From an uncultured archaeon (GTDB lineage Archaea; Thermoproteota; Bathyarchaeia; Bathyarchaeales; Bathycorpusculaceae), in NCBI GenBank assembly GCA_963782915.1, contig CAWALK010000002.1, positions 1 to 49,734 of the forward strand: a stretch of 49,734 nucleotides of DNA. Direction: 5' to 3'. The notes below the pieces were generated by a model, which was not told where the DNA came from, ran no database searches, and saw only the letters and a program-made list of their open reading frames with translations. Shown here in pieces: positions 1 through 49,734 of the stretch. The position numbers and the translations under genes were made by a program. Position 1 is the first letter of the stretch; the number at the start of each line of letters is the position of its first letter.

Positions 1-334
1 ACAGTGTAACGACCCCGTTTCACCAATTAGAAAATGGGAAAAGCCACTCGACGCCCCTGTCTTTTTCTGTGGTGAAAGAATCCAAGAAACTGTGCAGGAA
101 GGCTCCGAGTGCAAGCCAAACATTTACCAAAAACAGCCCCGACAGAAAAAGCAGATTATGGAAAAGCGCCCGATGATACTGTTCATCGCGGAAAGCTTTT
201 GCGCTAACAAATATGTATTCGCGATCGAGGTCGGGGATGAAGCTGCCTATGCCTGCTAAAAGAGCAAAGTAAGGGTTACCGGTAAAGACTGCTGTGACTA
301 CGCCGGCAAAAAAGATGTGACTGCCTAAATTCAA
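1..334 (-). CDS. Metal-dependent membrane hydrolase (YdjM/DUF457-like); apparent indel near position 22, runs off window edge
   Basis: Motifs SH (N-term), PDLD, HRALFH, H-x-x-LD-x-x-T and GV-x-WLFP. After SNW the reading can continue as VKRGRY if one G is restored. Confidence 0.7.
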
Positions 335-438
335 AAAACAGACCAATTAAAAAATGGTTGACGCTAAATAAATAGATTCACTAACCAGCAAACGGTAGAA
401 GTGTTTCGACAGGAAAATCAGTTAAAAGTATGAACGAG

Positions 439-513
439 TGGACCGGGCGGGATTTGAACCCGCGGCTTCCGCGTTGCGAACGCGGCGATCATACCAGACT
501 GATCTACCGGCCC
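439..513 (-). tRNA. tRNA-Ala(CGC), no intron
   Basis: Reverse complement GGGCCGG...CCGGTCCA with G3:U70 pair; anticodon arm CCGCG-TTCGCAA-CGCGG; T loop GGTTCAAATCC. Confidence 0.95.
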
Positions 514-620
514 CTGATTTCTGTCAAACAATACTTGAATTTGGCATTTAGAGCTTTCGGTATAAACAAAAGCTTGCCTGAACAAAATCCATTCATGTTC
601 ATAATTGGAGTAAATCTAAG

Positions 621-654
621 ATACATAATATGAATTCATAAGTCTATTATAAAC
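621..654 (+). promoter_or_regulatory. MCP1 promoter: palindrome TATGAATTCATA next to TATA box; motif shared with MCP2 upstream region
   Basis: ATACATAATATGAATTCATAAGTCTATTATAAAC resembles the reverse complement of 15200-15233. Confidence 0.55.
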
Positions 655-694
655 AAAAAACCAACCTATCCTTCCTAATCGTTGAGGTTATGTT

Positions 695-2197
695 ATGACT
701 GCTAACGAAGCTTTAGAAAAACGGCTAAACGAAACTATTCAACAGAACGCTGAATTCGAAAAAGAAGTAAAAAAACTCCGCGAAATGAACGACGGCCTTG
801 TAAAGACCCAGATAAAAATCTTGCAGAATGCACTGCGTGGAGACAAAGAGACCGTCGAAATTAACGAAGAAACCATTAAGACCGGCAAAAAAATGGTTGA
901 GTTAAACGGTCAAGTCGAGCAATCAGTTAGCGAAGTAGCCAAACTCGCCCAAGAAACAACTATTATAATCTCTAAAGTTACCGACACCGCTAAAGCCGTA
1001 GGGCAAGTAGCCGGAGTAGTATATGAGCAAGCCGATAAAGCCATAAAAGGAACAAGTCAAGTTCTCGAAATGGGCAAACAAGTATCAAATGTCTCTAACC
1101 AAATGGCCATTGGCATGCAACAAGTCAGCACAGCCTCACAACAAGTCTCAACAGGCGCTCAAAAACTTGCAGAACTATCCCAGAGTGCAGCAAGAAGCAC
1201 TGAAGCACTCAGAAAAGTGATGGATGAAGCAGGCGTAATCGCACAAAGCGCTTCAGAAACAACTGAAGAAGCCTTAAAGAAATCAAAAGAAGCAAACGAA
1301 AAAAGCCAAAAAGGCCTCCAAGCAATCGAGAACATCAAGTCAAACATAACCCAAGTCTCAAGCGCAGTAACCTCTATGGTTAGCTCAATTGAGCAAGTTG
1401 GTGAAATGGCTAATTCTGTTTCAGATATTGCAGGCCAAACAAACATGTTAGCACTCAACGCCGCTATTGAAGCTGCCCGCGCTGGTGAAGCAGGACGCGG
1501 CTTCGCAGTTGTAGCTGACGCAGTCAAAGGCTTAGCTGGACAATCAAAACAAGCAGCCGGATCATCCATCAACTTGGTTAAAAACATCAAAGATGCAGGC
1601 AACCAAACCAGCAACATATCTAATCAATCTCAAATCGGCGCACAAGAAGGCGCATCAGTGGTTTTAGGCGCAATAAAAGAATCCGAAGGCATCGCCACAA
1701 TTATGGAGACTATGACTGGGAAAGTAAACAGACTCACAAACGGCGTCGAAAAGGGTCTTCAAGAAATAATTTCAGTAACAAGAACCATCGAAGAAGTCGC
1801 ATCCATCGCAGAGGAAAGCTCATCCGCTTCAGAAGAAGCCTCTTCAGCAGTGGAAGAACAAACCGCATCTGCTCAACAAATGGCTGCTATAGCTAAAGAT
1901 GTAACTTCAGTCGCTGAAAACGTTGAACGCTCAACAAAACTTGTGGCCGAAAGCGCTGGGGAAGTAGCGAAACTAGCCGATAGCGTTGGCAACGATGCCC
2001 AAGCGGTAGAGAAATCAGCGAACAAAATCTCATCCAACACTGAAGAAGTCGTTTTAACGTCTCGAACCGTTAGCGAAAGTGCCCTTGCTGTAGTTGCAGC
2101 CGCAGAGAAAACAAACGAACAGATAAAAAGACTCATTCAATCACGCACCAACATCCTCAACGCGATTAGCAAAAAATACAACGTAAAAATCGATTAG
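695..2197 (+). CDS. Soluble methyl-accepting chemotaxis protein (MCP1)
   Basis: Hairpin tip [30 protein letters not shown]; methylation-type EE pairs ([18 protein letters not shown]); no transmembrane segment. Confidence 0.95.
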
Positions 2198-2207
2198 GTG
2201 AAATATA

Positions 2208-2651
2208 TTGGCAAACTTGGCACATGGCGAATTACAAATAGTAAACTTCACAGTTGACAACGTAAACTACGGTGTCCCTGTGGATCAAGTGCGGGAAGTC
2301 CGAGACATGCAGTCAGTAACTCCTGTTCCGGGTGCTCCGGCATACGTTGAAGGCGTGACTAACCTCAGAGGCCAAATCATCACTGTCATTGATCTGCGGA
2401 GGCGTTTAGGCCTTGCAGAGGGCAGCGGCGCAGGCGAAAAAATAATGATCATTGACCTTGACAAATCCGCCGTTGGGGTAGTGGTCGATACGGTTACGGA
2501 GGTTACAACGATTAAGGAAACCGATATCCAGCGCAACATGGAAATTACGTCGCAGCTTGGCGATTTCATTTTGGGTGTTGGGAAACAGGCGGATCATTTG
2601 TCGTTGATTTTGGATATTTCCAAGATTGTTAGGAAAACAACCGCCAACTAA
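2208..2651 (+). CDS. cheW: Chemotaxis coupling protein CheW
   Basis: VREV, TPVPGAPAYVEGVTNLRGQIITVIDL, GVVVD motifs; GGTGA RBS before a TTG start. Confidence 0.95.
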   Translation: MANLAHGELQIVNFTVDNVNYGVPVDQVREVRDMQSVTPVPGAPAYVEGVTNLRGQIITVIDLRRRLGLAEGSGAGEKIMIIDLDKSAVGVVVDTVTEVTTIKETDIQRNMEITSQLGDFILGVGKQADHLSLILDISKIVRKTTAN

Positions 2652-2730
2652 CAAACGGTTAGGCCCTAACTTTTCTTCTTTTTGATCTAATACCCAATTG
2701 CGGCTCCCTAAGAGGCGTCTTTCTTGGCTG

Positions 2731-2764
2731 CTATATATAAGGGGAGGGGGGTCTCTGCAGAGCA
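2731..2764 (+). repeat. Intergenic element CTATATATA(A)GGGGAGGGGGGT-N4/5-GCAGAGCA, copy 1
   Basis: Near-identical to the reverse complement of 19816-19849. Confidence 0.75.
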
Positions 2765-2811
2765 ACAAACAAGTCACTATGCTGCCTTAGCTGGACAGTA
2801 GATACTTAGCA

Positions 2812-3102
2812 TCAAGTTTTTTTGGGTTTAGCTTTACGTTTCGGCACGTCTTCTTTTATGGGTTCATCCCAGTACTTGTCAAACTCTTCTGGCGACATCA
2901 AGTTTAGAGTCTGCATCTGCTGGCTAAACATGTCCAGTGCACAGGGATTGTTTAGGTGCGCACGATAAATCTCCATGAGCAAATCAACCGCCATAGAGGG
3001 CGAAACAGGCTTCTTAGCCATCAAAGTTAATTCGTCTGAAACTTTTGTGAGGTCTTCGTAGACCCGCAAGGGCAGATTCAGGGTTTTGGCCATATCAACC
3101 AC
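2812..3102 (-). CDS. Hypothetical protein, possibly ribbon-helix-helix-like DNA-binding
   Basis: N-terminal KTLNLPLRVYEDL strand-helix pattern; basic C-terminus. Confidence 0.55.
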   Translation of the reverse strand: MVDMAKTLNLPLRVYEDLTKVSDELTLMAKKPVSPSMAVDLLMEIYRAHLNNPCALDMFSQQMQTLNLMSPEEFDKYWDEPIKEDVPKRKAKPKKT

Positions 3103-3220
3103 TCTTTGGCTATTTGCACTGCCGCCTCTTTAACCTTCGCCAAACTCCGTTTTAGAAAAGACAAATTAACCAATTGCCCCTAAAAAGGTACAGAGAGCTC
3201 CCTGAACTGAAGGTTGCTGG

Positions 3221-4447
3221 TTGAAGAAAAAAACACCAATTCTTTTGATTACCATAATTTTGGTAGCGGCGATTTCGGTTGCTGCCTTCGTAAACTATGG
3301 CATATTGACAAAAAGTGAACCCCCATCAATGCCTGAAGCATTCCATGTTGGCGTATCCTTTTGCGGAGACACCACTGCCCAAGCCAAACAACTCATCGAC
3401 AGAGTCCAAAACTACACAAACCTGTTAATCATCCAGTCAGGGCCGGTAAGCAAAAACGAAACCAGCCTTAACGAAATCGCAGACTACGCAACCCAGAAGG
3501 GCTTAGATATCATCCCCTTCTTTGGGATACTAAACGCGTCTTGGCAACTGCCTTGGATAGAGCATGCAACACAAAAATATGGCAGCCAACTCTTGGGCAT
3601 TTACTACTATGATGAATGCGGCGGCATGCAGCTTGACACCCAAGATTATGAATGGGCACATTATTTCAGCGCAATGAAAGACCGCTTTGAGAGTTCTCCT
3701 CTATATCAGGCGCATAAGCAGGCAATTGATGAGTGCCTCAACGGCAACTTGACTCGCGACTACAAATCCGCCGCAAAAGTATACGTTGACACGATTAAAC
3801 ATGACAGCGGCATCCGCCAACTGCAGAACAGCTCTGTCACTTCTTTTACTTCTGAGTATGCTCTTCATTGGTATACGTATCAGGGCGGCTGGGATGTTGT
3901 TTTAGGTCAGCTTGGCTGGAATAACACTGTGGAGCAAGACATCGCTTTAGCCCGTGGAGCGGCAACAATGCAGAACAAAGAGTGGGGTACCATCATCACT
4001 TGGAAATACAGTGAACCGCCATACTTGGATTCGGCTTCGGAAGTGTATAGGCAACTCCGGATGTCATATCTTGCAGGCGCAGACTACATCGCCATCTTCA
4101 ATTACCCCCAAAACGACACCACAAACCCCTATGGAGTAATGACGACTGAACACTTCCAAGCCCTAGAAAGGTTCTGGAATGATATAAAAACACACAAAAT
4201 CAACCACGGCTCATACCCCGCCGAGGCAGCATTTGTTTTGCCCAAAGATTACGGCTGGGGCATGAGAAGCGCCACCGACAAAATCTGGTACTGGGGAGCC
4301 GATGAACTCTCAATGCAAATCTGGAACACGTCACGACAACTGTTCGCACGTTATGGGCTGGGTTTGGATATAATCTACGATGATCCAGCATATCCAATTC
4401 AAGCTAATTATTCACGGGTTATCTACTGGAATCAAACTGTGAATTAA
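3221..4447 (+). CDS. Membrane-anchored/secreted hypothetical protein (possible TIM-barrel glycoside hydrolase-like fold)
   Basis: Basic N-terminus plus hydrophobic helix; YYYDE and aromatic-rich body; 408 aa. Confidence 0.7.
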
Positions 4448-5409
4448 ATCGAGAGCATTTCAGCGACTTTTAGCAACCGCAAATCCAACGGTTTTTTCCC
4501 AGCCGCAGACTTCTCTAACTCAATGCTTGTAATTTCTCCATTCTGCAAACCAACCGCCCTGTTGCCCTTCTCCTCGCAGATTAAATCCACAGCTCTCTCC
4601 GCAAACAAACTCGCAAGCAATCGGCTGCGGGCTGTTGGGCTGCCTCCACGCTGAGAATAACCAATGATGGATAGGCGCACTTCTGATTCGGTTTGTTTTT
4701 GCATTTCCTGTGTGAGCTTGCTTGAGTCTCCAAAGCCTTCAGCAGCAACAATGATGCCTGCGCGTTTGCCCTTTTCCGAATTGCGTTCCATTATTTTTAC
4801 TACATCGCAGGTGTCCAGCGGTTTTTCGGGAATCAAAATTACTTCGGCACCAACACATATGCCCACTTCAAGGGCTAAGAAGCCGCGCTTGCGCCCCATA
4901 ACTTCTACGATGAAAATGCGTTCGTGACTAATGGCAGTGTCTCGGATTTTGTCGATGGCGTTTACGGCGGTGTTGACTGCGGTGTCAAATCCTATGGTTT
5001 CGTCTGTTCCGTAGACGTCGTTGTCTATAGTGGCGGGTATGCCCACGACTTGGATGCCGCTTTTTTTGCTTAATTCGAGTGCGCCTCGGAAGGAACCATC
5101 TCCGCCGATTACGACCAAGGCGTCTATGCAGTTTTGTTTGAGGGTTTGTGCTCCTGTCTCTATGCTTGCCTGTTGCTCGAATGCTGGGCAACGAAGCGTA
5201 TGGAGTACGGTGCCGCCGAGTTGTATAATGCCGCCGACGTTACGAGGCCCCAAACGTTTGAAAGTGTTAGTTAATAATCCATCCCAGCCCCGCTCAAAAC
5301 CAATCACCTGCAAACCTTTGTAGTGGCCGACGCGGGTGACTGCTCGAATCGCCGCATTCATTCCCGGTGCGTCGCCGCCTGAAGTTACAATACCGATGGT
5401 TTTCGCCAT
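4444..5409 (-). CDS. pfkA: 6-phosphofructokinase, bacterial PfkA family, probably ATP-dependent
   Basis: [45 protein letters not shown]. Confidence 0.93.
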
Positions 5410-5535
5410 TTTTCCTGCGCCTCTTTTCTAGTAATTTCACGTTTGAATGAGAATTAAAACGTTTAGTTATGACTCTTGAGCAGGTTTGCGCCAAAACACA
5501 TAAATGCTTTTTCTTAGTCTTTATGCGTTCTGTAT

Positions 5536-5690
5536 CGGGAGGTAGCTCAGCCTGGCAGAGCTCTCGAGCCCATTGGCTAACGCCATTGGACGGAGAAGCT
5601 GTAGAGGTCTACCATTGGTGGGCTTCATTCTAGCCTGTCTAGGCCACAGATACCGAGCTGTCGCAGGTTCAAATCCTGCTCTCCCGACCA
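5536..5690 (+). tRNA. tRNA-Tyr(GUA) with two BHB introns (5567-5597 at 30/31; 5605-5651 at 37/38), CCA encoded
   Basis: C1:G72 and A73 identity elements. Removing both introns gives anticodon arm CTCGG-CTGTAGA-CCGAG, and both introns fold as bulge-helix-bulge. Confidence 0.9.
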
Positions 5691-6069
5691 TATTCGTTTT
5701 AGGGGTAATTGTTTTTTCTCTGTGTGTTGTTGCTGAAAACCCCCTATATGCAACAACCTGTAGGTTGTGTAAGTGCTTGATTTCTCTTTGGCGATCAGAA
5801 TTTTTGTTTGTTAGTTGTTGCCGTGGACCCCTCTTATTTCCACAACAACCAACGGCGTTTGGGGGTGGCTGTGTTTTTGCGTCTGAGTGTGTGTTGGGTT
5901 GCTGGCTGGTTGTGGCTGATTCTGCAAGCAGACCAAAAATGCATTGATTTACCGATACCAAAGCAGCAAGTCAGAAGTCGATTGAGCTGCGGCAGTTTTT
6001 TGCAAAAAGACCGGTTTGCGTTAACTTTGTAATTTTAGAATACATAGGAAAGGGAGCAAGAGTAAAAAA

Positions 6070-6626
6070 TTAAAAAGAGTTAGCATATTGCTTGGTTCTC
6101 TTTTTAGTTACAACAACGAACAATCCAACAGCTGCTAAACCGATTGCGAGGGCTGCGATTGGAGGAGCCTCAGGCAAAACCGTAGGGGTATCTACCACGT
6201 GCACGGGTACCTCTACAAACGCACCATCAACGCCTCCGCCTCGGCATTCCCACTTGAACCTGTAATAACCAGGCGTATCTACAGTTTTTGTAAATGTTAC
6301 AGGTACTCCGCTGGTTAACGACGGACTATGATCTGACTTTACTTCCACCATCGTAGTATTGAAGTACTGAAGAAGAGCTATAAATCCTTCAGTATCGGAG
6401 GGTCATCAACGGGTCCAGCGATCCATAATTTACCGGTTCCGTAGTGCTTGAGGTGCTGTATAAGTGCATATAATAGTAACTGATCCATGAGTAATAATCT
6501 CTGAACTGCTGGCAGAGATGCTACCAGTAACATAGTTTGTAGTATCCGCCTCCACTATTTGGACTGTTAATGTAAAAGCCAATACTGCAAATAGTAAGAA
6601 GGCTAATAGCTTCGCTTACAATGCAT
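6070..6626 (-). CDS. Secreted surface protein with C-terminal PE-TM-basic sorting signal; frameshifted
   Basis: Signal-like KLLAFLLFAVLAFTLTVQIVEA near 6610; tail VLPEAPPIAALAIGLAAVGLFVVVTKKRTK; reading frame broken by indels. Confidence 0.6.
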
Positions 6627-6832
6627 ACAGCTCCGCATAAGCAAGGTAGCCTTCATAATCTCCACTATCCTCAACCTTTCTTCTCGAGCGGAGAATCAGC
6701 ATACCATATTAATAAGGTTAACGTCGAGTCGACTGCTCCAATGTCGATAAACACATCAACATTGCTTCGTATGGCTATAGGACCCCTTATATTGTGCACG
6801 CTTAGTAATTACATACAGCCAAGTGCATACCA

Positions 6833-8024
6833 ATGACAAAGCTACGCTTAGCCGTCTTTAACACCCAACCACCGCATCTTTACTTTGGCGGAGTAGAGCG
6901 GCGCATCCTCGAAGTAACCAAGCGAATAACATCGGAAGCAGAAGTCAATGTTTATTGCGGCACCAAAGCAGGCTTCAAAGCCCCAATCACCATAGACGGC
7001 GTAAACTTTGTCCCCGCCAAATCAACCGACAAACTTTTTCCCCTTGATAACTGGTCATATAACAGAAGCCTCATCAAAAAATCCGAAGTCTATGGTGCAG
7101 ATATTTTTGAGATACACAATAATAGCGCATATGGATTCCCAAAGGCACTCGAGAAACGCAGCCTTAAGAAGCCATTTATCCACCTTATTCATGGACCACT
7201 TGGATGAATACGAACAGGGACTAAAAAACGAGAATCAAACAGTCAGAGTCAACCTCGCCAACAAATTCATGAAGCACCAAGCTAAACAGGAAGAAGCAAT
7301 GGCAAAAAAAGCCTCACTCATAGTCGCCGTAAGCAAGTACTCCCGTGACAAAATCCTTGAGCACTATACTGTCGATGAAGATAAAATTTGGATTATACCC
7401 AATGGCGTTGATGTGGATAGATTCAAGCCCACAAACGCATCGCCGCAAAGCCCAGTTTGGCTTAGGCAAGGAGCCCATGGTGCTTTTTGTAGGCAGCTTA
7501 ATTCCACGCAAAGGCTTACCTTTCCTCGTGGAAGCCGCCAAAAAAATCGTCAAACAACAAGCAGACACAAAATTTGTAATCGTAGGCGAAGGCCCACAAA
7601 AAAACCAATTAACAGAATCGATTAAAGCGGCGGGTTTGGCTGGAAACTTTGTTTTCTTAGGCAACCTAAACGAAACCCAACTGCCCCTAATTTACAACTG
7701 CGCAGACGTCTTCGTTTTACCCTCGATTCAGGAGGGTCAGGGAATAGTTTTGCTGGAAGCGCAAGCATGTGGGAAGCCTGTGGTAGCTTTTGATGTTGGC
7801 GGAATTAAAGAGGCAATGCAAGACGGCAAGACGGGCACTGTTGGTTAACAAAAAAGACAGCGAAGGATTAGCCGAATGCACTGCTCGATTTCCTTTCTGA
7901 TGTATCTTTAAGGGAAAAGCGGGGGGCGCAAGGGCGAATGTTCGTGGAGAGTAAATTTACTTGGGACATCTGTTCTGCTGGTATGTTGAAGGTTTACAGG
8001 GAACTATTGAATTCTACACTATAA
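6833..8024 (+). CDS. GT4 family glycosyltransferase, split by about 4 indels
   Basis: GGVERR, AVSKYS, IPNGVD, FVGSLIPRKG, DVFVLPSIQEGQGIVLLEAQACGKPVV, and FTWD...KVYRELL spread over successive frames. Confidence 0.88.
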
Positions 8025-8183
8025 TGTCAATTTTGTATTGTATCTTACTACGCTCACAACTAGTCTTAAATACTAAAGTTACTGATATTGCAAAGATTGA
8101 AGCAAGCAGGTGAGAGGTAAATGGGAAGGGAGCGCTCTTACATGGAGAACTTTGCTTTAGAGAAAGGAGAAAGGACACGAAAA

Positions 8184-9305
8184 ATGCTATTCAATAACGC
8201 ATCATCAGCCATCAGCAACAGGGCTGGAAAAAGAAGAACCGCATCAATCGCGGCAGTAATGCTTATAGCGCTATCACTCTTAGCAGCCGCGCCGTACGCC
8301 AGTGCATTAACCCAATACGGCGTTACCACCGTTGGGTCAACAAATTATCCAACAGGAACCTTTGGCACCACTAGTGCCGTAGGAACCAACGCGGGCGGCT
8401 TGCGGATTGCATGGTTGCGACAAAATACACCCTAACCGTGGATGCAACAATCATAAAAATCGGCGGTTGAGGCTAACAAGGCAGGCAACTGGAAACTTGG
8501 CATTTACGAAGACAATGCAGGCGCACCCGGTGCCCTTCTTGCAGCAAACAACAATGTGAACCCTGTTGTTGCAGGTCAAAACAACGAATTTGATATCGGA
8601 CCAGTTCACTTAACCGCTGGCACTTATTGGATAGCCATCCTCGATGACACAGCATCCGTCAGATTATACAAAGCATCCCCACCTGGAACAGAACAAGCGG
8701 CATATATCCTACCTTGCAGCTTTGGCAGTAATTTGCCAACTACATTTGGAACTCCAATGTATCAGGACAACGATTATGTTGCCTACTGCAAATACGTGCA
8801 GATTGAAGGATACGCAAAAGCTACAAAAGTAACAGTATCCTCAAGCGCCACAGCTTCGTCAGTAAACTTTTATTCTCATTCAACAGGCAACTTTAGAGTT
8901 GCAGTTTACAGCGACAATTCAGGTCCAGACATGAAACTATGGGAAAGCCCAGACACAGCGGCAATCGCCGGTTGGAACACTGTATCGATTGCATCTGGCT
9001 CACCAGCTATGCTGAATTTGCCAGCGGGAACATACTGGCTTGTTTGGCAATGGGATTCACCAAACGCAGGTCCAAGTTACACCGCAGCTAGCAGCGGCGA
9101 CGGAAACTATGTACCATTGGCATACGGCGGATTCCCAGCAACATGGACAGCCGGCACGTTAACCTCTGAGCAATGGAGCATCAACCTAACTGACGGCGGA
9201 GTAATTCCAACTCCAACCCCAGAAAACCCATTGGGCGCAGTTTTGGCACTTGCAATATGCTTTGGAGCATTTGCAGTGTTCGTAAAATACAAGAAAACTA
9301 AATAG
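8184..9305 (+). CDS. Secreted beta-rich surface protein with PE-TM-basic C-terminal sorting signal; frameshifted at about 8400-8500
   Basis: Signal peptide ending AAPYASA; two related beta-domains (GNFRVAVYSD, LxAGTYW); tail TPENPLGAVLALAICFGAFAVFVKYKKTK. Confidence 0.7.
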
Positions 9306-9334
9306 GCGATTAACCGCCAACTTCTTTTTATTTT

Positions 9335-9871
9335 CTATTTAACCACTGATTTTTCAAATCCGATATTTCGAACCAACTTGTCCAAGTCGTATGGGCTCAT
9401 CCACTCAGTTTTAAGATAACACAAAATCCGTTCTTCATCCATCCCCAAACGCTTTGCCTCTTTAACAGCGTAACGGTAAGCTTCAATCTCCGTGGGTCTA
9501 TCAACATACTCATAGCGGGGGTCAAAGAGTTCTTTGCCATCCATAAACTGCTTCACATGGCACAATTCATGGACCAAGTCAAGGTAAATGTCAGTTTTGT
9601 TGCCAGTGTTTAGGTAGCCTTTGCTTATCACAAGGTGCCCGTCTGCGCCGTCCACGTACATGTAGCCGCTAATCCAGCTTAACTCAACCGTTAAATGGCT
9701 AAGTACCTCAGTGGTTTTTTCGCCAAAAATGCCCTGCACCGCAGCTACCTTATCGAAACCTTTGAAGTACTCCAAAAAAATCCTCTTTTGGTTACCGATG
9801 CTCAGGGGATTAACTGGTAATTTGCGAAACATTCGCAGGATTCGAAACATCACAAATTCTACGCCCGGCAA
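9335..9871 (-). CDS. HExxH zincin-like hypothetical protein
   Basis: LVHELCHVKQ plus downstream PTEIEAY. Confidence 0.65.
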   Translation of the reverse strand: MPGVEFVMFRILRMFRKLPVNPLSIGNQKRIFLEYFKGFDKVAAVQGIFGEKTTEVLSHLTVELSWISGYMYVDGADGHLVISKGYLNTGNKTDIYLDLVHELCHVKQFMDGKELFDPRYEYVDRPTEIEAYRYAVKEAKRLGMDEERILCYLKTEWMSPYDLDKLVRNIGFEKSVVK

Positions 9872-9883
9872 ACTATTTGTCTC

Positions 9884-11245
9884 CTACTTGAAAGCTGAAA
9901 GATACTCAATCTTCATTCCCCGACGGCCTAAATCATCCATGTCCTCAACGCTGCCTATGCTGGCATCGACGTTGCGGTGGATTGGATGACTCCACAATCC
10001 TTCGGGGGCGAGGTTAAACTGCAAGGGTACTCTCACGTTCAAATGGTATTTCTGGTTTATTTCCTTAAGTAATTTGCCCTCTCTGCAGGCGGTGTGGGCG
10101 TTGGCGTAGCTTTGCAGTAGCTGCGAAGCGCCCCAAGCGCCGACGCCATGCCACATAGTCGCATCCTCAGGGGAAGCCAAGGCGTATAGGAAAAACTGAG
10201 GCGAAGAAGGCGTCTCAGCATAACTGTAATCTGAAAGTTTTTCCCCTGCAACAGTGAATTTATCGTCACATACTGCCACAGCTACATCTTCAGGGTCCAT
10301 AGCGTTGGGGTAAAGAGGCGTTGTCTTGTAGGTGACGGTAGCATCTAAGAATTTCCCGTTTTCAAAATGCAACTTGCCTCTCGCAGCACGTTTTGAACCG
10401 TAACCCTTCTTGGAGTGAGGCACTGTTAAAAGTGTCGTACGGTTTTTCATACTTCTGCCCATGCAGGTGTAAGCTGCCTCGACAGACGAGTAATCGTGGT
10501 TACTTTCGCTTATGACGTAGTGGAGCAATCCATCTTTGTTTTCGGCTTTTAGGGTAGAGAGCGGCATACGCAGAGAATATAAGAAGAGGTCCATGCCGAA
10601 GAATTCAGAGAGCTCCTTTAGCTGGATGTACTTTATTGAATCAGAGAAGTCAAGGTAGTTACCATTGCTTTCTCGCAAGGCTTCGGTGATAAGGTCACAT
10701 TCTTTTTTGGAAATCATTGAGCCATCGTACTTTTTGGCGTAAGCTTCATCAATTTTTAATCCAGTGGTAGTGACGTTGGCGACCGGGAAAGCGCTCTGTC
10801 CGCTATCCACGATTGATTGCTTGAGCGGGTTCATGGAGTACCGGTCAGCTTCCACATCATCAGTGTTTAGCAGAAAAGGCACAATATAACCTTCATCGGG
10901 CTTCTTGAGCAACTCAGACAAAACGGTAACGTCACCGGCGTTGGGCTCGTGTAAACCCCGCTCAAGATAATAGTTAGCAGCAGTTACAAGCATCTTTGTC
11001 CCGATAATCCCCTGCACTTCCTCGACAGTCAATTGGGGATTGGTGTACTCCACAGAACAACGCAGGTAGAAGCGTTCATTCTCAAACGGAACAGAAACCT
11101 TTCGGCCGTTTACATAGCGGAAAAGCGTGACTTTGCGGTTTGGCGTTAGACCCTTGGCTGCTTTTGCACCTTCAAGTAGCACTTTAACGGTGGAAAATGA
11201 GGTTTTCAGAAAATCCTCAAGCAGAAGTCTACAGTAATCAACCAT
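9884..11245 (-). CDS. Hypothetical protein, 453 aa, family not recognised
   Basis: Long ORF with GAGG RBS, tightly packed between the GNAT and HExxH genes. Confidence 0.75.
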   Translation of the reverse strand: MVDYCRLLLEDFLKTSFSTVKVLLEGAKAAKGLTPNRKVTLFRYVNGRKVSVPFENERFYLRCSVEYTNPQLTVEEVQGIIGTKMLVTAANYYLERGLHEPNAGDVTVLSELLKKPDEGYIVPFLLNTDDVEADRYSMNPLKQSIVDSGQSAFPVANVTTTGLKIDEAYAKKYDGSMISKKECDLITEALRESNGNYLDFSDSIKYIQLKELSEFFGMDLFLYSLRMPLSTLKAENKDGLLHYVISESNHDYSSVEAAYTCMGRSMKNRTTLLTVPHSKKGYGSKRAARGKLHFENGKFLDATVTYKTTPLYPNAMDPEDVAVAVCDDKFTVAGEKLSDYSYAETPSSPQFFLYALASPEDATMWHGVGAWGASQLLQSYANAHTACREGKLLKEINQKYHLNVRVPLQFNLAPEGLWSHPIHRNVDASIGSVEDMDDLGRRGMKIEYLSAFK

Positions 11246-11248
11246 AAA

Positions 11249-12089
11249 TTATCCTCGCTCTAAAGATTCAGCCAAGTATATACAATTTTTTGCCTCGGAA
11301 TTGCCCATGAACATGCGGGAAACAGCAAACGTCTTCCTTAAAACCCACACTCGAGAGCATACCCAACATCGTAGCGTCTGTTTTTGCGACGACACTATAG
11401 ACACTTTTGCCGCCCACTTTTGCCAGAACCGCCGAAACAAGCCTGCCGGCAACATCATATCGTGAGGGCACACAAATTAATGGTCCAATCCACGCCATCG
11501 ACTCATAAATCGTGGCTGCAATATACCCAACCACATGGCCGCGATCAGAAATGTAGTAGCCTGCGTTGGTATCGTCAAGAACTATTGATTCAAGCAGTCT
11601 GGTTCGGTCACCACCGAAAAATTGACTGTCAAAAAGCGCGATTCTGGCAATATTGGTTTCGTCTATCCTATGTGCACCAGGGGTCTCCACTGGGAAGATA
11701 TTATCAGCATGCATCAACGCGAAATCTATGTCAGGCTTGAATCCCAAGTGGCCATAGAATTCTTTGAGTTGCGGATAAGCATACAACCCAACTGTCTCTA
11801 CACCTTTTGCGTGTAAATAGTCCAGGGCGTGTTGTACAAGCATTCTTCCAGCGCCTTTTCGGCGGCTGGATTCGTCAACGATGAGGTTGCCAAACCAACC
11901 GACTTTCCCATAGCTTATGCATGTAGCGATGCCTACACGCTTGGAATCATCCACCAAAAGAAAAGATCCAGCTGGTTCAAGCGAAGCCATAAATGCAAAG
12001 TCTTCAGCGGCCATATTCCAATCCATAGTGTTGGCTAATTCAACTGCAAAACCAAAGTCTGCCGTGGTCAGGGATTCAACTTTAAACAT
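11249..12089 (-). CDS. Two-domain GNAT acetyltransferase (YitH-like); indel near 11330
   Basis: RRKGAGRML acetyl-CoA motif, FGGDRTRLL, WIGPL. The likely true C-terminus FAVSRMFMG...IYLAESLERG is in the adjacent frame. Confidence 0.85.
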
Positions 12090-12233
12090 ACCAATAAACT
12101 GGATTTTCCAACAATTAAACTATGCCCAAATCTTCTGTGGCGTTATTATGTAACAACAAACCGTTTTATTTTCCGCTATCAATAGAGCCATGATTAGTTT
12201 CTCTGCGGAAGCTTTTTTGGTTTTGGAGGTTAA

Positions 12234-13007
12234 TTGGTGGTTTTTAGAGTCAAAAGACGAGGCTTTTTGCTCCTTACAGTCTGGTTAGTGCTCTTACTTG
12301 CAGGATTATCTGCATTGAATCTGCTTGAAGGCGCCTTCAACTCGCTTCCAGATAGCCACACAATCGTAAGCGTAGGCTGGGCAGGATACATAATTTCAGA
12401 CAGCTTCAATCAACAGCAACCGATAACCTCCATAAGCGCTTCATGGACTGTACCAACGGTTAATGTTTCAGCAGGCAACGGCTACTCCAGTGCATGGATA
12501 GGAATCGGGGGGCAGCTGGATAAAACCTTGATTCAAGTTGGCACAGAGCACAACGTTATCAACGGGAAGGCAACCTACGGTGCATGGTATGAAATGCTTC
12601 CGGCTTACTCCACAAAAATAGATAACTTTGTGCTTTCGCCAGGCGACCAAGTAACTGCGTCTATCTCCGTAGTCAACCCAGAAACCAACGAATGGAACAT
12701 TCAACTAAACGACCTATCAAACGGAGAGGTCTTCAACCAGAACTTCTTCTACAATTCAACACAGTCCTCAGGGGAGTGGATTGTAGAAAGATCAACTGTT
12801 AATGGTCAAATCAGCAACCTGGCAGATTTTGGCTCTTTAACCTTTAACGGATGCCACATACACCTTGGTAGCATAAACGGCGATATTCGAGACTTCTCAT
12901 ACTCCATCGTCCACATGACAAACCAGCAATACGATAGATTAGCCACTGCATCATCACTTGGCAGCGACAACGCAAGCTTCACCGTCACATACCAAAAAAG
13001 CAGTTAA
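12234..13007 (+). CDS. Secreted G1 (eqolisin) glutamic peptidase
   Basis: WAGY, SAWIGIGG, LIQVGT (catalytic Q), WYEMLP, SGEWIVER (catalytic E), LADFGS; N-terminal hydrophobic signal. Confidence 0.85.
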   Translation: MVVFRVKRRGFLLLTVWLVLLLAGLSALNLLEGAFNSLPDSHTIVSVGWAGYIISDSFNQQQPITSISASWTVPTVNVSAGNGYSSAWIGIGGQLDKTLIQVGTEHNVINGKATYGAWYEMLPAYSTKIDNFVLSPGDQVTASISVVNPETNEWNIQLNDLSNGEVFNQNFFYNSTQSSGEWIVERSTVNGQISNLADFGSLTFNGCHIHLGSINGDIRDFSYSIVHMTNQQYDRLATASSLGSDNASFTVTYQKSS

Positions 13008-13016
13008 CCAAAGATG

Positions 13017-13538
13017 TTATTGACCTGCTGCAAGCGCGGCAGAGAGAGCCTCACTGCTCTTCTGAATTTCCTTAGTAACACTCGAGAGCAGCTTAATGCG
13101 GTTTTCTAACTTACGCTTTTGCATGCTTGTTAAGCTTTTAAATTTCGGAACTACATCTCCGACAACCGCCATCATTAAATCACGGTTTTTATCTTCGCTC
13201 AAATTTTTAAGCTCCACATGCCCATCAGCATATTGCAGAACTAAATGACCTGTGGGGTCGATGTGTGCTTGGGTTACGTCTCCAACTTGAGCTGGAAGAG
13301 CCAACTGGCTAACAGCAATCGAGGAAGTTAGAGGAGACATTAATTTAAGTAGAGAAGAAAAAAATTGAGCAACCAGTATTTTTTCTTCCGAGCTTAACTC
13401 ACTGATTTGCCCTATGTCGTCAGCAGTGCTTTTTAGCGAATCCACTATTTCTTGGAGGTTTACCTGTTTTTTCTTTTCAGGCTGTGGAGAAGCAGAGACT
13501 TCTACGGGTGTCTGCTTGATTGCGGGTTCCTGTGTCAA
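13017..13538 (-). CDS. Hypothetical coiled-coil protein
   Basis: 173-aa ORF; heptad-like C-terminus. Confidence 0.65.
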   Translation of the reverse strand: MTQEPAIKQTPVEVSASPQPEKKKQVNLQEIVDSLKSTADDIGQISELSSEEKILVAQFFSSLLKLMSPLTSSIAVSQLALPAQVGDVTQAHIDPTGHLVLQYADGHVELKNLSEDKNRDLMMAVVGDVVPKFKSLTSMQKRKLENRIKLLSSVTKEIQKSSEALSAALAAGQ

Positions 13539-13677
13539 TGTGGTTCAAAGAAGTGAATGGGTGAGTTGTAGAGTAAAGGGCTTGTACGTCTAAAATAGAT
13601 AAGACAATTTCAGTGGCTCAACCTTAAAGCAAAGGCAACAAAAATACCGAAAAAAGCAAAAAAAAGAAAAAAGAAAA

Positions 13678-15153
13678 CTATTGAGATGTTTGCATAAACT
13701 TTGCGAGTTTAGCTTTACGAACTTCGAGGACATCAGTTAGTTCAGTTTTGAGTTTTTCGGAAACTTCAGTCATCGCAGCAACTTCGGCAACAATTGTATT
13801 CATGTTCTTGCCGACAGTATCAACTTCTTCGATGATGGATTTAGCTGAACTATCAACTTTTGCAACACTTTCAACCACATCCATCGCAAGCTTAGCCATG
13901 TCTTTTGCTTCGCCGACTACACTGTTGGTTACTCGTTCAACCTCCTCGGAAGTTGACGAGACATCCCTAGCGATATTGGCCATTTGCTGAGCAGATGCAG
14001 TTTGTTCTTCAACTGCTGAGGAGGCTTCCTCTGAAGCAGATGAGCTTTCCTCGGCAATGCTCGCAACTTCCTCAATGGTTCTAACTACTGAGCTAAGTGC
14101 ATCTAATCCTTTTTCTACCCCGCTTGTTAGGTTGTTTACTTTGATGTTCATTTCACCCATAATTTTGGCGATGCCTTCGGATTCTTTGATAGCACCCAAA
14201 ACTACGTTTGCGCCTTCCGCTGCACCTACCTGCGACTGTTGAGTAATGGCGCTTGTTTGCATGCCCGCTTCTTTAATGCCTTTTACGAGGTTTATGGATG
14301 AGCCTGCGGCTACTTTTGATTGTCCAGCGAGGCCTTTGACTGCGTCGGCGACGACTGCGAATCCGCGTCCTGCTTCTCCAGCTCGTGCAGCTTCGATGGC
14401 AGCGTTTAGTGCTAACATGTTTGTTTGTCCAGCGATGTCAGAGACGGAATTAGCCATCTCCCCTACCTGCTCAACAGAGTTAACCATCGATGTTACAGCA
14501 TCTGATACTCGAACAATGTTACTTTTGATGTTCTCTATGGCTACTAGGCCTTTCTGTCCTTTTTCGTTGGCTTCCATAGATTTCTTTAATGCATCCTCTG
14601 TTACGGCTGAGGCTTCTCGGGCAATTTTGCCTGCTTCATCCATAACTTTCTTCAATGAATCACTGCTTCTTGCTGCATCCTGAGATAATTCGGCTAGTTT
14701 TTGAGATCCTACCGATACTTGTTGTGAGGCTGTGCTGACTTGTTGCATGCCGATAGCCATCTGGTTAGAAACATTGGCCGCTTCTTTGCCCATTTGAACT
14801 ACTTTAGCAGTTGATTTGCTTGCCGCTTCTGCTTTAGATGCTACTTTATTGGCGACGCCTTCAACGTTTTTCACGTTAGTGACAACTTGGCTAACCACTC
14901 CGCTTGTATCAGTTGCTAATTCAGCTACTTTCATAGCGCCCTGCATAGTTTGATAAGCAAGGTCTGTGGCTATAGCTGACTTCTGAATTGTAGCGTCCGC
15001 GGTTAAACTGATTCGCTCAGCGCTCTCGATGCCCTCTTGGAGCAATTGAACGATATACTCATAGTACTGTTTGTTTTGTTCATGTAGACGTTGATTTTCT
15101 TTTTCAAGCTTCTCGATTTCCGAGGCTTTTTTCTCTTTCTGTTCGTCAGTCAT
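13678..15153 (-). CDS. Soluble methyl-accepting chemotaxis protein (MCP2), paralog of MCP1
   Basis: Same signalling tip as MCP1 and shared [21 protein letters not shown]; no transmembrane segment. Confidence 0.95.
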
Positions 15154-15199
15154 TTCAGATTACTATCCCCTAGTCAATTGTCCAACTATTCAGTGGTTT

Positions 15200-15233
15200 G
15201 CTTATAAGTAGATTATGAAATCTTCATATGTAT
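15200..15233 (-). promoter_or_regulatory. MCP2 promoter: TATGAA-N3-TTCATA inverted repeat next to TTATAA
   Basis: Minus strand reads ATACATATGAAGATTTCATAATCTACTTATAAGC, matching 621-654. Confidence 0.55.
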
Positions 15234-15260
15234 TAGTGATAAACTAAAAAAAAGAAAAAA

Positions 15261-16283
15261 TTAGTTGCAAGCTTTTAGAATTGCTCGGGGAATCCTCTCT
15301 AGAGGAGCAACTTTATCCACACAACCGGTCTGGTTTGCTACATTTGGCATACCATAAACGACGCTGGTAGCTTGGTCTTGAGCAATGGTATATCCGCCAT
15401 GTTCCTTGATGGCTTTTATGCCTTTAGCGCCGTCGGAGCCCATGCCTGTTAGGACTACACCAATGTTTTTTGCGCCATAGATTTCAGCCATAGAAATCAT
15501 TAAAACGTCCGCTGCTGGTCGAACGTAATTTACCGGAGGATCAATCGTTAAGTGAATTTTGTGCTCTTTGGTTACAACCATGTGGAACCCGCCGGGGGCA
15601 ATTAACGCTAATCTTTCTTGTACGCGGTCGCCTTCTTGGGCTTCTTTTACTGTGAATTTGCAGCGTTCGTTTAAGCCTTCAGCGAAGAGTTTAGTGACTC
15701 CTTTGGGCATATGCTGAACGATCAGGATAGGTGGTGTATCCGCTGGAAGGGCTGTTAAAACCGAGGTTACTGCTGGCGGTCCACCAGTGGAGGCAGCGAT
15801 GGATATTATTCTGTCGCCGATTGAGGTTGCGCCGCCAATATCCTCTTGGGCAACGGGTTTTGTGGATGAGAGGTTAGCGGAAGCTGCTGTTTTTACTTTA
15901 GAGATTAATTCATCCCGTACTGAATCCATGTTGAGCGAGATTTGCCCGGAAGGTTTTGGGATATAATCAACTGCGCCGAATTCTAATGCTTTTAGCGTCA
16001 GCATTGCTTCTCGCTGTGTTAAGGCGCTGATCATAATAACGGGTGTTGGGCAAGACTCCATGATTCTGCGGACAGCTGTTAACCCGTTCATTTTGGGCAT
16101 TTCAATGTCCATTGTGACGACGTCAGGATGTAAACTGGCGACTTTAAGAAGAGCCTCCTCTCCGTCGCGAGCTGTGCCAACAACTATTATTTGTTTATCT
16201 GATTGTAGAAGGTCAGAGATTACCTTCTGCATGAGCAAAGAATCATCGACTATTAGTAATTTGATTGGCGACATAGGGTTCAC
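15261..16283 (-). CDS. cheB: Chemotaxis methylesterase CheB (REC + methylesterase)
   Basis: VDDS, DIEMPKMNG, ASTGGP, VQHMP, LTGMGSDG, VYGMP. Confidence 0.96.
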   Translation of the reverse strand: MNPMSPIKLLIVDDSLLMQKVISDLLQSDKQIIVVGTARDGEEALLKVASLHPDVVTMDIEMPKMNGLTAVRRIMESCPTPVIMISALTQREAMLTLKALEFGAVDYIPKPSGQISLNMDSVRDELISKVKTAASANLSSTKPVAQEDIGGATSIGDRIISIAASTGGPPAVTSVLTALPADTPPILIVQHMPKGVTKLFAEGLNERCKFTVKEAQEGDRVQERLALIAPGGFHMVVTKEHKIHLTIDPPVNYVRPAADVLMISMAEIYGAKNIGVVLTGMGSDGAKGIKAIKEHGGYTIAQDQATSVVYGMPNVANQTGCVDKVAPLERIPRAILKACN

Positions 16284-16313
16284 GACGTAAGGATGGTTGC
16301 AAGGAAAGGGTGG

Positions 16314-16829
16314 TTATGGTTTTTGTTGTTCTTTCTCTGTTTTGATTTGGAAACCCTTTGTGTCTTCACCCATGTTTAAGGCATCTTTGGAGGCTACACG
16401 GAGTAAGTCAAGCAGGATAATTAGGGATTTGTCGTGTTTTGCAACGCCCAGGACAGCTTCTGATTTGTCGATGATTAGGCTGTCTTGGTTTGCTTCGATG
16501 TCTGCTTTTGAAAGGGTTAAAACTTCCATGACGGAATCAACCATTATGCCGACGGGATGCTTGTCTTGAACGATTATCATGATGTTTGTGTTCTCGTTTT
16601 TTGTGATGGGCATGCCGAAGCGTCTGCGCAGGTCTATGACTGGGATTACTTCGCCTCTGAGGTTGGTTACTCCCCTAACATAGGATGGTGCATATGGAAC
16701 AGGGGTTACGCCTTCAAAATTTTTGACTTCACGCACTTGACTAACGTTTACGCCGTATAGGACGTCATCGAGTGAGAACGTTAGCATTTGCATTTCGTCA
16801 CGTGCATTTGCTTTACTGTTAAATGCCAT
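16314..16829 (-). CDS. cheW: CheW (second copy)
   Basis: VTPVPYAPSYVRGVTNLRGEVIPVIDL; start placed at MAFNSK. Confidence 0.93.
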   Translation of the reverse strand: MAFNSKANARDEMQMLTFSLDDVLYGVNVSQVREVKNFEGVTPVPYAPSYVRGVTNLRGEVIPVIDLRRRFGMPITKNENTNIMIIVQDKHPVGIMVDSVMEVLTLSKADIEANQDSLIIDKSEAVLGVAKHDKSLIILLDLLRVASKDALNMGEDTKGFQIKTEKEQQKP

Positions 16830-16944
16830 AGTATCGCCTAAACAGGTATGCCTATCGTTGAACTGCCTATAAGCCCTTATGAAAAGGCAGTATTGATTCA
16901 AAATCTACATTAAAGAATTCAAAAGTTAAGTAAATTGGGAAGGG

Positions 16945-17313
16945 TTAGACTATGTAGCCTTTGCTTCCGCAGCCAAGGTTTTGAAGCTGGTTTTTGAGCC
17001 AATCCTCACTCATCAGGCAATACTTTGCGGAGCCGCCTTCTATCGATATAACCATGATTAAATCGAGTTTGTCGAGTTTTGCGTATTCCATTAGGATGTC
17101 ATATGTGCCTTGGTTGATTTCGATGTCTAGGTCTTCTTGGGTGTTGTCGGATGCCCGTTTGGCGTGGAATATGGCTTTGAGTTTATCTGCGCCGTCCCTG
17201 ACTGCAACGTTGACACTGTTAACGTAATAGATTTTCTCGTTGTAACTTAGGATTACGTTTCGGGCGTTGTCAGATTTTACTTCGCTGTGCTCCATTTCTG
17301 AGTACCTCAACAA
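16945..17313 (-). CDS. Hypothetical protein between cheA and cheW
   Basis: 122-aa beta-rich ORF; not a receiver domain. Confidence 0.65.
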   Translation of the reverse strand: MLRYSEMEHSEVKSDNARNVILSYNEKIYYVNSVNVAVRDGADKLKAIFHAKRASDNTQEDLDIEINQGTYDILMEYAKLDKLDLIMVISIEGGSAKYCLMSEDWLKNQLQNLGCGSKGYIV

Positions 17314-17405
17314 TATAGGGATTGTTTGTGGCAGGCAATAAAGGTAAGCTTCCCCGCTGGGAATATGTCAAAAAACGCATCACTCAAGGAAAGGATAGAA
17401 GGGGT

Positions 17406-19451
17406 TTAGGTGGTTCTGTTTCTCTTCACGAATTGACCCACATCCAAGACCAACACAACCTGTCCATCGCCAAGAATTGTGGCGCCACTTACGCCTTTGA
17501 TCCCTGAGAGCGCATCATTAAGCGACTTGACCAATATGTCTTGTTGGCGCAGTACTGAATCAACGGCTAAACCCATCTTGGTGTTTTCGTCGCCTAAGTA
17601 TATGATGAGCAGTTCCATCTCTTCCTCGTCTGATTCAGGGAGGTTTAGCAGTTTATGAAGGTGCACCATTGGGATTACATGGTCTCGTACAACGATGGCT
17701 TCGGTTTTGCCTAGTTTTTGGACGTCTGATTTTTTGACGCGTACGATTTCTGAGACTTGGCTTGTGGGGATGGCAAAGGTTTCTTGGGTATCCGTAACTA
17801 GTATAGCCTGTATAATCGCCAGTGTAATGGGCAATTTGATGGTGGTTCGGGTGCCTTTGCCGATTTGGCTGTCAAGGTGTACGGTTCCGCCTAATGCGGC
17901 GATTTTGGTTTTGACAACGTCCATGCCGACTCCTCTGCCGCTGGTTTCTGTGACTTGTTTTGCGGTTGAGAAGCCTGGTAGGAAGATGAGGTTGATTAGT
18001 TGTTCTTTGGTCATTTTATCGAGTTCTGTTTGTGTTAGGAATCCTTTTTTGAGTGCGGAGAGTTTTACTTTGTCTGGGTCGATGCCTGCGCCGTCGTCGT
18101 AGACTTCGATGATTACTTGGTTGCCGTTTCTTTGTGCGGAGAGTACGATTTGGCCGCCTTCGTTTTTGTTGTTTGCTTGTCTTTCTTCGGGTAATTCTAT
18201 GCCGTGGTCGACGCTGTTTCGCAGCAAATGGATTAGGGGTTCGCCGATTTCGTCGAGGACTGAGCGGTCTACTTCGATGTCTCTGCCTTCCATGATTAAA
18301 TCGATTTTCTTTTTCTCTTTAAGCGATAAATCCCGTACGAGGCGTGGGAACCTGTCGAAGACTTGGCTCACTGGCACCATGCGTACCTGCATTACGAGGT
18401 CTTGGAGGTCTGCTGTTAAGCGGTCTATGTTTTCTGTGATGCGTTTTAGGCCGTCGCAGTTGTGGTTGTCGGAGGTTACTTGGAGCAATGCGATTTTGTT
18501 GATGACTAATTCGCCCACGAGGTTCATAAGTTTGTCTAGTTGGTCGAATTTGACGCGTACGGTTTGGGCGGTTTGGGTTTCTGCGGCTACTTTTGTGACT
18601 GCTTTGTTTTCGACTGTTACGGTATAGTTGCTTTCGGTTTGCAGTGCTGCTGCGGGCATGATGGCGTTTAGGGCGGTTGTTGAGTCGTTGAAGGCTGTGA
18701 CTTGGATTTCTTCGATTTCAAGGACTTGTTTTGCACAGTTTTCTAGGGATTTTTCGTCGAGTTTGCTTGTCAAAACGATTTTGAAGCCGTGGTTTAGTTT
18801 TTGTTCGTCGAGGTCGTTTTTTTCTGGGACTGTTTTGAGGATTTTTGCGACTTCGGTTATTTTGTCTAGGACCATGGATGCGCGTATGCTTTTGAATCCG
18901 CAGTCGGGGCTGAATTTGAGGTCGACTGTGTAGGCAGGTTTCGTCTGCGGCTAGTTGTGGGATGTCTTGTTTGGGTTCGGTTGTGGATTGAGCTGCTGGG
19001 TTTCTAAGGTGGGTTCTGCGGTTTTTGTTTCTTGCAGTTCTTTGTTGGGTTCAATGCGTGATAATTCGGATTTCATCGAATGCAACTTTGCACTGTAGCC
19101 TTCGTAATCTATTTCGCCTTCCACCTTGGCTTGGATGTTTTCGAGGCGCTGTGTGAGTGCATCAACACATTCCAAAAGTAAGCTGATTAGGTTGCAGGAG
19201 GGTTTGCTGCCTTTGCGCATGTCATCAAAGATGTCTTCCATGGCGTGGGTGAGTTCCTGGAAGTCCCTAAAGCCCATCATACCCGACGAGCCTTTGAGTG
19301 TGTGGGCGCTGCGGAAAAGCATGTTAACAACTTCCTGATTTTCAGGTTCCTTCTCCAGAATCAACATTGACTTAGTAATCGTTTCAATGTGTTCCTTTGC
19401 TTCTTCTATGAATAATGTCCTGTATTGGTCGTTATCAAACGACATCGTCAT
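17406..19451 (-). CDS. cheA: Chemotaxis histidine kinase CheA, interrupted in the P1-P2 linker (probable compensating indels)
   Basis: Hpt FRSAHTLKG; LDKLMNLVGELVI; HLLRNSVDHG; DDGAG; FLPGFST; SGRGVGMDVV; C-terminal CheW-like P5. Confidence 0.93.
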
Positions 19452-19780
19452 CACCCTGTAGTTGACTAGTCCCTGTTGTTTGAAGTACCATAGCCCCAAA
19501 ACCTGTAATTTGTTAGAGTGTGTCTCTGTTGTGACACTCAGAAACACTATAGTTGTTGTCGCCAAAAAGCTGCTATACACAGCATCTTCCAGTGGGTTTG
19601 GCTGGCAGCTGTGTTTTGAAGCGGGCGTTTGGGGTTGGTGGCTGGTTGTGGAGGTTTGTGCAAGCAGGTCGGGCTGGCGAGCGGTTGTAGGGTTAGTTGT
19701 GGTTTTTTTCTATAGGCCCCTTATCTAAAGGCGTATATGGAAGCGTATGCGCAAGCTCGATTGGATCTGTTGCTTTGCCA

Positions 19781-19849
19781 AGACCTCCCTACCCCCTATA
19801 AAGAGCTGCTTCTGCTGCTCTGCCGACTACCCCCCTCCCCTATATATAG
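19781..19849 (-). repeat. Intergenic G-rich element, copy 2 (19816-19849) and partial copy 3 (19781-19800)
   Basis: Reverse complements read CTATATATAGGGGAGGGGGGTAGTCGGCAGAGCA and TATAGGGGGTAGGGAGGTCT. Confidence 0.7.
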
Positions 19850-20220
19850 ACAGAATTAGTGAATAAATTTGCAAACAATGACAGCAATGAACAGCGCAAT
19901 GAAGTCGGGCACTAGCATGGCCCATTCAATTCAATTCGCCCGTAAACCCAGAAGAGCCGCTCATTACAGATAAGCCATCTTGTCCCACCCGTGGCACAAC
20001 ACAAAGGCCACCAAACCAAAACACTAAACAAAACCACAACACCCAACCCAAACCGCCCAATAAAGAATCTTACGAAATAAAAAGCACAATAAAAAAGGGC
20101 ATATTAAAGCAACAAAACCCGCCCCTCACACTCTATAAACAATCCCCACAAACAAAAAAACAACAGAACAAGCCAAACTCAATGCCCTACTCGAATTCCG
20201 AGCGAGGCTTCTCCGACTGC

Positions 20221-20388
20221 TTAATAATATACCCAATAACAAAAACAGAAACCCACCCACGTAGTCAAAACCCTATCCCCAACCCGCTTCTTAAAAGTAG
20301 TATGCTTACTCGAACGTACCTCTTCAAAACCGTTCGACAGCAAAATCTCAATGACTTTTCGCTGCGCAAGAGGACGAAGCTTTGGGAT
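20221..20388 (-). pseudogene. hicA: HicA-like toxin, truncated after LTTWV, no ATG
   Basis: PKLRPL..KVIEILLSNGFEEVRSSKHTTF; homology stops before the usual VPxH and runs into low-complexity sequence. Confidence 0.7.
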
Positions 20389-20626
20389 GCAAAACACCTT
20401 CAGGAACTTCAACGGCAATATTTGCCAAAGAAAGCGAAATTAAATCTTCATAAGCAGGCTTCTGCGTATCAGGGTCGCTAAGGTAATCATTAATCAAATC
20501 CGCCATATTCTCCTTAACCTCTGCCTCAGACAGCCCCTGCGTAGCAATATCAAGCAGCGGACAAGAAGCAACAAACCACTTACCCTCACGAGCAATGATA
20601 ATAGGGAACGGCAACTGAATCGACAC
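20348..20626 (-). CDS. hicB: HicB-like antitoxin (short, RNase H-fold only)
   Basis: IIAREGKWFVASCPLLDIATQGLSEAEVKENMADLI; overlaps the hicA start. Confidence 0.85.
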   Translation of the reverse strand: MSIQLPFPIIIAREGKWFVASCPLLDIATQGLSEAEVKENMADLINDYLSDPDTQKPAYEDLISLSLANIAVEVPEGVLHPKASSSCAAKSH

Positions 20627-20927
20627 TACTGACACCCAACAATAAAGCAGTCTCAATAAAGATATAATTGTTTCTTAAAACCACCCAAAACAAAAGCTGG
20701 CTCCTACGCAACCCGCCAAACCAACCCATACCCAATAACAATCCCCATAAACAGAAAACACAATAAACAAAAAACCTGACCATTAACTTACGATAGCGCT
20801 GGAGAGATAGAGAAGCTACCTCATTGCCATTAAAGAACAATTATACGACGCATTGTCATAAACAATAAATAATAATCTAACGAAGTGATTGTTAATGCTT
20901 ACTTCAACTGACTAAAAGAAAAAATCG

Positions 20928-21200
20928 TTGCCTAAGGGTCCCTTAGGCGGTGTATTTTTGAGCCTTTGCGGTACATTATTTATCGGTGTCGGGTATGTTG
21001 AGCTTCTTTTTGGCTTGAGTGGTGGCGTGGGATATCCTCAGAGGATGGTTGCCCCTGAATCCTTTGTCGTGCAACAGATTGTTACTGGTGCTTCCATGTT
21101 GGCATTAGGTATTCTAAGTTGGGTTGTATTTTTAGCTCTAATTCTCACTAGAAGAGAGTTTTTGTTTGGCAAGAAGGAATTTACAACAATCAACCATTAA
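20928..21200 (+). CDS. Small two-TM membrane protein (unit R0-R1)
   Basis: Two hydrophobic helices; ends INH* with its TAA inside R1. Confidence 0.6.
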   Translation: MPKGPLGGVFLSLCGTLFIGVGYVELLFGLSGGVGYPQRMVAPESFVVQQIVTGASMLALGILSWVVFLALILTRREFLFGKKEFTTINH

Positions 21201-21268
21201 GAACAAGTTTTGGAGCGTTAGTTTAGTAAACCTCTTAAGTGAACTAACTTACATAGTCAGCGATTGTA

Positions 21269-21565
21269 ATGGTTGAATTATCCCCATTTGCTGAGCTACT
21301 GTTTTTCCTTTAATATTACACGTTACCAATGATGCCTTTTTTGGTTGGAGGCATTTTGTTCTATTTTAAGCCCAAGCATAGATTGAGCATAGGCGTTTCA
21401 TTGATATTTTTTGGAGTTATCGAATTACTATTCGCTTTTATTGAGTATTGGTATCCGTATGGAGCAGGATCATATTGTGGTTTTGGCTTACTGACAATAC
21501 TTCTAGGGGTAATATCTGTTCTTTACCCCAAAATGTTAAGCAAAGACAATAGAATCAAGAAATAA
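21269..21565 (+). CDS. Small multi-TM membrane protein (unit R1-R2); in-frame TAA near 21311
   Basis: ATG at 21269 is in frame with the 21329 ORF; three hydrophobic helices and a basic tail. Confidence 0.55.
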
Positions 21566-21687
21566 CTTCACACTCTCACTAACTTGAGTTGGAGAGCTAG
21601 AGTAACAATTTAATGGCCGCTAAAAGAAGTTCATTAGGGCTAAGTTTATTGTGATAGATTGATTAGTTGGGTGTAAAGGGATAAGGA

Positions 21688-21982
21688 TTGCATGAGTTTA
21701 GGCAAGTAGCCCTATTGGGTTTGATATTGGGTATTATTCTTGAGGCAGCAGGTTTTGTTTCCCTTGTTAATTATTTTGCTAACGATGTTGTGTATAATTA
21801 TTTGCTAGGTGGTATTGGCGTAATCGTTGTTGGTATAATGTTTCTTGCTAAGTCTGTGCCTGTGTTTATTCCCATTAAGCAGCAACAGTCTGTTTCTAAG
21901 GTTTGCCCAAACTGTGCAGCTTTAATTGAAGAGAATGCTAACAGTCTGTGAGAAATGTAAGCAACAAATAACTGAGAATTAA
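21688..21982 (+). CDS. Two-TM protein with C-terminal zinc ribbon (unit R2-R3); indel near 21945
   Basis: CPNC, then CEKC in a shifted frame, ending TEN* inside R3. Confidence 0.65.
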
Positions 21983-22057
21983 CCATTAAGAACTAGTTTT
22001 TGGAGCCCTATCTACTTCTAAGTAAATTATATAACATAACAAACTCATTAGTCCAAT

Positions 22058-22662
22058 ATGGCTAGAATGGGTAAATATCAATTATTATACTTAGTTGTAC
22101 TCTTAGTGGTCTCATAGCTTATTATTGATTGAATCTACTAAAGCGCAGATTGAACAAGTTCCTACTTATTGTGATATTTTTGTAGATGATATTGTTGAAG
22201 GACAACCTGTAACAGCAACAATCCAAATGTCTCCTTCAACACCAACTGGAGAAGGTTACACTCAATTAATTGTGTATTTAAAGTCTCCAAATGGCGTTGG
22301 ACCATCAAGCCCAAATGGTCCTTGGGTATACACTAATATTCCAACAGCCCCAAACGGCAGGGCTACAGTAACTTTTGATGTACCTACTTATAGTGGCAAA
22401 TGGTATGTATTTGTGGATTTTGGAGGTCACTCTTATGCTAACTATTCAATGTTTTATTTTGGAGGCACTTGGCAAAAAGAATTTACTGTTAATCCAGTTA
22501 CAACTCCAACACCTAATAGCACAACTACTCCCACTCCAGCTTCTATACCATGCTCCAACCTAAGTCCCAGAGTTTCCCATAACACTCTCATTGGTTGCAG
22601 TTCTAGCTGCTGTGAGTCTATTGCTGATATTAGGTAAGAGAAAGCTAAGTTTCACCTATTGA
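22058..22662 (+). pseudogene. Secreted Ig-like surface protein with PT linker and PEF-CTERM tail (unit R3-R4); disrupted
   Basis: Broken signal peptide; beta-rich core; TPTP linker; PEFPITLSLVAVLAAVSLLLILGKRKLSFTY* with TGA inside R4. Confidence 0.65.
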
Positions 22663-22682
22663 GAACTAGTTTTAACAGATAT

Positions 22683-22880
22683 ATGGAGCATTATTGGTTA
22701 TTACCTTGAAGTTGGTGTGACATTCTTTGCAGTTGTATATTTCTATTTTGAAGCATTGATTCTTTAGTGCTCTTGTAGGTTGGTTAATTTCTTTTCCACA
22801 ATTAGTACAATGGGTCAAAGGTATCAATTTGTTTATGGTTGAATAGAGATATGGCTTTTATGAATTCAAAATACACTTAA
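22683..22880 (+). pseudogene. Decayed small membrane-protein gene (unit R4-R5)
   Basis: Hydrophobic fragments (e.g. LEVGVTFFAVVYFYFEALIL) broken by stops. Confidence 0.35.
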
Positions 22881-23028
22881 CCAACAAACTATAAGGTAAT
22901 TTTCGGAGCGCAAAAATGCAATCAAGTAAAATATAACTTACAATTAGCTAAGTTCCGTTATAGCTTACCGTCTGTTTTGGTGTTGGGTTATAGTTTGGGT
23001 TGTAGGTGGGTTGTAGAAAGATTTTCAA

Positions 23029-23317
23029 GTGCAAGCACAAACAGGCTACTACGCCATAACTCAAAAGCCAGGACCTATACCTGGCGGACTTATTCAATTG
23101 CCTTCTGACTATACATCGATTACTTTTAATGAATCGAAAGCAAGTGATTGGAGCAATCCAATAACAGTTGACCTGAGTAAAATGGCTGTGGTAACTCCAA
23201 CCCCAACTCCCAATATACCAGAGTTTCCAATAACAATATTATTGGTTACAGTTCTAGTCTGCTGTTAGTCTATTGCTGATAATAGGTAAGAGAAAGCTAA
23301 TAGCAATCAACCATTAA
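23029..23317 (+). pseudogene. C-terminal fragment of a PEF-CTERM surface protein (unit R5-R6)
   Basis: SDWSNPITV, TPTPTPNIPEFPITILLV; shifted tail GKRKLIAINH* with TAA inside R6; no N-terminus. Confidence 0.6.
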
Positions 23318-23320
23318 GAT

Positions 23321-23542
23321 CTATTTTTTGAGCGTAGAAGGTGTGAGTGATTGTTGGTGTTTTTTCCAATCATTCTTTCTATCAATATGATAAGCAATAC
23401 CAATTAACGATAAAACAACAACTATAATAATCAAAGGAAAAAGGTTCATGTTGATAAGGCCATCAAATTGTCCATCTACAACGATGAGAATTGATAACAT
23501 TATAGTAAATAAGGTAATTTCTGGGGTTGGGCTAGCCAGCAC
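23321..23542 (-). CDS. Small two-TM membrane protein convergent on R6
   Basis: Hydrophobic helices; last codons and TAG lie inside R6. Confidence 0.5.
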   Translation of the reverse strand: MLASPTPEITLFTIMLSILIVVDGQFDGLINMNLFPLIIIVVVLSLIGIAYHIDRKNDWKKHQQSLTPSTLKK

Positions 23543-23586
23543 ACATTTATATCATAAGACAGCCCATTCATGAAAGGAGATCACCC

Positions 23587-23829
23587 ATGCAAGCCCTCAC
23601 AAAAAAAGCGGACCCCAAAATTCTCCAACTATTCCCAAGCCTCAACAGCACAAGCTCAGCAAACAATGCAGAGAAAAAAGCCGTCCTTCAACGAGTAGCT
23701 TGCTTAAAGGTTATCGGCGACAACGGCCCCGCCAGCACCTCGGATTTAGCCGTCAAACTCAAGGTTCCCCGAACTCAAGCAGCAAAAACCGCCAAAGAAT
23801 TGGCCTGCTTTATCGCTAATCAAGGCTGA
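23587..23829 (+). CDS. Small winged-HTH protein
   Basis: GPASTSDLAVKLKVPRTQAAKTAKEL; strong AGGAG RBS. Confidence 0.6.
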   Translation: MQALTKKADPKILQLFPSLNSTSSANNAEKKAVLQRVACLKVIGDNGPASTSDLAVKLKVPRTQAAKTAKELACFIANQG

Positions 23830-23936
23830 AAAAAACACAGAGAACCACCCATTTACACTCTGACAACAGCCGGCTTTGTTGCTTTAGCGGCTTTTGATGA
23901 AATTCGGATTGGACAAAGATTAAGTCAGCTTTAGCG

Positions 23937-24542
23937 GTGCCCCAGAAAAAAAATGACCCCCTGGCGTATGCGCTTCTGGTTGTTGGTTTCTGCGCTAACA
24001 AACCCGACGGCGTCTACCAAGCCCTATGCCGATATGGTGCTCAAGGGAACACATTCGAAAATATTCCAGCGGATGTTTCAGCGGAGGCATTGCTGAAGTT
24101 TTACCGCCAAGAACTGCGAGCCCAAAGCCCAGTGCCGCCCATATATCTGAGTGTTTTTAAGGAATTCACCACCGCAGGCTTCCAAGAAGTCTTCAAAATG
24201 CTACTGCTCGCCATTAAGCCGACTGCTGAGGATTACAATTGGCTTGTAGAATTCTTCAACGAGGTATCTGAATTCTATTTTGACCCTGCACGAATCGCTT
24301 TCGTCAACCTGCTGCCCCAAAGTGAAAAGTTACGGAAAGACTTGGATGACTTCAAGAAAGCCCAAGACCAACAAATCAAAAAGCAAAACGGCAACCTCGA
24401 AGTAACCTTCACAATCCCCGGTTCAGGCTTCTCCAAAATCGATGCCATGCCACCTCATCTGCGGGCAATAGGAATGAGGCTGATTCTTGAACCAGTCAAA
24501 TTCATAAATAAAGAATTGGTTGATTATTTCTGGGCAAAATAA
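23937..24542 (+). CDS. Hypothetical helical protein
   Basis: 201-aa ORF; no family recognised. Confidence 0.65.
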   Translation: MPQKKNDPLAYALLVVGFCANKPDGVYQALCRYGAQGNTFENIPADVSAEALLKFYRQELRAQSPVPPIYLSVFKEFTTAGFQEVFKMLLLAIKPTAEDYNWLVEFFNEVSEFYFDPARIAFVNLLPQSEKLRKDLDDFKKAQDQQIKKQNGNLEVTFTIPGSGFSKIDAMPPHLRAIGMRLILEPVKFINKELVDYFWAK

Positions 24543-24548
24543 ATTTGC

Positions 24549-25050
24549 CTAACTTTTTGCTTTGTCAGTGATTGGCGTTGTTTTAGTTAGGGCTTTTATG
24601 GCTTCTAATAATTCGGTTGAGGGTGGCGTGGGGACGATGGTTAATCGGATTAGGCTTGAGTATTCTGCTTTGTAGTTGTAGGTGTTTTGGTATTTTGCGT
24701 CTACTGTGTTGGTTTTGAAGCGGTAGCCTGCGCGGTCACTTACATTTTTTGCGGCGGTGTTTGAGGAGGTGTTTTTTGTTGTGGAGAGGGCTGTTCGGAT
24801 TTCTACGGTACTGCTTTGAATGCTTAGCAGTGTGGGTAGTACGCCGAAGGCTAAGGCGTTGCCGCTGATTTCGCGGTTTTCAGCTTTGCCCTCATTGTTT
24901 TTTGTGTAGCCAATGGTTAGGTCTGTGGCGGCTAATTCTTCGATTGCGGCTACGTAGTTTTTGTTGGCTTCATTTTGGGAAGAAACCATTGCGAGAAGTA
25001 CGTCGCGTATCAAATCGCTCAAGTGAAGCGTTTTCGTCAGTAGAGGACAT
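24549..25050 (-). CDS. DUF2589-like protein, paralog of 26085-26612; indel near the start
   Basis: Shares LLAMV-x-x-QN-x-AN, ISGNALAFG-x-LPTLL-x-IQS, TVDAKY and P-x-PP. ATG at 25050 follows a GGAG RBS, one base out of frame. Confidence 0.7.
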
Positions 25051-25065
25051 AGCGTAACTCCAGGG

Positions 25066-25818
25066 TTAAGTTGGGGTTCTGGCTACGATGCTTTTAGCGG
25101 AGTCTATAAAGCGTTTAGAATCCTCAACTGTTATGCGGTAGGTTTTGGGGACTTTGGCTTTGCCTGATTTTATGGTTTCATCCAAGATTTTGGCGAGTTC
25201 CTCAGGCGCTATCTGTGCCAGTTTCTCTTTGGAATCAATCTTGTTGGCCACAAGGAGTTCCGCGACTTGTTCGTCAACGCCATCTACGCCTGCGATGTTG
25301 CTTTTCACCATCAGTTTAGCCATGCTTACGAATTCAGCAGCTTTCTTACGGGACAAATCGGCTTTGACTAAATCATCCACTGAAGCCACAGCTAAATCAC
25401 TTACAGTTTCTATTCCTTGTGCACGGAGCCGCTCGCCAATGACTGTGCCGATGCCTTCGACCGCTTCAACGGGTCGTCTGCCGCTGGCAGGCTTAACTTC
25501 CATAGGAATAGGCCTCAACGTTAAGCTCAGGGTGCTCATGGTGTTGGGGTCAAGGTCACCCTGCTTTGTCGGTAGAGCGAACAAGGTTTTTTCTCCTTCT
25601 TGGGTAACCACGGCTTTAAGCTGTAACGTGAAATCTGCGAGCACAAAAGTAGTCGAGCGATCCTGAGCCATAGCAAAATCGTGAACACGCAAAAGATCCT
25701 TCTGAATTGAGGTTATCAGGGTTGCTGAATCTACTTTGGCAGCAAAAGAGGCTTTTGTATCAACCACTTTTTCTGCTGTTATTTTTTCTATTTTTTCTTT
25801 ACTTGCCATATTTTTCAC
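25066..25818 (-). CDS. Trypco2-like N-terminal domain fused to HhH (DUF4332-like) repeats
   Basis: LITSIQKDL...FVLADFTLQLKAVV...STLSLTLRP, then VEGIG..GERLRAQGIETVSDLA and VDGVDEQVAELL. Confidence 0.7.
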   Translation of the reverse strand: MKNMASKEKIEKITAEKVVDTKASFAAKVDSATLITSIQKDLLRVHDFAMAQDRSTTFVLADFTLQLKAVVTQEGEKTLFALPTKQGDLDPNTMSTLSLTLRPIPMEVKPASGRRPVEAVEGIGTVIGERLRAQGIETVSDLAVASVDDLVKADLSRKKAAEFVSMAKLMVKSNIAGVDGVDEQVAELLVANKIDSKEKLAQIAPEELAKILDETIKSGKAKVPKTYRITVEDSKRFIDSAKSIVARTPT

Positions 25819-26072
25819 CTATGAGTTAATTTGAATGTGAGTTTGAGTTCACTTTCGGCTTTATCGCCGTAATAGTTGAGTTCTTCTGCGTTGGAGGGCA
25901 CTACTTTGATGCCGCCATCGTTGAGGACTAAGCATTTTATGTGCAACTCGATTTGGGGAATGACGAATTGAACCGGTTGGTCTTGGGTAGCATCCAAGGC
26001 TTGATTTAAACCGTCGTTAGCTTCACTTAACAGACTGGAAATTAAAGAAAAAAGGGTTGGAGTAGAAGTCAT
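25815..26072 (-). CDS. Small Trypco2-like protein
   Basis: Helix LISSLLSEANDGL, strand FVIPQIELHIKCLV, terminal SELKLTFKL; overlaps the next gene. Confidence 0.65.
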   Translation of the reverse strand: MTSTPTLFSLISSLLSEANDGLNQALDATQDQPVQFVIPQIELHIKCLVLNDGGIKVVPSNAEELNYYGDKAESELKLTFKLTHR

Positions 26073-26084
26073 AGTGATTTACGC

Positions 26085-26612
26085 CTATGGTGTTGATGAA
26101 GCTGAAGATGATGCTGCAGCTGCTTTTGGTGTTGTGTCTTCGGTGATTTTTTCGATAGCTTTCATCAGTGCTGCTGGTGGGGGTGCTGGGCCAACTTTGA
26201 TTTCGATGAAGCTTGAGGCTTCGACCGAGTAAGAGTATTTGCTGGAGTATTTTGCGTCTACTGTTGCTGAGAAGAATGCCCATCCGCCTTTGGCACTCAT
26301 CTTGACTTCTGCCTCAGTTGTCTTCTGCATCGTGATGACCATTTTGATTTGGATGGTTCCGCTTTGTATTTGCAGCAGCGTGGGGAGTATACCGAAAGCT
26401 AAGGCGTTGCCGCTGATTGTGGTTTTTGTGCTGGATGAGTCGCCGGCTTTGGTGTAGGTTAAGTTGACGGGGGTTTCAACGAGGTCTTGTACGCCTTCGA
26501 TGAAGGATGTGTTTGCGTCGTTTTGCGCTGCGACCATTGCTAAGAGTAGGTTGCGTATCATCTGATCGAATGGTACACTTGCTAGTTCTGTTCCTATTGA
26601 TAATGCAGACAT
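26085..26612 (-). CDS. DUF2589-like protein
   Basis: ELASVPFDQMI...AMVAAQ start; long S/T-rich beta hairpin; PAPPPAALMKAI end; GAGG RBS. Confidence 0.72.
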   Translation of the reverse strand: MSALSIGTELASVPFDQMIRNLLLAMVAAQNDANTSFIEGVQDLVETPVNLTYTKAGDSSSTKTTISGNALAFGILPTLLQIQSGTIQIKMVITMQKTTEAEVKMSAKGGWAFFSATVDAKYSSKYSYSVEASSFIEIKVGPAPPPAALMKAIEKITEDTTPKAAAASSSASSTP

Positions 26613-26757
26613 TTTATGTCATTCCTCAAAGAGGATATCGCTTGCTTCGCTATTTAAGACTTGAGAAATGCTAGTGAAGAGAATCTGTGTCCAACACAAC
26701 TACAACAAAACAGAACCAAAATAAAAATAATGAAATAAAAATATTTAAATTAAGTAA

Positions 26758-26785
26758 TAAAAAGGCTAAACTACGGGGTTTAGCT
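26758..26785 (-). terminator. Hairpin plus U-tract after the small ORF
   Basis: Minus strand reads GCTAAAC-CCCGTA-GTTTAGC-CTTTTTA. Confidence 0.5.
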
Positions 26786-26917
26786 GGATTCTTTCTGTTT
26801 CTTAACAGTGTTTACGTAAGTCTTCTTTGTGTTTTTCTTCCTATAGTCACAGTGAGGACGAACGGATGATTTACATCTTCGGCAGTTTTTAACTAAACCT
26901 ACTCTTAATTGACACAT
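26780..26917 (-). CDS. Unannotated 45-aa basic Cys-rich microprotein
   Basis: MCQLRVGLVKNCRRCKSSVRPHCDYRKKNTKKTYVNTVKKQKESS; A-rich leader upstream and terminator downstream. Confidence 0.5.
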   Translation of the reverse strand: MCQLRVGLVKNCRRCKSSVRPHCDYRKKNTKKTYVNTVKKQKESS

Positions 26918-27268
26918 ATTTTTTTTCTCTTTATTTTTTAGAAAAGAATCAATTATTCAATCAGTGATTAAGTCCAAGAGGATAAAGGAAACTCTTCACG
27001 CACTCAAATGACCACGCCCCATATAAGGCTTAAAAAAAATATCTGTTTTTTCCCAAAGAAAAAAGCAATTAACCCATTTCCGGCAAAAAGGCGCAATTTA
27101 GAAGTTTTTTCTAAGTTGCAGGCAAAAACGGTTTTTTTAGGCGCATACCCTAATATAGCACAAAAACGCATTTAGTGATATTAGAATTCTTTAGAGGAAG
27201 AGTAACCAAGATTATCACTTGCTTTTTCTGGATTATTCTATTAGAAAGCGATAATCGAAGGTTAAAAA

Positions 27269-27574
27269 ATGGGTAAAAGAAAAATAACAAACGAGAGTAA
27301 TCAAGATAGCATGGTTCTACCTTCCTCAAACGATGTCTTGGGCATAGCAGTAAAAATGCTGGGTGCCGATAGAATCATGGTTAAATGCCAAGATGGACAA
27401 GAAAGATTATGCCGCATACGGGGCAAACTAAAAAGACGCGTATGGATTCGTGAAGGCGACATAGTCTTGGTTTCTCCTTGGGATTTCCAAACTGACCAAA
27501 GAGGAGACATCTTTTGGCGGTACAGAAAAAACCAGTCAGATTGGCTACGAAGCCACAATTACTTAACAATGTGA
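27269..27574 (+). CDS. eif1a: Translation initiation factor aIF-1A
   Basis: KMLGADR, CRIRGKLKRRVWIREGDIVLVSPWDFQ, RGDI-x-WRY. Confidence 0.96.
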   Translation: MGKRKITNESNQDSMVLPSSNDVLGIAVKMLGADRIMVKCQDGQERLCRIRGKLKRRVWIREGDIVLVSPWDFQTDQRGDIFWRYRKNQSDWLRSHNYLTM

Positions 27575-27584
27575 GGGCTATAAG

Positions 27585-27755
27585 ATAATACTCAAATGCG
27601 TTGAATGTGGAAACACATTCCTAAAAGACCGCCTTGTTGAGGGCGAAACAGTTACTTGCCCTGTTTGCGATGCAAACTATAGAGCAGTAGTTAAAGATGG
27701 AAAAGTCCGCCTTGAAGATTTTGAATTCGAAGAAGGCGACCTTGGCGAATTTTAA
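27585..27755 (+). CDS. LysW-like zinc-ribbon small protein, probable ATA start
   Basis: (M)ILKCVECGNTFLKDRLVEGETVTCPVCDANYRAVVKDGKVRLEDFEFEEGDLGEF; GTGAGGG RBS; in-frame TAA at 27564 and no ATG/GTG/TTG between it and the CxxC. Confidence 0.75.
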   Translation: MILKCVECGNTFLKDRLVEGETVTCPVCDANYRAVVKDGKVRLEDFEFEEGDLGEF

Positions 27756-27979
27756 CCGCCAACTCACCAAACTTATTTTTTAAGCATAAAAGGCCGATGA
27801 TTTAGCGGTTTAAAGTTGAGCAGTTATCGAATTCTAAATATATCCAACAATTGCTTATCGTCAAATTAGTTATTTGATTATTTTTCGTATCGAATCCGGT
27901 TTTCTTTACCGTCAAAATATACATAGAGAATACCATATAGATATTAAGTCGGTTCCACATCTTCTAATCCTCTTCAGGA

Positions 27980-28420
27980 TTGTCTGGTTCTATGGAATGT
28001 CGCTTGCAAGTTTTTAAAAGGGACCCAGTGGATAGTAGCCTAGCAAAGACCTACCGCTTTGCTGTTTTAGATTCAAGCAAATCAAAAGAATACCCCGCTA
28101 ACTTTGTCTGCATGTTACCAGTAAAAGTAGAGCAAGGAAGCGGAAAAAGCGCAAACGTATTCGGCGAAATTTTCGGAGAAAAAAGCTTAGTCGTCGCCAT
28201 TGAACTGCTAAATAAAGCCCTCAAAAACGAAAGCGACGACGAAGTGAAATTGGAAATTGAGCGACGAATAAAACTAATAGATCCACTTCAATCCAAACTC
28301 GTAAAATGCAGTGTATGCAAAAAAACCTTCCAACCCGTAAAATTCAGAAGGTATAAGCAGAACTTCTGTGAAACCTGCTTAAAGACCCGTTATAAGCAAA
28401 GATATACACAAAATGTTTAA
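27980..28420 (+). CDS. Hypothetical protein with C-terminal C4 zinc finger
   Basis: CSVC...CETC. Confidence 0.7.
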   Translation: MSGSMECRLQVFKRDPVDSSLAKTYRFAVLDSSKSKEYPANFVCMLPVKVEQGSGKSANVFGEIFGEKSLVVAIELLNKALKNESDDEVKLEIERRIKLIDPLQSKLVKCSVCKKTFQPVKFRRYKQNFCETCLKTRYKQRYTQNV

Positions 28421-28497
28421 GTCGAAGGAATTACCATTCTTCATGGTTAATCGCCGGCTATTTTTCCATAGTCCAAAATTAACGGGAGAAAAAAATT

Positions 28498-28707
28498 ATG
28501 TCTCAAAATGTCTCAACTCAAATAAAATGTAGTGACTGCGGAAAGACGGCCACTGTCCCTTTCAAACCTTCAGCTAATAAACCAGTTTACTGTCGTGAAT
28601 GCTTATCGAAGCACATGACAAAGCGTCCTGATACAAGAGGCACTCAAAGCTCTGGTCCTGAGAATGAGAAGCAGGCTTGGTCTAGACGCAGAAATACTTG
28701 GAAATAA
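28498..28707 (+). CDS. CxxC-x17-CxxC zinc-ribbon protein
   Basis: CSDCGKTATVPFKPSANKPVYCREC. Confidence 0.85.
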   Translation: MSQNVSTQIKCSDCGKTATVPFKPSANKPVYCRECLSKHMTKRPDTRGTQSSGPENEKQAWSRRRNTWK

Positions 28708-28832
28708 TAAATTTCCATTTTCAAATACTTTTAATCATTAAGCATTAACTTTCCTTTTTAAGAAACCATTGATCGATTCCTCGGCAGCTTTTGCGAATAT
28801 TTTAAAAGCAAAAACACAGTTAACGCTCCTTT

Positions 28833-29642
28833 ATGCAAAACATAAACCCCATCTTCATCCTCCAACCCATCCTCACCATAGCCATCGCCACCGCCCTGAT
28901 GCTTTACTGGTACAAAAAACGCCACTTCCACGGAACCGTATGGCTATATTCACTCGCCGCCTACGCAGTTGCCATCGCCTTAAAGTACGCAGTTCAGTTA
29001 CCAACCATCAACTTTGTTATCGATACCTTTGGCGCAAATAGCGTTGGGTTAGGTATTTACTATGGCGTGCAGACCATGGTTTTTGAGGTGGGGTTAGCTT
29101 TTGCAGTGGCTTATTTCGCTGTTAAACATTCAAAGTTGGATAGAAGGGATGCTGAAGCTTACGGTTCAGGATTAGGGTTCTGGGAAAACGTAGGTTTTCT
29201 GAGTGTTCTCTCGCTGATCAACTTAGTTGCATATTACGTAATCTTGTCAGGCAGTGGGTCAATCGCAGACCTAACCTATAACCAACTGATTACTAATACG
29301 CCTGATCTTTTCTCATCCAACATTCAAGCACTTGGGCTAGTAGGCATCGGAGTCCTTGAACGCACCTCGTCGCTGATGATTCATGTGGCTTGGGGCTACC
29401 TCTGCTTCATGGCAGTACTTTATCACAAAAAACGCCTGTTTGCCATTGCGTTGCCCATGGGTTTAGTGGATTTTCTAGTTCCTTTCGCCAAAAATAACGT
29501 AATCCTGTTTGAGGCTGCTGTGTTTGCTTTGGCGGTTCTTTCGGTATTTGTAGCGTGGTATGCAACCAAGGATTTACGAAAAGATGTTAAGGCGTTTCCG
29601 ACAGCGCCTCCGCCACCGCTTACTACGCAACAGATTAATTGA
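28833..29642 (+). CDS. YhfC/PrsW-like intramembrane glutamic protease
   Basis: Multi-TM; VFEVG, YGSGLGFWEN, LERTSSLMIH. Confidence 0.75.
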   Translation: MQNINPIFILQPILTIAIATALMLYWYKKRHFHGTVWLYSLAAYAVAIALKYAVQLPTINFVIDTFGANSVGLGIYYGVQTMVFEVGLAFAVAYFAVKHSKLDRRDAEAYGSGLGFWENVGFLSVLSLINLVAYYVILSGSGSIADLTYNQLITNTPDLFSSNIQALGLVGIGVLERTSSLMIHVAWGYLCFMAVLYHKKRLFAIALPMGLVDFLVPFAKNNVILFEAAVFALAVLSVFVAWYATKDLRKDVKAFPTAPPPPLTTQQIN

Positions 29643-29669
29643 AAAGAAAAAAAGATTAGAAAAATCGAA

Positions 29670-29927
29670 TTATTTTTGCCAGTCATAATTTGAGAATTCT
29701 ATGGCATCGATTATTCTTTCCGAGAAATCATGCGCTTCGCATTGATCGCAGTACATGACAAAGCCGTCGAATGAGAAGAAGTACATGTTTTTTCTGCGGT
29801 AAATAATTCGGGGTTTTGCTGTTTGAACTACTTCTAGAAAGTTTTGGCGGTCAAATTTTACTCGGTATGAGCTGGCTGCGCCGCCGCTTGCCGCCGAAGA
29901 TGCTGCTACCATTACTCCATCAGACAT
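29670..29927 (-). CDS. Small hypothetical protein
   Basis: GGTGA RBS; Ala/Ser/Gly-rich N-terminus. Confidence 0.6.
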   Translation of the reverse strand: MSDGVMVAASSAASGGAASSYRVKFDRQNFLEVVQTAKPRIIYRRKNMYFFSFDGFVMYCDQCEAHDFSERIIDAIEFSNYDWQK

Positions 29928-30067
29928 TTCATTTATTCACCTAAACGTCACTATAGTTGGGTGTGGATTTAATGGTTATCTAACAATTCTCTATAGCGCT
30001 ATATAGTATCAACGCTGGAAAGGCTTATCTCATAAACGCTTGCTATACAACCGTGAAGGCTTACAGT

Positions 30068-30834
30068 ATGTCTCTTGAATCAGGCAGAAAATTAGGATTA
30101 ACCGCGAGTATCATAGCAATTACCGCTCCAATCATTACTAGCCATAACCTCTGTTGGCTTATTCATATCGTTACTCAGTTCTATTAGCTCAACCATAGGC
30201 AGAAGCACCCCATCAAACACTACAATATTCCCCTTCACAATATTCAGTGTTGTAATAGTAGCAGCAGCAATGATAGTAAGTGTCATCGTTTTCAAACTCC
30301 TCCTGATGTGCCATGAACAATCTATCAAAATACTACGGCGAACCAGCCATCTACAAAAACCTACTCAACGCCTTTATCCTATATATAATTAGTATTGTAG
30401 CTATAGGTGTCGCATTAGCAGTAATTTTTGCAACAACAGCAACAAATAATGTCGTTCGTACCACATCGGCCCCAGTGGTTTCAGCAATTTGGGTAATTGG
30501 CGGTTTAGGATTATTGCTCATTGGCTTACTTGCCATAGTGATATACAGTGTCGTTCTCATAAAACGAGCGTTTGACAAATTAGCTGATAAATCAGGAGTT
30601 AATAGTTTCAGAGAAGCAGGGTTACTTCTTTTGATAGGCGCCTTTGTACCCTTAGTAGCTTACGTTGGATGGATTTTTGCTGCAATCGGATACAACAGAC
30701 TTACACCAAACAAACAAGGAACAGCATATCCCCAATATATTGCACCTGCTGGACCCACCAAACGTTGCCCACACTGCGGAACAGAAAACAGCCCAGACGC
30801 AATCTACTGCAGAAATTGTGGCAGACAATTCTAA
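30068..30834 (+). CDS. DUF996-like membrane protein with C-terminal zinc ribbon; indel near 30310
   Basis: MSLESGRKLG start; LSKYYGEPAIYKN; LADKSGVNSFREAG; CPHC...CRNCG. Confidence 0.75.
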
Positions 30835-30930
30835 AACATCTGCCCAACTGACAATTTACCCCTGCCTGATTTTTCATAAAAAATCTTATATCTGAGGGAT
30901 TGCTCCTCTTTGTTTAGAAGTTGTGTTTTT

Positions 30931-31911
30931 ATGGCAGTCAAAATAACGCCAGAATATACTGACCTACTCAACCAAGCGGTTGAAAGGGAAATTCAGGTTT
31001 CAATTCAATATTTTCTTCAACATGCAAAAATGGAGAAGCTAAAAAAACGAGAAATACCAGAAAACATTCTACTGGACAAAACCGTTTATGACGCTGTCGG
31101 CAAAATTCTGCATGAAATCGCTATCCAAGAAATGAAACATGCAGGCTCCATCATGGAACGCATCTACTACCTCGGCGGAGCAGCAACCACTAAATCCAAG
31201 CAACCCGTCATCGGCAACAGCATAAGCGAATTCGCAAAACTCGGTGTTAAAGCGGAAGAAGAAGCCCTCACATTATACCGCAACATAATAGAAACAGCCG
31301 GTAAGATGGGTGACTGGGAAACACGGGAACTCTTCGAGAAAATCTACGGCGAAGAAGAAGACCACCTCTTCAAATTCCAAGAATACACCGCTTTCCAAGA
31401 CGAAAAAGACGAGCCTTATCATGTACCTATGCCGGAGTGGCGTAAAATCTTCACCGATGACTACTTCGCATTGCTTAACAAGGCAGTTGCAGCTGAAATC
31501 GCAGGCATCATACAATATACCAATCAACATGAAAAAGCATCTTTCCTAGAATTACGCATGAGAAAAACACCCTTAGAAGCCGTACAGGACACCAATAGTG
31601 CGGCGGTGGTGAGCAAGATTCTCAAAGACATTTTCATGACGGAGATGAAGCATCTGGAGATGATTAGCGAACGCATCTACCTCATCGAGGGTGAAGCAGT
31701 AACTAACCCAGAGCCGTTTCCAGTAGTCGGGGAAACAGTACTTGATATGCTACGGCTTGACCATGCGTTGGAGAGCACTTCAATTTTGCTGTATCGCCAA
31801 ATCGTGGCTGAAGCACTTAAACTCGGGGATACTACGACTAGGTTGATGTTTGAGGAGATTGTGAAGCAAGAAGAAGAGCACTTCTGGACTTTTGATGACT
31901 TCGTAAAGTAA
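30931..31911 (+). CDS. Tandem two-domain ferritin/bacterioferritin-like protein
   Basis: Each half has LLN-x-AV-x-x-EI...QY, EMKH, ERIY-x-x-x-G, E...LYR, GD-x-x-TR-x-x-FE-x-I...EE-x-H. Confidence 0.85.
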   Translation: MAVKITPEYTDLLNQAVEREIQVSIQYFLQHAKMEKLKKREIPENILLDKTVYDAVGKILHEIAIQEMKHAGSIMERIYYLGGAATTKSKQPVIGNSISEFAKLGVKAEEEALTLYRNIIETAGKMGDWETRELFEKIYGEEEDHLFKFQEYTAFQDEKDEPYHVPMPEWRKIFTDDYFALLNKAVAAEIAGIIQYTNQHEKASFLELRMRKTPLEAVQDTNSAAVVSKILKDIFMTEMKHLEMISERIYLIEGEAVTNPEPFPVVGETVLDMLRLDHALESTSILLYRQIVAEALKLGDTTTRLMFEEIVKQEEEHFWTFDDFVK

Positions 31912-32227
31912 GTCATAAGTCAATTCCTTCTTTATTTTGCATCTTTTTAACTTCTTTTTTGTTCTCCTACTTAGAAAGCAACGAAAACGTATCTTATCGC
32001 TATATAAGGTTTGTCAGTGCGCATATTCCACAAAATGTTATAAGTAAAAAGCCCTGAAGTAATTCATAACAGGCAGGTGGGTTGAGCAAAAAGTTGTGTT
32101 TCAGTTAATAAAGGGGCTGAATGGGTTTTGGAGGACATCCCACATATAACTTACGTGTGTTCTCTTTTCTCCTTAATTCAAACCTTCAAGGCCTCAGCAA
32201 ACCCTAAACTGAAACTTTTGCTTCTAC

Positions 32228-33505
32228 CTATTTCTTGGGTTTAATCTCGCAGTTCTGCTTAAGCGTCGCAACCACATTAGCCGGCAAGTCACGTTCAACC
32301 ATCAAGTTTGCGCCAACCCACGTGTTAGGTCCAACCTTTATGCCCGGCATAAACAGCGACTTAATTCCGGTCTTAACATTATCGCCGAGGATAGCACCAA
32401 GTTTACGCCGCCCTGTATCCACAACCTTATCCTTAATCACCATTTTAATGCGGCCATCATCAAAACGCAAATTCGCAGTAATCGTACCTGCACCCAAGTT
32501 ACATTTTTCCCCAAACACACTATCACCGACGTATGAAAGATGACCCACATGGGTGCCGTCCATTATGATACTGTTCTTGATTTCTACGGCGTTTCCAACG
32601 CGGACTTTTTTGCCCAAGCTTGTGCCGCTACGGATGAAACAGTTGGGTCCGACGTCGGCTTCTTCGTCGATGAAGACGGGGCCTTCTATGTAGGCGCCTG
32701 AACGTATCCTTGCAGTCTCAGCAACTGTAACAGGACCAATCAGGTGTGCACCTGCCTCGATGGTGCCCAAAACGCGGTGTTCCATACGTTTTAGCGCCCA
32801 AACGTTCGCATCCAGCAAATCCCATGGGCGACCCACGTCGAACCAGTCATCTTTAGAAAGTTCGACGGCGACTACAGTTTTGCCTTCTTGTGCGAGCATC
32901 GTGATTGCGTCGGTTAACTCCCATTCGCCACGGATTGAAGCGGTTGTCTGTTTGATTTTATCGAAAACTTCTTTGGAGAAAACGTAAACTCCGGCGTTCG
33001 CAAGGTTTGACGGTGCTGTCCCCGGCACCGGTTTCTCGACAAGGCGTTTAACATGTTTCTGAGTGTCTTGTTCGATTATACCATAGTTTTCCGGGTTGTC
33101 AACGGGCACTACGCCCATGGCAGCTGCGGTTTCGCCGCTTTTGAATTTAGCGAGAACATCTTTAACGGCGTCCTGCCCAAACAGCAAATCACCATAAATC
33201 AATACAAAGTCGCCGTCGAGATGGGGTTCAGCGACTCCTGCCGCGTTTCCGGTGCCCAGAATCTTGGGTTGCTCCACATAAGTGATTTTCAAGCCCAACT
33301 TTGAGCCGTCGCCAAAATAGCTGCGAATAGCCTCACCCATATAGTGGGTGACAACTATGGCTTCATCGATTCCTGCTTTTTTTACGGCTTCTAGGCAGAA
33401 TTGGAGGATCGGTTTGCCGCCGACTTTTATGAGGTGCTTGGGGCGTGTTGCCGTTATGGGTTGGAGCCTTTCGCCTGCTCCTGCTGCCAGAAGTACTGCT
33501 TTCAT
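32228..33505 (-). CDS. glmU: Bifunctional sugar-1-phosphate nucleotidyltransferase/acetyltransferase (archaeal GlmU)
   Basis: LAAGAGERLQP...PK; hexapeptide repeats; HLSYVGDS; ANLRFD; GRRKLGA. Confidence 0.92.
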   Translation of the reverse strand: MKAVLLAAGAGERLQPITATRPKHLIKVGGKPILQFCLEAVKKAGIDEAIVVTHYMGEAIRSYFGDGSKLGLKITYVEQPKILGTGNAAGVAEPHLDGDFVLIYGDLLFGQDAVKDVLAKFKSGETAAAMGVVPVDNPENYGIIEQDTQKHVKRLVEKPVPGTAPSNLANAGVYVFSKEVFDKIKQTTASIRGEWELTDAITMLAQEGKTVVAVELSKDDWFDVGRPWDLLDANVWALKRMEHRVLGTIEAGAHLIGPVTVAETARIRSGAYIEGPVFIDEEADVGPNCFIRSGTSLGKKVRVGNAVEIKNSIIMDGTHVGHLSYVGDSVFGEKCNLGAGTITANLRFDDGRIKMVIKDKVVDTGRRKLGAILGDNVKTGIKSLFMPGIKVGPNTWVGANLMVERDLPANVVATLKQNCEIKPKK

Positions 33506-34866
33506 TGCTTTTGTGCCTCGATTTGTTTGTGTATTAGTGCTGAGGCTTTTGCGGTTATATCTTTTGCCGCCTCTGCTGATTCTCCTTCGACAGTTAAGCG
33601 GATGAGGGGTTCGGTGCCTGAGGCGCGGACTAGTAACCAGCCGTTTTTGAGGGCTAATCGTGCGCCGTCAATGGTTGAGTAATCCGTGTAAGCCGGGAAA
33701 GCTGCTTTTAGAGTGGCGCCGAGTTGCTCGATTAAACCGTATTTTTGGTCATTTCGGCAGGTAAAGTTTACTCGTTGCGTTATGTACTCCGGGACTTCAC
33801 CGATAAACTCTGAAACGGTTTTGTTTTCTGCTTCAAGTGCGGCAAGGAACAGAGCAGCCGAGAGTGGGCCGTCAGGGCACAAATGCAGCTGAGGATTCAC
33901 CCATGCGCCACAGGGTTCACCCCCAAATATGCCACCTTCGATTTTGATTGCTTCTGAAACATAAATGTCGCCGACTCTTGTGCGGACCACTTTGCCGCCG
34001 GCTCTCTGTGCCATCGTTTCGACACACATGGAAGCCTCGATAGTGGTAATGATGATTCCGCCGCCGTTTCGTTTTAGGGCATATGCGCCGTATGCTGCTA
34101 AGGAACGGTCAAAATTTACGAAAACACCGTTTTCATCTACAAACGCCACTCGGTCTGCGTCGCCGTCAAAGGCTACCCCGAGGTCAGCGCCGAGGGCTTT
34201 CACAGCTTTTGAGAGGTCTTGGAGTGTTTCAGCGTTTGGCTCTGATTTTCGTGCCGGGAAATATCCGTCCGGTTGGGCGTTTAGGGCGGTTACTTTGCAC
34301 CCTAACGCCTTGAGTAGCGTTGGGCCGACACTGAATGCGGCGCCGCATCCGGGGTCAACGACGATATGCCACTGTTTCTTGAGTGAAACCGCAGCAAGCG
34401 CCATTTTCAAGTAAGATTCGGTGGCATCTATTGGGGTGGTGTTTCCGAGTTGTCGCCAATCAGCCAACACATAGCTGTCTTGTGTAACGATTTTTTCGAC
34501 GGTATCTTGGTCAGCGTCTGTGTAGGATAGGCTATCGGCGTTGAATACTTTTATCCCATTATATTGTGGCGGATTATGGGAAGCTGTAAGCATAAAACCG
34601 ACTTCTGCGCCGAATGCTTTTGTCGCATAAGCACAAACAGGCGTCGGCACTATACCTGTGAGCAATACTTCAACGCCGCAGGAGAGTAAACCAGACACTA
34701 AAGCATCTTCAATCATATCGCCGGATACACGGGTGTCTTTGGCAACTATTGCTTTCTTTGCTTTAGCATGCGTAGCTACTGCTGATGCTACTTTGCAGGC
34801 TAAAACGGGGGTTAAATCAACGTTGGCTAATCCTCTAACACCGGAGCTTCCAAACAGTTTACCCAT
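33502..34866 (-). CDS. glmM: Phosphoglucosamine mutase / phosphohexomutase
   Basis: LFGSSGVRG, TASHNP, FDGDADR, GGEPCG, RASGTEP. Confidence 0.88.
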   Translation of the reverse strand: MGKLFGSSGVRGLANVDLTPVLACKVASAVATHAKAKKAIVAKDTRVSGDMIEDALVSGLLSCGVEVLLTGIVPTPVCAYATKAFGAEVGFMLTASHNPPQYNGIKVFNADSLSYTDADQDTVEKIVTQDSYVLADWRQLGNTTPIDATESYLKMALAAVSLKKQWHIVVDPGCGAAFSVGPTLLKALGCKVTALNAQPDGYFPARKSEPNAETLQDLSKAVKALGADLGVAFDGDADRVAFVDENGVFVNFDRSLAAYGAYALKRNGGGIIITTIEASMCVETMAQRAGGKVVRTRVGDIYVSEAIKIEGGIFGGEPCGAWVNPQLHLCPDGPLSAALFLAALEAENKTVSEFIGEVPEYITQRVNFTCRNDQKYGLIEQLGATLKAAFPAYTDYSTIDGARLALKNGWLLVRASGTEPLIRLTVEGESAEAAKDITAKASALIHKQIEAQKQ

Positions 34867-34935
34867 CCAAATATCCACCTAAGCTCTATGCTGCATGGTA
34901 GAGCACTGATGGCTTAAAAGAATTTAGGATGTAGC

Positions 34936-36021
34936 TTACGTGTTTGCTTTCAGGAAAGCCAGGACTTTAGCTTTTGTGGGATGTCTGCCGTCGGGTCCTG
35001 ATAGGTAACAGGCTGAAACGGCATTTGCCAACATAAGGCGACATTCATCTGAGAGGCCATTGTTATCTGCTAAAATGTTGCCTGCATTCCAAGCGTCACC
35101 AGCGCCAGTCGCGCGGAAAACCTCTATTTTAAACGTTGGAACTACAACCTCATGTTTACCCTTTAGGCTGGCTGAGAAAATGGTGGTATGCAAATCAATG
35201 CGTGCCGAAAGATGCCTGGCTAAAACTCTGGCTGCTTCCATCGCCAACTCTGCAAAGCTCAACTGCCCCTTTTTCTGCTTTAAATCTTCATCCAGTAAGC
35301 TGGCGTAGGTGATGGCTTCGTTTTCGTTCACACTTAAAATGTCCATTTTGGAGGTTTTAAGTACTTTATCCATAAAGTAGGGTATGCCTTGCGAGTTGGG
35401 GTTTGGGTCCGCTGTGTCAAAATACGTTTTACCCCTGCCGTCAAATTTTGCTCTCTCAAAAACCGCCTGTGCCAATGCCGTTCCATATTTTAGGGTACCT
35501 GCCCAATTGAAGAGGCAAACGTAATCAGCGTTTTCGATTAACTCATAATCATTTTCGTTTAAGTCCGATGGGCTAAAATCTGCTAGGGAACCAAGGTCTC
35601 TTAGCATCACATTGATTTTCTCGTTTATACCCCTAAATTCGAGGGCGGTTGTTATGGATGCTTTTCCGGAGGTTTTGATGTGTGAGAGATCCATCGACGC
35701 ATCTTTGAAGTGGTACTTGATTAGTTGCAGCCCATACTCGCTTGTACAGATAACTGGCGTAACCGCTACGCCTAAACTGGAAAGCGCTGAAGCCGTGTTT
35801 ATGGCGTTTCCGCCTTTCATATCCATCTGGAGGATGCCATCTATACTGCCTCCTTTGCGTTCAGCTACCCTTCCAATAGCCGCCGAAAACTCGGTTGTAT
35901 CCCAAGGCAAATTCAGGATTCGGTCAAGGAAAAAATCGGGCATAACAACAACCCGGCAGTCATTAGTCGTGGTTTGTTGTAGAAAATTTAGCAGTTCTTG
36001 TTTGGCTGTCGTCAAAGACAT
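34936..36021 (-). CDS. PfkB family carbohydrate kinase
   Basis: GGNAINTA, SVNENEA, ATGAGDAWNAG. Confidence 0.85.
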   Translation of the reverse strand: MSLTTAKQELLNFLQQTTTNDCRVVVMPDFFLDRILNLPWDTTEFSAAIGRVAERKGGSIDGILQMDMKGGNAINTASALSSLGVAVTPVICTSEYGLQLIKYHFKDASMDLSHIKTSGKASITTALEFRGINEKINVMLRDLGSLADFSPSDLNENDYELIENADYVCLFNWAGTLKYGTALAQAVFERAKFDGRGKTYFDTADPNPNSQGIPYFMDKVLKTSKMDILSVNENEAITYASLLDEDLKQKKGQLSFAELAMEAARVLARHLSARIDLHTTIFSASLKGKHEVVVPTFKIEVFRATGAGDAWNAGNILADNNGLSDECRLMLANAVSACYLSGPDGRHPTKAKVLAFLKANT

Positions 36022-36109
36022 GAAAAGGCTCCTGTAGAGTATTTTCCAAAAAGCTAAAATAACCTTTTGATTATGAGTGTGACCTTACAGATACTCGGAA
36101 GTTGAATAC

Positions 36110-36346
36110 TTGGGGTTGCAGTTCAAAAGAGAAGTAAGTTTACTCGTAATCGCAATTGCATTGTTTGCAGTCGGCACATTCTTCTACACATATCAAATAT
36201 CAAGCGGCGGCGAAGCCACCCTTATGAGCCAAAGCTTAGTCTACCCGTACAGGGCATTGGCAATTGCATTCGTGGGCATCGGTTCCGCCTCAATGGTTAT
36301 AGCATCTATTTCTTATTCGAGAAAAAACAAAAACGTTGTTTCCTAA
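36110..36346 (+). CDS. Small two-TM protein
   Basis: Two hydrophobic helices around YPYR. Confidence 0.65.
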   Translation: MGLQFKREVSLLVIAIALFAVGTFFYTYQISSGGEATLMSQSLVYPYRALAIAFVGIGSASMVIASISYSRKNKNVVS

Positions 36347-36353
36347 AAATTTT

Positions 36354-37160
36354 TTAACTGCCTATAACAGTACGCACCAGTAGCCAAACTACATCGCCGA
36401 ATACTAAAGCAACAATCAAACCCAAAGTGACAAAGATAAGCATGGGCAAGCCCGGTGTAGCCCAAACGTAGCAGTCGATTTTTTTGGCGTCTGCAGCACT
36501 GGAGAGGCGTTCAACGATTTTATCTCTGCCGTCATCGCGGGGAACAATTACTAGTTTACGGTTTAGGTCCACATAGCGGTCGTCTATGTCTTCCATTGGG
36601 AAGATGTGCCATTTCTCTTTAACTTTGCATATGTTCATTTTGTAGCCGGTGATGAGTACGAGGAATTTTTTGCCCATTGACTCAGTTCTTAGCGAACCCG
36701 CAAACAAGGGTACGTTGCGTTTTTTGTGCCATACTATGTTGCGCAGTATCATGTATATGCCGCTTGCGGCTGCGAAGAGGACGCCGTTGCCAAAGATTGT
36801 TATTGGGAAAATCATCTGTGACTGCGGTGAGATTGCGGCGTCGATGAGCGGTGTAAATAGGACTAATGGGGCGAAGGGTAATGCGAGCGCGATGCACATG
36901 AGGGCTTTTGAGTCAGCGCCGCCGAAACCGCCAGTATAGAACAGCAGCAACGCAATGCCAACGGTTACTCCGGCACTTAAGCCAAACCAGGGCAACGAAG
37001 ACGGTTCAAACAGCAGCAACTCCGCCAACGTCAACGCTAAAGCTATAGGTGCATAGATTGCCCAGACTTTGTTGCTGACTTCGCGGCATTTGTAGTCTCT
37101 CCAGGAAGCGTAGATAAGAATAATCAGGGAAACAATTACGCTGCTGGATAATAGGACCAT
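36354..37160 (-). CDS. Prepilin/prearchaellin peptidase, A24 family (FlaK/PibD-like)
   Basis: ASWRDYKCREV (first Asp), FGGADSKAL (GxGD-like), VWATPGLPMLIF. Confidence 0.9.
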   Translation of the reverse strand: MVLLSSSVIVSLIILIYASWRDYKCREVSNKVWAIYAPIALALTLAELLLFEPSSLPWFGLSAGVTVGIALLLFYTGGFGGADSKALMCIALALPFAPLVLFTPLIDAAISPQSQMIFPITIFGNGVLFAAASGIYMILRNIVWHKKRNVPLFAGSLRTESMGKKFLVLITGYKMNICKVKEKWHIFPMEDIDDRYVDLNRKLVIVPRDDGRDKIVERLSSAADAKKIDCYVWATPGLPMLIFVTLGLIVALVFGDVVWLLVRTVIGS

Positions 37161-37612
37161 TTGAACTAAGTCTAGGAATGGGATTGGCGGGTGCTCCTCT
37201 TTTCGTTATAAGGTTAGCTTGTGGATACTTTAGGATATAAGATTTTGTCGGTAATTTATAGTACGACAAGTGCAGGTTTCGCATGAATATTGCGGGTTAA
37301 TGTTTTTTCTATAGTTGTTGTTGGGGGAAAGTGCCTTTACACAACAACAACCAGCAGGTTGAGCAGGCGACTGTTTTTTGGTGTCTACGTTTGCTTTGCG
37401 TTACAGGTTAGTTGTGGAGACTTTTTGCAAGCAGATACAGACCGAGCGCTGATTTTGTTTTTTTATTGTTAGAAGAAGGCAGTGCGCTCACTATTCTTCT
37501 TCTACTAAGGGGACTTTGAGGGGCAATGCTTTTTTGTTTCTGAGTCTGGTCTGCGTTGCTGGCTGGTTGTGGTGTAATCCTCAAGCAGAACCGTTTGGGC
37601 AAGGTAGATGCT

Positions 37613-40600
37613 TTAGCTTTTGGCAGTCACAGTTAACATCGGCGGATACTCAGCTAAAATCCACAGCCCCATCGGAGTTGTGGCGTCGTAAAAGTTGCAG
37701 ATAGGCGTAGAATTATCGAAGGTTGCTACTGCACCCTGCCACGTGATGTCGTAAGCTGTGCGGAAAGACACTGACCCTGAACTGACAGGTAACAATTCCA
37801 GCAAGTTGGTGCTGGTTCTAAGTGCGCCTTTTGCTGTGCTGAGTGGGAAGTTGTCAAATGCGTAGAGCCGCTCGTTTTGGATGTCACTAAACATTAACCC
37901 TGCACCTTTGTTGTTGCTGCCATCTTGAATGTACTGCATAAAATAATGGTCTGTGTAACCGCCGACTGTGAAGTTGGCGTAGGTTGCAGAGCCGTTGATT
38001 ACTATGGGGAAATCTTTGAGAGTGCCATTTTCCGTTTGCAACGTAGTCGGAGTTACCGATGTTGTAAGTCGCAGTGGGCAAAGGTCAATTATGCTACGTG
38101 CCTGCGTGGAATTGATGAACATAAGCCGTAACTGATAGTTGTAATATGTGGCATTAGCTGGTAGCATAATAACAATGTTTGCATACACGTTGGGGCATCC
38201 CTCTGCGCCACCGCCACTGCCTGCAGTCCCCCATTCAGCCTCCTCCATCGCCACATCTCGGACAACACCATGATGAATAACCAACGATGTACCAGAACCG
38301 TAGGTACCGCCTTCAGAATTGACCCGCATAAACGTTGCCGTGCTAAAAGTGGTGGTTCCCGCCACAGTTGCCTTCACGGCACCCCCCGTAAAGAGAAGCG
38401 TAACGTTACCATTGTTGTAGATTCCCGAAGCTGTATCATCGTTTTTGAAAAATGTGTTGACATATGCGTTGGGGGTTTGGACTGCGGTATCGCTTCCGTT
38501 CCACCAAATCGTAAAGTCACTCACAGCGCTGTTTGCAAGGAATACTATCATTTGGCGGTTGCTAAAAACGGTGGTGTTACTGGTTAAGCCTAAGGGGATT
38601 TGGTAGTTGGATGCCCAGTCTTCGATTTGGAAAGGCACTTCTTTGTTGACGCCGCAGATGGTTTGGTTTAGGTGGAGAGCTTTTACTGGGATCGGCGGGA
38701 TAGGAATGGTTTTTGTGGTTACGTTCATGTTTTGCCCCAGCCAACGCATTGTACCATTCTGCAGCACTTCAACGGTGAAAGTTGATTGTTGACGATTAAC
38801 GAGAAATGTTACGTCAGGTTGGTCTTTGATGTAGACACAATCAATGTTAAAGGTGTCCTGTATGATGTCGGTTAAATCGTTGCTTCCAACAAACCGAATC
38901 AACATAGTAGACGAATCAATGTAGGGCGTTAATGAAGCGTTGTTGAAGTAGTTAGGCGTCAGAGTCATCAAGTTAATCCATGCTCCTCCATGCCAAACCT
39001 GAACAATCAACGGTTCCGCATCCATTGCACCAGTTTTTATGCAGAGGTCTTGCCGGGAATAGGAGGGGTCAACGGTTAACCATTGCTCATGGAGGTCGAT
39101 TGCGTAGTTGGGTATTTCGGGTGTATATTGTGCTAAGTCAAAGTTGACGTCGAATGGGGTTGTTGTGGTTTTGGTTGCGTTTATGAGGATTTTCCAGTTT
39201 TTGCCGCCGCTCAAAAAGTTAGCCATGCTCACGTTTATGGTTTGGGTGCTAAATACATCAGAGTTGCCTAAGGTTGCGGTCATGTAGCCGTCTCCGCCCG
39301 CTGGGTATGCGAGGGTGTTATAGTTGTAGAGTTGAAGCGTGGCAGCAACATTATTTGTTGATGCGGAAGCGTCTATCATCCAAGCTAAATCGGTCCATGG
39401 CAGAGGAGTGTTTGATGACCCAGTGAACTCAACCGTTGTTGTGTATTGGTTTGCAGGTGAATAAGTGCAGTATATGCTTAATTGTCGCTGGTTGCCGCCG
39501 TCAGTGAGTGTTGCGGGCCAAGTTGGGTAAGTTGCAGTTCTACTGAATCGTTCTACGTTTACGTTATTGTCACGGTAAATGTTAACGTTGGTTATATCTG
39601 AAGATAAAACCGCCAACACGTAATCCGTTGCTTGAGTTAAAGTCTGGGGGGAAGCAAAGTTGAAGGTGACCCAGTTATCGGTGGTGCCTAACAGTTTTTC
39701 TTGAGTTTCATTAACGTAAGCTCCGGCGGCTGTGTATAATGCTGCTTTTGCTCTGAATTCCGAGTTGTAATTGCAGTAAATAGAGTAACGATAAGAGTCC
39801 TGTTGGAAAGTCACTGTAGGCGACCATGTACCGTAGGTTTGACTAACCGTTCTACCGTTTCCGCCTGAGTTTTGGCTATAACGCAATATTGCGCTGCCGC
39901 TTCCAGTCTCAGACCAAACCACCAAGATGTAATTGGTTGATTCTGTTAGGGTCGGTGGAGAGGCAAAATTGAAGGTTCTCAAAGCTGGAGTCGCATTAGC
40001 GGGTACGGATTGTTCAATAGTTGAAGCTACTATGTTGCCGTTGTTGTCGTATATTGCGGCTTTCATGTTTTTTGCGCTTGTAGTACATAGGATGTAAGCT
40101 GTGATGCTTTGGGCGACTACAGGAGATGCAGGAGAAGTGAAACGTTGCCCCCTTATCGTGTCGTTGATGGCGTCGCCGTTGTTACCTGAGGTTGCTGTGT
40201 TTCCAAAGTTGGCGCTTGCAGAATTAAATTGCAGATACGCACTTATGCTGTTGGCGAGACCAGCCTGCGTGGTTGTGAAACGTGAACCTAAAACAGTGCT
40301 TAACACAATTGTTCCGCTGCCTTTAGTGGGGTTGCCAAAATCAGCTGAACCAGCAAAGTTTGTGCCATAGGAGTGGAAACTCATGTAGCCTTGGTTGTTG
40401 CTTTGCAGGTCACTTAAGGCGCCACCCACTAGTGTAGTTGTTGTGCCAAAACTGTTCCAACCTGTGGGGTAGGAGGGTTGTGGTACCACTCCGTGTGCGG
40501 CCTCTGTTAATGTGTCATAGACTCCGTCGGGACCAGTCTGTTGTGACGCAAAGTCGGTGTGTGTTCCTATTTGTGGGTCGGCCGTCTCAACAAAATGCGA

Positions 40601-41374
40601 TTCTAATCTGTAGGCGGTTGAATTCCAAGTAAGTTTTGAGGTAAACTGGGTAAACGATGACGCTAAAACCATCAGGCCCCTATTGTCGGAAACTTCGATG
40701 ACGTAGGCGTTGCTTGTTACGCCCGATGGGAGGTCAAGTATGTAGGTTCCGTTAGCGTAGGATGCTATCTTGGTTGGCGAGGTAAGGTTCCAGTTAGACG
40801 CTGTATAGTCGTATTGGTAGAGTTTGAGGTTGTTTTTGCCTAGATTAATGAGTGGTTGAGCTTCATCCCGCAGAATAACCAGTTCAGCCTGATTTATCGT
40901 TGCAGAATTCTGTATCTGCAATTCCAAACGCGTCGAAGTTTTGTAGCTTGCCCCATAAATTCCCAAACCAGTAAGGTTATAGTTCACCGTTAAACTGCCC
41001 TGACTATAACTGTTGTTCGAGAACCAGCTAGCGCTTAAGGTTAAATTTTTGAGGTCAAAAACTGCTCCCCACTCCGGTTGGACATCACCCATGTTAGTTA
41101 ATCCACTTCGGAGGTAGTTGGTTGCTAACTGCTGGGCATAGGTCACATTGCCTGTGACTTTAAGGACTGAACCATAGTATCCCACTGTAAAGCCTAAGAT
41201 TTCTTTGAGTCCAAGGTTTGTCTCGTCTATGGAACTTAATATTTGAGGTTGTTCCTCTATTGGGCTATAGCGAATCGCTGAATAAGTTGTCATAACGGCG
41301 GCTACCAAGACTACTGCAACAAGCAGGGCTGCAATGATTGAGAATTGACCTTTACAGTTCAATCTAAGTAACAA
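37613..41374 (-). CDS. Giant pilin-like adhesin (1253 aa)
   Basis: Class III signal KG|QFSIIAALLVAVVLV; T/S/N-rich beta domains; many N-x-S/T sequons. Confidence 0.8.
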   Translation of the reverse strand: MLLRLNCKGQFSIIAALLVAVVLVAAVMTTYSAIRYSPIEEQPQILSSIDETNLGLKEILGFTVGYYGSVLKVTGNVTYAQQLATNYLRSGLTNMGDVQPEWGAVFDLKNLTLSASWFSNNSYSQGSLTVNYNLTGLGIYGASYKTSTRLELQIQNSATINQAELVILRDEAQPLINLGKNNLKLYQYDYTASNWNLTSPTKIASYANGTYILDLPSGVTSNAYVIEVSDNRGLMVLASSFTQFTSKLTWNSTAYRLESHFVETADPQIGTHTDFASQQTGPDGVYDTLTEAAHGVVPQPSYPTGWNSFGTTTTLVGGALSDLQSNNQGYMSFHSYGTNFAGSADFGNPTKGSGTIVLSTVLGSRFTTTQAGLANSISAYLQFNSASANFGNTATSGNNGDAINDTIRGQRFTSPASPVVAQSITAYILCTTSAKNMKAAIYDNNGNIVASTIEQSVPANATPALRTFNFASPPTLTESTNYILVVWSETGSGSAILRYSQNSGGNGRTVSQTYGTWSPTVTFQQDSYRYSIYCNYNSEFRAKAALYTAAGAYVNETQEKLLGTTDNWVTFNFASPQTLTQATDYVLAVLSSDITNVNIYRDNNVNVERFSRTATYPTWPATLTDGGNQRQLSIYCTYSPANQYTTTVEFTGSSNTPLPWTDLAWMIDASASTNNVAATLQLYNYNTLAYPAGGDGYMTATLGNSDVFSTQTINVSMANFLSGGKNWKILINATKTTTTPFDVNFDLAQYTPEIPNYAIDLHEQWLTVDPSYSRQDLCIKTGAMDAEPLIVQVWHGGAWINLMTLTPNYFNNASLTPYIDSSTMLIRFVGSNDLTDIIQDTFNIDCVYIKDQPDVTFLVNRQQSTFTVEVLQNGTMRWLGQNMNVTTKTIPIPPIPVKALHLNQTICGVNKEVPFQIEDWASNYQIPLGLTSNTTVFSNRQMIVFLANSAVSDFTIWWNGSDTAVQTPNAYVNTFFKNDDTASGIYNNGNVTLLFTGGAVKATVAGTTTFSTATFMRVNSEGGTYGSGTSLVIHHGVVRDVAMEEAEWGTAGSGGGAEGCPNVYANIVIMLPANATYYNYQLRLMFINSTQARSIIDLCPLRLTTSVTPTTLQTENGTLKDFPIVINGSATYANFTVGGYTDHYFMQYIQDGSNNKGAGLMFSDIQNERLYAFDNFPLSTAKGALRTSTNLLELLPVSSGSVSFRTAYDITWQGAVATFDNSTPICNFYDATTPMGLWILAEYPPMLTVTAKS

Positions 41375-41375
41375 T

Positions 41376-42674
41376 CTAGGTGCCTCCTGCTAATCCAAGT
41401 TGCAAAACAACCAGCCGCGACGTATTTGTCGCCGAGTATTCTGAAGCATAAACCCGTGGGTGATAATACGATAGAAGGCTCAGCGCCGTCATGCGGACGT
41501 CTGGGGTTCGGGTTAAACCTAAGGCTAAAAACGACCCCGTTATGTTTGTGGTGCCGTGGGTGTACAGGGTGCCGGGGTAATAGTTTGATACGGGGTTGAG
41601 CACGTTTACTCCGATGGACAAGTGGTAAGTTGCCTGTATGGTATTCGATATTGCTCGTGTAGAAGTCTGTGTTTGGGAAGGGTAAATGCCATAGTAGTTA
41701 CAAGCGTCAAACGCAGTTTGGGTCAACGTGACAGGTCTAGTGTTGGATTCGGCGACGCCGATGCCGCTGACACCGTAGGTTTGGTTGTCTAAGCCTCTGA
41801 GAAATGCGATGGAGCCCCCGCCGCCGGTTTGTTGCATCCCATAAATGCCCCAGTTGTTTTGCCCACCTGCAAAGGAAGCGGTGTTGCTTACGTAGTAGAA
41901 GGGGTAACCCACAATGCTTGACCAAGTCCAATTGTACATGTTTACTCGCTGCCCCAAAAACCAACTATAGTATGCATAGGAGTCTTGGGAGTAGGGCGCT
42001 TGGCAGTAGGCGCTGGGTATGGGCACTGCTTCTCCGCAAGTGTTAACGATAACGGCGTTTCGGAGGGTTTCTCCAGCCAAGGGAGTTCCACTTAGAATTT
42101 GGCCGAGTTGCGCTGTATTATTAACCATGATAGTTTTAACGAAATACTGCGACAAGAGGTTGTAGAGGTCCTGCGCCAAGCTTTGAGCCGTGTAGCCCGT
42201 GATCCACCAGCCGTTTGCGTCGCTGCAGTTGAGGATGTAGAGTGTTCCTCCGTTTGCTTCCCCGATTTTTTGGGGTGTGACGTTGAAGGTGACGTTGGAG
42301 GAGGCTACAGTGTAAGATGAAACGTCACTGGTTCCAATTGTGCCCATTACGTTTGAGAAGCTATCTACTTGACTGTAGATAGAACCACCTTGGTCATTTA
42401 TGTCGTAAACCGTTAAGTTGTAGATTACGTTAGCTGGTAGTGAAGCGGATAGGGCAACCTGCAATCGGCTCCATGTTAAGGGGTTGTCTGTTTGGAAGGT
42501 GGCTGAGCTTAAATCATAATCTGAATCCAACATTTGCAAGGTCGTATATGCGAGACGTCGGAGGTTAATCGGCGAAACTTCCCTTGGCGAGGGCAAAACC
42601 GCAAAATAAGAAACCGCAATGAAAGCGCCTGAGAGGATGATAATTACAAATAAAACTTCTATAGTGCGAATCAT
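41376..42674 (-). CDS. Minor pilin-like protein
   Basis: MIRTIEVLFVIIILSG N-terminal hydrophobic helix; in the pilus operon. Confidence 0.7.
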   Translation of the reverse strand: MIRTIEVLFVIIILSGAFIAVSYFAVLPSPREVSPINLRRLAYTTLQMLDSDYDLSSATFQTDNPLTWSRLQVALSASLPANVIYNLTVYDINDQGGSIYSQVDSFSNVMGTIGTSDVSSYTVASSNVTFNVTPQKIGEANGGTLYILNCSDANGWWITGYTAQSLAQDLYNLLSQYFVKTIMVNNTAQLGQILSGTPLAGETLRNAVIVNTCGEAVPIPSAYCQAPYSQDSYAYYSWFLGQRVNMYNWTWSSIVGYPFYYVSNTASFAGGQNNWGIYGMQQTGGGGSIAFLRGLDNQTYGVSGIGVAESNTRPVTLTQTAFDACNYYGIYPSQTQTSTRAISNTIQATYHLSIGVNVLNPVSNYYPGTLYTHGTTNITGSFLALGLTRTPDVRMTALSLLSYYHPRVYASEYSATNTSRLVVLQLGLAGGT

Positions 42675-43922
42675 CTATGTGCTCCCCGAATGTTGCAGAT
42701 TCCACAGGGCAAGTTCTGCCTGGTATGCTATGCCGCCGATGGTGACTTGGCGGATGTCTGTTGTAACCCAATCTTGCCCAGCAGAGTTTCCGCCCAAGCT
42801 GACTGAATAAGCCATGGAGCCTAAACCCCACGGAACCATAACGATGCCGTATTGCCCTGAAGAGGGGTTCTTGTAGGTTGCAATCAATATGCCTGCGTTA
42901 TCTGGCACTTGCACTGAAGCGTATTGCTGGGTGCTGCTGGGGCCATAATCTATTTTTCCTGTTGCGGTGGGTTGTTCTAAGATTACTCGGCGCAGTGTGT
43001 ACTCTTCGGTGAGTATGGCAAAAGAGGCGTTGTAGTTTAGCTGTGAATATCCTGGGTTCTGTGGCGTTTCCCCGACTGAGTCACCGTGAGCTAAAGTGAG
43101 GGTTCTGTCTTGGAAGCTATCTACGATTGGAACTATGGTAGTTGTGGAAGTCTGGGGTATGTGTACATAGTAGCCCATGCCTTTGAGGCCGTAAAGGTAG
43201 GAGTAAACGATGAGGGCATACGTGCGGGTTTCTCCGTTAACTCCGGGGAATTGTAGTTGTAGGGAACCGTCATCAGCGGTTGTATCGGTTCTGCTTATTA
43301 TTGTGTAGGAGGGAAATTCGTTTGCATCCTCATTGACCAAGATTAGGTTGGATGTGACGTTTGCGTTGGCAAGCACAAGCCCTGTTCCAGATGCATCAAC
43401 ATGGAATTGCAGTGTCGCCCCAATTGATGTTTTTTGTATGCTAACCGTTACGGTGGGTGTTAGGGTTAACTTGAAACCATAGGTGCCGTTGATACCAAGC
43501 AACTTAGACGCTGTAGAATAGTTTACTGTCTTAGTGGTGGGTGTAAGTAGGCAGCTACCGTAACCGGCGGTAAGGTTGTTATAGGTTAAGCCGGTTCTTG
43601 AATAATGGACAGGTGCTTGAGCTGTTGAGGTAAGCCTCATCGATGAGAAGGAGCTAAGTTTGTATTGACTAAACTCAGGGTCTTGTAAACCAAAACCGTC
43701 GGGTAACTTGTCTATTTGTGCCCAATAAGTCAAGTCATTATTTGGTAGGCCTGGATTTAGCAGTATTGTATCTAATAGATCGCTGGTTTTTGTTGATATT
43801 GCGGTGTGCGCTTCGTAGGTGACGGCTGTTTGGATGGTTTGGCTAAAGAGGCCGATAAAGAGGATTAGCGCTGCAATGAAGATTGTTAGGGCAAGCATAT
43901 GGTCTATGGAGGCATTGGCCAA
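42675..43922 (-). CDS. Minor pilin-like protein
   Basis: MANASIDHMLALTIFIAALILF; in the pilus operon. Confidence 0.7.
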   Translation of the reverse strand: MANASIDHMLALTIFIAALILFIGLFSQTIQTAVTYEAHTAISTKTSDLLDTILLNPGLPNNDLTYWAQIDKLPDGFGLQDPEFSQYKLSSFSSMRLTSTAQAPVHYSRTGLTYNNLTAGYGSCLLTPTTKTVNYSTASKLLGINGTYGFKLTLTPTVTVSIQKTSIGATLQFHVDASGTGLVLANANVTSNLILVNEDANEFPSYTIISRTDTTADDGSLQLQFPGVNGETRTYALIVYSYLYGLKGMGYYVHIPQTSTTTIVPIVDSFQDRTLTLAHGDSVGETPQNPGYSQLNYNASFAILTEEYTLRRVILEQPTATGKIDYGPSSTQQYASVQVPDNAGILIATYKNPSSGQYGIVMVPWGLGSMAYSVSLGGNSAGQDWVTTDIRQVTIGGIAYQAELALWNLQHSGST

Positions 43923-43924
43923 AG

Positions 43925-44407
43925 TTAGGTATCCTCCAAGGTTAAGGTGACGCAGTCGCCTGTTTTTGTGGCTACTAAAGAGAGGCCTCCTGAGTTGCTG
44001 TTAAAGGACAGGTTGTCTTCCCAGTTTGCGTTGCTGCCTAAAGTTATAACAGTTGAACTATAGCCGTCAACACTGATGAAATGTAAGGTGATGTTCATGA
44101 TGCTGTAGGATGTGTCCACATCGGCAACTTTATGCAGGGTAACCATGTAGGCATGGTTCTCTATGGTTTTGGGGATGTCAAGGTTGACTTTCATGGAGGC
44201 GGAGCCAATGCTGACTGAGGCGCGGTTTATCGCGTAAGACATCTGTTGAATTGTGCTTCCCAAGAGTCCAGCGGTCTCTTGCAATTCAAGGGTGCGTTGT
44301 GATTCTGCCCAGTTATCCATCATCATTGTGGCAACTAAGGGGAAAAGAAAAATCTGCAAAATCATTACTGGAATCATTATCATGTATTCGATGGTTATCT
44401 GCGTCAA
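43925..44407 (-). CDS. Pilin-like protein
   Basis: MTQITIEY resembles the Q-x-S-x-E pilin motif; GGAGG RBS. Confidence 0.72.
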   Translation of the reverse strand: MTQITIEYMIMIPVMILQIFLFPLVATMMMDNWAESQRTLELQETAGLLGSTIQQMSYAINRASVSIGSASMKVNLDIPKTIENHAYMVTLHKVADVDTSYSIMNITLHFISVDGYSSTVITLGSNANWEDNLSFNSNSGGLSLVATKTGDCVTLTLEDT

Positions 44408-44422
44408 CTTTATTCCTCCAAG

Positions 44423-45256
44423 TTATACTTGCCCTATTGTTACCATTAGGTTGCCAACGTAGACTTCTACGAGCGAATTGTGTGGTAAAGTTTTGGTTTC
44501 GGTAATGCTTTTGAAGTTGAAAAAGTATGAGTCGAAGCCCTGATCGGCTTTGGGAAATGAGGCAGTTATGCGGATTTGGTCTACACCGCTCTTGACTATT
44601 TTGCTGATTCCGTTTCCACTCAATGTTATTGATTGCGTAGCGTAGTGGTGGTTGCCAGCCTCCATTGTTGGAAGATAGATTTTGTAGCAGTTGGCTGAAG
44701 CTGAATCAAGCACTCGTACAGTTGGAACAACAACGACCCGGAGGTAGTTGCCTGCTGTCATCGGTATTTTTTCTGTCGCGTACACTTGGGTTATAGGTGC
44801 GGTTGAACCGGTCTGTAAAAATGAGTTGTTTGCGCCGTATGGTAGGCGTTGGAAGTAGCCATTGCCCATTGAGTAGGAACTAACTGGGACATTGTAGAGT
44901 ACAATACCTGTTTCGATGGTTATGGGCAGGGTTTGCCATGTGGAGCCTATAAGCACTTCAACGGTGTAGCTGAGGACTTGAGGTTCAAAGTTTACTTGTC
45001 CAAAGCGGCTGGAGTAACTGATGGTTTGGGTTCTACCAATCGTCCATGCAACATCGTCGATTTGTAATCCGGTGGTTTGCATGAATTGTTCGTTTGTGTT
45101 GAATTCGTTCTGTGCCATTTTCAAGTTGATTATGTTGCTTGCGTAGGTCATCGCTACAAGTATCATAACGATGACGGCGGCGGTCAATATCATAGTGGAG
45201 AAAGCGGGGCTAATTGCTTTGTTGTTTTTGCGTATGTTTGAGTGGATTAGTTTCGT
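44423..45256 (-). CDS. Pilin-like protein with class III signal; probable ACG start at 45256
   Basis: In-frame extension gives (M)KLIHSNIRKNNKA|ISPAFSTMILTAAVIVMIL; GGAG RBS 8 nt before ACG. Confidence 0.75.
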   Translation of the reverse strand, partial: TKLIHSNIRKNNKAISPAFSTMILTAAVIVMILVAMTYASNIINLKMAQNEFNTNEQFMQTTGLQIDDVAWTIGRTQTISYSSRFGQVNFEPQVLSYTVEVLIGSTWQTLPITIETGIVLYNVPVSSYSMGNGYFQRLPYGANNSFLQTGSTAPITQVYATEKIPMTAGNYLRVVVVPTVRVLDSASANCYKIYLPTMEAGNHHYATQSITLSGNGISKIVKSGVDQIRITASFPKADQGFDSYFFNFKSITETKTLPHNSLVEVYVGNLMVTIGQV

Positions 45257-45267
45257 GTTTTAGTCTC

Positions 45268-46989
45268 CTATGTTAATTTAATGAATTGTGGGATTAACTT
45301 GGCAGCTACGACGGCGATTATTACTAGGATTGCGGCGTGTTTGAGGCCTGAGGCGACAGAGTCATCGCTTATTTTTCCTGCCACAACTCCGATTAGGAAA
45401 CTGTGGAAGATAACCGAGGAGAGAAAAATTGTTTGCATCAGGGGATCTGGTCCAGCGGATTCGACTCCGGGTACTGTTATGCCGGTGGTTAAATTCATCA
45501 TCATAACAGTTGTCGCTACCAGCAGAATCGAAGCTAAATAGGGCATCATCACATAGGGGCGAACGCTCATTTTCTTCTCTTTTTCCACTTCCTGTGTCAT
45601 GTTGTTGAAGCGCGCCAATGAATCGATCATGGCTATGGTGCCTCCGCCGACATCGATGGTTTCTACGAGTAGGAACATGACGATTTGGACCATCCAGCTT
45701 TTTGTGCGGTGAAGAAAATCCATCATTACCTGCTTGATGGGTATGCCCCAGGAGATGTCTGTGCTGATTTTTCGTAGTTCTTTGGTGAATGCGCCGTAGT
45801 CGCGTTTTGAGAGGCTTTCGATGCATTTTTCGGGTGATAGTCCGGTTTTTCGGACTTCGGTTAGGTCTCGTAGGAAGTTTGCGACACCTGCCTCCATGCT
45901 GCTTTTGATTTTGGATAATCGTATATGCAGGATGGCTGCGGGTGCTGCTGAAATAAATAAAGAAACAGCTAAGGCTACTGGCAAATCGACGCCTATAGCT
46001 TGTAGTTGTGTAAAGATGGGCAGGCTAGTTAAGCCCATGAAGTTGGTCAATAGCAAAAACGCAACGATGGCTGCTACACAGGATACAGCGAACACTTTGT
46101 AGGGACGCATATCAGTGTTGGGAGTTTTAGTTTGCATGCTATGCGCCAAGTAGATGAACATCATCGAGAGCATAGGCGTAAAAATGAAGGTGTAGAGGAG
46201 CATGCCTGAGTAGTCAGAGAGGGTAGATTGTGCCGTTGTACTGTTTGATGAAATGTTGTTTACGGCAAAGAGGATGTAGAAGCAAAGCGACATCATGACC
46301 TCAACAATTATGAATGTCTCCAGTAGCATGCCTAAGCGGTCAGCCGCAGCTTTTACTCGAAGAGCTCGTGCTTTGAATATGTCTTCTGCTTTGCGTTCAA
46401 GAAAATGCCCAATGTCGCCGCCGATTATGACGGTTGAAGCGTAGCCGCCTAAGAAGTCTTTGAAGAGGTCCAGCGGCGTCTTTTTTGCTGCCACTTCAAG
46501 CGCTGTGAGGGGGTCGGTGCCGAATATTTCTACGTCTTTAACGATGTCTCGGGCTTCTTTGCTCATGGCAGGCATGAGTTTGACTTCGGTTAATCGTTTG
46601 AAGCTGCTATAGGGTGCTATGCCGCCTGAGGACATGACGCTAATGTATGCTGCGGCAAATGGCAATTCACGTTCTAAACCGATGGAGCGGTCACTGGCAT
46701 TGTTCATGGGCACTACAAGAAAGCCCGCTACAACAAAGACAGGAAGCACACTTAAGATGAGTAGCGCTAGAACCCCAAACATGACAGCTACAACAGCCGC
46801 TACAATTGCAATGGGAACTGTTAGGCATACGGTGAGAAACATCATGGAGATGTAGGTTTCGGGGTAAATTTTAACGCGACCACGTTCCAGCTGCCCTTTC
46901 AATTGGGGGAAAACTTTGGTTAAGAAGTAAGGTGAATATCGCCCGAATAGACGGAAGGATAGGGTTTCGAATTTATTGAGCAGCGACAA
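45268..46989 (-). CDS. Type IV pilus platform protein (TadC/ArlJ-like, two GspF domains)
   Basis: Multi-TM; ERELPFAAAY, G-x-DPLTALE, FLRDLTE-x-x-KTG, GG. Confidence 0.9.
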   Translation of the reverse strand: MSLLNKFETLSFRLFGRYSPYFLTKVFPQLKGQLERGRVKIYPETYISMMFLTVCLTVPIAIVAAVVAVMFGVLALLILSVLPVFVVAGFLVVPMNNASDRSIGLERELPFAAAYISVMSSGGIAPYSSFKRLTEVKLMPAMSKEARDIVKDVEIFGTDPLTALEVAAKKTPLDLFKDFLGGYASTVIIGGDIGHFLERKAEDIFKARALRVKAAADRLGMLLETFIIVEVMMSLCFYILFAVNNISSNSTTAQSTLSDYSGMLLYTFIFTPMLSMMFIYLAHSMQTKTPNTDMRPYKVFAVSCVAAIVAFLLLTNFMGLTSLPIFTQLQAIGVDLPVALAVSLFISAAPAAILHIRLSKIKSSMEAGVANFLRDLTEVRKTGLSPEKCIESLSKRDYGAFTKELRKISTDISWGIPIKQVMMDFLHRTKSWMVQIVMFLLVETIDVGGGTIAMIDSLARFNNMTQEVEKEKKMSVRPYVMMPYLASILLVATTVMMMNLTTGITVPGVESAGPDPLMQTIFLSSVIFHSFLIGVVAGKISDDSVASGLKHAAILVIIAVVAAKLIPQFIKLT

Positions 46990-48745
46990 CCGCTCTAACC
47001 TCCTCAGTGATTCCTATTTTTTCCAAAATATCTTTGGGGCGTGCATAGTATTCTGCGATTATTAGGGCGACTTCTTTGTAGCTGCGGATGTTTTTTTGGC
47101 GCATCCAGCGTAGGACTTCGCTGCGTCGTTTCATTTCATCGAGGAGTTGTTCGCGGGTTAAGCCCAGACGTTCGGAGATGTTTGTTAATAGGAAGCTTGA
47201 GTCTAAATCGATGATTTGTTCGTCTTTTACGGGGTCCCATTTGAAGGGGTTGACATAGTTTTCGTAGTCTTGTATTTCGTTGACTGATAGGACTCTGCGG
47301 TAGGCACGTTTTTCACCGTTTTTAACTAAGTGGACACGCTGGACTGACATAACTATGTTCATGAGTGGGATGTAAGCAGGGGAGATGTCCATGGGTTTTT
47401 GTGTTAATCGTCTAACCGCTGACTGGACGTTTTCGGCGTGCATGGTACACATGCCACCGTGTCCAGTTGCTAACGCTTGGAATAGTACGTATGCTTCTTG
47501 GCCTCTGACTTCGCCGACAATCATCAAATCGGGGCGGTGTCTCATGCAGGTTTTTACTAAGTCGAATAATGCGACTTCGCCTACACTGCTGCCGCCTAAG
47601 CCGTAGCTTTGGCGTGCGATGAGTGAAACCCAGTTTTCATGGGACAAGTTGAGTTCGGCGGTTTCTTCTATAGTCATGATTTTGCTGCCCGGCTTAATGA
47701 GACAACCCAATGCATTTAGGGCGGTGGTTTTACCTGCTGCTGTACCGCCTAAAACCATGACTGAAGCACGGTTTTCTAGGCAAACCCACAGGTAAGCCGC
47801 CATTTCTTCTGTGAAAGTGCCAATGTTAATTAAATCAATGATTGAGTAGGGGTCATCTCGGAATTTTCGGATGGTGAATGCCGTGCCAAACGGTGTGATT
47901 TCCCGTCGGTATGCAACGGCGAGGCGATGTTTCCCCGGCAGTGAAGCATCCACTATGGGGAAGGCACTGCTGACATGTTTACCAGACATGTGCACAAGCT
48001 TAACCACTAAGTTGTCGAGGTCTTCGTCTGAGTCAAATTGCAGATTAGTTTCAATGCTCTCGAAAGTCCGGTGCCAAATATAGACCGGTTTTTTGACTCC
48101 ATCGCAAGAGATGTCTTCTATGTTTGGGTCACGCATTAATGAATCAATTTTTCCAAAACCCACCAGATCCCGTTGTGCGTAGTAGAGGATTTTGTACCAT
48201 GACACGTCTGGTAGCCAGCCTAGGCTGATTCGGTATTTGTTTACGATTTTTCTTGCTTCTTGGGCAAAGAATTTGCGTGGGTCTGCGATTTCTTCTTTGG
48301 GTGATTGGATTTCTGCGAGCAGGATCTCTTGGATGCGTTGGTAGATGCCGCGTTCTATGGGGTCGAGTTGGAGTTCGTCTAGAATGTATTTGTGTTCGCC
48401 TGTTTTGGGGTCTTGTACGATTACGACTTGGGCGAAGGGTTCGTAGAGGGGGTATTTGTCGATGATTTTTACGCCTTTGGGCAGGATTTTGGGGGCGGCG
48501 GGTGCTTCTGCGGGTTCTGGTTTCTGTTTTTTGGCGGGGAGTTTTATGTTAATTTTTGGCGTTTTGATTTTTTTGATTTTAGTTATGAAGTTTGTGCCTT
48601 TTGCTTTGATGCGCTGTTTGGCGGTGTTTAGTTGTTGTTTTGTTTTGGTGAGGTCTTGTTTGATTTTGTTTTTGGTGTTTTGGAGGTTGGCGGATGCTTT
48701 GGTGAGTGTTTGTTTGATTTGTTGGCGTATGTGTAAGGTGGACAT
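46973..48745 (-). CDS. Type IV pilus assembly ATPase (VirB11/ArlI/TadA family)
   Basis: DPNIEDISCDG; Walker A GGTAAGKTT; IEETAEL; RHRPD...VGEVRG; TGH...TMHA. Confidence 0.95.
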   Translation of the reverse strand: MSTLHIRQQIKQTLTKASANLQNTKNKIKQDLTKTKQQLNTAKQRIKAKGTNFITKIKKIKTPKINIKLPAKKQKPEPAEAPAAPKILPKGVKIIDKYPLYEPFAQVVIVQDPKTGEHKYILDELQLDPIERGIYQRIQEILLAEIQSPKEEIADPRKFFAQEARKIVNKYRISLGWLPDVSWYKILYYAQRDLVGFGKIDSLMRDPNIEDISCDGVKKPVYIWHRTFESIETNLQFDSDEDLDNLVVKLVHMSGKHVSSAFPIVDASLPGKHRLAVAYRREITPFGTAFTIRKFRDDPYSIIDLINIGTFTEEMAAYLWVCLENRASVMVLGGTAAGKTTALNALGCLIKPGSKIMTIEETAELNLSHENWVSLIARQSYGLGGSSVGEVALFDLVKTCMRHRPDLMIVGEVRGQEAYVLFQALATGHGGMCTMHAENVQSAVRRLTQKPMDISPAYIPLMNIVMSVQRVHLVKNGEKRAYRRVLSVNEIQDYENYVNPFKWDPVKDEQIIDLDSSFLLTNISERLGLTREQLLDEMKRRSEVLRWMRQKNIRSYKEVALIIAEYYARPKDILEKIGITEEVRAVVAAQ

Positions 48746-48934
48746 TATTCACATTTGGAATCAGATTCCTATTAAGTATTATGTCTCACTACAACCTACT
48801 GATGATGTGTTCAACAAAACAACACATTAATACAAAACAAGCCCCAACAAGCAAAAACCCAACACAGCAACCAAACGATTTTTAAAACACCCCCGCAATC
48901 ACTACCACAAACATATGCTAACGAAGGATAGAGC

Positions 48935-49630
48935 ATGAACCAAACAACAAAAATCATCAACCAAGCCAGAAAAGAAGGCAGAACAGCGCTTCTAGAACCC
49001 GAAGCTAAAGCCATCTGCGCAGAATATGGCATCACAGTAAACAAATTCAGCGTAGCAACCAACGAGAAGGAAGCCGTAGCACAAGCAGACAAAATCGGTT
49101 ACCCAATCGTCCTAAAAATTGTGTCCGAAGACATCATCCACAAATCGGATGCAGGCGGAGTTAAAGTTAACTTGAAAACTGCTGCTGATGTAGAGGCAGC
49201 GTACAAAACAATAATGGAAAACGCCAAAAAATATAAGGCGGACGCAAGAATCGCCGGTGTCATCGTTCAGGAAATGGCACCACAGGGTACAGAAGTTATC
49301 GTGGGCGCAGTTAAAGATCCACAGTTCGGCCAAACAGTCATGTTCGGCTTAGGCGGCATCTTTGTTGAACTGCTAAAAGACGTTAACTTCCGTGTTGCAC
49401 CCCTCACCGAGATGGATGCAAAAGAGATGATTACCCAGCTCAAAGCGTTTCCACTGCTCAACGGTTACCGTGGCTCAAAACCAGCAGACATCCAAGCACT
49501 AATAGGCGTGCTCTGCAATGTCTCGAAATTGATCATGGAGCATCCGGAAATCAAAGAACTGGACTTAAACCCAGTCATGGCGTATCCAAACGGCACAAAA
49601 ACCGTTGACGCAAGAATCATCCTCGAATAA
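48935..49630 (+). CDS. acdB: ADP-forming acetate/acyl-CoA ligase, beta (ATP-grasp) subunit
   Basis: LLEPEAK, GYPIVLKIVS-x-DI-x-HKSDAGGV, DPQFG, FGLGGIFVE, ELDLNP, VDARI. Confidence 0.92.
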   Translation: MNQTTKIINQARKEGRTALLEPEAKAICAEYGITVNKFSVATNEKEAVAQADKIGYPIVLKIVSEDIIHKSDAGGVKVNLKTAADVEAAYKTIMENAKKYKADARIAGVIVQEMAPQGTEVIVGAVKDPQFGQTVMFGLGGIFVELLKDVNFRVAPLTEMDAKEMITQLKAFPLLNGYRGSKPADIQALIGVLCNVSKLIMEHPEIKELDLNPVMAYPNGTKTVDARIILE

Positions 49631-49734
49631 AGGGTAGACTAGCTACCTTTCATTTTCTTATTTTGCATTTTTTTTTAGATTATTTGTACTAATTCTCTTG
49701 TTAGTCTCTTTTCTTGTCTAAACGTAAATGCTTT

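Follow-up and report, generated by a model that had tools for sequence, protein, structure and literature searches.

The attC sites of integrons are folded sites of 60-150 nt, whereas dif is a single chromosomal copy near the terminus and the pdif sites of dif modules are dyad-symmetric, with an 11-6-11 layout, and alternate in orientation. Integrons have been reported in archaeal MAGs (PMC9668308). Published accounts of archaeal dif sites give 11-bp inverted repeats, perfect or with few mismatches, that are set 6 bp apart, with one site per chromosome (PMC2958812), and dif modules bounded by pdif (XerC/XerD) sites have been published for Acinetobacter plasmids (PMC6449649, PMC13141974). In T4-type phages, PeSL motifs are reported to mediate modular shuffling and mini-circles (PMC2839356). 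The integrase gene of SSV-type elements is described as antiparallel to a tRNA gene, overlapping the tRNA 3' end, and as being split into int(N) and int(C) on integration (PMC7253208).

Here we analyze a stretch of 49,734 nucleotides from an uncultured archaeon of the Bathyarchaeia (the window), in which an islet of 2.9 kb and low GC consists of single small genes bounded by copies of a directional motif of ~27 nt, AcCATTAAGAACTAnTTTTGGAGCgTaa. An initial annotation interpreted this islet as an array of cassettes shuffled at a recombination site. Comparison with related loci agrees insofar as the units behave as cassettes; the proposed Xer/dif layout, stop codons within the site as a rule, and a toxin-antitoxin neighbor did not hold up. 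The site is neither attC nor dif-like, having no hairpin, no dyad symmetry and no associated IntI.

Organization of the islet

The AT-rich character of the islet was confirmed, the GC content being 0.355-0.369 between 21 and 23 kb and about 0.45 elsewhere. Its left border is formed on the reverse strand by a HicA-like ORF (20221-20418) and a HicB-like ORF (20348-20656), the latter without a family match. The toxin-antitoxin neighbor claimed for the islet comes down to a weak match of the HicA-like ORF to PF07927 (19.5 bits, below the cut-off of 27). DNA homologous to this border is found at other places in relatives.

All sites of the islet lie on the forward strand. The first boundary (20778-20850) is a degenerate, interrupted version of the motif made up of GACCATTAAC, 12 nt, TGGAGAG, a left flank of the type we call class B, and CCATTAAAGAACAATTATACG; the same layout also adjoins an integrase stump on contig C20 of this genome. 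A direct repeat, D6, ties this boundary to positions 21590-21624 in R2 (21553-21640), a second degenerate and interrupted boundary that reads AAGAAATAAC, 22 nt, TTGGAGAGC, a class-B flank and GCTAAAAGAAG. Between the two lie site R1 (21190-21219; nhmmer E 5.5e-07, pattern match with 0 mismatches) and two forward-strand cassette genes. One, taken from the ORF list, encodes a 90-aa membrane protein without a family match (20928-21200) that ends INH* in R1, and the other a 78-aa two-helix membrane protein of family F4/K3 (21329-21565).

Downstream of R2, a forward-strand gene for a membrane and zinc-ribbon protein of family F6 (21688-21982), with homologues in the related loci L030 and L051, has a frameshift near 21940 in the assembly. 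At 21940 the public contigs are one base shorter, and removal of this base gives 97 codons ending at 21980, the beginning of site R3 (21980-22007; nhmmer E 9.3e-05). The claim that this gene stops at the TAA at 21980 is thus correct once the base is removed, as in the public contigs, but not in the assembly as given. It is followed on the forward strand by a gene for a secreted protein with a PEF-CTERM-like tail (22058-22662), which carries frameshifts at 22114 and before the tail; public contigs are without one base at 22114, and its removal yields 192 codons. The tail resembles TIGR03024, as an assignment to PEF-CTERM would have it, but the match is weak (19.5 bits against a cut-off of 23). 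A second PEF-CTERM-like gene (23029-23317, forward strand), also frameshifted in its tail, ends INH* in R6, and the tails of the two genes are 88-95% identical (repeats D2 and D4).

Between these two genes lie R4 (22653-22689), which has a 10-nt insertion between TTTT and TGGAGC, a 51-aa zinc-ribbon gene of family K0 from the ORF list (22672-22827, reverse strand), which is antisense to the sites, and R5 (22877-22911), which keeps the right half of the motif (TAATTTTCGGAGCG). The islet ends with R6 (23307-23336; nhmmer E 1e-05) and a reverse-strand gene for a 73-aa membrane protein of family K7/r2 (23321-23542), whose stop codon is the complement of CTA in R6. TATA-like boxes are apparent in the sequence just 5' of cassette start codons, at about 21305 and about 22026.

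Sequence, orientation and distribution of the motif

The 27-mer is made up of two blocks, CATTAAGAACTA and TTTTGGAGC, and its core has sharp edges with no conservation in the flanks. The motif itself is real: the clear copies R1, R3 and R6, at 21190, 21980 and 23307, fit one pattern that matched three times in the window and not once in 100 shuffles. Degenerate copies lie at about 20778, 21553, 22653 and 22877. The insertion in R4 and the survival of the right half alone in R5 are as first described, both copies having been read by eye since neither reached nhmmer E<=0.05. Sites with E<0.01 in this genome are confined to two loci, three in the window and three at C20:341456-342243.

The motif is confined to one genus of Bathyarchaeia, where it was found in 42 of 120 species genomes with 62 matches, against 6 for the reversed control. 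When 185,579 species genomes were scanned for exact matches, 24 stretches were returned, 20 of them in records titled Bathyarchaeota/Bathyarchaeia or uncultured archaeon; the remaining four are bacterial, which by our own estimate is about the number expected by chance. Clustering of the motif into arrays, predicted from the window, is borne out in relatives, with a uniform site orientation in 20 of 21 multi-site loci. Arrays hold 1-5 sites, and their units of single small genes are 230-1300 bp apart. Most genomes have only 1-3 sites, so much of the pattern may be fossil.

Within a module family, orientation relative to the motif is invariant. The 16 members of K0, from 15 loci, are without exception antisense to the site, as are all five members of K7, and the 12 members of F4/K3 are all co-oriented with it; orientation is equally constant in K2 (12/12), K4 (10/10) and K6 (6/6). 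Over all ORFs near sites, 165 are co-oriented and 135 opposite.

Unrelated genes had been said to stop at the same position of the site. The TAA of CATTAAG does end the R1 gene and, in a shifted frame, the R6 gene, and R4 has TGA there, but across 105 sites such stops proved frequent rather than regular: the motif contains the stop codon of 16 of 58 upstream ORFs and of 13 of 42 ORFs on the opposite strand. Directly after the stop codons, which occur in several frames and on both strands, the motif has a run of 4-6 T. A reading of the motif as a promoter was considered but set aside: start codons downstream of it peak at 40-50 nt past GGAGC (16/63), in counts that are non-independent because families recur.

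Site type

The site was compared with attC by several routes. Single-stranded DNA folds of seven sites gave z from -0.94 to +1.08, and the complement of the left arm downstream scored at best 8.9/14 over 28 sites, compared with 8.7 for the upstream control and 8.6 for shuffled sequence. Complementarity across the site was 6.30, against 6.32 for shuffles (76 sites). With the folding, arm-complement and cross-site tests all at control level and no IntI, attC was rejected. The consensus RYYYAAC...GTTRRRY, which had been called absent, has one exception in R1, which carries AATCAAC ... GTTGAAT and a 9-bp inverted repeat. An IntI-like recombinase, which had been suggested as something to look for, is missing from this genome, in which the best match to TIGR02249 reaches 28.3 bits against a cut-off of 265. 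What the islet does share with integrons is the tandem arrangement of cassettes, most with a single ORF, and a variable content delimited by the sites.

The 11-6-11 layout of Xer/dif sites, proposed for the motif, fails on comparison of the arms, which agree at 3.5 of 11 positions. Across all layouts, the highest-scoring dyad reaches 0.728, against 0.749 for shuffles, and for 11-nt arms with 4-8-nt spacers the best match is 6.44 in both the 62 sites and their shuffles. The dif reading was rejected on this lack of dyad symmetry, on the six clear copies in two loci of one genome and on the co-orientation of the sites. Core sites of tyrosine or serine recombinases only unusually lack a dyad or flanking inverted repeat. 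A MITE or insertion sequence was rejected also, as the copies are direct rather than inverted and no inverted repeat lies across or beside the sites. Known RNA families were set aside when Rfam returned nothing in 19500-24500 beyond a chance-level greA match (25 bits, gathering 60), and neither the folding of seven sites nor the cross-site complementarity of 76 revealed a stem-loop.

Exchange of flanks and modules at the motif

The 76 sites form 2850 pairs, of which 60 are similar in the left flank alone, 47 in the right flank alone and 4 in both flanks. When the comparison is moved 200-300 nt away from the sites in either direction, as a control, this ratio is reversed, with 12-14 pairs alike on both sides and 6-18 on one. 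The sequences to the left and right of a site thus have separate histories, and homology between loci ends at the motif in both the flank comparison and the alignments, as had been predicted; these separate histories and breaks at the motif support the reading as a cassette array. Flank similarity is largely short, under about 100 nt, so part of the one-sided signal comes from variant forms of an extended site and not from entire cassettes.

Whole modules are nonetheless shared. A cassette segment of at least 150 nt is common to 35 pairs of loci, 23 of which have no shared flank, and cassette identity reaches 85-89%, compared with a median of 74.7% for flank matches. The F4 gene occurs in both loci of the genome that contains the window, the second copy (C20:341096-341466) being 84% identical, with homology that runs from the AAGAAC core of one site to the AAGAA of the next. 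The single site of genome G034 is followed by DNA 88% identical to the R6 right flank and its K7 gene, while the upstream sequence differs; conversely, the R3 gene and site are common to the window and genome G012, which diverge directly after GGAGC. Cassette content accordingly differs between species with its boundaries at the sites, as the initial annotation anticipated.

A search of 171 sites flagged 11 triples, for only some of which the alignment is clear, consisting of a site whose left flank matches that of a second site and whose right flank matches that of a third, downstream of the second. In a clear triple, the single site of L030 joins the left side of R3 to the right side of R6, from which it follows that the window holds an extra block of 1328 bp with three cassettes. 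Identity spans the whole core, and for this reason the triples from the 171 sites do not place the crossover at a point within the motif. Taken together, these alignments show the motif to be the point at which modules were inserted or removed and at which loci and species exchanged them.

Integrase stumps, tRNA genes and the search for a recombinase

Many related arrays are anchored at a tRNA gene. Of 52 related loci, 29 have a tRNA gene within 1.5 kb and 25 have an N-terminal integrase stump, F3, within the same distance, the array starting beside it. F3 corresponds to the N-part of a 'suicidal' integrase of the SSV type and, in our reading of the loci, is always transcribed away from the sites; in many loci the left flank of the first site (classes A and B) is the promoter region of the stump. 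By our own comparison, roughly 20 of 72 F3 copies adjoin a motif. Both PF16795 and an int gene split at a tRNA att site, by which an SSV-type integrated element is recognized, are present in the relative L027 (genome G034): its integrase C-part matches PF16795 at 40.6 bits against a cut-off of 27 and starts with a 32-nt repeat of the 3' part of tRNA-Arg, and its N-part reads into the tRNA. In L051 the N and C parts are contiguous. Several att repeats occur in L026, and a tRNA att repeat is present in 6 of 48 cases. Most int(N) stumps are intact ORFs (33/54), and their median dN/dS is 0.34, while IntC is found in 2 of the 52 loci, and so missing in 50, and in none of 62 metagenome contigs.

The window array has no integrase, no stump and no adjoining tRNA, and the features of an SSV-type element are absent from it. 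There was no F3 or IntC match in 14001-30000, the sole tRNA of the window lies at 438-513, and the only integrase of the genome is a broken one on contig C24. The window is without a recombinase, as originally stated.

A recombinase in cis was sought by Pfam searches on representatives of the 40 neighbor-gene clusters with at least two members, out of 242 clusters; these gave a single IntC cluster, a PF00589 cluster of two members and no recurrent recombinase, and this candidate was rejected. An integrase in trans was likewise rejected on lack of association with the motif: integrase homologues are found in 6 of 19 motif-bearing genomes and 17 of 41 others, and none of 12 other integrase loci carries a site at E<0.01. 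In five array-bearing genomes, integrase genes are far from the arrays or were not found. An episomal form was rejected as well, with no matches in viral contigs and no terminal overlap in any of the 62 metagenome contigs. Three DNA sequencing runs (shares 0.13, 0.05 and 0.00) covered parts of the islet at a depth of 2-3 and gave no site-to-site joint, with no power either way on excision. One split read contig passes from 22545 to 23218 by way of 17 other letters and joins the paralogous PEF-CTERM tails rather than sites.

Discussion

The reading we favor, at a probability of about 0.45, is that the islet is a modular cargo region of small integrative elements, exchanged by conservative recombination between direct copies of the motif with the enzyme acting in trans. 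The elements would form a lineage within one Bathyarchaeia genus, with single-gene modules for small membrane, zinc-ribbon and PEF-CTERM-like surface proteins joined head to tail by the directional, non-palindromic motif. By such recombination, a module would leave or enter the array as a circle with one copy of the motif. Candidate catalysts would be a tyrosine recombinase of SSV type, half of the related arrays being anchored by the N-terminal stump of one, or another host enzyme. The window array, which lies at a synteny break beside the weak HicAB-like pair, may be a relic of such an element.

The same comparative pattern would be equally expected if homologous recombination acted at a conserved linker. 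It is thus possible, if on balance unlikely, that the motif is a transcription signal (a terminator of oligo-T type that has stops in every frame, and possibly a factor-binding site as well) kept between modules by selection, and that modules are swapped by homologous recombination at the 27-nt linkers when related elements meet at the same tRNA hot spots. The run of T after the stops, the stops in several frames and on both strands, and the lack of both a dyad and a dedicated recombinase would fit such a signal, but it has no stem-loop, and it keeps one orientation next to genes on both strands, the opposite strand having no T run. The first site moreover adjoins the integrase promoter, where there is no upstream co-oriented gene to terminate. 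Archaeal terminators and promoters are usually far less tightly conserved than GGAGCG and CATTAAGAAC. The cassettes seem to carry TATA-like boxes of their own and would therefore be self-contained expression units, and the several att copies in L026 are consistent with tandem integrations that bring related elements together. PeSLs, with their reported modular shuffling and mini-circles, offer a precedent for exchange at a signal of this kind (PMC2839356).

An extended form of the cargo-region reading, which we consider doubtful, would make the locus an archaeal integron-like platform for gene capture. A tRNA-linked, zinc-ribbon SSV-type stump under purifying selection would have its promoter abutting the primary site, and circular modules would be captured, excised and reshuffled at the asymmetric 27-nt site by a recombinase recognizing a non-palindromic duplex.

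It is improbable that the arrays are passive relics, in which the motif would be a conserved piece, such as an operator, beside the integrase promoter, and tandem tRNA integrations and deletions would have built the arrays with no special recombination. The stump promoter regions to the left of first sites, the degenerate class-B flanks that recur at 20800 and 21590 in the window, the att repeats of L026 and the loss of most integrase C-halves would be consistent with this. However, the left side of most internal sites is a gene 3' end or another extension rather than a stump promoter, the tRNA att repeat is infrequent, the units are single small genes, and breakpoints concentrate at the motif, unlike those of random deletion. 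Action of the host XerA on a dif-like site, as in the dif modules of Acinetobacter plasmids, is very improbable: the length of about 28 nt is similar and the modules are bounded by sites, but the arms and dyads are at the level of shuffles where archaeal dif is described with near-perfect inverted repeats (PMC2958812), and the copies here share a single orientation and are found near tRNA genes. A canonical integron or an attC cluster without integrase (CALIN), as described for Archaea (PMC9668308), can practically be dismissed, since the tandem short ORFs with sites at their 3' ends and the inverted repeat of R1 are outweighed by folds at control level, the lack of a left-arm complement or cross-site repeat, and the absence of IntI from the genome.

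Bathyarchaeia are abundant and uncultured, and their cell-surface variation and gene exchange are almost unstudied. The motif gives a sharp, genus-wide DNA signal of where genes for small membrane and surface proteins were swapped, and can serve as a 27-nt probe and PCR target for asking about an archaeal cassette system independent of integrons. It also suggests an afterlife for 'suicidal' integrase stumps at tRNA genes, and if a dedicated enzyme exists, this unusual asymmetric site would be its target.

Like integrons and CALINs, these loci have tandem co-oriented sites between mostly single small genes, with ORFs that often run into the site and a content that varies between genomes with boundaries at the sites, and half of the related loci begin by a divergently oriented recombinase gene, here present as an N-terminal stump only. 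Unlike them, they have a linear, conserved site of ~27 nt with no hairpin and no IntI, arrays of 1-5 sites, many antisense genes, cassettes that seem to have their own promoters, and a neighboring recombinase that is SSV-type and split. Their asymmetric, co-oriented sites also differ from the dyad-symmetric, alternating pdif sites, while the small gene modules, often near toxin-antitoxin genes, the ~28-bp sites and the shuffling between replicons described for pdif modules are similar (PMC6449649, PMC13141974). As described for SSV-type elements (PMC7253208), the integrase in relatives is antiparallel to the tRNA gene, overlaps the 3' end of the tRNA with its coding sequence and is split into int(N) and int(C) by integration, and different tRNAs are targeted, but here the int(N) stumps are mostly intact and int(C) is nearly always missing; the portions of the published literature that we consulted contain no description of SSV-type cargo punctuated by a conserved junction motif. 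The PeSL motifs of T4-type phages, as far as they are described in PMC2839356, similarly flank small, mostly unknown ORFs in hyperplastic regions that are shuffled at the motifs, but combine a bacterial promoter with a stem-loop terminator in a phage, whereas the motif reported here has no stem-loop and punctuates tRNA-linked chromosomal islets of an archaeal host.

Distribution of the motif

The copies of the ~27-nt directional motif that bound small genes in the window (R1 to R6) belong to a genus-wide sequence feature. A logo built from 28 sites (AcCATTAAGAACTAnTTTTGGAGCgTaa) shows conservation ending abruptly at both edges. The 22-nt core, allowing up to two mismatches, occurs 62 times in 42 of 120 species genomes of the genus, compared with six occurrences of the reversed control, which confirms that the motif is neither a chance nor a local feature and both upholds and extends the observation in the initial annotation. 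Within the 3.28-Mb genome that holds the window, a profile built from 22 seed sites (E<0.01) places sites only in the window (three) and at C20:341456-342243 (three). The exact 19-base pattern was found in 24 stretches among 185,579 species genomes; 20 of these lie in records bearing the title Bathyarchaeota/Bathyarchaeia or uncultured archaeon, and the remaining four are bacterial, by our estimate about the number expected by chance. Matches were present in 62 metagenome contigs and in none of the viral contigs.

The array in the window

Sequence reading and an ORF listing of 20300-23900 reveal small genes with versions of one sequence between them, and GC content is 0.355-0.369 at 21-23 kb versus ~0.45 elsewhere, in agreement with the low-GC stretch of small genes initially annotated. 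The pattern AACCATTAAGANCNANTTTTNGAGC matches at 21192, 21981, and 23309 and in none of 100 shuffles, and a repeat finder aligned a 51-nt stretch around each of these positions. As had been described, R4 (22653-22689) carries a 10-nt insertion ahead of TGGAGC and R5 (22877-22911) retains the right half; degenerate, interrupted boundaries at 20778-20850 and 21553-21640 have an extra box in common, TGGAGAGCTAGAG...TTAATGGCC.

Several array genes appear frameshifted. Contigs from X1, a public DNA sequencing run, are otherwise identical to the window but have one base fewer at 21940 and at 22114, and removal of these bases lengthens the respective ORFs from 87 to 97 codons (a zinc-ribbon membrane protein) and from 19 to 192 codons (a secreted protein), suggesting that these breaks are probably assembly indel errors or strain variants rather than decay. 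One low-depth X1 contig links 22545 to 23218 with 17 other letters in between, a joint that would put the tail of the second PEF-CTERM-like gene on the body of the first. This contig may represent a deletion variant, a third paralogue, or mapping ambiguity. In a multi-copy element at 19767-20114, a C-rich stretch and a TATATATA box precede ~200 nt of strongly conserved sequence. The contigs of this genome contain long copies (at least 10, at 78-85% identity) as well as dozens of promoter-like 40-nt pieces. Rfam has no match to the element, which may represent either a small-RNA gene family or a set of very short ORFs.

The sole tRNA gene of the window lies at 438-513, and neither the integrase stump F3 nor the catalytic half IntC, both discussed below, was found at the window's own array. 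The cheA-region left flank and the right flank are far apart in relatives (e.g., 2.00 vs 1.49 Mb in G014), indicating that the islet sits at a break of synteny.

Exchange of modules at the motif

By sequence comparison, the junction sequence is a place of gain, loss, and exchange of single-gene modules. We fetched 52 loci with 86 sites and compared 70 nt on each side of 76 sites in all 2850 pairs: similarity was confined to the left flank in 60 pairs and to the right flank in 47, and covered both flanks in four; much of this similarity extends over less than ~100 nt. Control centres 200-300 nt to either side gave 12-14 pairs with both sides alike and 6-18 with one, so breaks in homology are concentrated at the motif, which supports, at the comparative level, the cassette interpretation offered initially. 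Part of the one-sided signal is attributable to variation in an extended site: left flanks of two promoter-like types, a "GACAGC...CAATC" extension on the left, and a "AAACTCTGCT" extension on the right.

Individual loci display such exchanges directly. The window's 78-aa gene is also present on C20 at 84% identity, spanning from the AAGAAC of one site to the AAGAA of the next; in G034, a relative's genome, the right flank of R6 stands behind another left flank; and the R3 gene and site are common to the window and G012, with divergence directly after GGAGC. The single site of the G012 locus joins the R3 left flank to the R6 right flank, and thus the window has an extra 1328-bp block of three cassettes, a variation of content at the sites for which the initial annotation had proposed to look. 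Likewise, the order A-site-B of G013 corresponds in G028 to A-site-[two genes]-site-B. A search among 171 sites flagged eleven such triples, some of which, once aligned, are supported by class-level flank similarity alone. At least 150 nt of cassette DNA is common to 35 locus pairs, 23 of which have no flank in common, and identity reaches 85-89% in the shared cassettes, flank matches having a median of 74.7%.

Of 21 multi-site loci, 20 have all their sites in one orientation, in line with the expected clustering in arrays. The remaining locus (G133:C1:168000-180000) has one oppositely oriented site, at 8398, which a tRNA-Pro gene separates from the array. Each recurring cassette family keeps one orientation to the site, opposite for K0 (16/16), K6 (6/6), and K7 (5/5) and the same for K2 (12/12), K3 (12/12), and K4 (10/10). 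The commonest cassette, K0 (16 members in 15 loci), encodes a zinc-ribbon protein of 46-75 aa (CxxC...CxxC) and is always antisense to the sites, as at 22672-22827 (-) in the window and G000:C20:342276-342401 (-); it is a candidate DNA-binding accessory factor.

Integrase stumps and tRNA genes

The C20 array begins immediately behind a tRNA-Arg gene. In 29 of 52 loci the sites have a tRNA gene within 1.5 kb, and in 25 of 52 the conserved zinc-ribbon ORF F3 is that close; on our reading F3 always stands between the tRNA and the first site, pointing away from the sites and running into the 3' end of the tRNA. In G034, 2.8 kb from F3, a 294-aa ORF has its start in a repeated 32-nt piece of the tRNA 3' end and matches PF16795, the integrase domain of archaeal SSV-type elements (40.6 bits, cut-off 27), and in G014 the two integrase parts are contiguous. 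Together these identify F3 as the int(N) part of a "suicidal" (type I) integrase, a type whose cited account concerns Thermococcales elements (PMC7253208). The G014 parts (G014:C1:838000-854000, 7754-9420) lie in different frames across a tRNA-like att. Upstream are an inverted motif-like sequence and a half-site; these are followed by an F6 gene and, past a degenerate site, a gene of the r2 type, modules that the window also contains.

The catalytic half is present in two of 52 loci and none of the 62 metagenome contigs, and the tRNA repeat was found in six of 48 cases. Integrase homologues occur in 6/19 motif-bearing genomes versus 17/41 others, and are thus not enriched with the motif; 12 other integrase loci held no site at E<0.01; and by our comparison ~20 of 72 F3 copies in the genus adjoin a motif. 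The motif-bearing arrays thus belong to one sub-lineage of SSV-type elements, surviving mostly as stump and cargo. F3 matches are intact ORFs in 33 of 54 cases, with a median pairwise dN/dS of 0.34, and the ~55-aa zinc-ribbon domain is strongly conserved despite the absent catalytic half (e.g., G000:C20:340718-341047); these stumps may have a function of their own. A locus of G020 (C170) contains, within 11 kb, several partial tRNA-Arg 3'-end copies, two integrase stumps, four sites, and HicAB-like and PIN/VapBC-like pairs (positions 1590, 5760, 6750, and 11013-11090), and resembles an integration hot spot in which remnants of elements have stacked up.

Mechanism and relation to known systems

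Our best reading, to which we assign a probability of about 0.45, is that direct copies of the motif would recombine via a circular module carrying one copy, with catalysis in trans. Several points weigh against this reading, namely the lack of an enzyme linked to the motif and of a dyad in the site, the failure to see circles, and low copy numbers. It is possible, though less probable, that the conserved motif is a regulatory linker and that shuffling occurs by ordinary homologous recombination between related elements, as at the PeSLs of T4-type phages in the cited description (PMC2839356). This would predict the same comparative pattern and would suit the T run and the stops in all frames within the motif; however, the motif has no stem-loop, its orientation is fixed though genes occupy both strands, and one copy lies beside an integrase promoter, where there is nothing to terminate. 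That the sites are passive relics is improbable.

We consider a Xer/dif system very improbable. Each archaeal chromosome is described as having a single dif, whose 11-bp inverted repeats are near-perfect and separated by 6 bp (PMC2958812). In the 11-6-11 layout initially proposed, the arms agree at 3.5/11 positions, and the best dyad across all arm and spacer lengths is at the level of shuffled sequence; we therefore reject this layout for the site. A canonical integron, for which the cited archaeal examples have attCs of bacterial fold plus IntI (PMC9668308), is the least credible: seven sites folded as single strands do not outperform shuffled sequences (z between -0.94 and +1.08), the left arm's best complement within 150 nt downstream scores 8.9/14 versus 8.7 upstream and 8.6 with the arms shuffled, the two 60-nt flanks of a site score 6.30 for complementarity to each other versus 6.32 for shuffles, and the best whole-genome match to an integron-integrase model reaches 28.3 bits (cut-off 265). 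On these measures the sites are not attC-like, with R1 as an exception (AATCAAC...GTTGAAT and a 9-bp inverted repeat).

Mostly open-access literature on archaeal integrons and on Bathyarchaeota integrases and mobile elements held no account of motif-punctuated cargo of SSV-type elements. A bolder reading, in which an integrase stump and an asymmetric site make up an integron-like platform, is in our view unlikely. The known systems that these loci resemble are arrays of cassettes or modules joined by a conserved site.

Follow-up and report, generated by a model that had tools for sequence, protein, structure and literature searches.

A DUF2589-like multi-paralog gene module from an uncultured archaeon and its possible relation to Pepco effectors

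Two described protein families come closest to the locus analysed here. Pepco proteins (Trypco1/Trypco2) were recently characterised as protease-activated beta-barrel pore effectors; the consulted portion of the preprint describes a helix-based, pre-assembled 9-10-mer barrel that is apolar on the outside and charged in the lumen, with a C-terminal tail rich in prolines and charges (bioRxiv 10.1101/2025.11.14.688446). The name Trypco2 comes from an eLife paper of 2020 (PMC7159879). The second family, DUF2589, had neither an established function nor a solved structure in the literature that we searched. Genes AF0414-AF0417 of Archaeoglobus fulgidus, described as 'short DUF2589 related genes', were up-regulated on lactate according to the consulted section of PMC3949148; this metabolic context was the only expression report on the family that our search returned. 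The search likewise found no functional characterisation of the proteins described below, in agreement with a preliminary description of this DNA, which knew of none in archaea.

We analysed a window of 49,734 nucleotides from a member of the Bathyarchaeia, in which four adjacent genes, A to D, form an operon with features of both families. Pepco and the proteins of this module are small, and in both an amphipathic helix at the N-terminus leads into strands and a proline-rich exit; the Pepco barrel, as described in that portion of the preprint, and the long hairpin of protein A each combine an apolar face with a charged or polar one. Pepco, however, is a single homo-oligomerising protein with a cleavable tail and a protease partner. 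The module comprises several different paralogs, carries folded HhH, PASTA or LamG domains at the position of the tail, and lacks both a neighbouring protease of the trypsin or caspase type and a STAND or vWA-MoxR partner.

Layout of the operon

Open reading frames A, B, C and D followed one another head to tail along the minus strand (24549-26612), as read from the ORF list and translations, and the tight linkage claimed for them in the preliminary description held. A and B are separated by 12 nt, B and C overlap by 4 nt, and the gap between C and D is ~15-43 nt. Gene A (26085..26612, minus strand) encodes a long-type DUF2589-like subunit of 175 aa, and gene B (25815..26072, minus strand) a minimal Trypco2-like helix-plus-strands subunit of 85 aa, both defined by ORF and translation. 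Gene C (25066-25818, minus strand) has two parts: a Trypco2-like N-terminal domain, termed Cn (residues 1-112; 25483..25818), delimited by a Cn HMM and an AF2 model, and a C-terminal (HhH)2/DUF4332 domain (residues 113-250; 25066..25482), delimited by Pfam. Its start may be the ATG at 25809 instead of the GTG at 25818.

Gene D (24549..25050, minus strand; ~166 aa if the ATG at 25050 is used) was defined by ORF, tblastn and tree. In the window it has a 1-nt frameshift near 25021, because of which the listed ORF begins at a TTG at 25022. A tblastn search with a 168-aa homolog matched the D region in two frames, one base is missing at 25021 in the contig of a close relative, and positions 25050-25021 read MSSTDENASL. 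The ATG at 25050 is most likely the start.

Gene E, a winged-helix gene on the plus strand (23587..24542), lies outside 24549-26612 and is convergent with D; identified by flank clustering, tblastn and translation, it belongs to the same unit. Its intact homologs are 284-362 aa long and join a winged helix to a conserved C-terminal domain that matched no family. The copy in the window is broken, with an in-frame stop at ~23827 and, further on, a frameshift at ~23900; compared with the window, the contigs of relatives differ by an indel at position 23807 and lack 23833-23900. Flank clustering placed E at 23 loci, window included, and within the class it occurred in 7/301 genomes, exactly the seven of seven that have the window's A subtype and none of the other 294. 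The E winged helix resembles the C-terminal wHTH of CARF3/Csa3 (E = 2.8e-6), its sole match in PADLOC-DB 2.0, and the protein may regulate the module.

Where the 3' ends of E and D converge, a pattern scan identified an 8-bp hairpin (24531..24551, assigned to neither strand) that, by consensus match alone, is a possible bidirectional terminator. On the other side of the operon, 26613..26660 (minus strand) reads as a putative promoter and leader, with a TATA-like TTAAATA at 26657-26651, 39-45 nt ahead of the ATG of A, and a GAGG at 26627-26624. No RNA family was matched in an Rfam search of 22500-28000. Sequencing runs matched the window with shares of at most 0.15, and a 237-nt contig from one RNA library maps to 26382-26618, which is insufficient for an expression claim.

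Relationships of the four proteins to one another and to DUF2589 and Trypco2

The first and last genes had been called clear paralogs, and their products were indeed identical at 62/151 residues (41%, E = 2e-43). In the tree, D was nested in the A clade with support of 100/100; D is a duplicate of A specific to this lineage, and its hairpin is more polar. Protein A, for which we collected 59 homologs at E <= 1e-3, consists of an N-terminal helix, a small hairpin, a long amphipathic beta-hairpin (residues ~84-140), a PPP motif, a C-terminal helix and a low-complexity tail. Residues 98-134 correspond to the stretch that the preliminary description had singled out as a long alternating hairpin, with a polar version in D. 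Both claims were upheld, the latter for the first arm of D, in which both faces are polar. Family-averaged hydropathy of A peaked at 180 degrees in arm 84-108 (z 3.8; 8/5000 shuffles reached this value) and in arm 111-140 (z 3.6; 9/5000 shuffles). This period-2 hydropathy in both arms gives A the amphipathic insertion hairpin that is a feature of secreted beta-pore-forming toxins. The AF2 monomer model of A (H15-46, E48-57, E60-69, E86-103, E122-139 and H147-159) was of low confidence (mean pLDDT 43.6, pTM 0.24) and is unreliable.

BLAST detected no match between A and B or between A and C; profile comparisons linked part of the set. With B rows excluded, the C N-domain family aligned with B by hhalign at 92.5% (E = 4.8e-7); short A-type proteins aligned with the C N-domain (73%, E = 3e-5) and with B (69%, E = 4.6e-5), and the full A-type set with the combined C-N/B profile at 25% (E = 7.5e-4). 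B against the A family directly gave no signal (0.4%). All four translations can be read as a helix, a strand ending in I/L-x-I/L-K, a loop, a closing S-x-L/I-x-L/I strand and then P-x-P. The common order of elements proposed at the outset is thus legible in each protein, and its profile support is partial, the comparison of B with the A family being blank. Taken together, the profiles and the A-D BLAST match support a single superfamily of A, B, C and D.

B occupies the position that a short A-type gene holds in other lineages. It was present in 28 loci of a Bathyarchaeia/Nitrososphaeria clade, a count that includes the window's operon three times (WIN, L001 and L002). The Cn HMM matched 76/81 loci, and the domain was predicted as a helix plus three to four strands; AF2 modelled C residues 23-113 with a mean pLDDT of 77.0 and a pTM of 0.55 (E5-8, H9-29, E41-52, E55-60 and E73-79). 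Foldseek of this model against the PDB returned 0 matches at E <= 0.001 (best E 0.91), VIA-align against 48,161 chains found no similar solved structure (best Z 3.3), and PDB sequence searches with profiles A2, A3, A4 and A8 and protein E returned noise alone. This absence of a fold relative for the Cn model does not establish a new fold. The comparison with the Pepco fold, a basal amphipathic helix plus strands that assemble into a 9-10-mer barrel, covered the Cn monomer model, which has a helix and three to four strands (pLDDT 77).

The fusion of C to an HhH/DUF4332 domain was confirmed: residues 118-243 scored 44.1 bits against DUF4332 (PF14229; cut-off 23.2, E = 2.8e-11) and 41.5 bits against HHH_5 (PF14520; cut-off 27, E = 1.9e-10), and HhH matches in NCBIfam were partial only. 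C resembles DUF4332/(HhH)2 domains in matching both models, and the domain recurs in 46/79 related loci; the difference is that in C it is attached to a helix-plus-hairpin subunit.

The proposed link to DUF2589 was substantiated at the profile level. Against Pfam DUF2589 (PF11655), A scored 14.8 bits, below the cut-off of 23 (E = 0.036), in an alignment collinear over positions 1-153 of 154. D matched neither DUF2589 nor Trypco2, a six-frame scan of the genome with the DUF2589 model gave 0 matches at E <= 10, and weak matches occurred in 2/24 family members and, at E <= 0.01, in 2/137 diverse representatives. We compared the A family (A1) with a profile (A8) of 12 genuine DUF2589 proteins from Archaeoglobales, which match Pfam DUF2589 above the cut-off at 1e-40 to 1e-46, and obtained 95.2% (E = 2.5e-8) over 159 columns; short A-type proteins gave no signal against A8 (1.5%). 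On this profile evidence the remote homology between A-type proteins and genuine DUF2589 is real. The two groups share a helix with the pattern ELxxxPxxxxI at the N-terminus, a hairpin turn that contains GW, and a further helix at the C-terminus.

Gene order points the same way. Genuine DUF2589 clusters, found in 12/81 Archaeoglobales genomes and exemplified by AF0414-AF0417, are laid out like the window's family, with a pair of neighbouring paralogs and then a small gene resembling Cn. A pair of adjacent DUF2589 genes, each above the cut-off, was present at 11/12 of these loci, and at the twelfth (G450/L094) the second copy consists of two short fragments. The third gene matched the Cn HMM in 9/12 (hhalign 64%, E = 6.5e-5), and B gave no signal against it (1.1%). 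In contrast to these clusters, the window's clade also has HhH/DUF4332, D, B and the wHTH gene E, and the window's proteins fall below the Pfam cut-off for DUF2589. Our analysis thereby links an unannotated family to DUF2589, itself a family without known function.

The relation to Trypco2 is weaker. B scored 16.5 bits (E = 0.01) and the C N-domain 14.0 bits against PF19631, for which the cut-off is 24.2 bits. A scan of the 3.28-Mb genome with Trypco2 matched B and C alone (15.8 and 13 bits). Weak matches were found in 3/22 Cn/B members and 1/137 A-type members, PF19631 was assigned to 0/33 database relatives and to 0/120 among the matches listed, and genuine Trypco2 sequences sought for a profile comparison were found in 0/5 host genomes and 0/121 Methanosarcinales genomes. 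Of the earlier suggestion that the proteins are Trypco2-like, what stands is that B and C are the sole matches in the genome; every score is below the Pfam cut-off, and no relative with PF19631 was found. We regard the sequence link to Trypco2/Pepco as weak.

Conservation, mobility and neighbours of the module

Among 1.84 billion proteins the family comprised 423 representative clusters at E <= 1e-3. The operon is conserved: 73/79 related archaeal and bacterial loci have at least two A-type genes, or A and B, beside a Cn gene, and the exceptions lie mostly at contig ends. The long and short A-type trees had matching subclades in which archaea and bacteria were mixed. These trees show that the genes of the module have been inherited and transferred together, including between archaea and bacteria, and thus reveal a fixed multi-paralog module moving between the two domains.

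Accessory domains are distributed across the subunits. HhH occurred in 46/79 loci, of which 32 have it on Cn and 14 on an A-type protein; for PASTA the total was 29/79, with 18 on Cn and 11 on A-type. These counts show HhH and PASTA moving between subunit types across lineages. Their occurrence on either type argues for a single physical complex, and the genes of the module probably build one multi-subunit assembly. Members of the family are also fused to PASTA arrays of up to 12 repeats and to Laminin_G_3/pentraxin, Big_2 and He_PIG domains. PASTA and lectin domains are absent from the window's clade, which is distinguished by the HhH/DUF4332 domain, the duplicated long subunit D, the minimal subunit B and gene E.

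The module is a patchy accessory: it was present in 11/301 genomes of the class, 3/14 other genomes of the genus and 30/121 Methanosarcinales genomes, with one copy per genome. Its neighbours are mostly housekeeping genes, such as ribosomal protein genes in five Methanosarcinaceae loci and ABCE1 and TYW2 in Nitrosocaldus loci. One plasmid match was found, a 303-kb Sphaerotilus replicon on which five hypothetical genes lie amid metabolic genes, and no virus copies were found in 50,697 phage records or in IMG/VR.

The preliminary description had suggested a role in defence or secretion, which gained no direct support. A, B, C and D matched 0 PADLOC-DB 2.0 families at E <= 1, no peptidase is adjacent to the operon in the window, and a survey of 24 flank clusters and of 84 flank proteins from 12 loci showed neither a protease nor an ATPase as a conserved neighbour; Pepco's activation route is therefore missing. 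The flank survey found no conserved secretion genes near the module, and defence-like flanks were seen at 1/12 sampled loci, plus the window. One CHAT-domain ORF lies ~3 kb away in Youngiibacter-type loci. We also considered gas vesicles, for the alpha-beta-beta-alpha order and the host range, and rejected the idea, there being no gvp family among the flank proteins.

Candidate functions of the assembly

Our best explanation, offered tentatively as a whole, is that A-D are subunits of one cytoplasmic hetero-oligomer, a Pepco-like ring that operates independently of a protease. The subunits would share the helix-plus-beta-hairpin core of the DUF2589/Trypco2 superfamily. By analogy with Pepco, their N-terminal amphipathic helices and amphipathic hairpins would lie alongside one another and so form a ring or beta-barrel with an apolar outer face and a charged or polar inner face. 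A would contribute the long membrane-competent hairpin, and D, B and the C N-domain would be shorter or polar partners. The (HhH)2 of C would hang from the ring past the P-x-P exit as a nucleic-acid tether or sensor. More speculatively, a trigger arriving through the appended domains, and not a protease cut, could set the pre-formed ring to act on a membrane; the outcome would be a suicide or dormancy response, and the operon an accessory conflict or stress module that moves horizontally. A membrane pore is possibly the function of the assembly. Several observations weigh against this explanation: the A model is unreliable (pLDDT 43.6), Trypco2 scores are all below the cut-off and some of the profile comparisons gave no signal. 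Fusions to PASTA, LamG or Ig-like domains are more usual in surface proteins, the consulted section of the only expression report gives a metabolic setting (lactate, A. fulgidus, PMC3949148), and the locus has no adjacent protease, no PADLOC match and mostly housekeeping neighbours. In addition, A proteins of Bathyarchaeia and Nitrosocaldus are 60-66% identical, which is slow evolution for an immune effector.

That same conservation across two archaeal classes suits another possibility, open to considerable doubt, in which the hetero-oligomer is a non-lytic intracellular ring, sheet or filament that serves as a scaffold. HhH would anchor it to DNA, coiled coils and PASTA rods would lengthen it in other lineages, and its role would be an accessory physiological one (for example nucleoid or envelope organisation, or growth-state adaptation) and involve no killing. 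One copy per genome, housekeeping neighbours (ribosomal protein genes; ABCE1, TYW2), the lack of defence hallmarks in PADLOC, flanks, phage records and IMG/VR, and the rise of AF0414-AF0417 on lactate, as given in the consulted section of PMC3949148, all favour such a scaffold, as do the long coiled coils and weak crescentin- or filament-like matches of Cn proteins elsewhere. An optional conflict or niche module would better fit the patchiness within one genus (3/14 other genomes) and the cross-domain transfer, however, and an S/T/K-rich amphipathic hairpin of variable length is a trait of beta-barrel pore formers. The hairpin would also serve an extracellular multi-component beta-pore-forming toxin or adhesin, exported by a leaderless route, that attaches to target envelopes through its PASTA, LamG and Ig-like domains and whose hairpins enter a foreign membrane. 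Bicomponent pore formers have a multi-paralog layout, of which the module is reminiscent, and the PASTA arrays and the Laminin_G_3/pentraxin, Big_2 and He_PIG fusions found in the family would suit such a role. Nevertheless, we consider export improbable. Reading of the N-termini of A-D revealed no signal peptide or membrane anchor, so the preliminary description's statement on signal peptides stands as a judgement by eye; conserved secretion genes are lacking nearby, and the window's clade is devoid of PASTA and lectin domains. Furthermore, at one locus (L057) a single protein has PASTA arrays that end in (HhH)2, which argues for cytoplasmic arrays.

The four genes could also be mere neighbours, unrelated small proteins with a compositional resemblance and no joint function. 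The blank BLAST comparisons of A with B and of A with C speak for this, along with the blank profile comparisons (B with the A family, short A with DUF2589, and B with the Archaeoglobales third gene). The idea is nonetheless hardly tenable: the gene set is retained in 73/79 loci of both domains of life, the paralog trees mirror one another, the E values of several profile links lie between 1e-5 and 1e-8, and accessory domains are swapped among subunits. We conclude that it is largely refuted by the trees, the 73/79 loci and the DUF2589 profile link.

Returning to the cytoplasmic hetero-oligomer, a broader version of the proposal is that the family constitutes a hitherto undescribed, self-contained class of cross-domain effector, a protease-free hetero-oligomeric DUF2589-/Trypco2-like beta-barrel gated by (HhH)2 arms that sense nucleic acid or by PASTA/lectin arms that sense envelope or glycan. 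We think this rather unlikely. If it were true, DUF2589 clusters and Pepco would be two branches of one ancient family of pre-assembled rings that perforate membranes in archaea and bacteria, and if the ring or pore reading holds, pore-based cell-suicide effectors would extend to archaea and to protease-free control. The module has cultured hosts in Methanosarcina, Methanolobus, Methanimicrococcus, Youngiibacter, Octadecabacter and Sphaerotilus, so the function of the superfamily is open to experiment.

The four genes and the relatedness of their products

Genes A (26085-26612; 175 aa), B (25815-26072; 85 aa), C (25066-25818; 250 aa) and D (listed as 24549-25022; 157 aa) are minus-strand ORFs, with 12 nt between A and B, a 4-nt overlap of B with C, and a short spacer between C and D. 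Every motif quoted in the preliminary description was found in their translations. The A/D paralogy that it claimed was borne out by 62 identities in 151 residues (E 2e-43), as was the HhH fusion by matches of C residues 118-243 to DUF4332 and HHH_5, above the Pfam cut-offs; NCBIfam gave partial HhH matches and nothing further. A matched DUF2589 (E 0.036, collinear across the entire model) and B matched Trypco2 (E 0.01), each below the Pfam cut-off; D matched neither. The proposed Trypco2 likeness remained weak: when the 3.28-Mb genome was searched in all six frames, B and C were the two Trypco2 matches, with no others, but every score lay below the cut-off.

By BLAST, B and the N-terminus of C matched weakly (E 0.002 over 24 residues), and A matched neither B nor C. 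Profile comparison of B with the C-type N-domain (Cn; residues 1-112 in C), using an alignment free of B rows, gave 92.5% (E 4.8e-7); a further result of 99% was not independent, as its alignment contained B rows. The short A-type subunits matched Cn plus B at 73% (E 3e-5) and B itself at 69% (E 4.6e-5), all A-type subunits matched Cn plus B at 25% (E 7.5e-4), and B against the A family gave 0.4% with no E-value. The columns aligned between profiles were the I/L-x-V/I-K strand and the closing S-x-I/L strand ahead of P-x-P, the same strands singled out before our analysis. A common origin of A, B, the C N-domain and D is likely from this chain of profile links, though not from every pair: the claimed relatedness of all four is upheld through Cn and the short A-type, but not by direct comparison of A with B or C.

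Two reading frames of the window are needed to cover a 168-aa homolog of D, residues 3-12 of which align at 25050-25021 and residues 12-168 from 25022, and a metagenome contig 95-99% similar to the window has one base fewer at 25021. Together these place the start of D most likely at the ATG at 25050, with a 1-nt indel in the window that would be a genuine lesion or else an error of assembly. Over 73 nt that encode the ISGNALAFG-LPTLL motif, D (24798-24870) and A (26346-26418) share 79% DNA identity, more than expected from their 41% identity as proteins; this could be due to strong constraint or to gene conversion. A 237-nt contig from a sediment metatranscriptome library maps to the 5' part of A (26382-26618) with 4 differences, and may be DNA carry-over.

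Kinship with DUF2589 and conservation of the module

A search of a word-indexed protein collection found 59 relatives of A at E <= 1e-3 (48-98% identity), from Bathyarchaeia and Nitrosocaldus; one bears the NCBI name 'DUF2589 domain-containing' and none has a precomputed Pfam domain. A profile from 21 A relatives reached 423 representative clusters at E <= 1e-3, and 148 at E <= 1e-10, among 1.84 billion proteins. Among the matches listed from a diverse profile search (120 of 176), none had a Pfam domain and nearly all were named 'hypothetical'. At the loci analysed below, archaeal hosts include Bathyarchaeia, Nitrososphaeria, Methanosarcinales, Methanomassiliicoccaceae, Halobacteria and Archaeoglobaceae; bacterial hosts include Rhodobacteraceae, Clostridia, Bacteroidota, Myxococcota and Verrucomicrobiota.

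Genuine DUF2589, as recognized by the Pfam model, occurs in 12 of 81 Archaeoglobales genomes. Eleven of these carry an adjacent paralog pair (~1e-40 and ~1e-20), and the twelfth (G450) has its second copy broken up into two short pieces. The A HMM matched the first gene at 11 of the 12 loci and the Cn HMM the next small gene at 9; here, too, two adjacent paralogs are followed by a small Cn-like gene. Comparison of the window's A family with the 12 genuine DUF2589 proteins by hhalign gave 95.2% (E 2.5e-8, 159 columns), confirming the likeness suspected earlier despite the sub-threshold Pfam score of A, and Cn matched the Archaeoglobales third gene at 64% (E 6.5e-5). Profile comparisons were blank for the short A-type against genuine DUF2589 (1.5%) and for B against the third gene (1.1%), and Trypco2 matched none of the 12 third genes. 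At E <= 0.01, 2 of 137 family representatives reached DUF2589 and 1 reached Trypco2. Judged by the profile match to genuine members and the matching gene layout, the window's family, which lacks annotation, is sister to DUF2589 and has its cluster plan. One published study (PMC3949148) reports up-regulation of the DUF2589-related genes AF0414-AF0417 on lactate in Archaeoglobus fulgidus, and another has a DUF2589 gene as a table entry.

On one-genome-per-species contigs, 91 stretches encode a relative, and these were reduced to 78 distinct loci. All ORFs of the loci were searched with HMMs built iteratively from A, B, C(1-112) and C(113-250). The module, meaning at least two A-type genes (or A and B) adjoining one Cn gene, was present in 73 of 79 loci, and the operon is in this sense conserved; the six exceptions mostly involve a contig edge or an unexplained gap at the expected Cn position. 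A maximum-likelihood tree of 55 A-type rows, drawn from 27 of the 79 loci, separated a long type (35 rows) from a short type (20 rows), each with support 100/99. A Bathyarchaeia/Nitrososphaeria clade of 12 rows (100/100) is nested in the long type, and inside this clade duplication of A gave rise to D (100/100). The canonical short type is absent from the window's clade, where B occupies its position. The long and short subtrees contain matching subgroups that mix archaea with bacteria; the module is therefore transferred horizontally as a unit.

HhH/DUF4332 domains occur in 46 of the 79 loci (32 on the Cn protein, 14 on an A-type protein) and PASTA domains in 29 (18 and 11, respectively). That these domains sit on differing subunits by lineage is a classical type of evidence that the subunits form one complex, and we infer that they make up one hetero-oligomer. 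Further fusions include coiled coils ahead of Cn, Laminin_G_3/pentraxin, Big_2, He_PIG and an L7/L12_C-like segment. In two Methanosarcina loci (L079, 1405-5493; L076, 929-5509), the module is immediately preceded by the gene of a second Cn protein, a giant one (1362-1526 aa) with a long coiled coil, the Cn domain and 12 PASTA repeats; the module there adjoins the ribosomal protein genes L3, L4 and L2.

Distribution, neighbourhood and gene E

The module is accessory. In the class sample of 301 genomes, 11 carry it; within the genus it occurs in 3 of 14 other genomes, and among Methanosarcinales in 30 of 121. It is present at one copy per genome and flanked mostly by housekeeping genes. The flanks of 12 sampled loci held no conserved enzyme. 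PADLOC gave no match on A-D and, in the sampled loci, defence-like neighbours at one (L027) only; no copies were found in phage records or IMG/VR.

Clustering of the flanking ORFs of related loci identified gene E (23587-24542, plus strand, convergent with D), whose family is linked to the module in 23 loci, the window included. Most Bathyarchaeia loci have E on the downstream side, in convergent orientation; Nitrosocaldus-type loci have it upstream and co-directional. The N-terminal part of E is similar to the CARF3/Csa3 winged helix (PADLOC, E 2.8e-6); the remainder matched no Pfam family. Within the 301-genome class sample, the 7 genomes with E are exactly the 7 with the high-scoring A subtype, E and A being on separate contigs in one. 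We conclude that the module is a conserved, mobile, multi-paralog system within the DUF2589 superfamily, in which HhH and PASTA domains wander between subunits and to which a winged-helix gene is linked.

Intact E homologs have 284-362 aa; in the window's copy, a stop near 23827 and a frameshift near 23900 break the reading frame, and a related contig set lacks 23833-23900 and shows an indel at 23807. Relative to contigs of close relatives (95-99% alike), the window has single-base differences in length at 23807, 25021, 26082 and 26100-26103, two of which coincide with the out-of-frame points of E and D; the window may contain assembly indels.

The module adjoins a chemotaxis operon in the window, as it does in genome G193 from the same genus, where CheA is its direct neighbour. 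The window's operon (13678-19580; CheB, CheW, CheA) has CheA as two ORFs, Hpt (18951-19580) and the P2-to-CheW part (17406-18875), which could reflect another indel or a real split. A low-GC stretch (21100-23340; 0.355-0.41) contains a 51-nt repeat in three copies and small Pro/Thr-rich ORFs (22125-22637 and 23029-23268) with 3' ends 88-95% identical; the latter ends in P-E-F-P and a hydrophobic tail, which we take to be reminiscent of an archaeal C-terminal sorting signal.

Structural predictions and candidate roles

The A monomer model was unreliable (pLDDT 43.6), but its element order, namely helix, small hairpin, long hairpin (86-103/122-139) and helix, agrees with the sequence reading. 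Family-averaged hydropathy of the hairpin arms peaked at 180 degrees (z 3.8 and 3.6), values reached by 8 and 9 of 5000 shuffles; the flanking helices peaked near 100 degrees (z 2.3 and 2.4). The Cn model (pLDDT 77.0, pTM 0.55) consists of three to four strands with a helix packed against them, and Foldseek and VIA-align searches found no solved structure resembling it.

Trypco1 and Trypco2, the Pepco effectors, were named as neighbours of trypsin-like peptidases in one study (eLife 2020, PMC7159879). Another (bioRxiv 10.1101/2025.11.14.688446) describes Pepco as pre-assembled, denaturation-resistant 9-10-mer barrels that are apolar outside and charged in the lumen, have amphipathic helices at the base, and become active once a charged, proline-rich C-tail is cut off. 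The order of elements in the window's proteins is that of Pepco. The protease neighbour of Trypco has no counterpart beside the module: none lies next to the window's operon, and none is conserved among the flank proteins of 12 sampled loci. By analogy, the hetero-oligomer could be a Pepco-like ring able to act on membranes, which would be controlled through its appended domains in place of a protease. We consider a non-lytic structural role about as likely as such a membrane-acting ring.

The sole protease seen near any sampled module is a CHAT (caspase-like) ORF ~3 kb upstream in Youngiibacter-type loci (L048, 135-671; L049, 7998-9051), which also encode two TPR proteins just downstream. In a Chitinophagales locus (L069), the gene immediately after the Cn-PASTA gene is a lone T4 gp19-like tail-tube gene (8993-9535), with a peptidase M15 gene on the upstream side.
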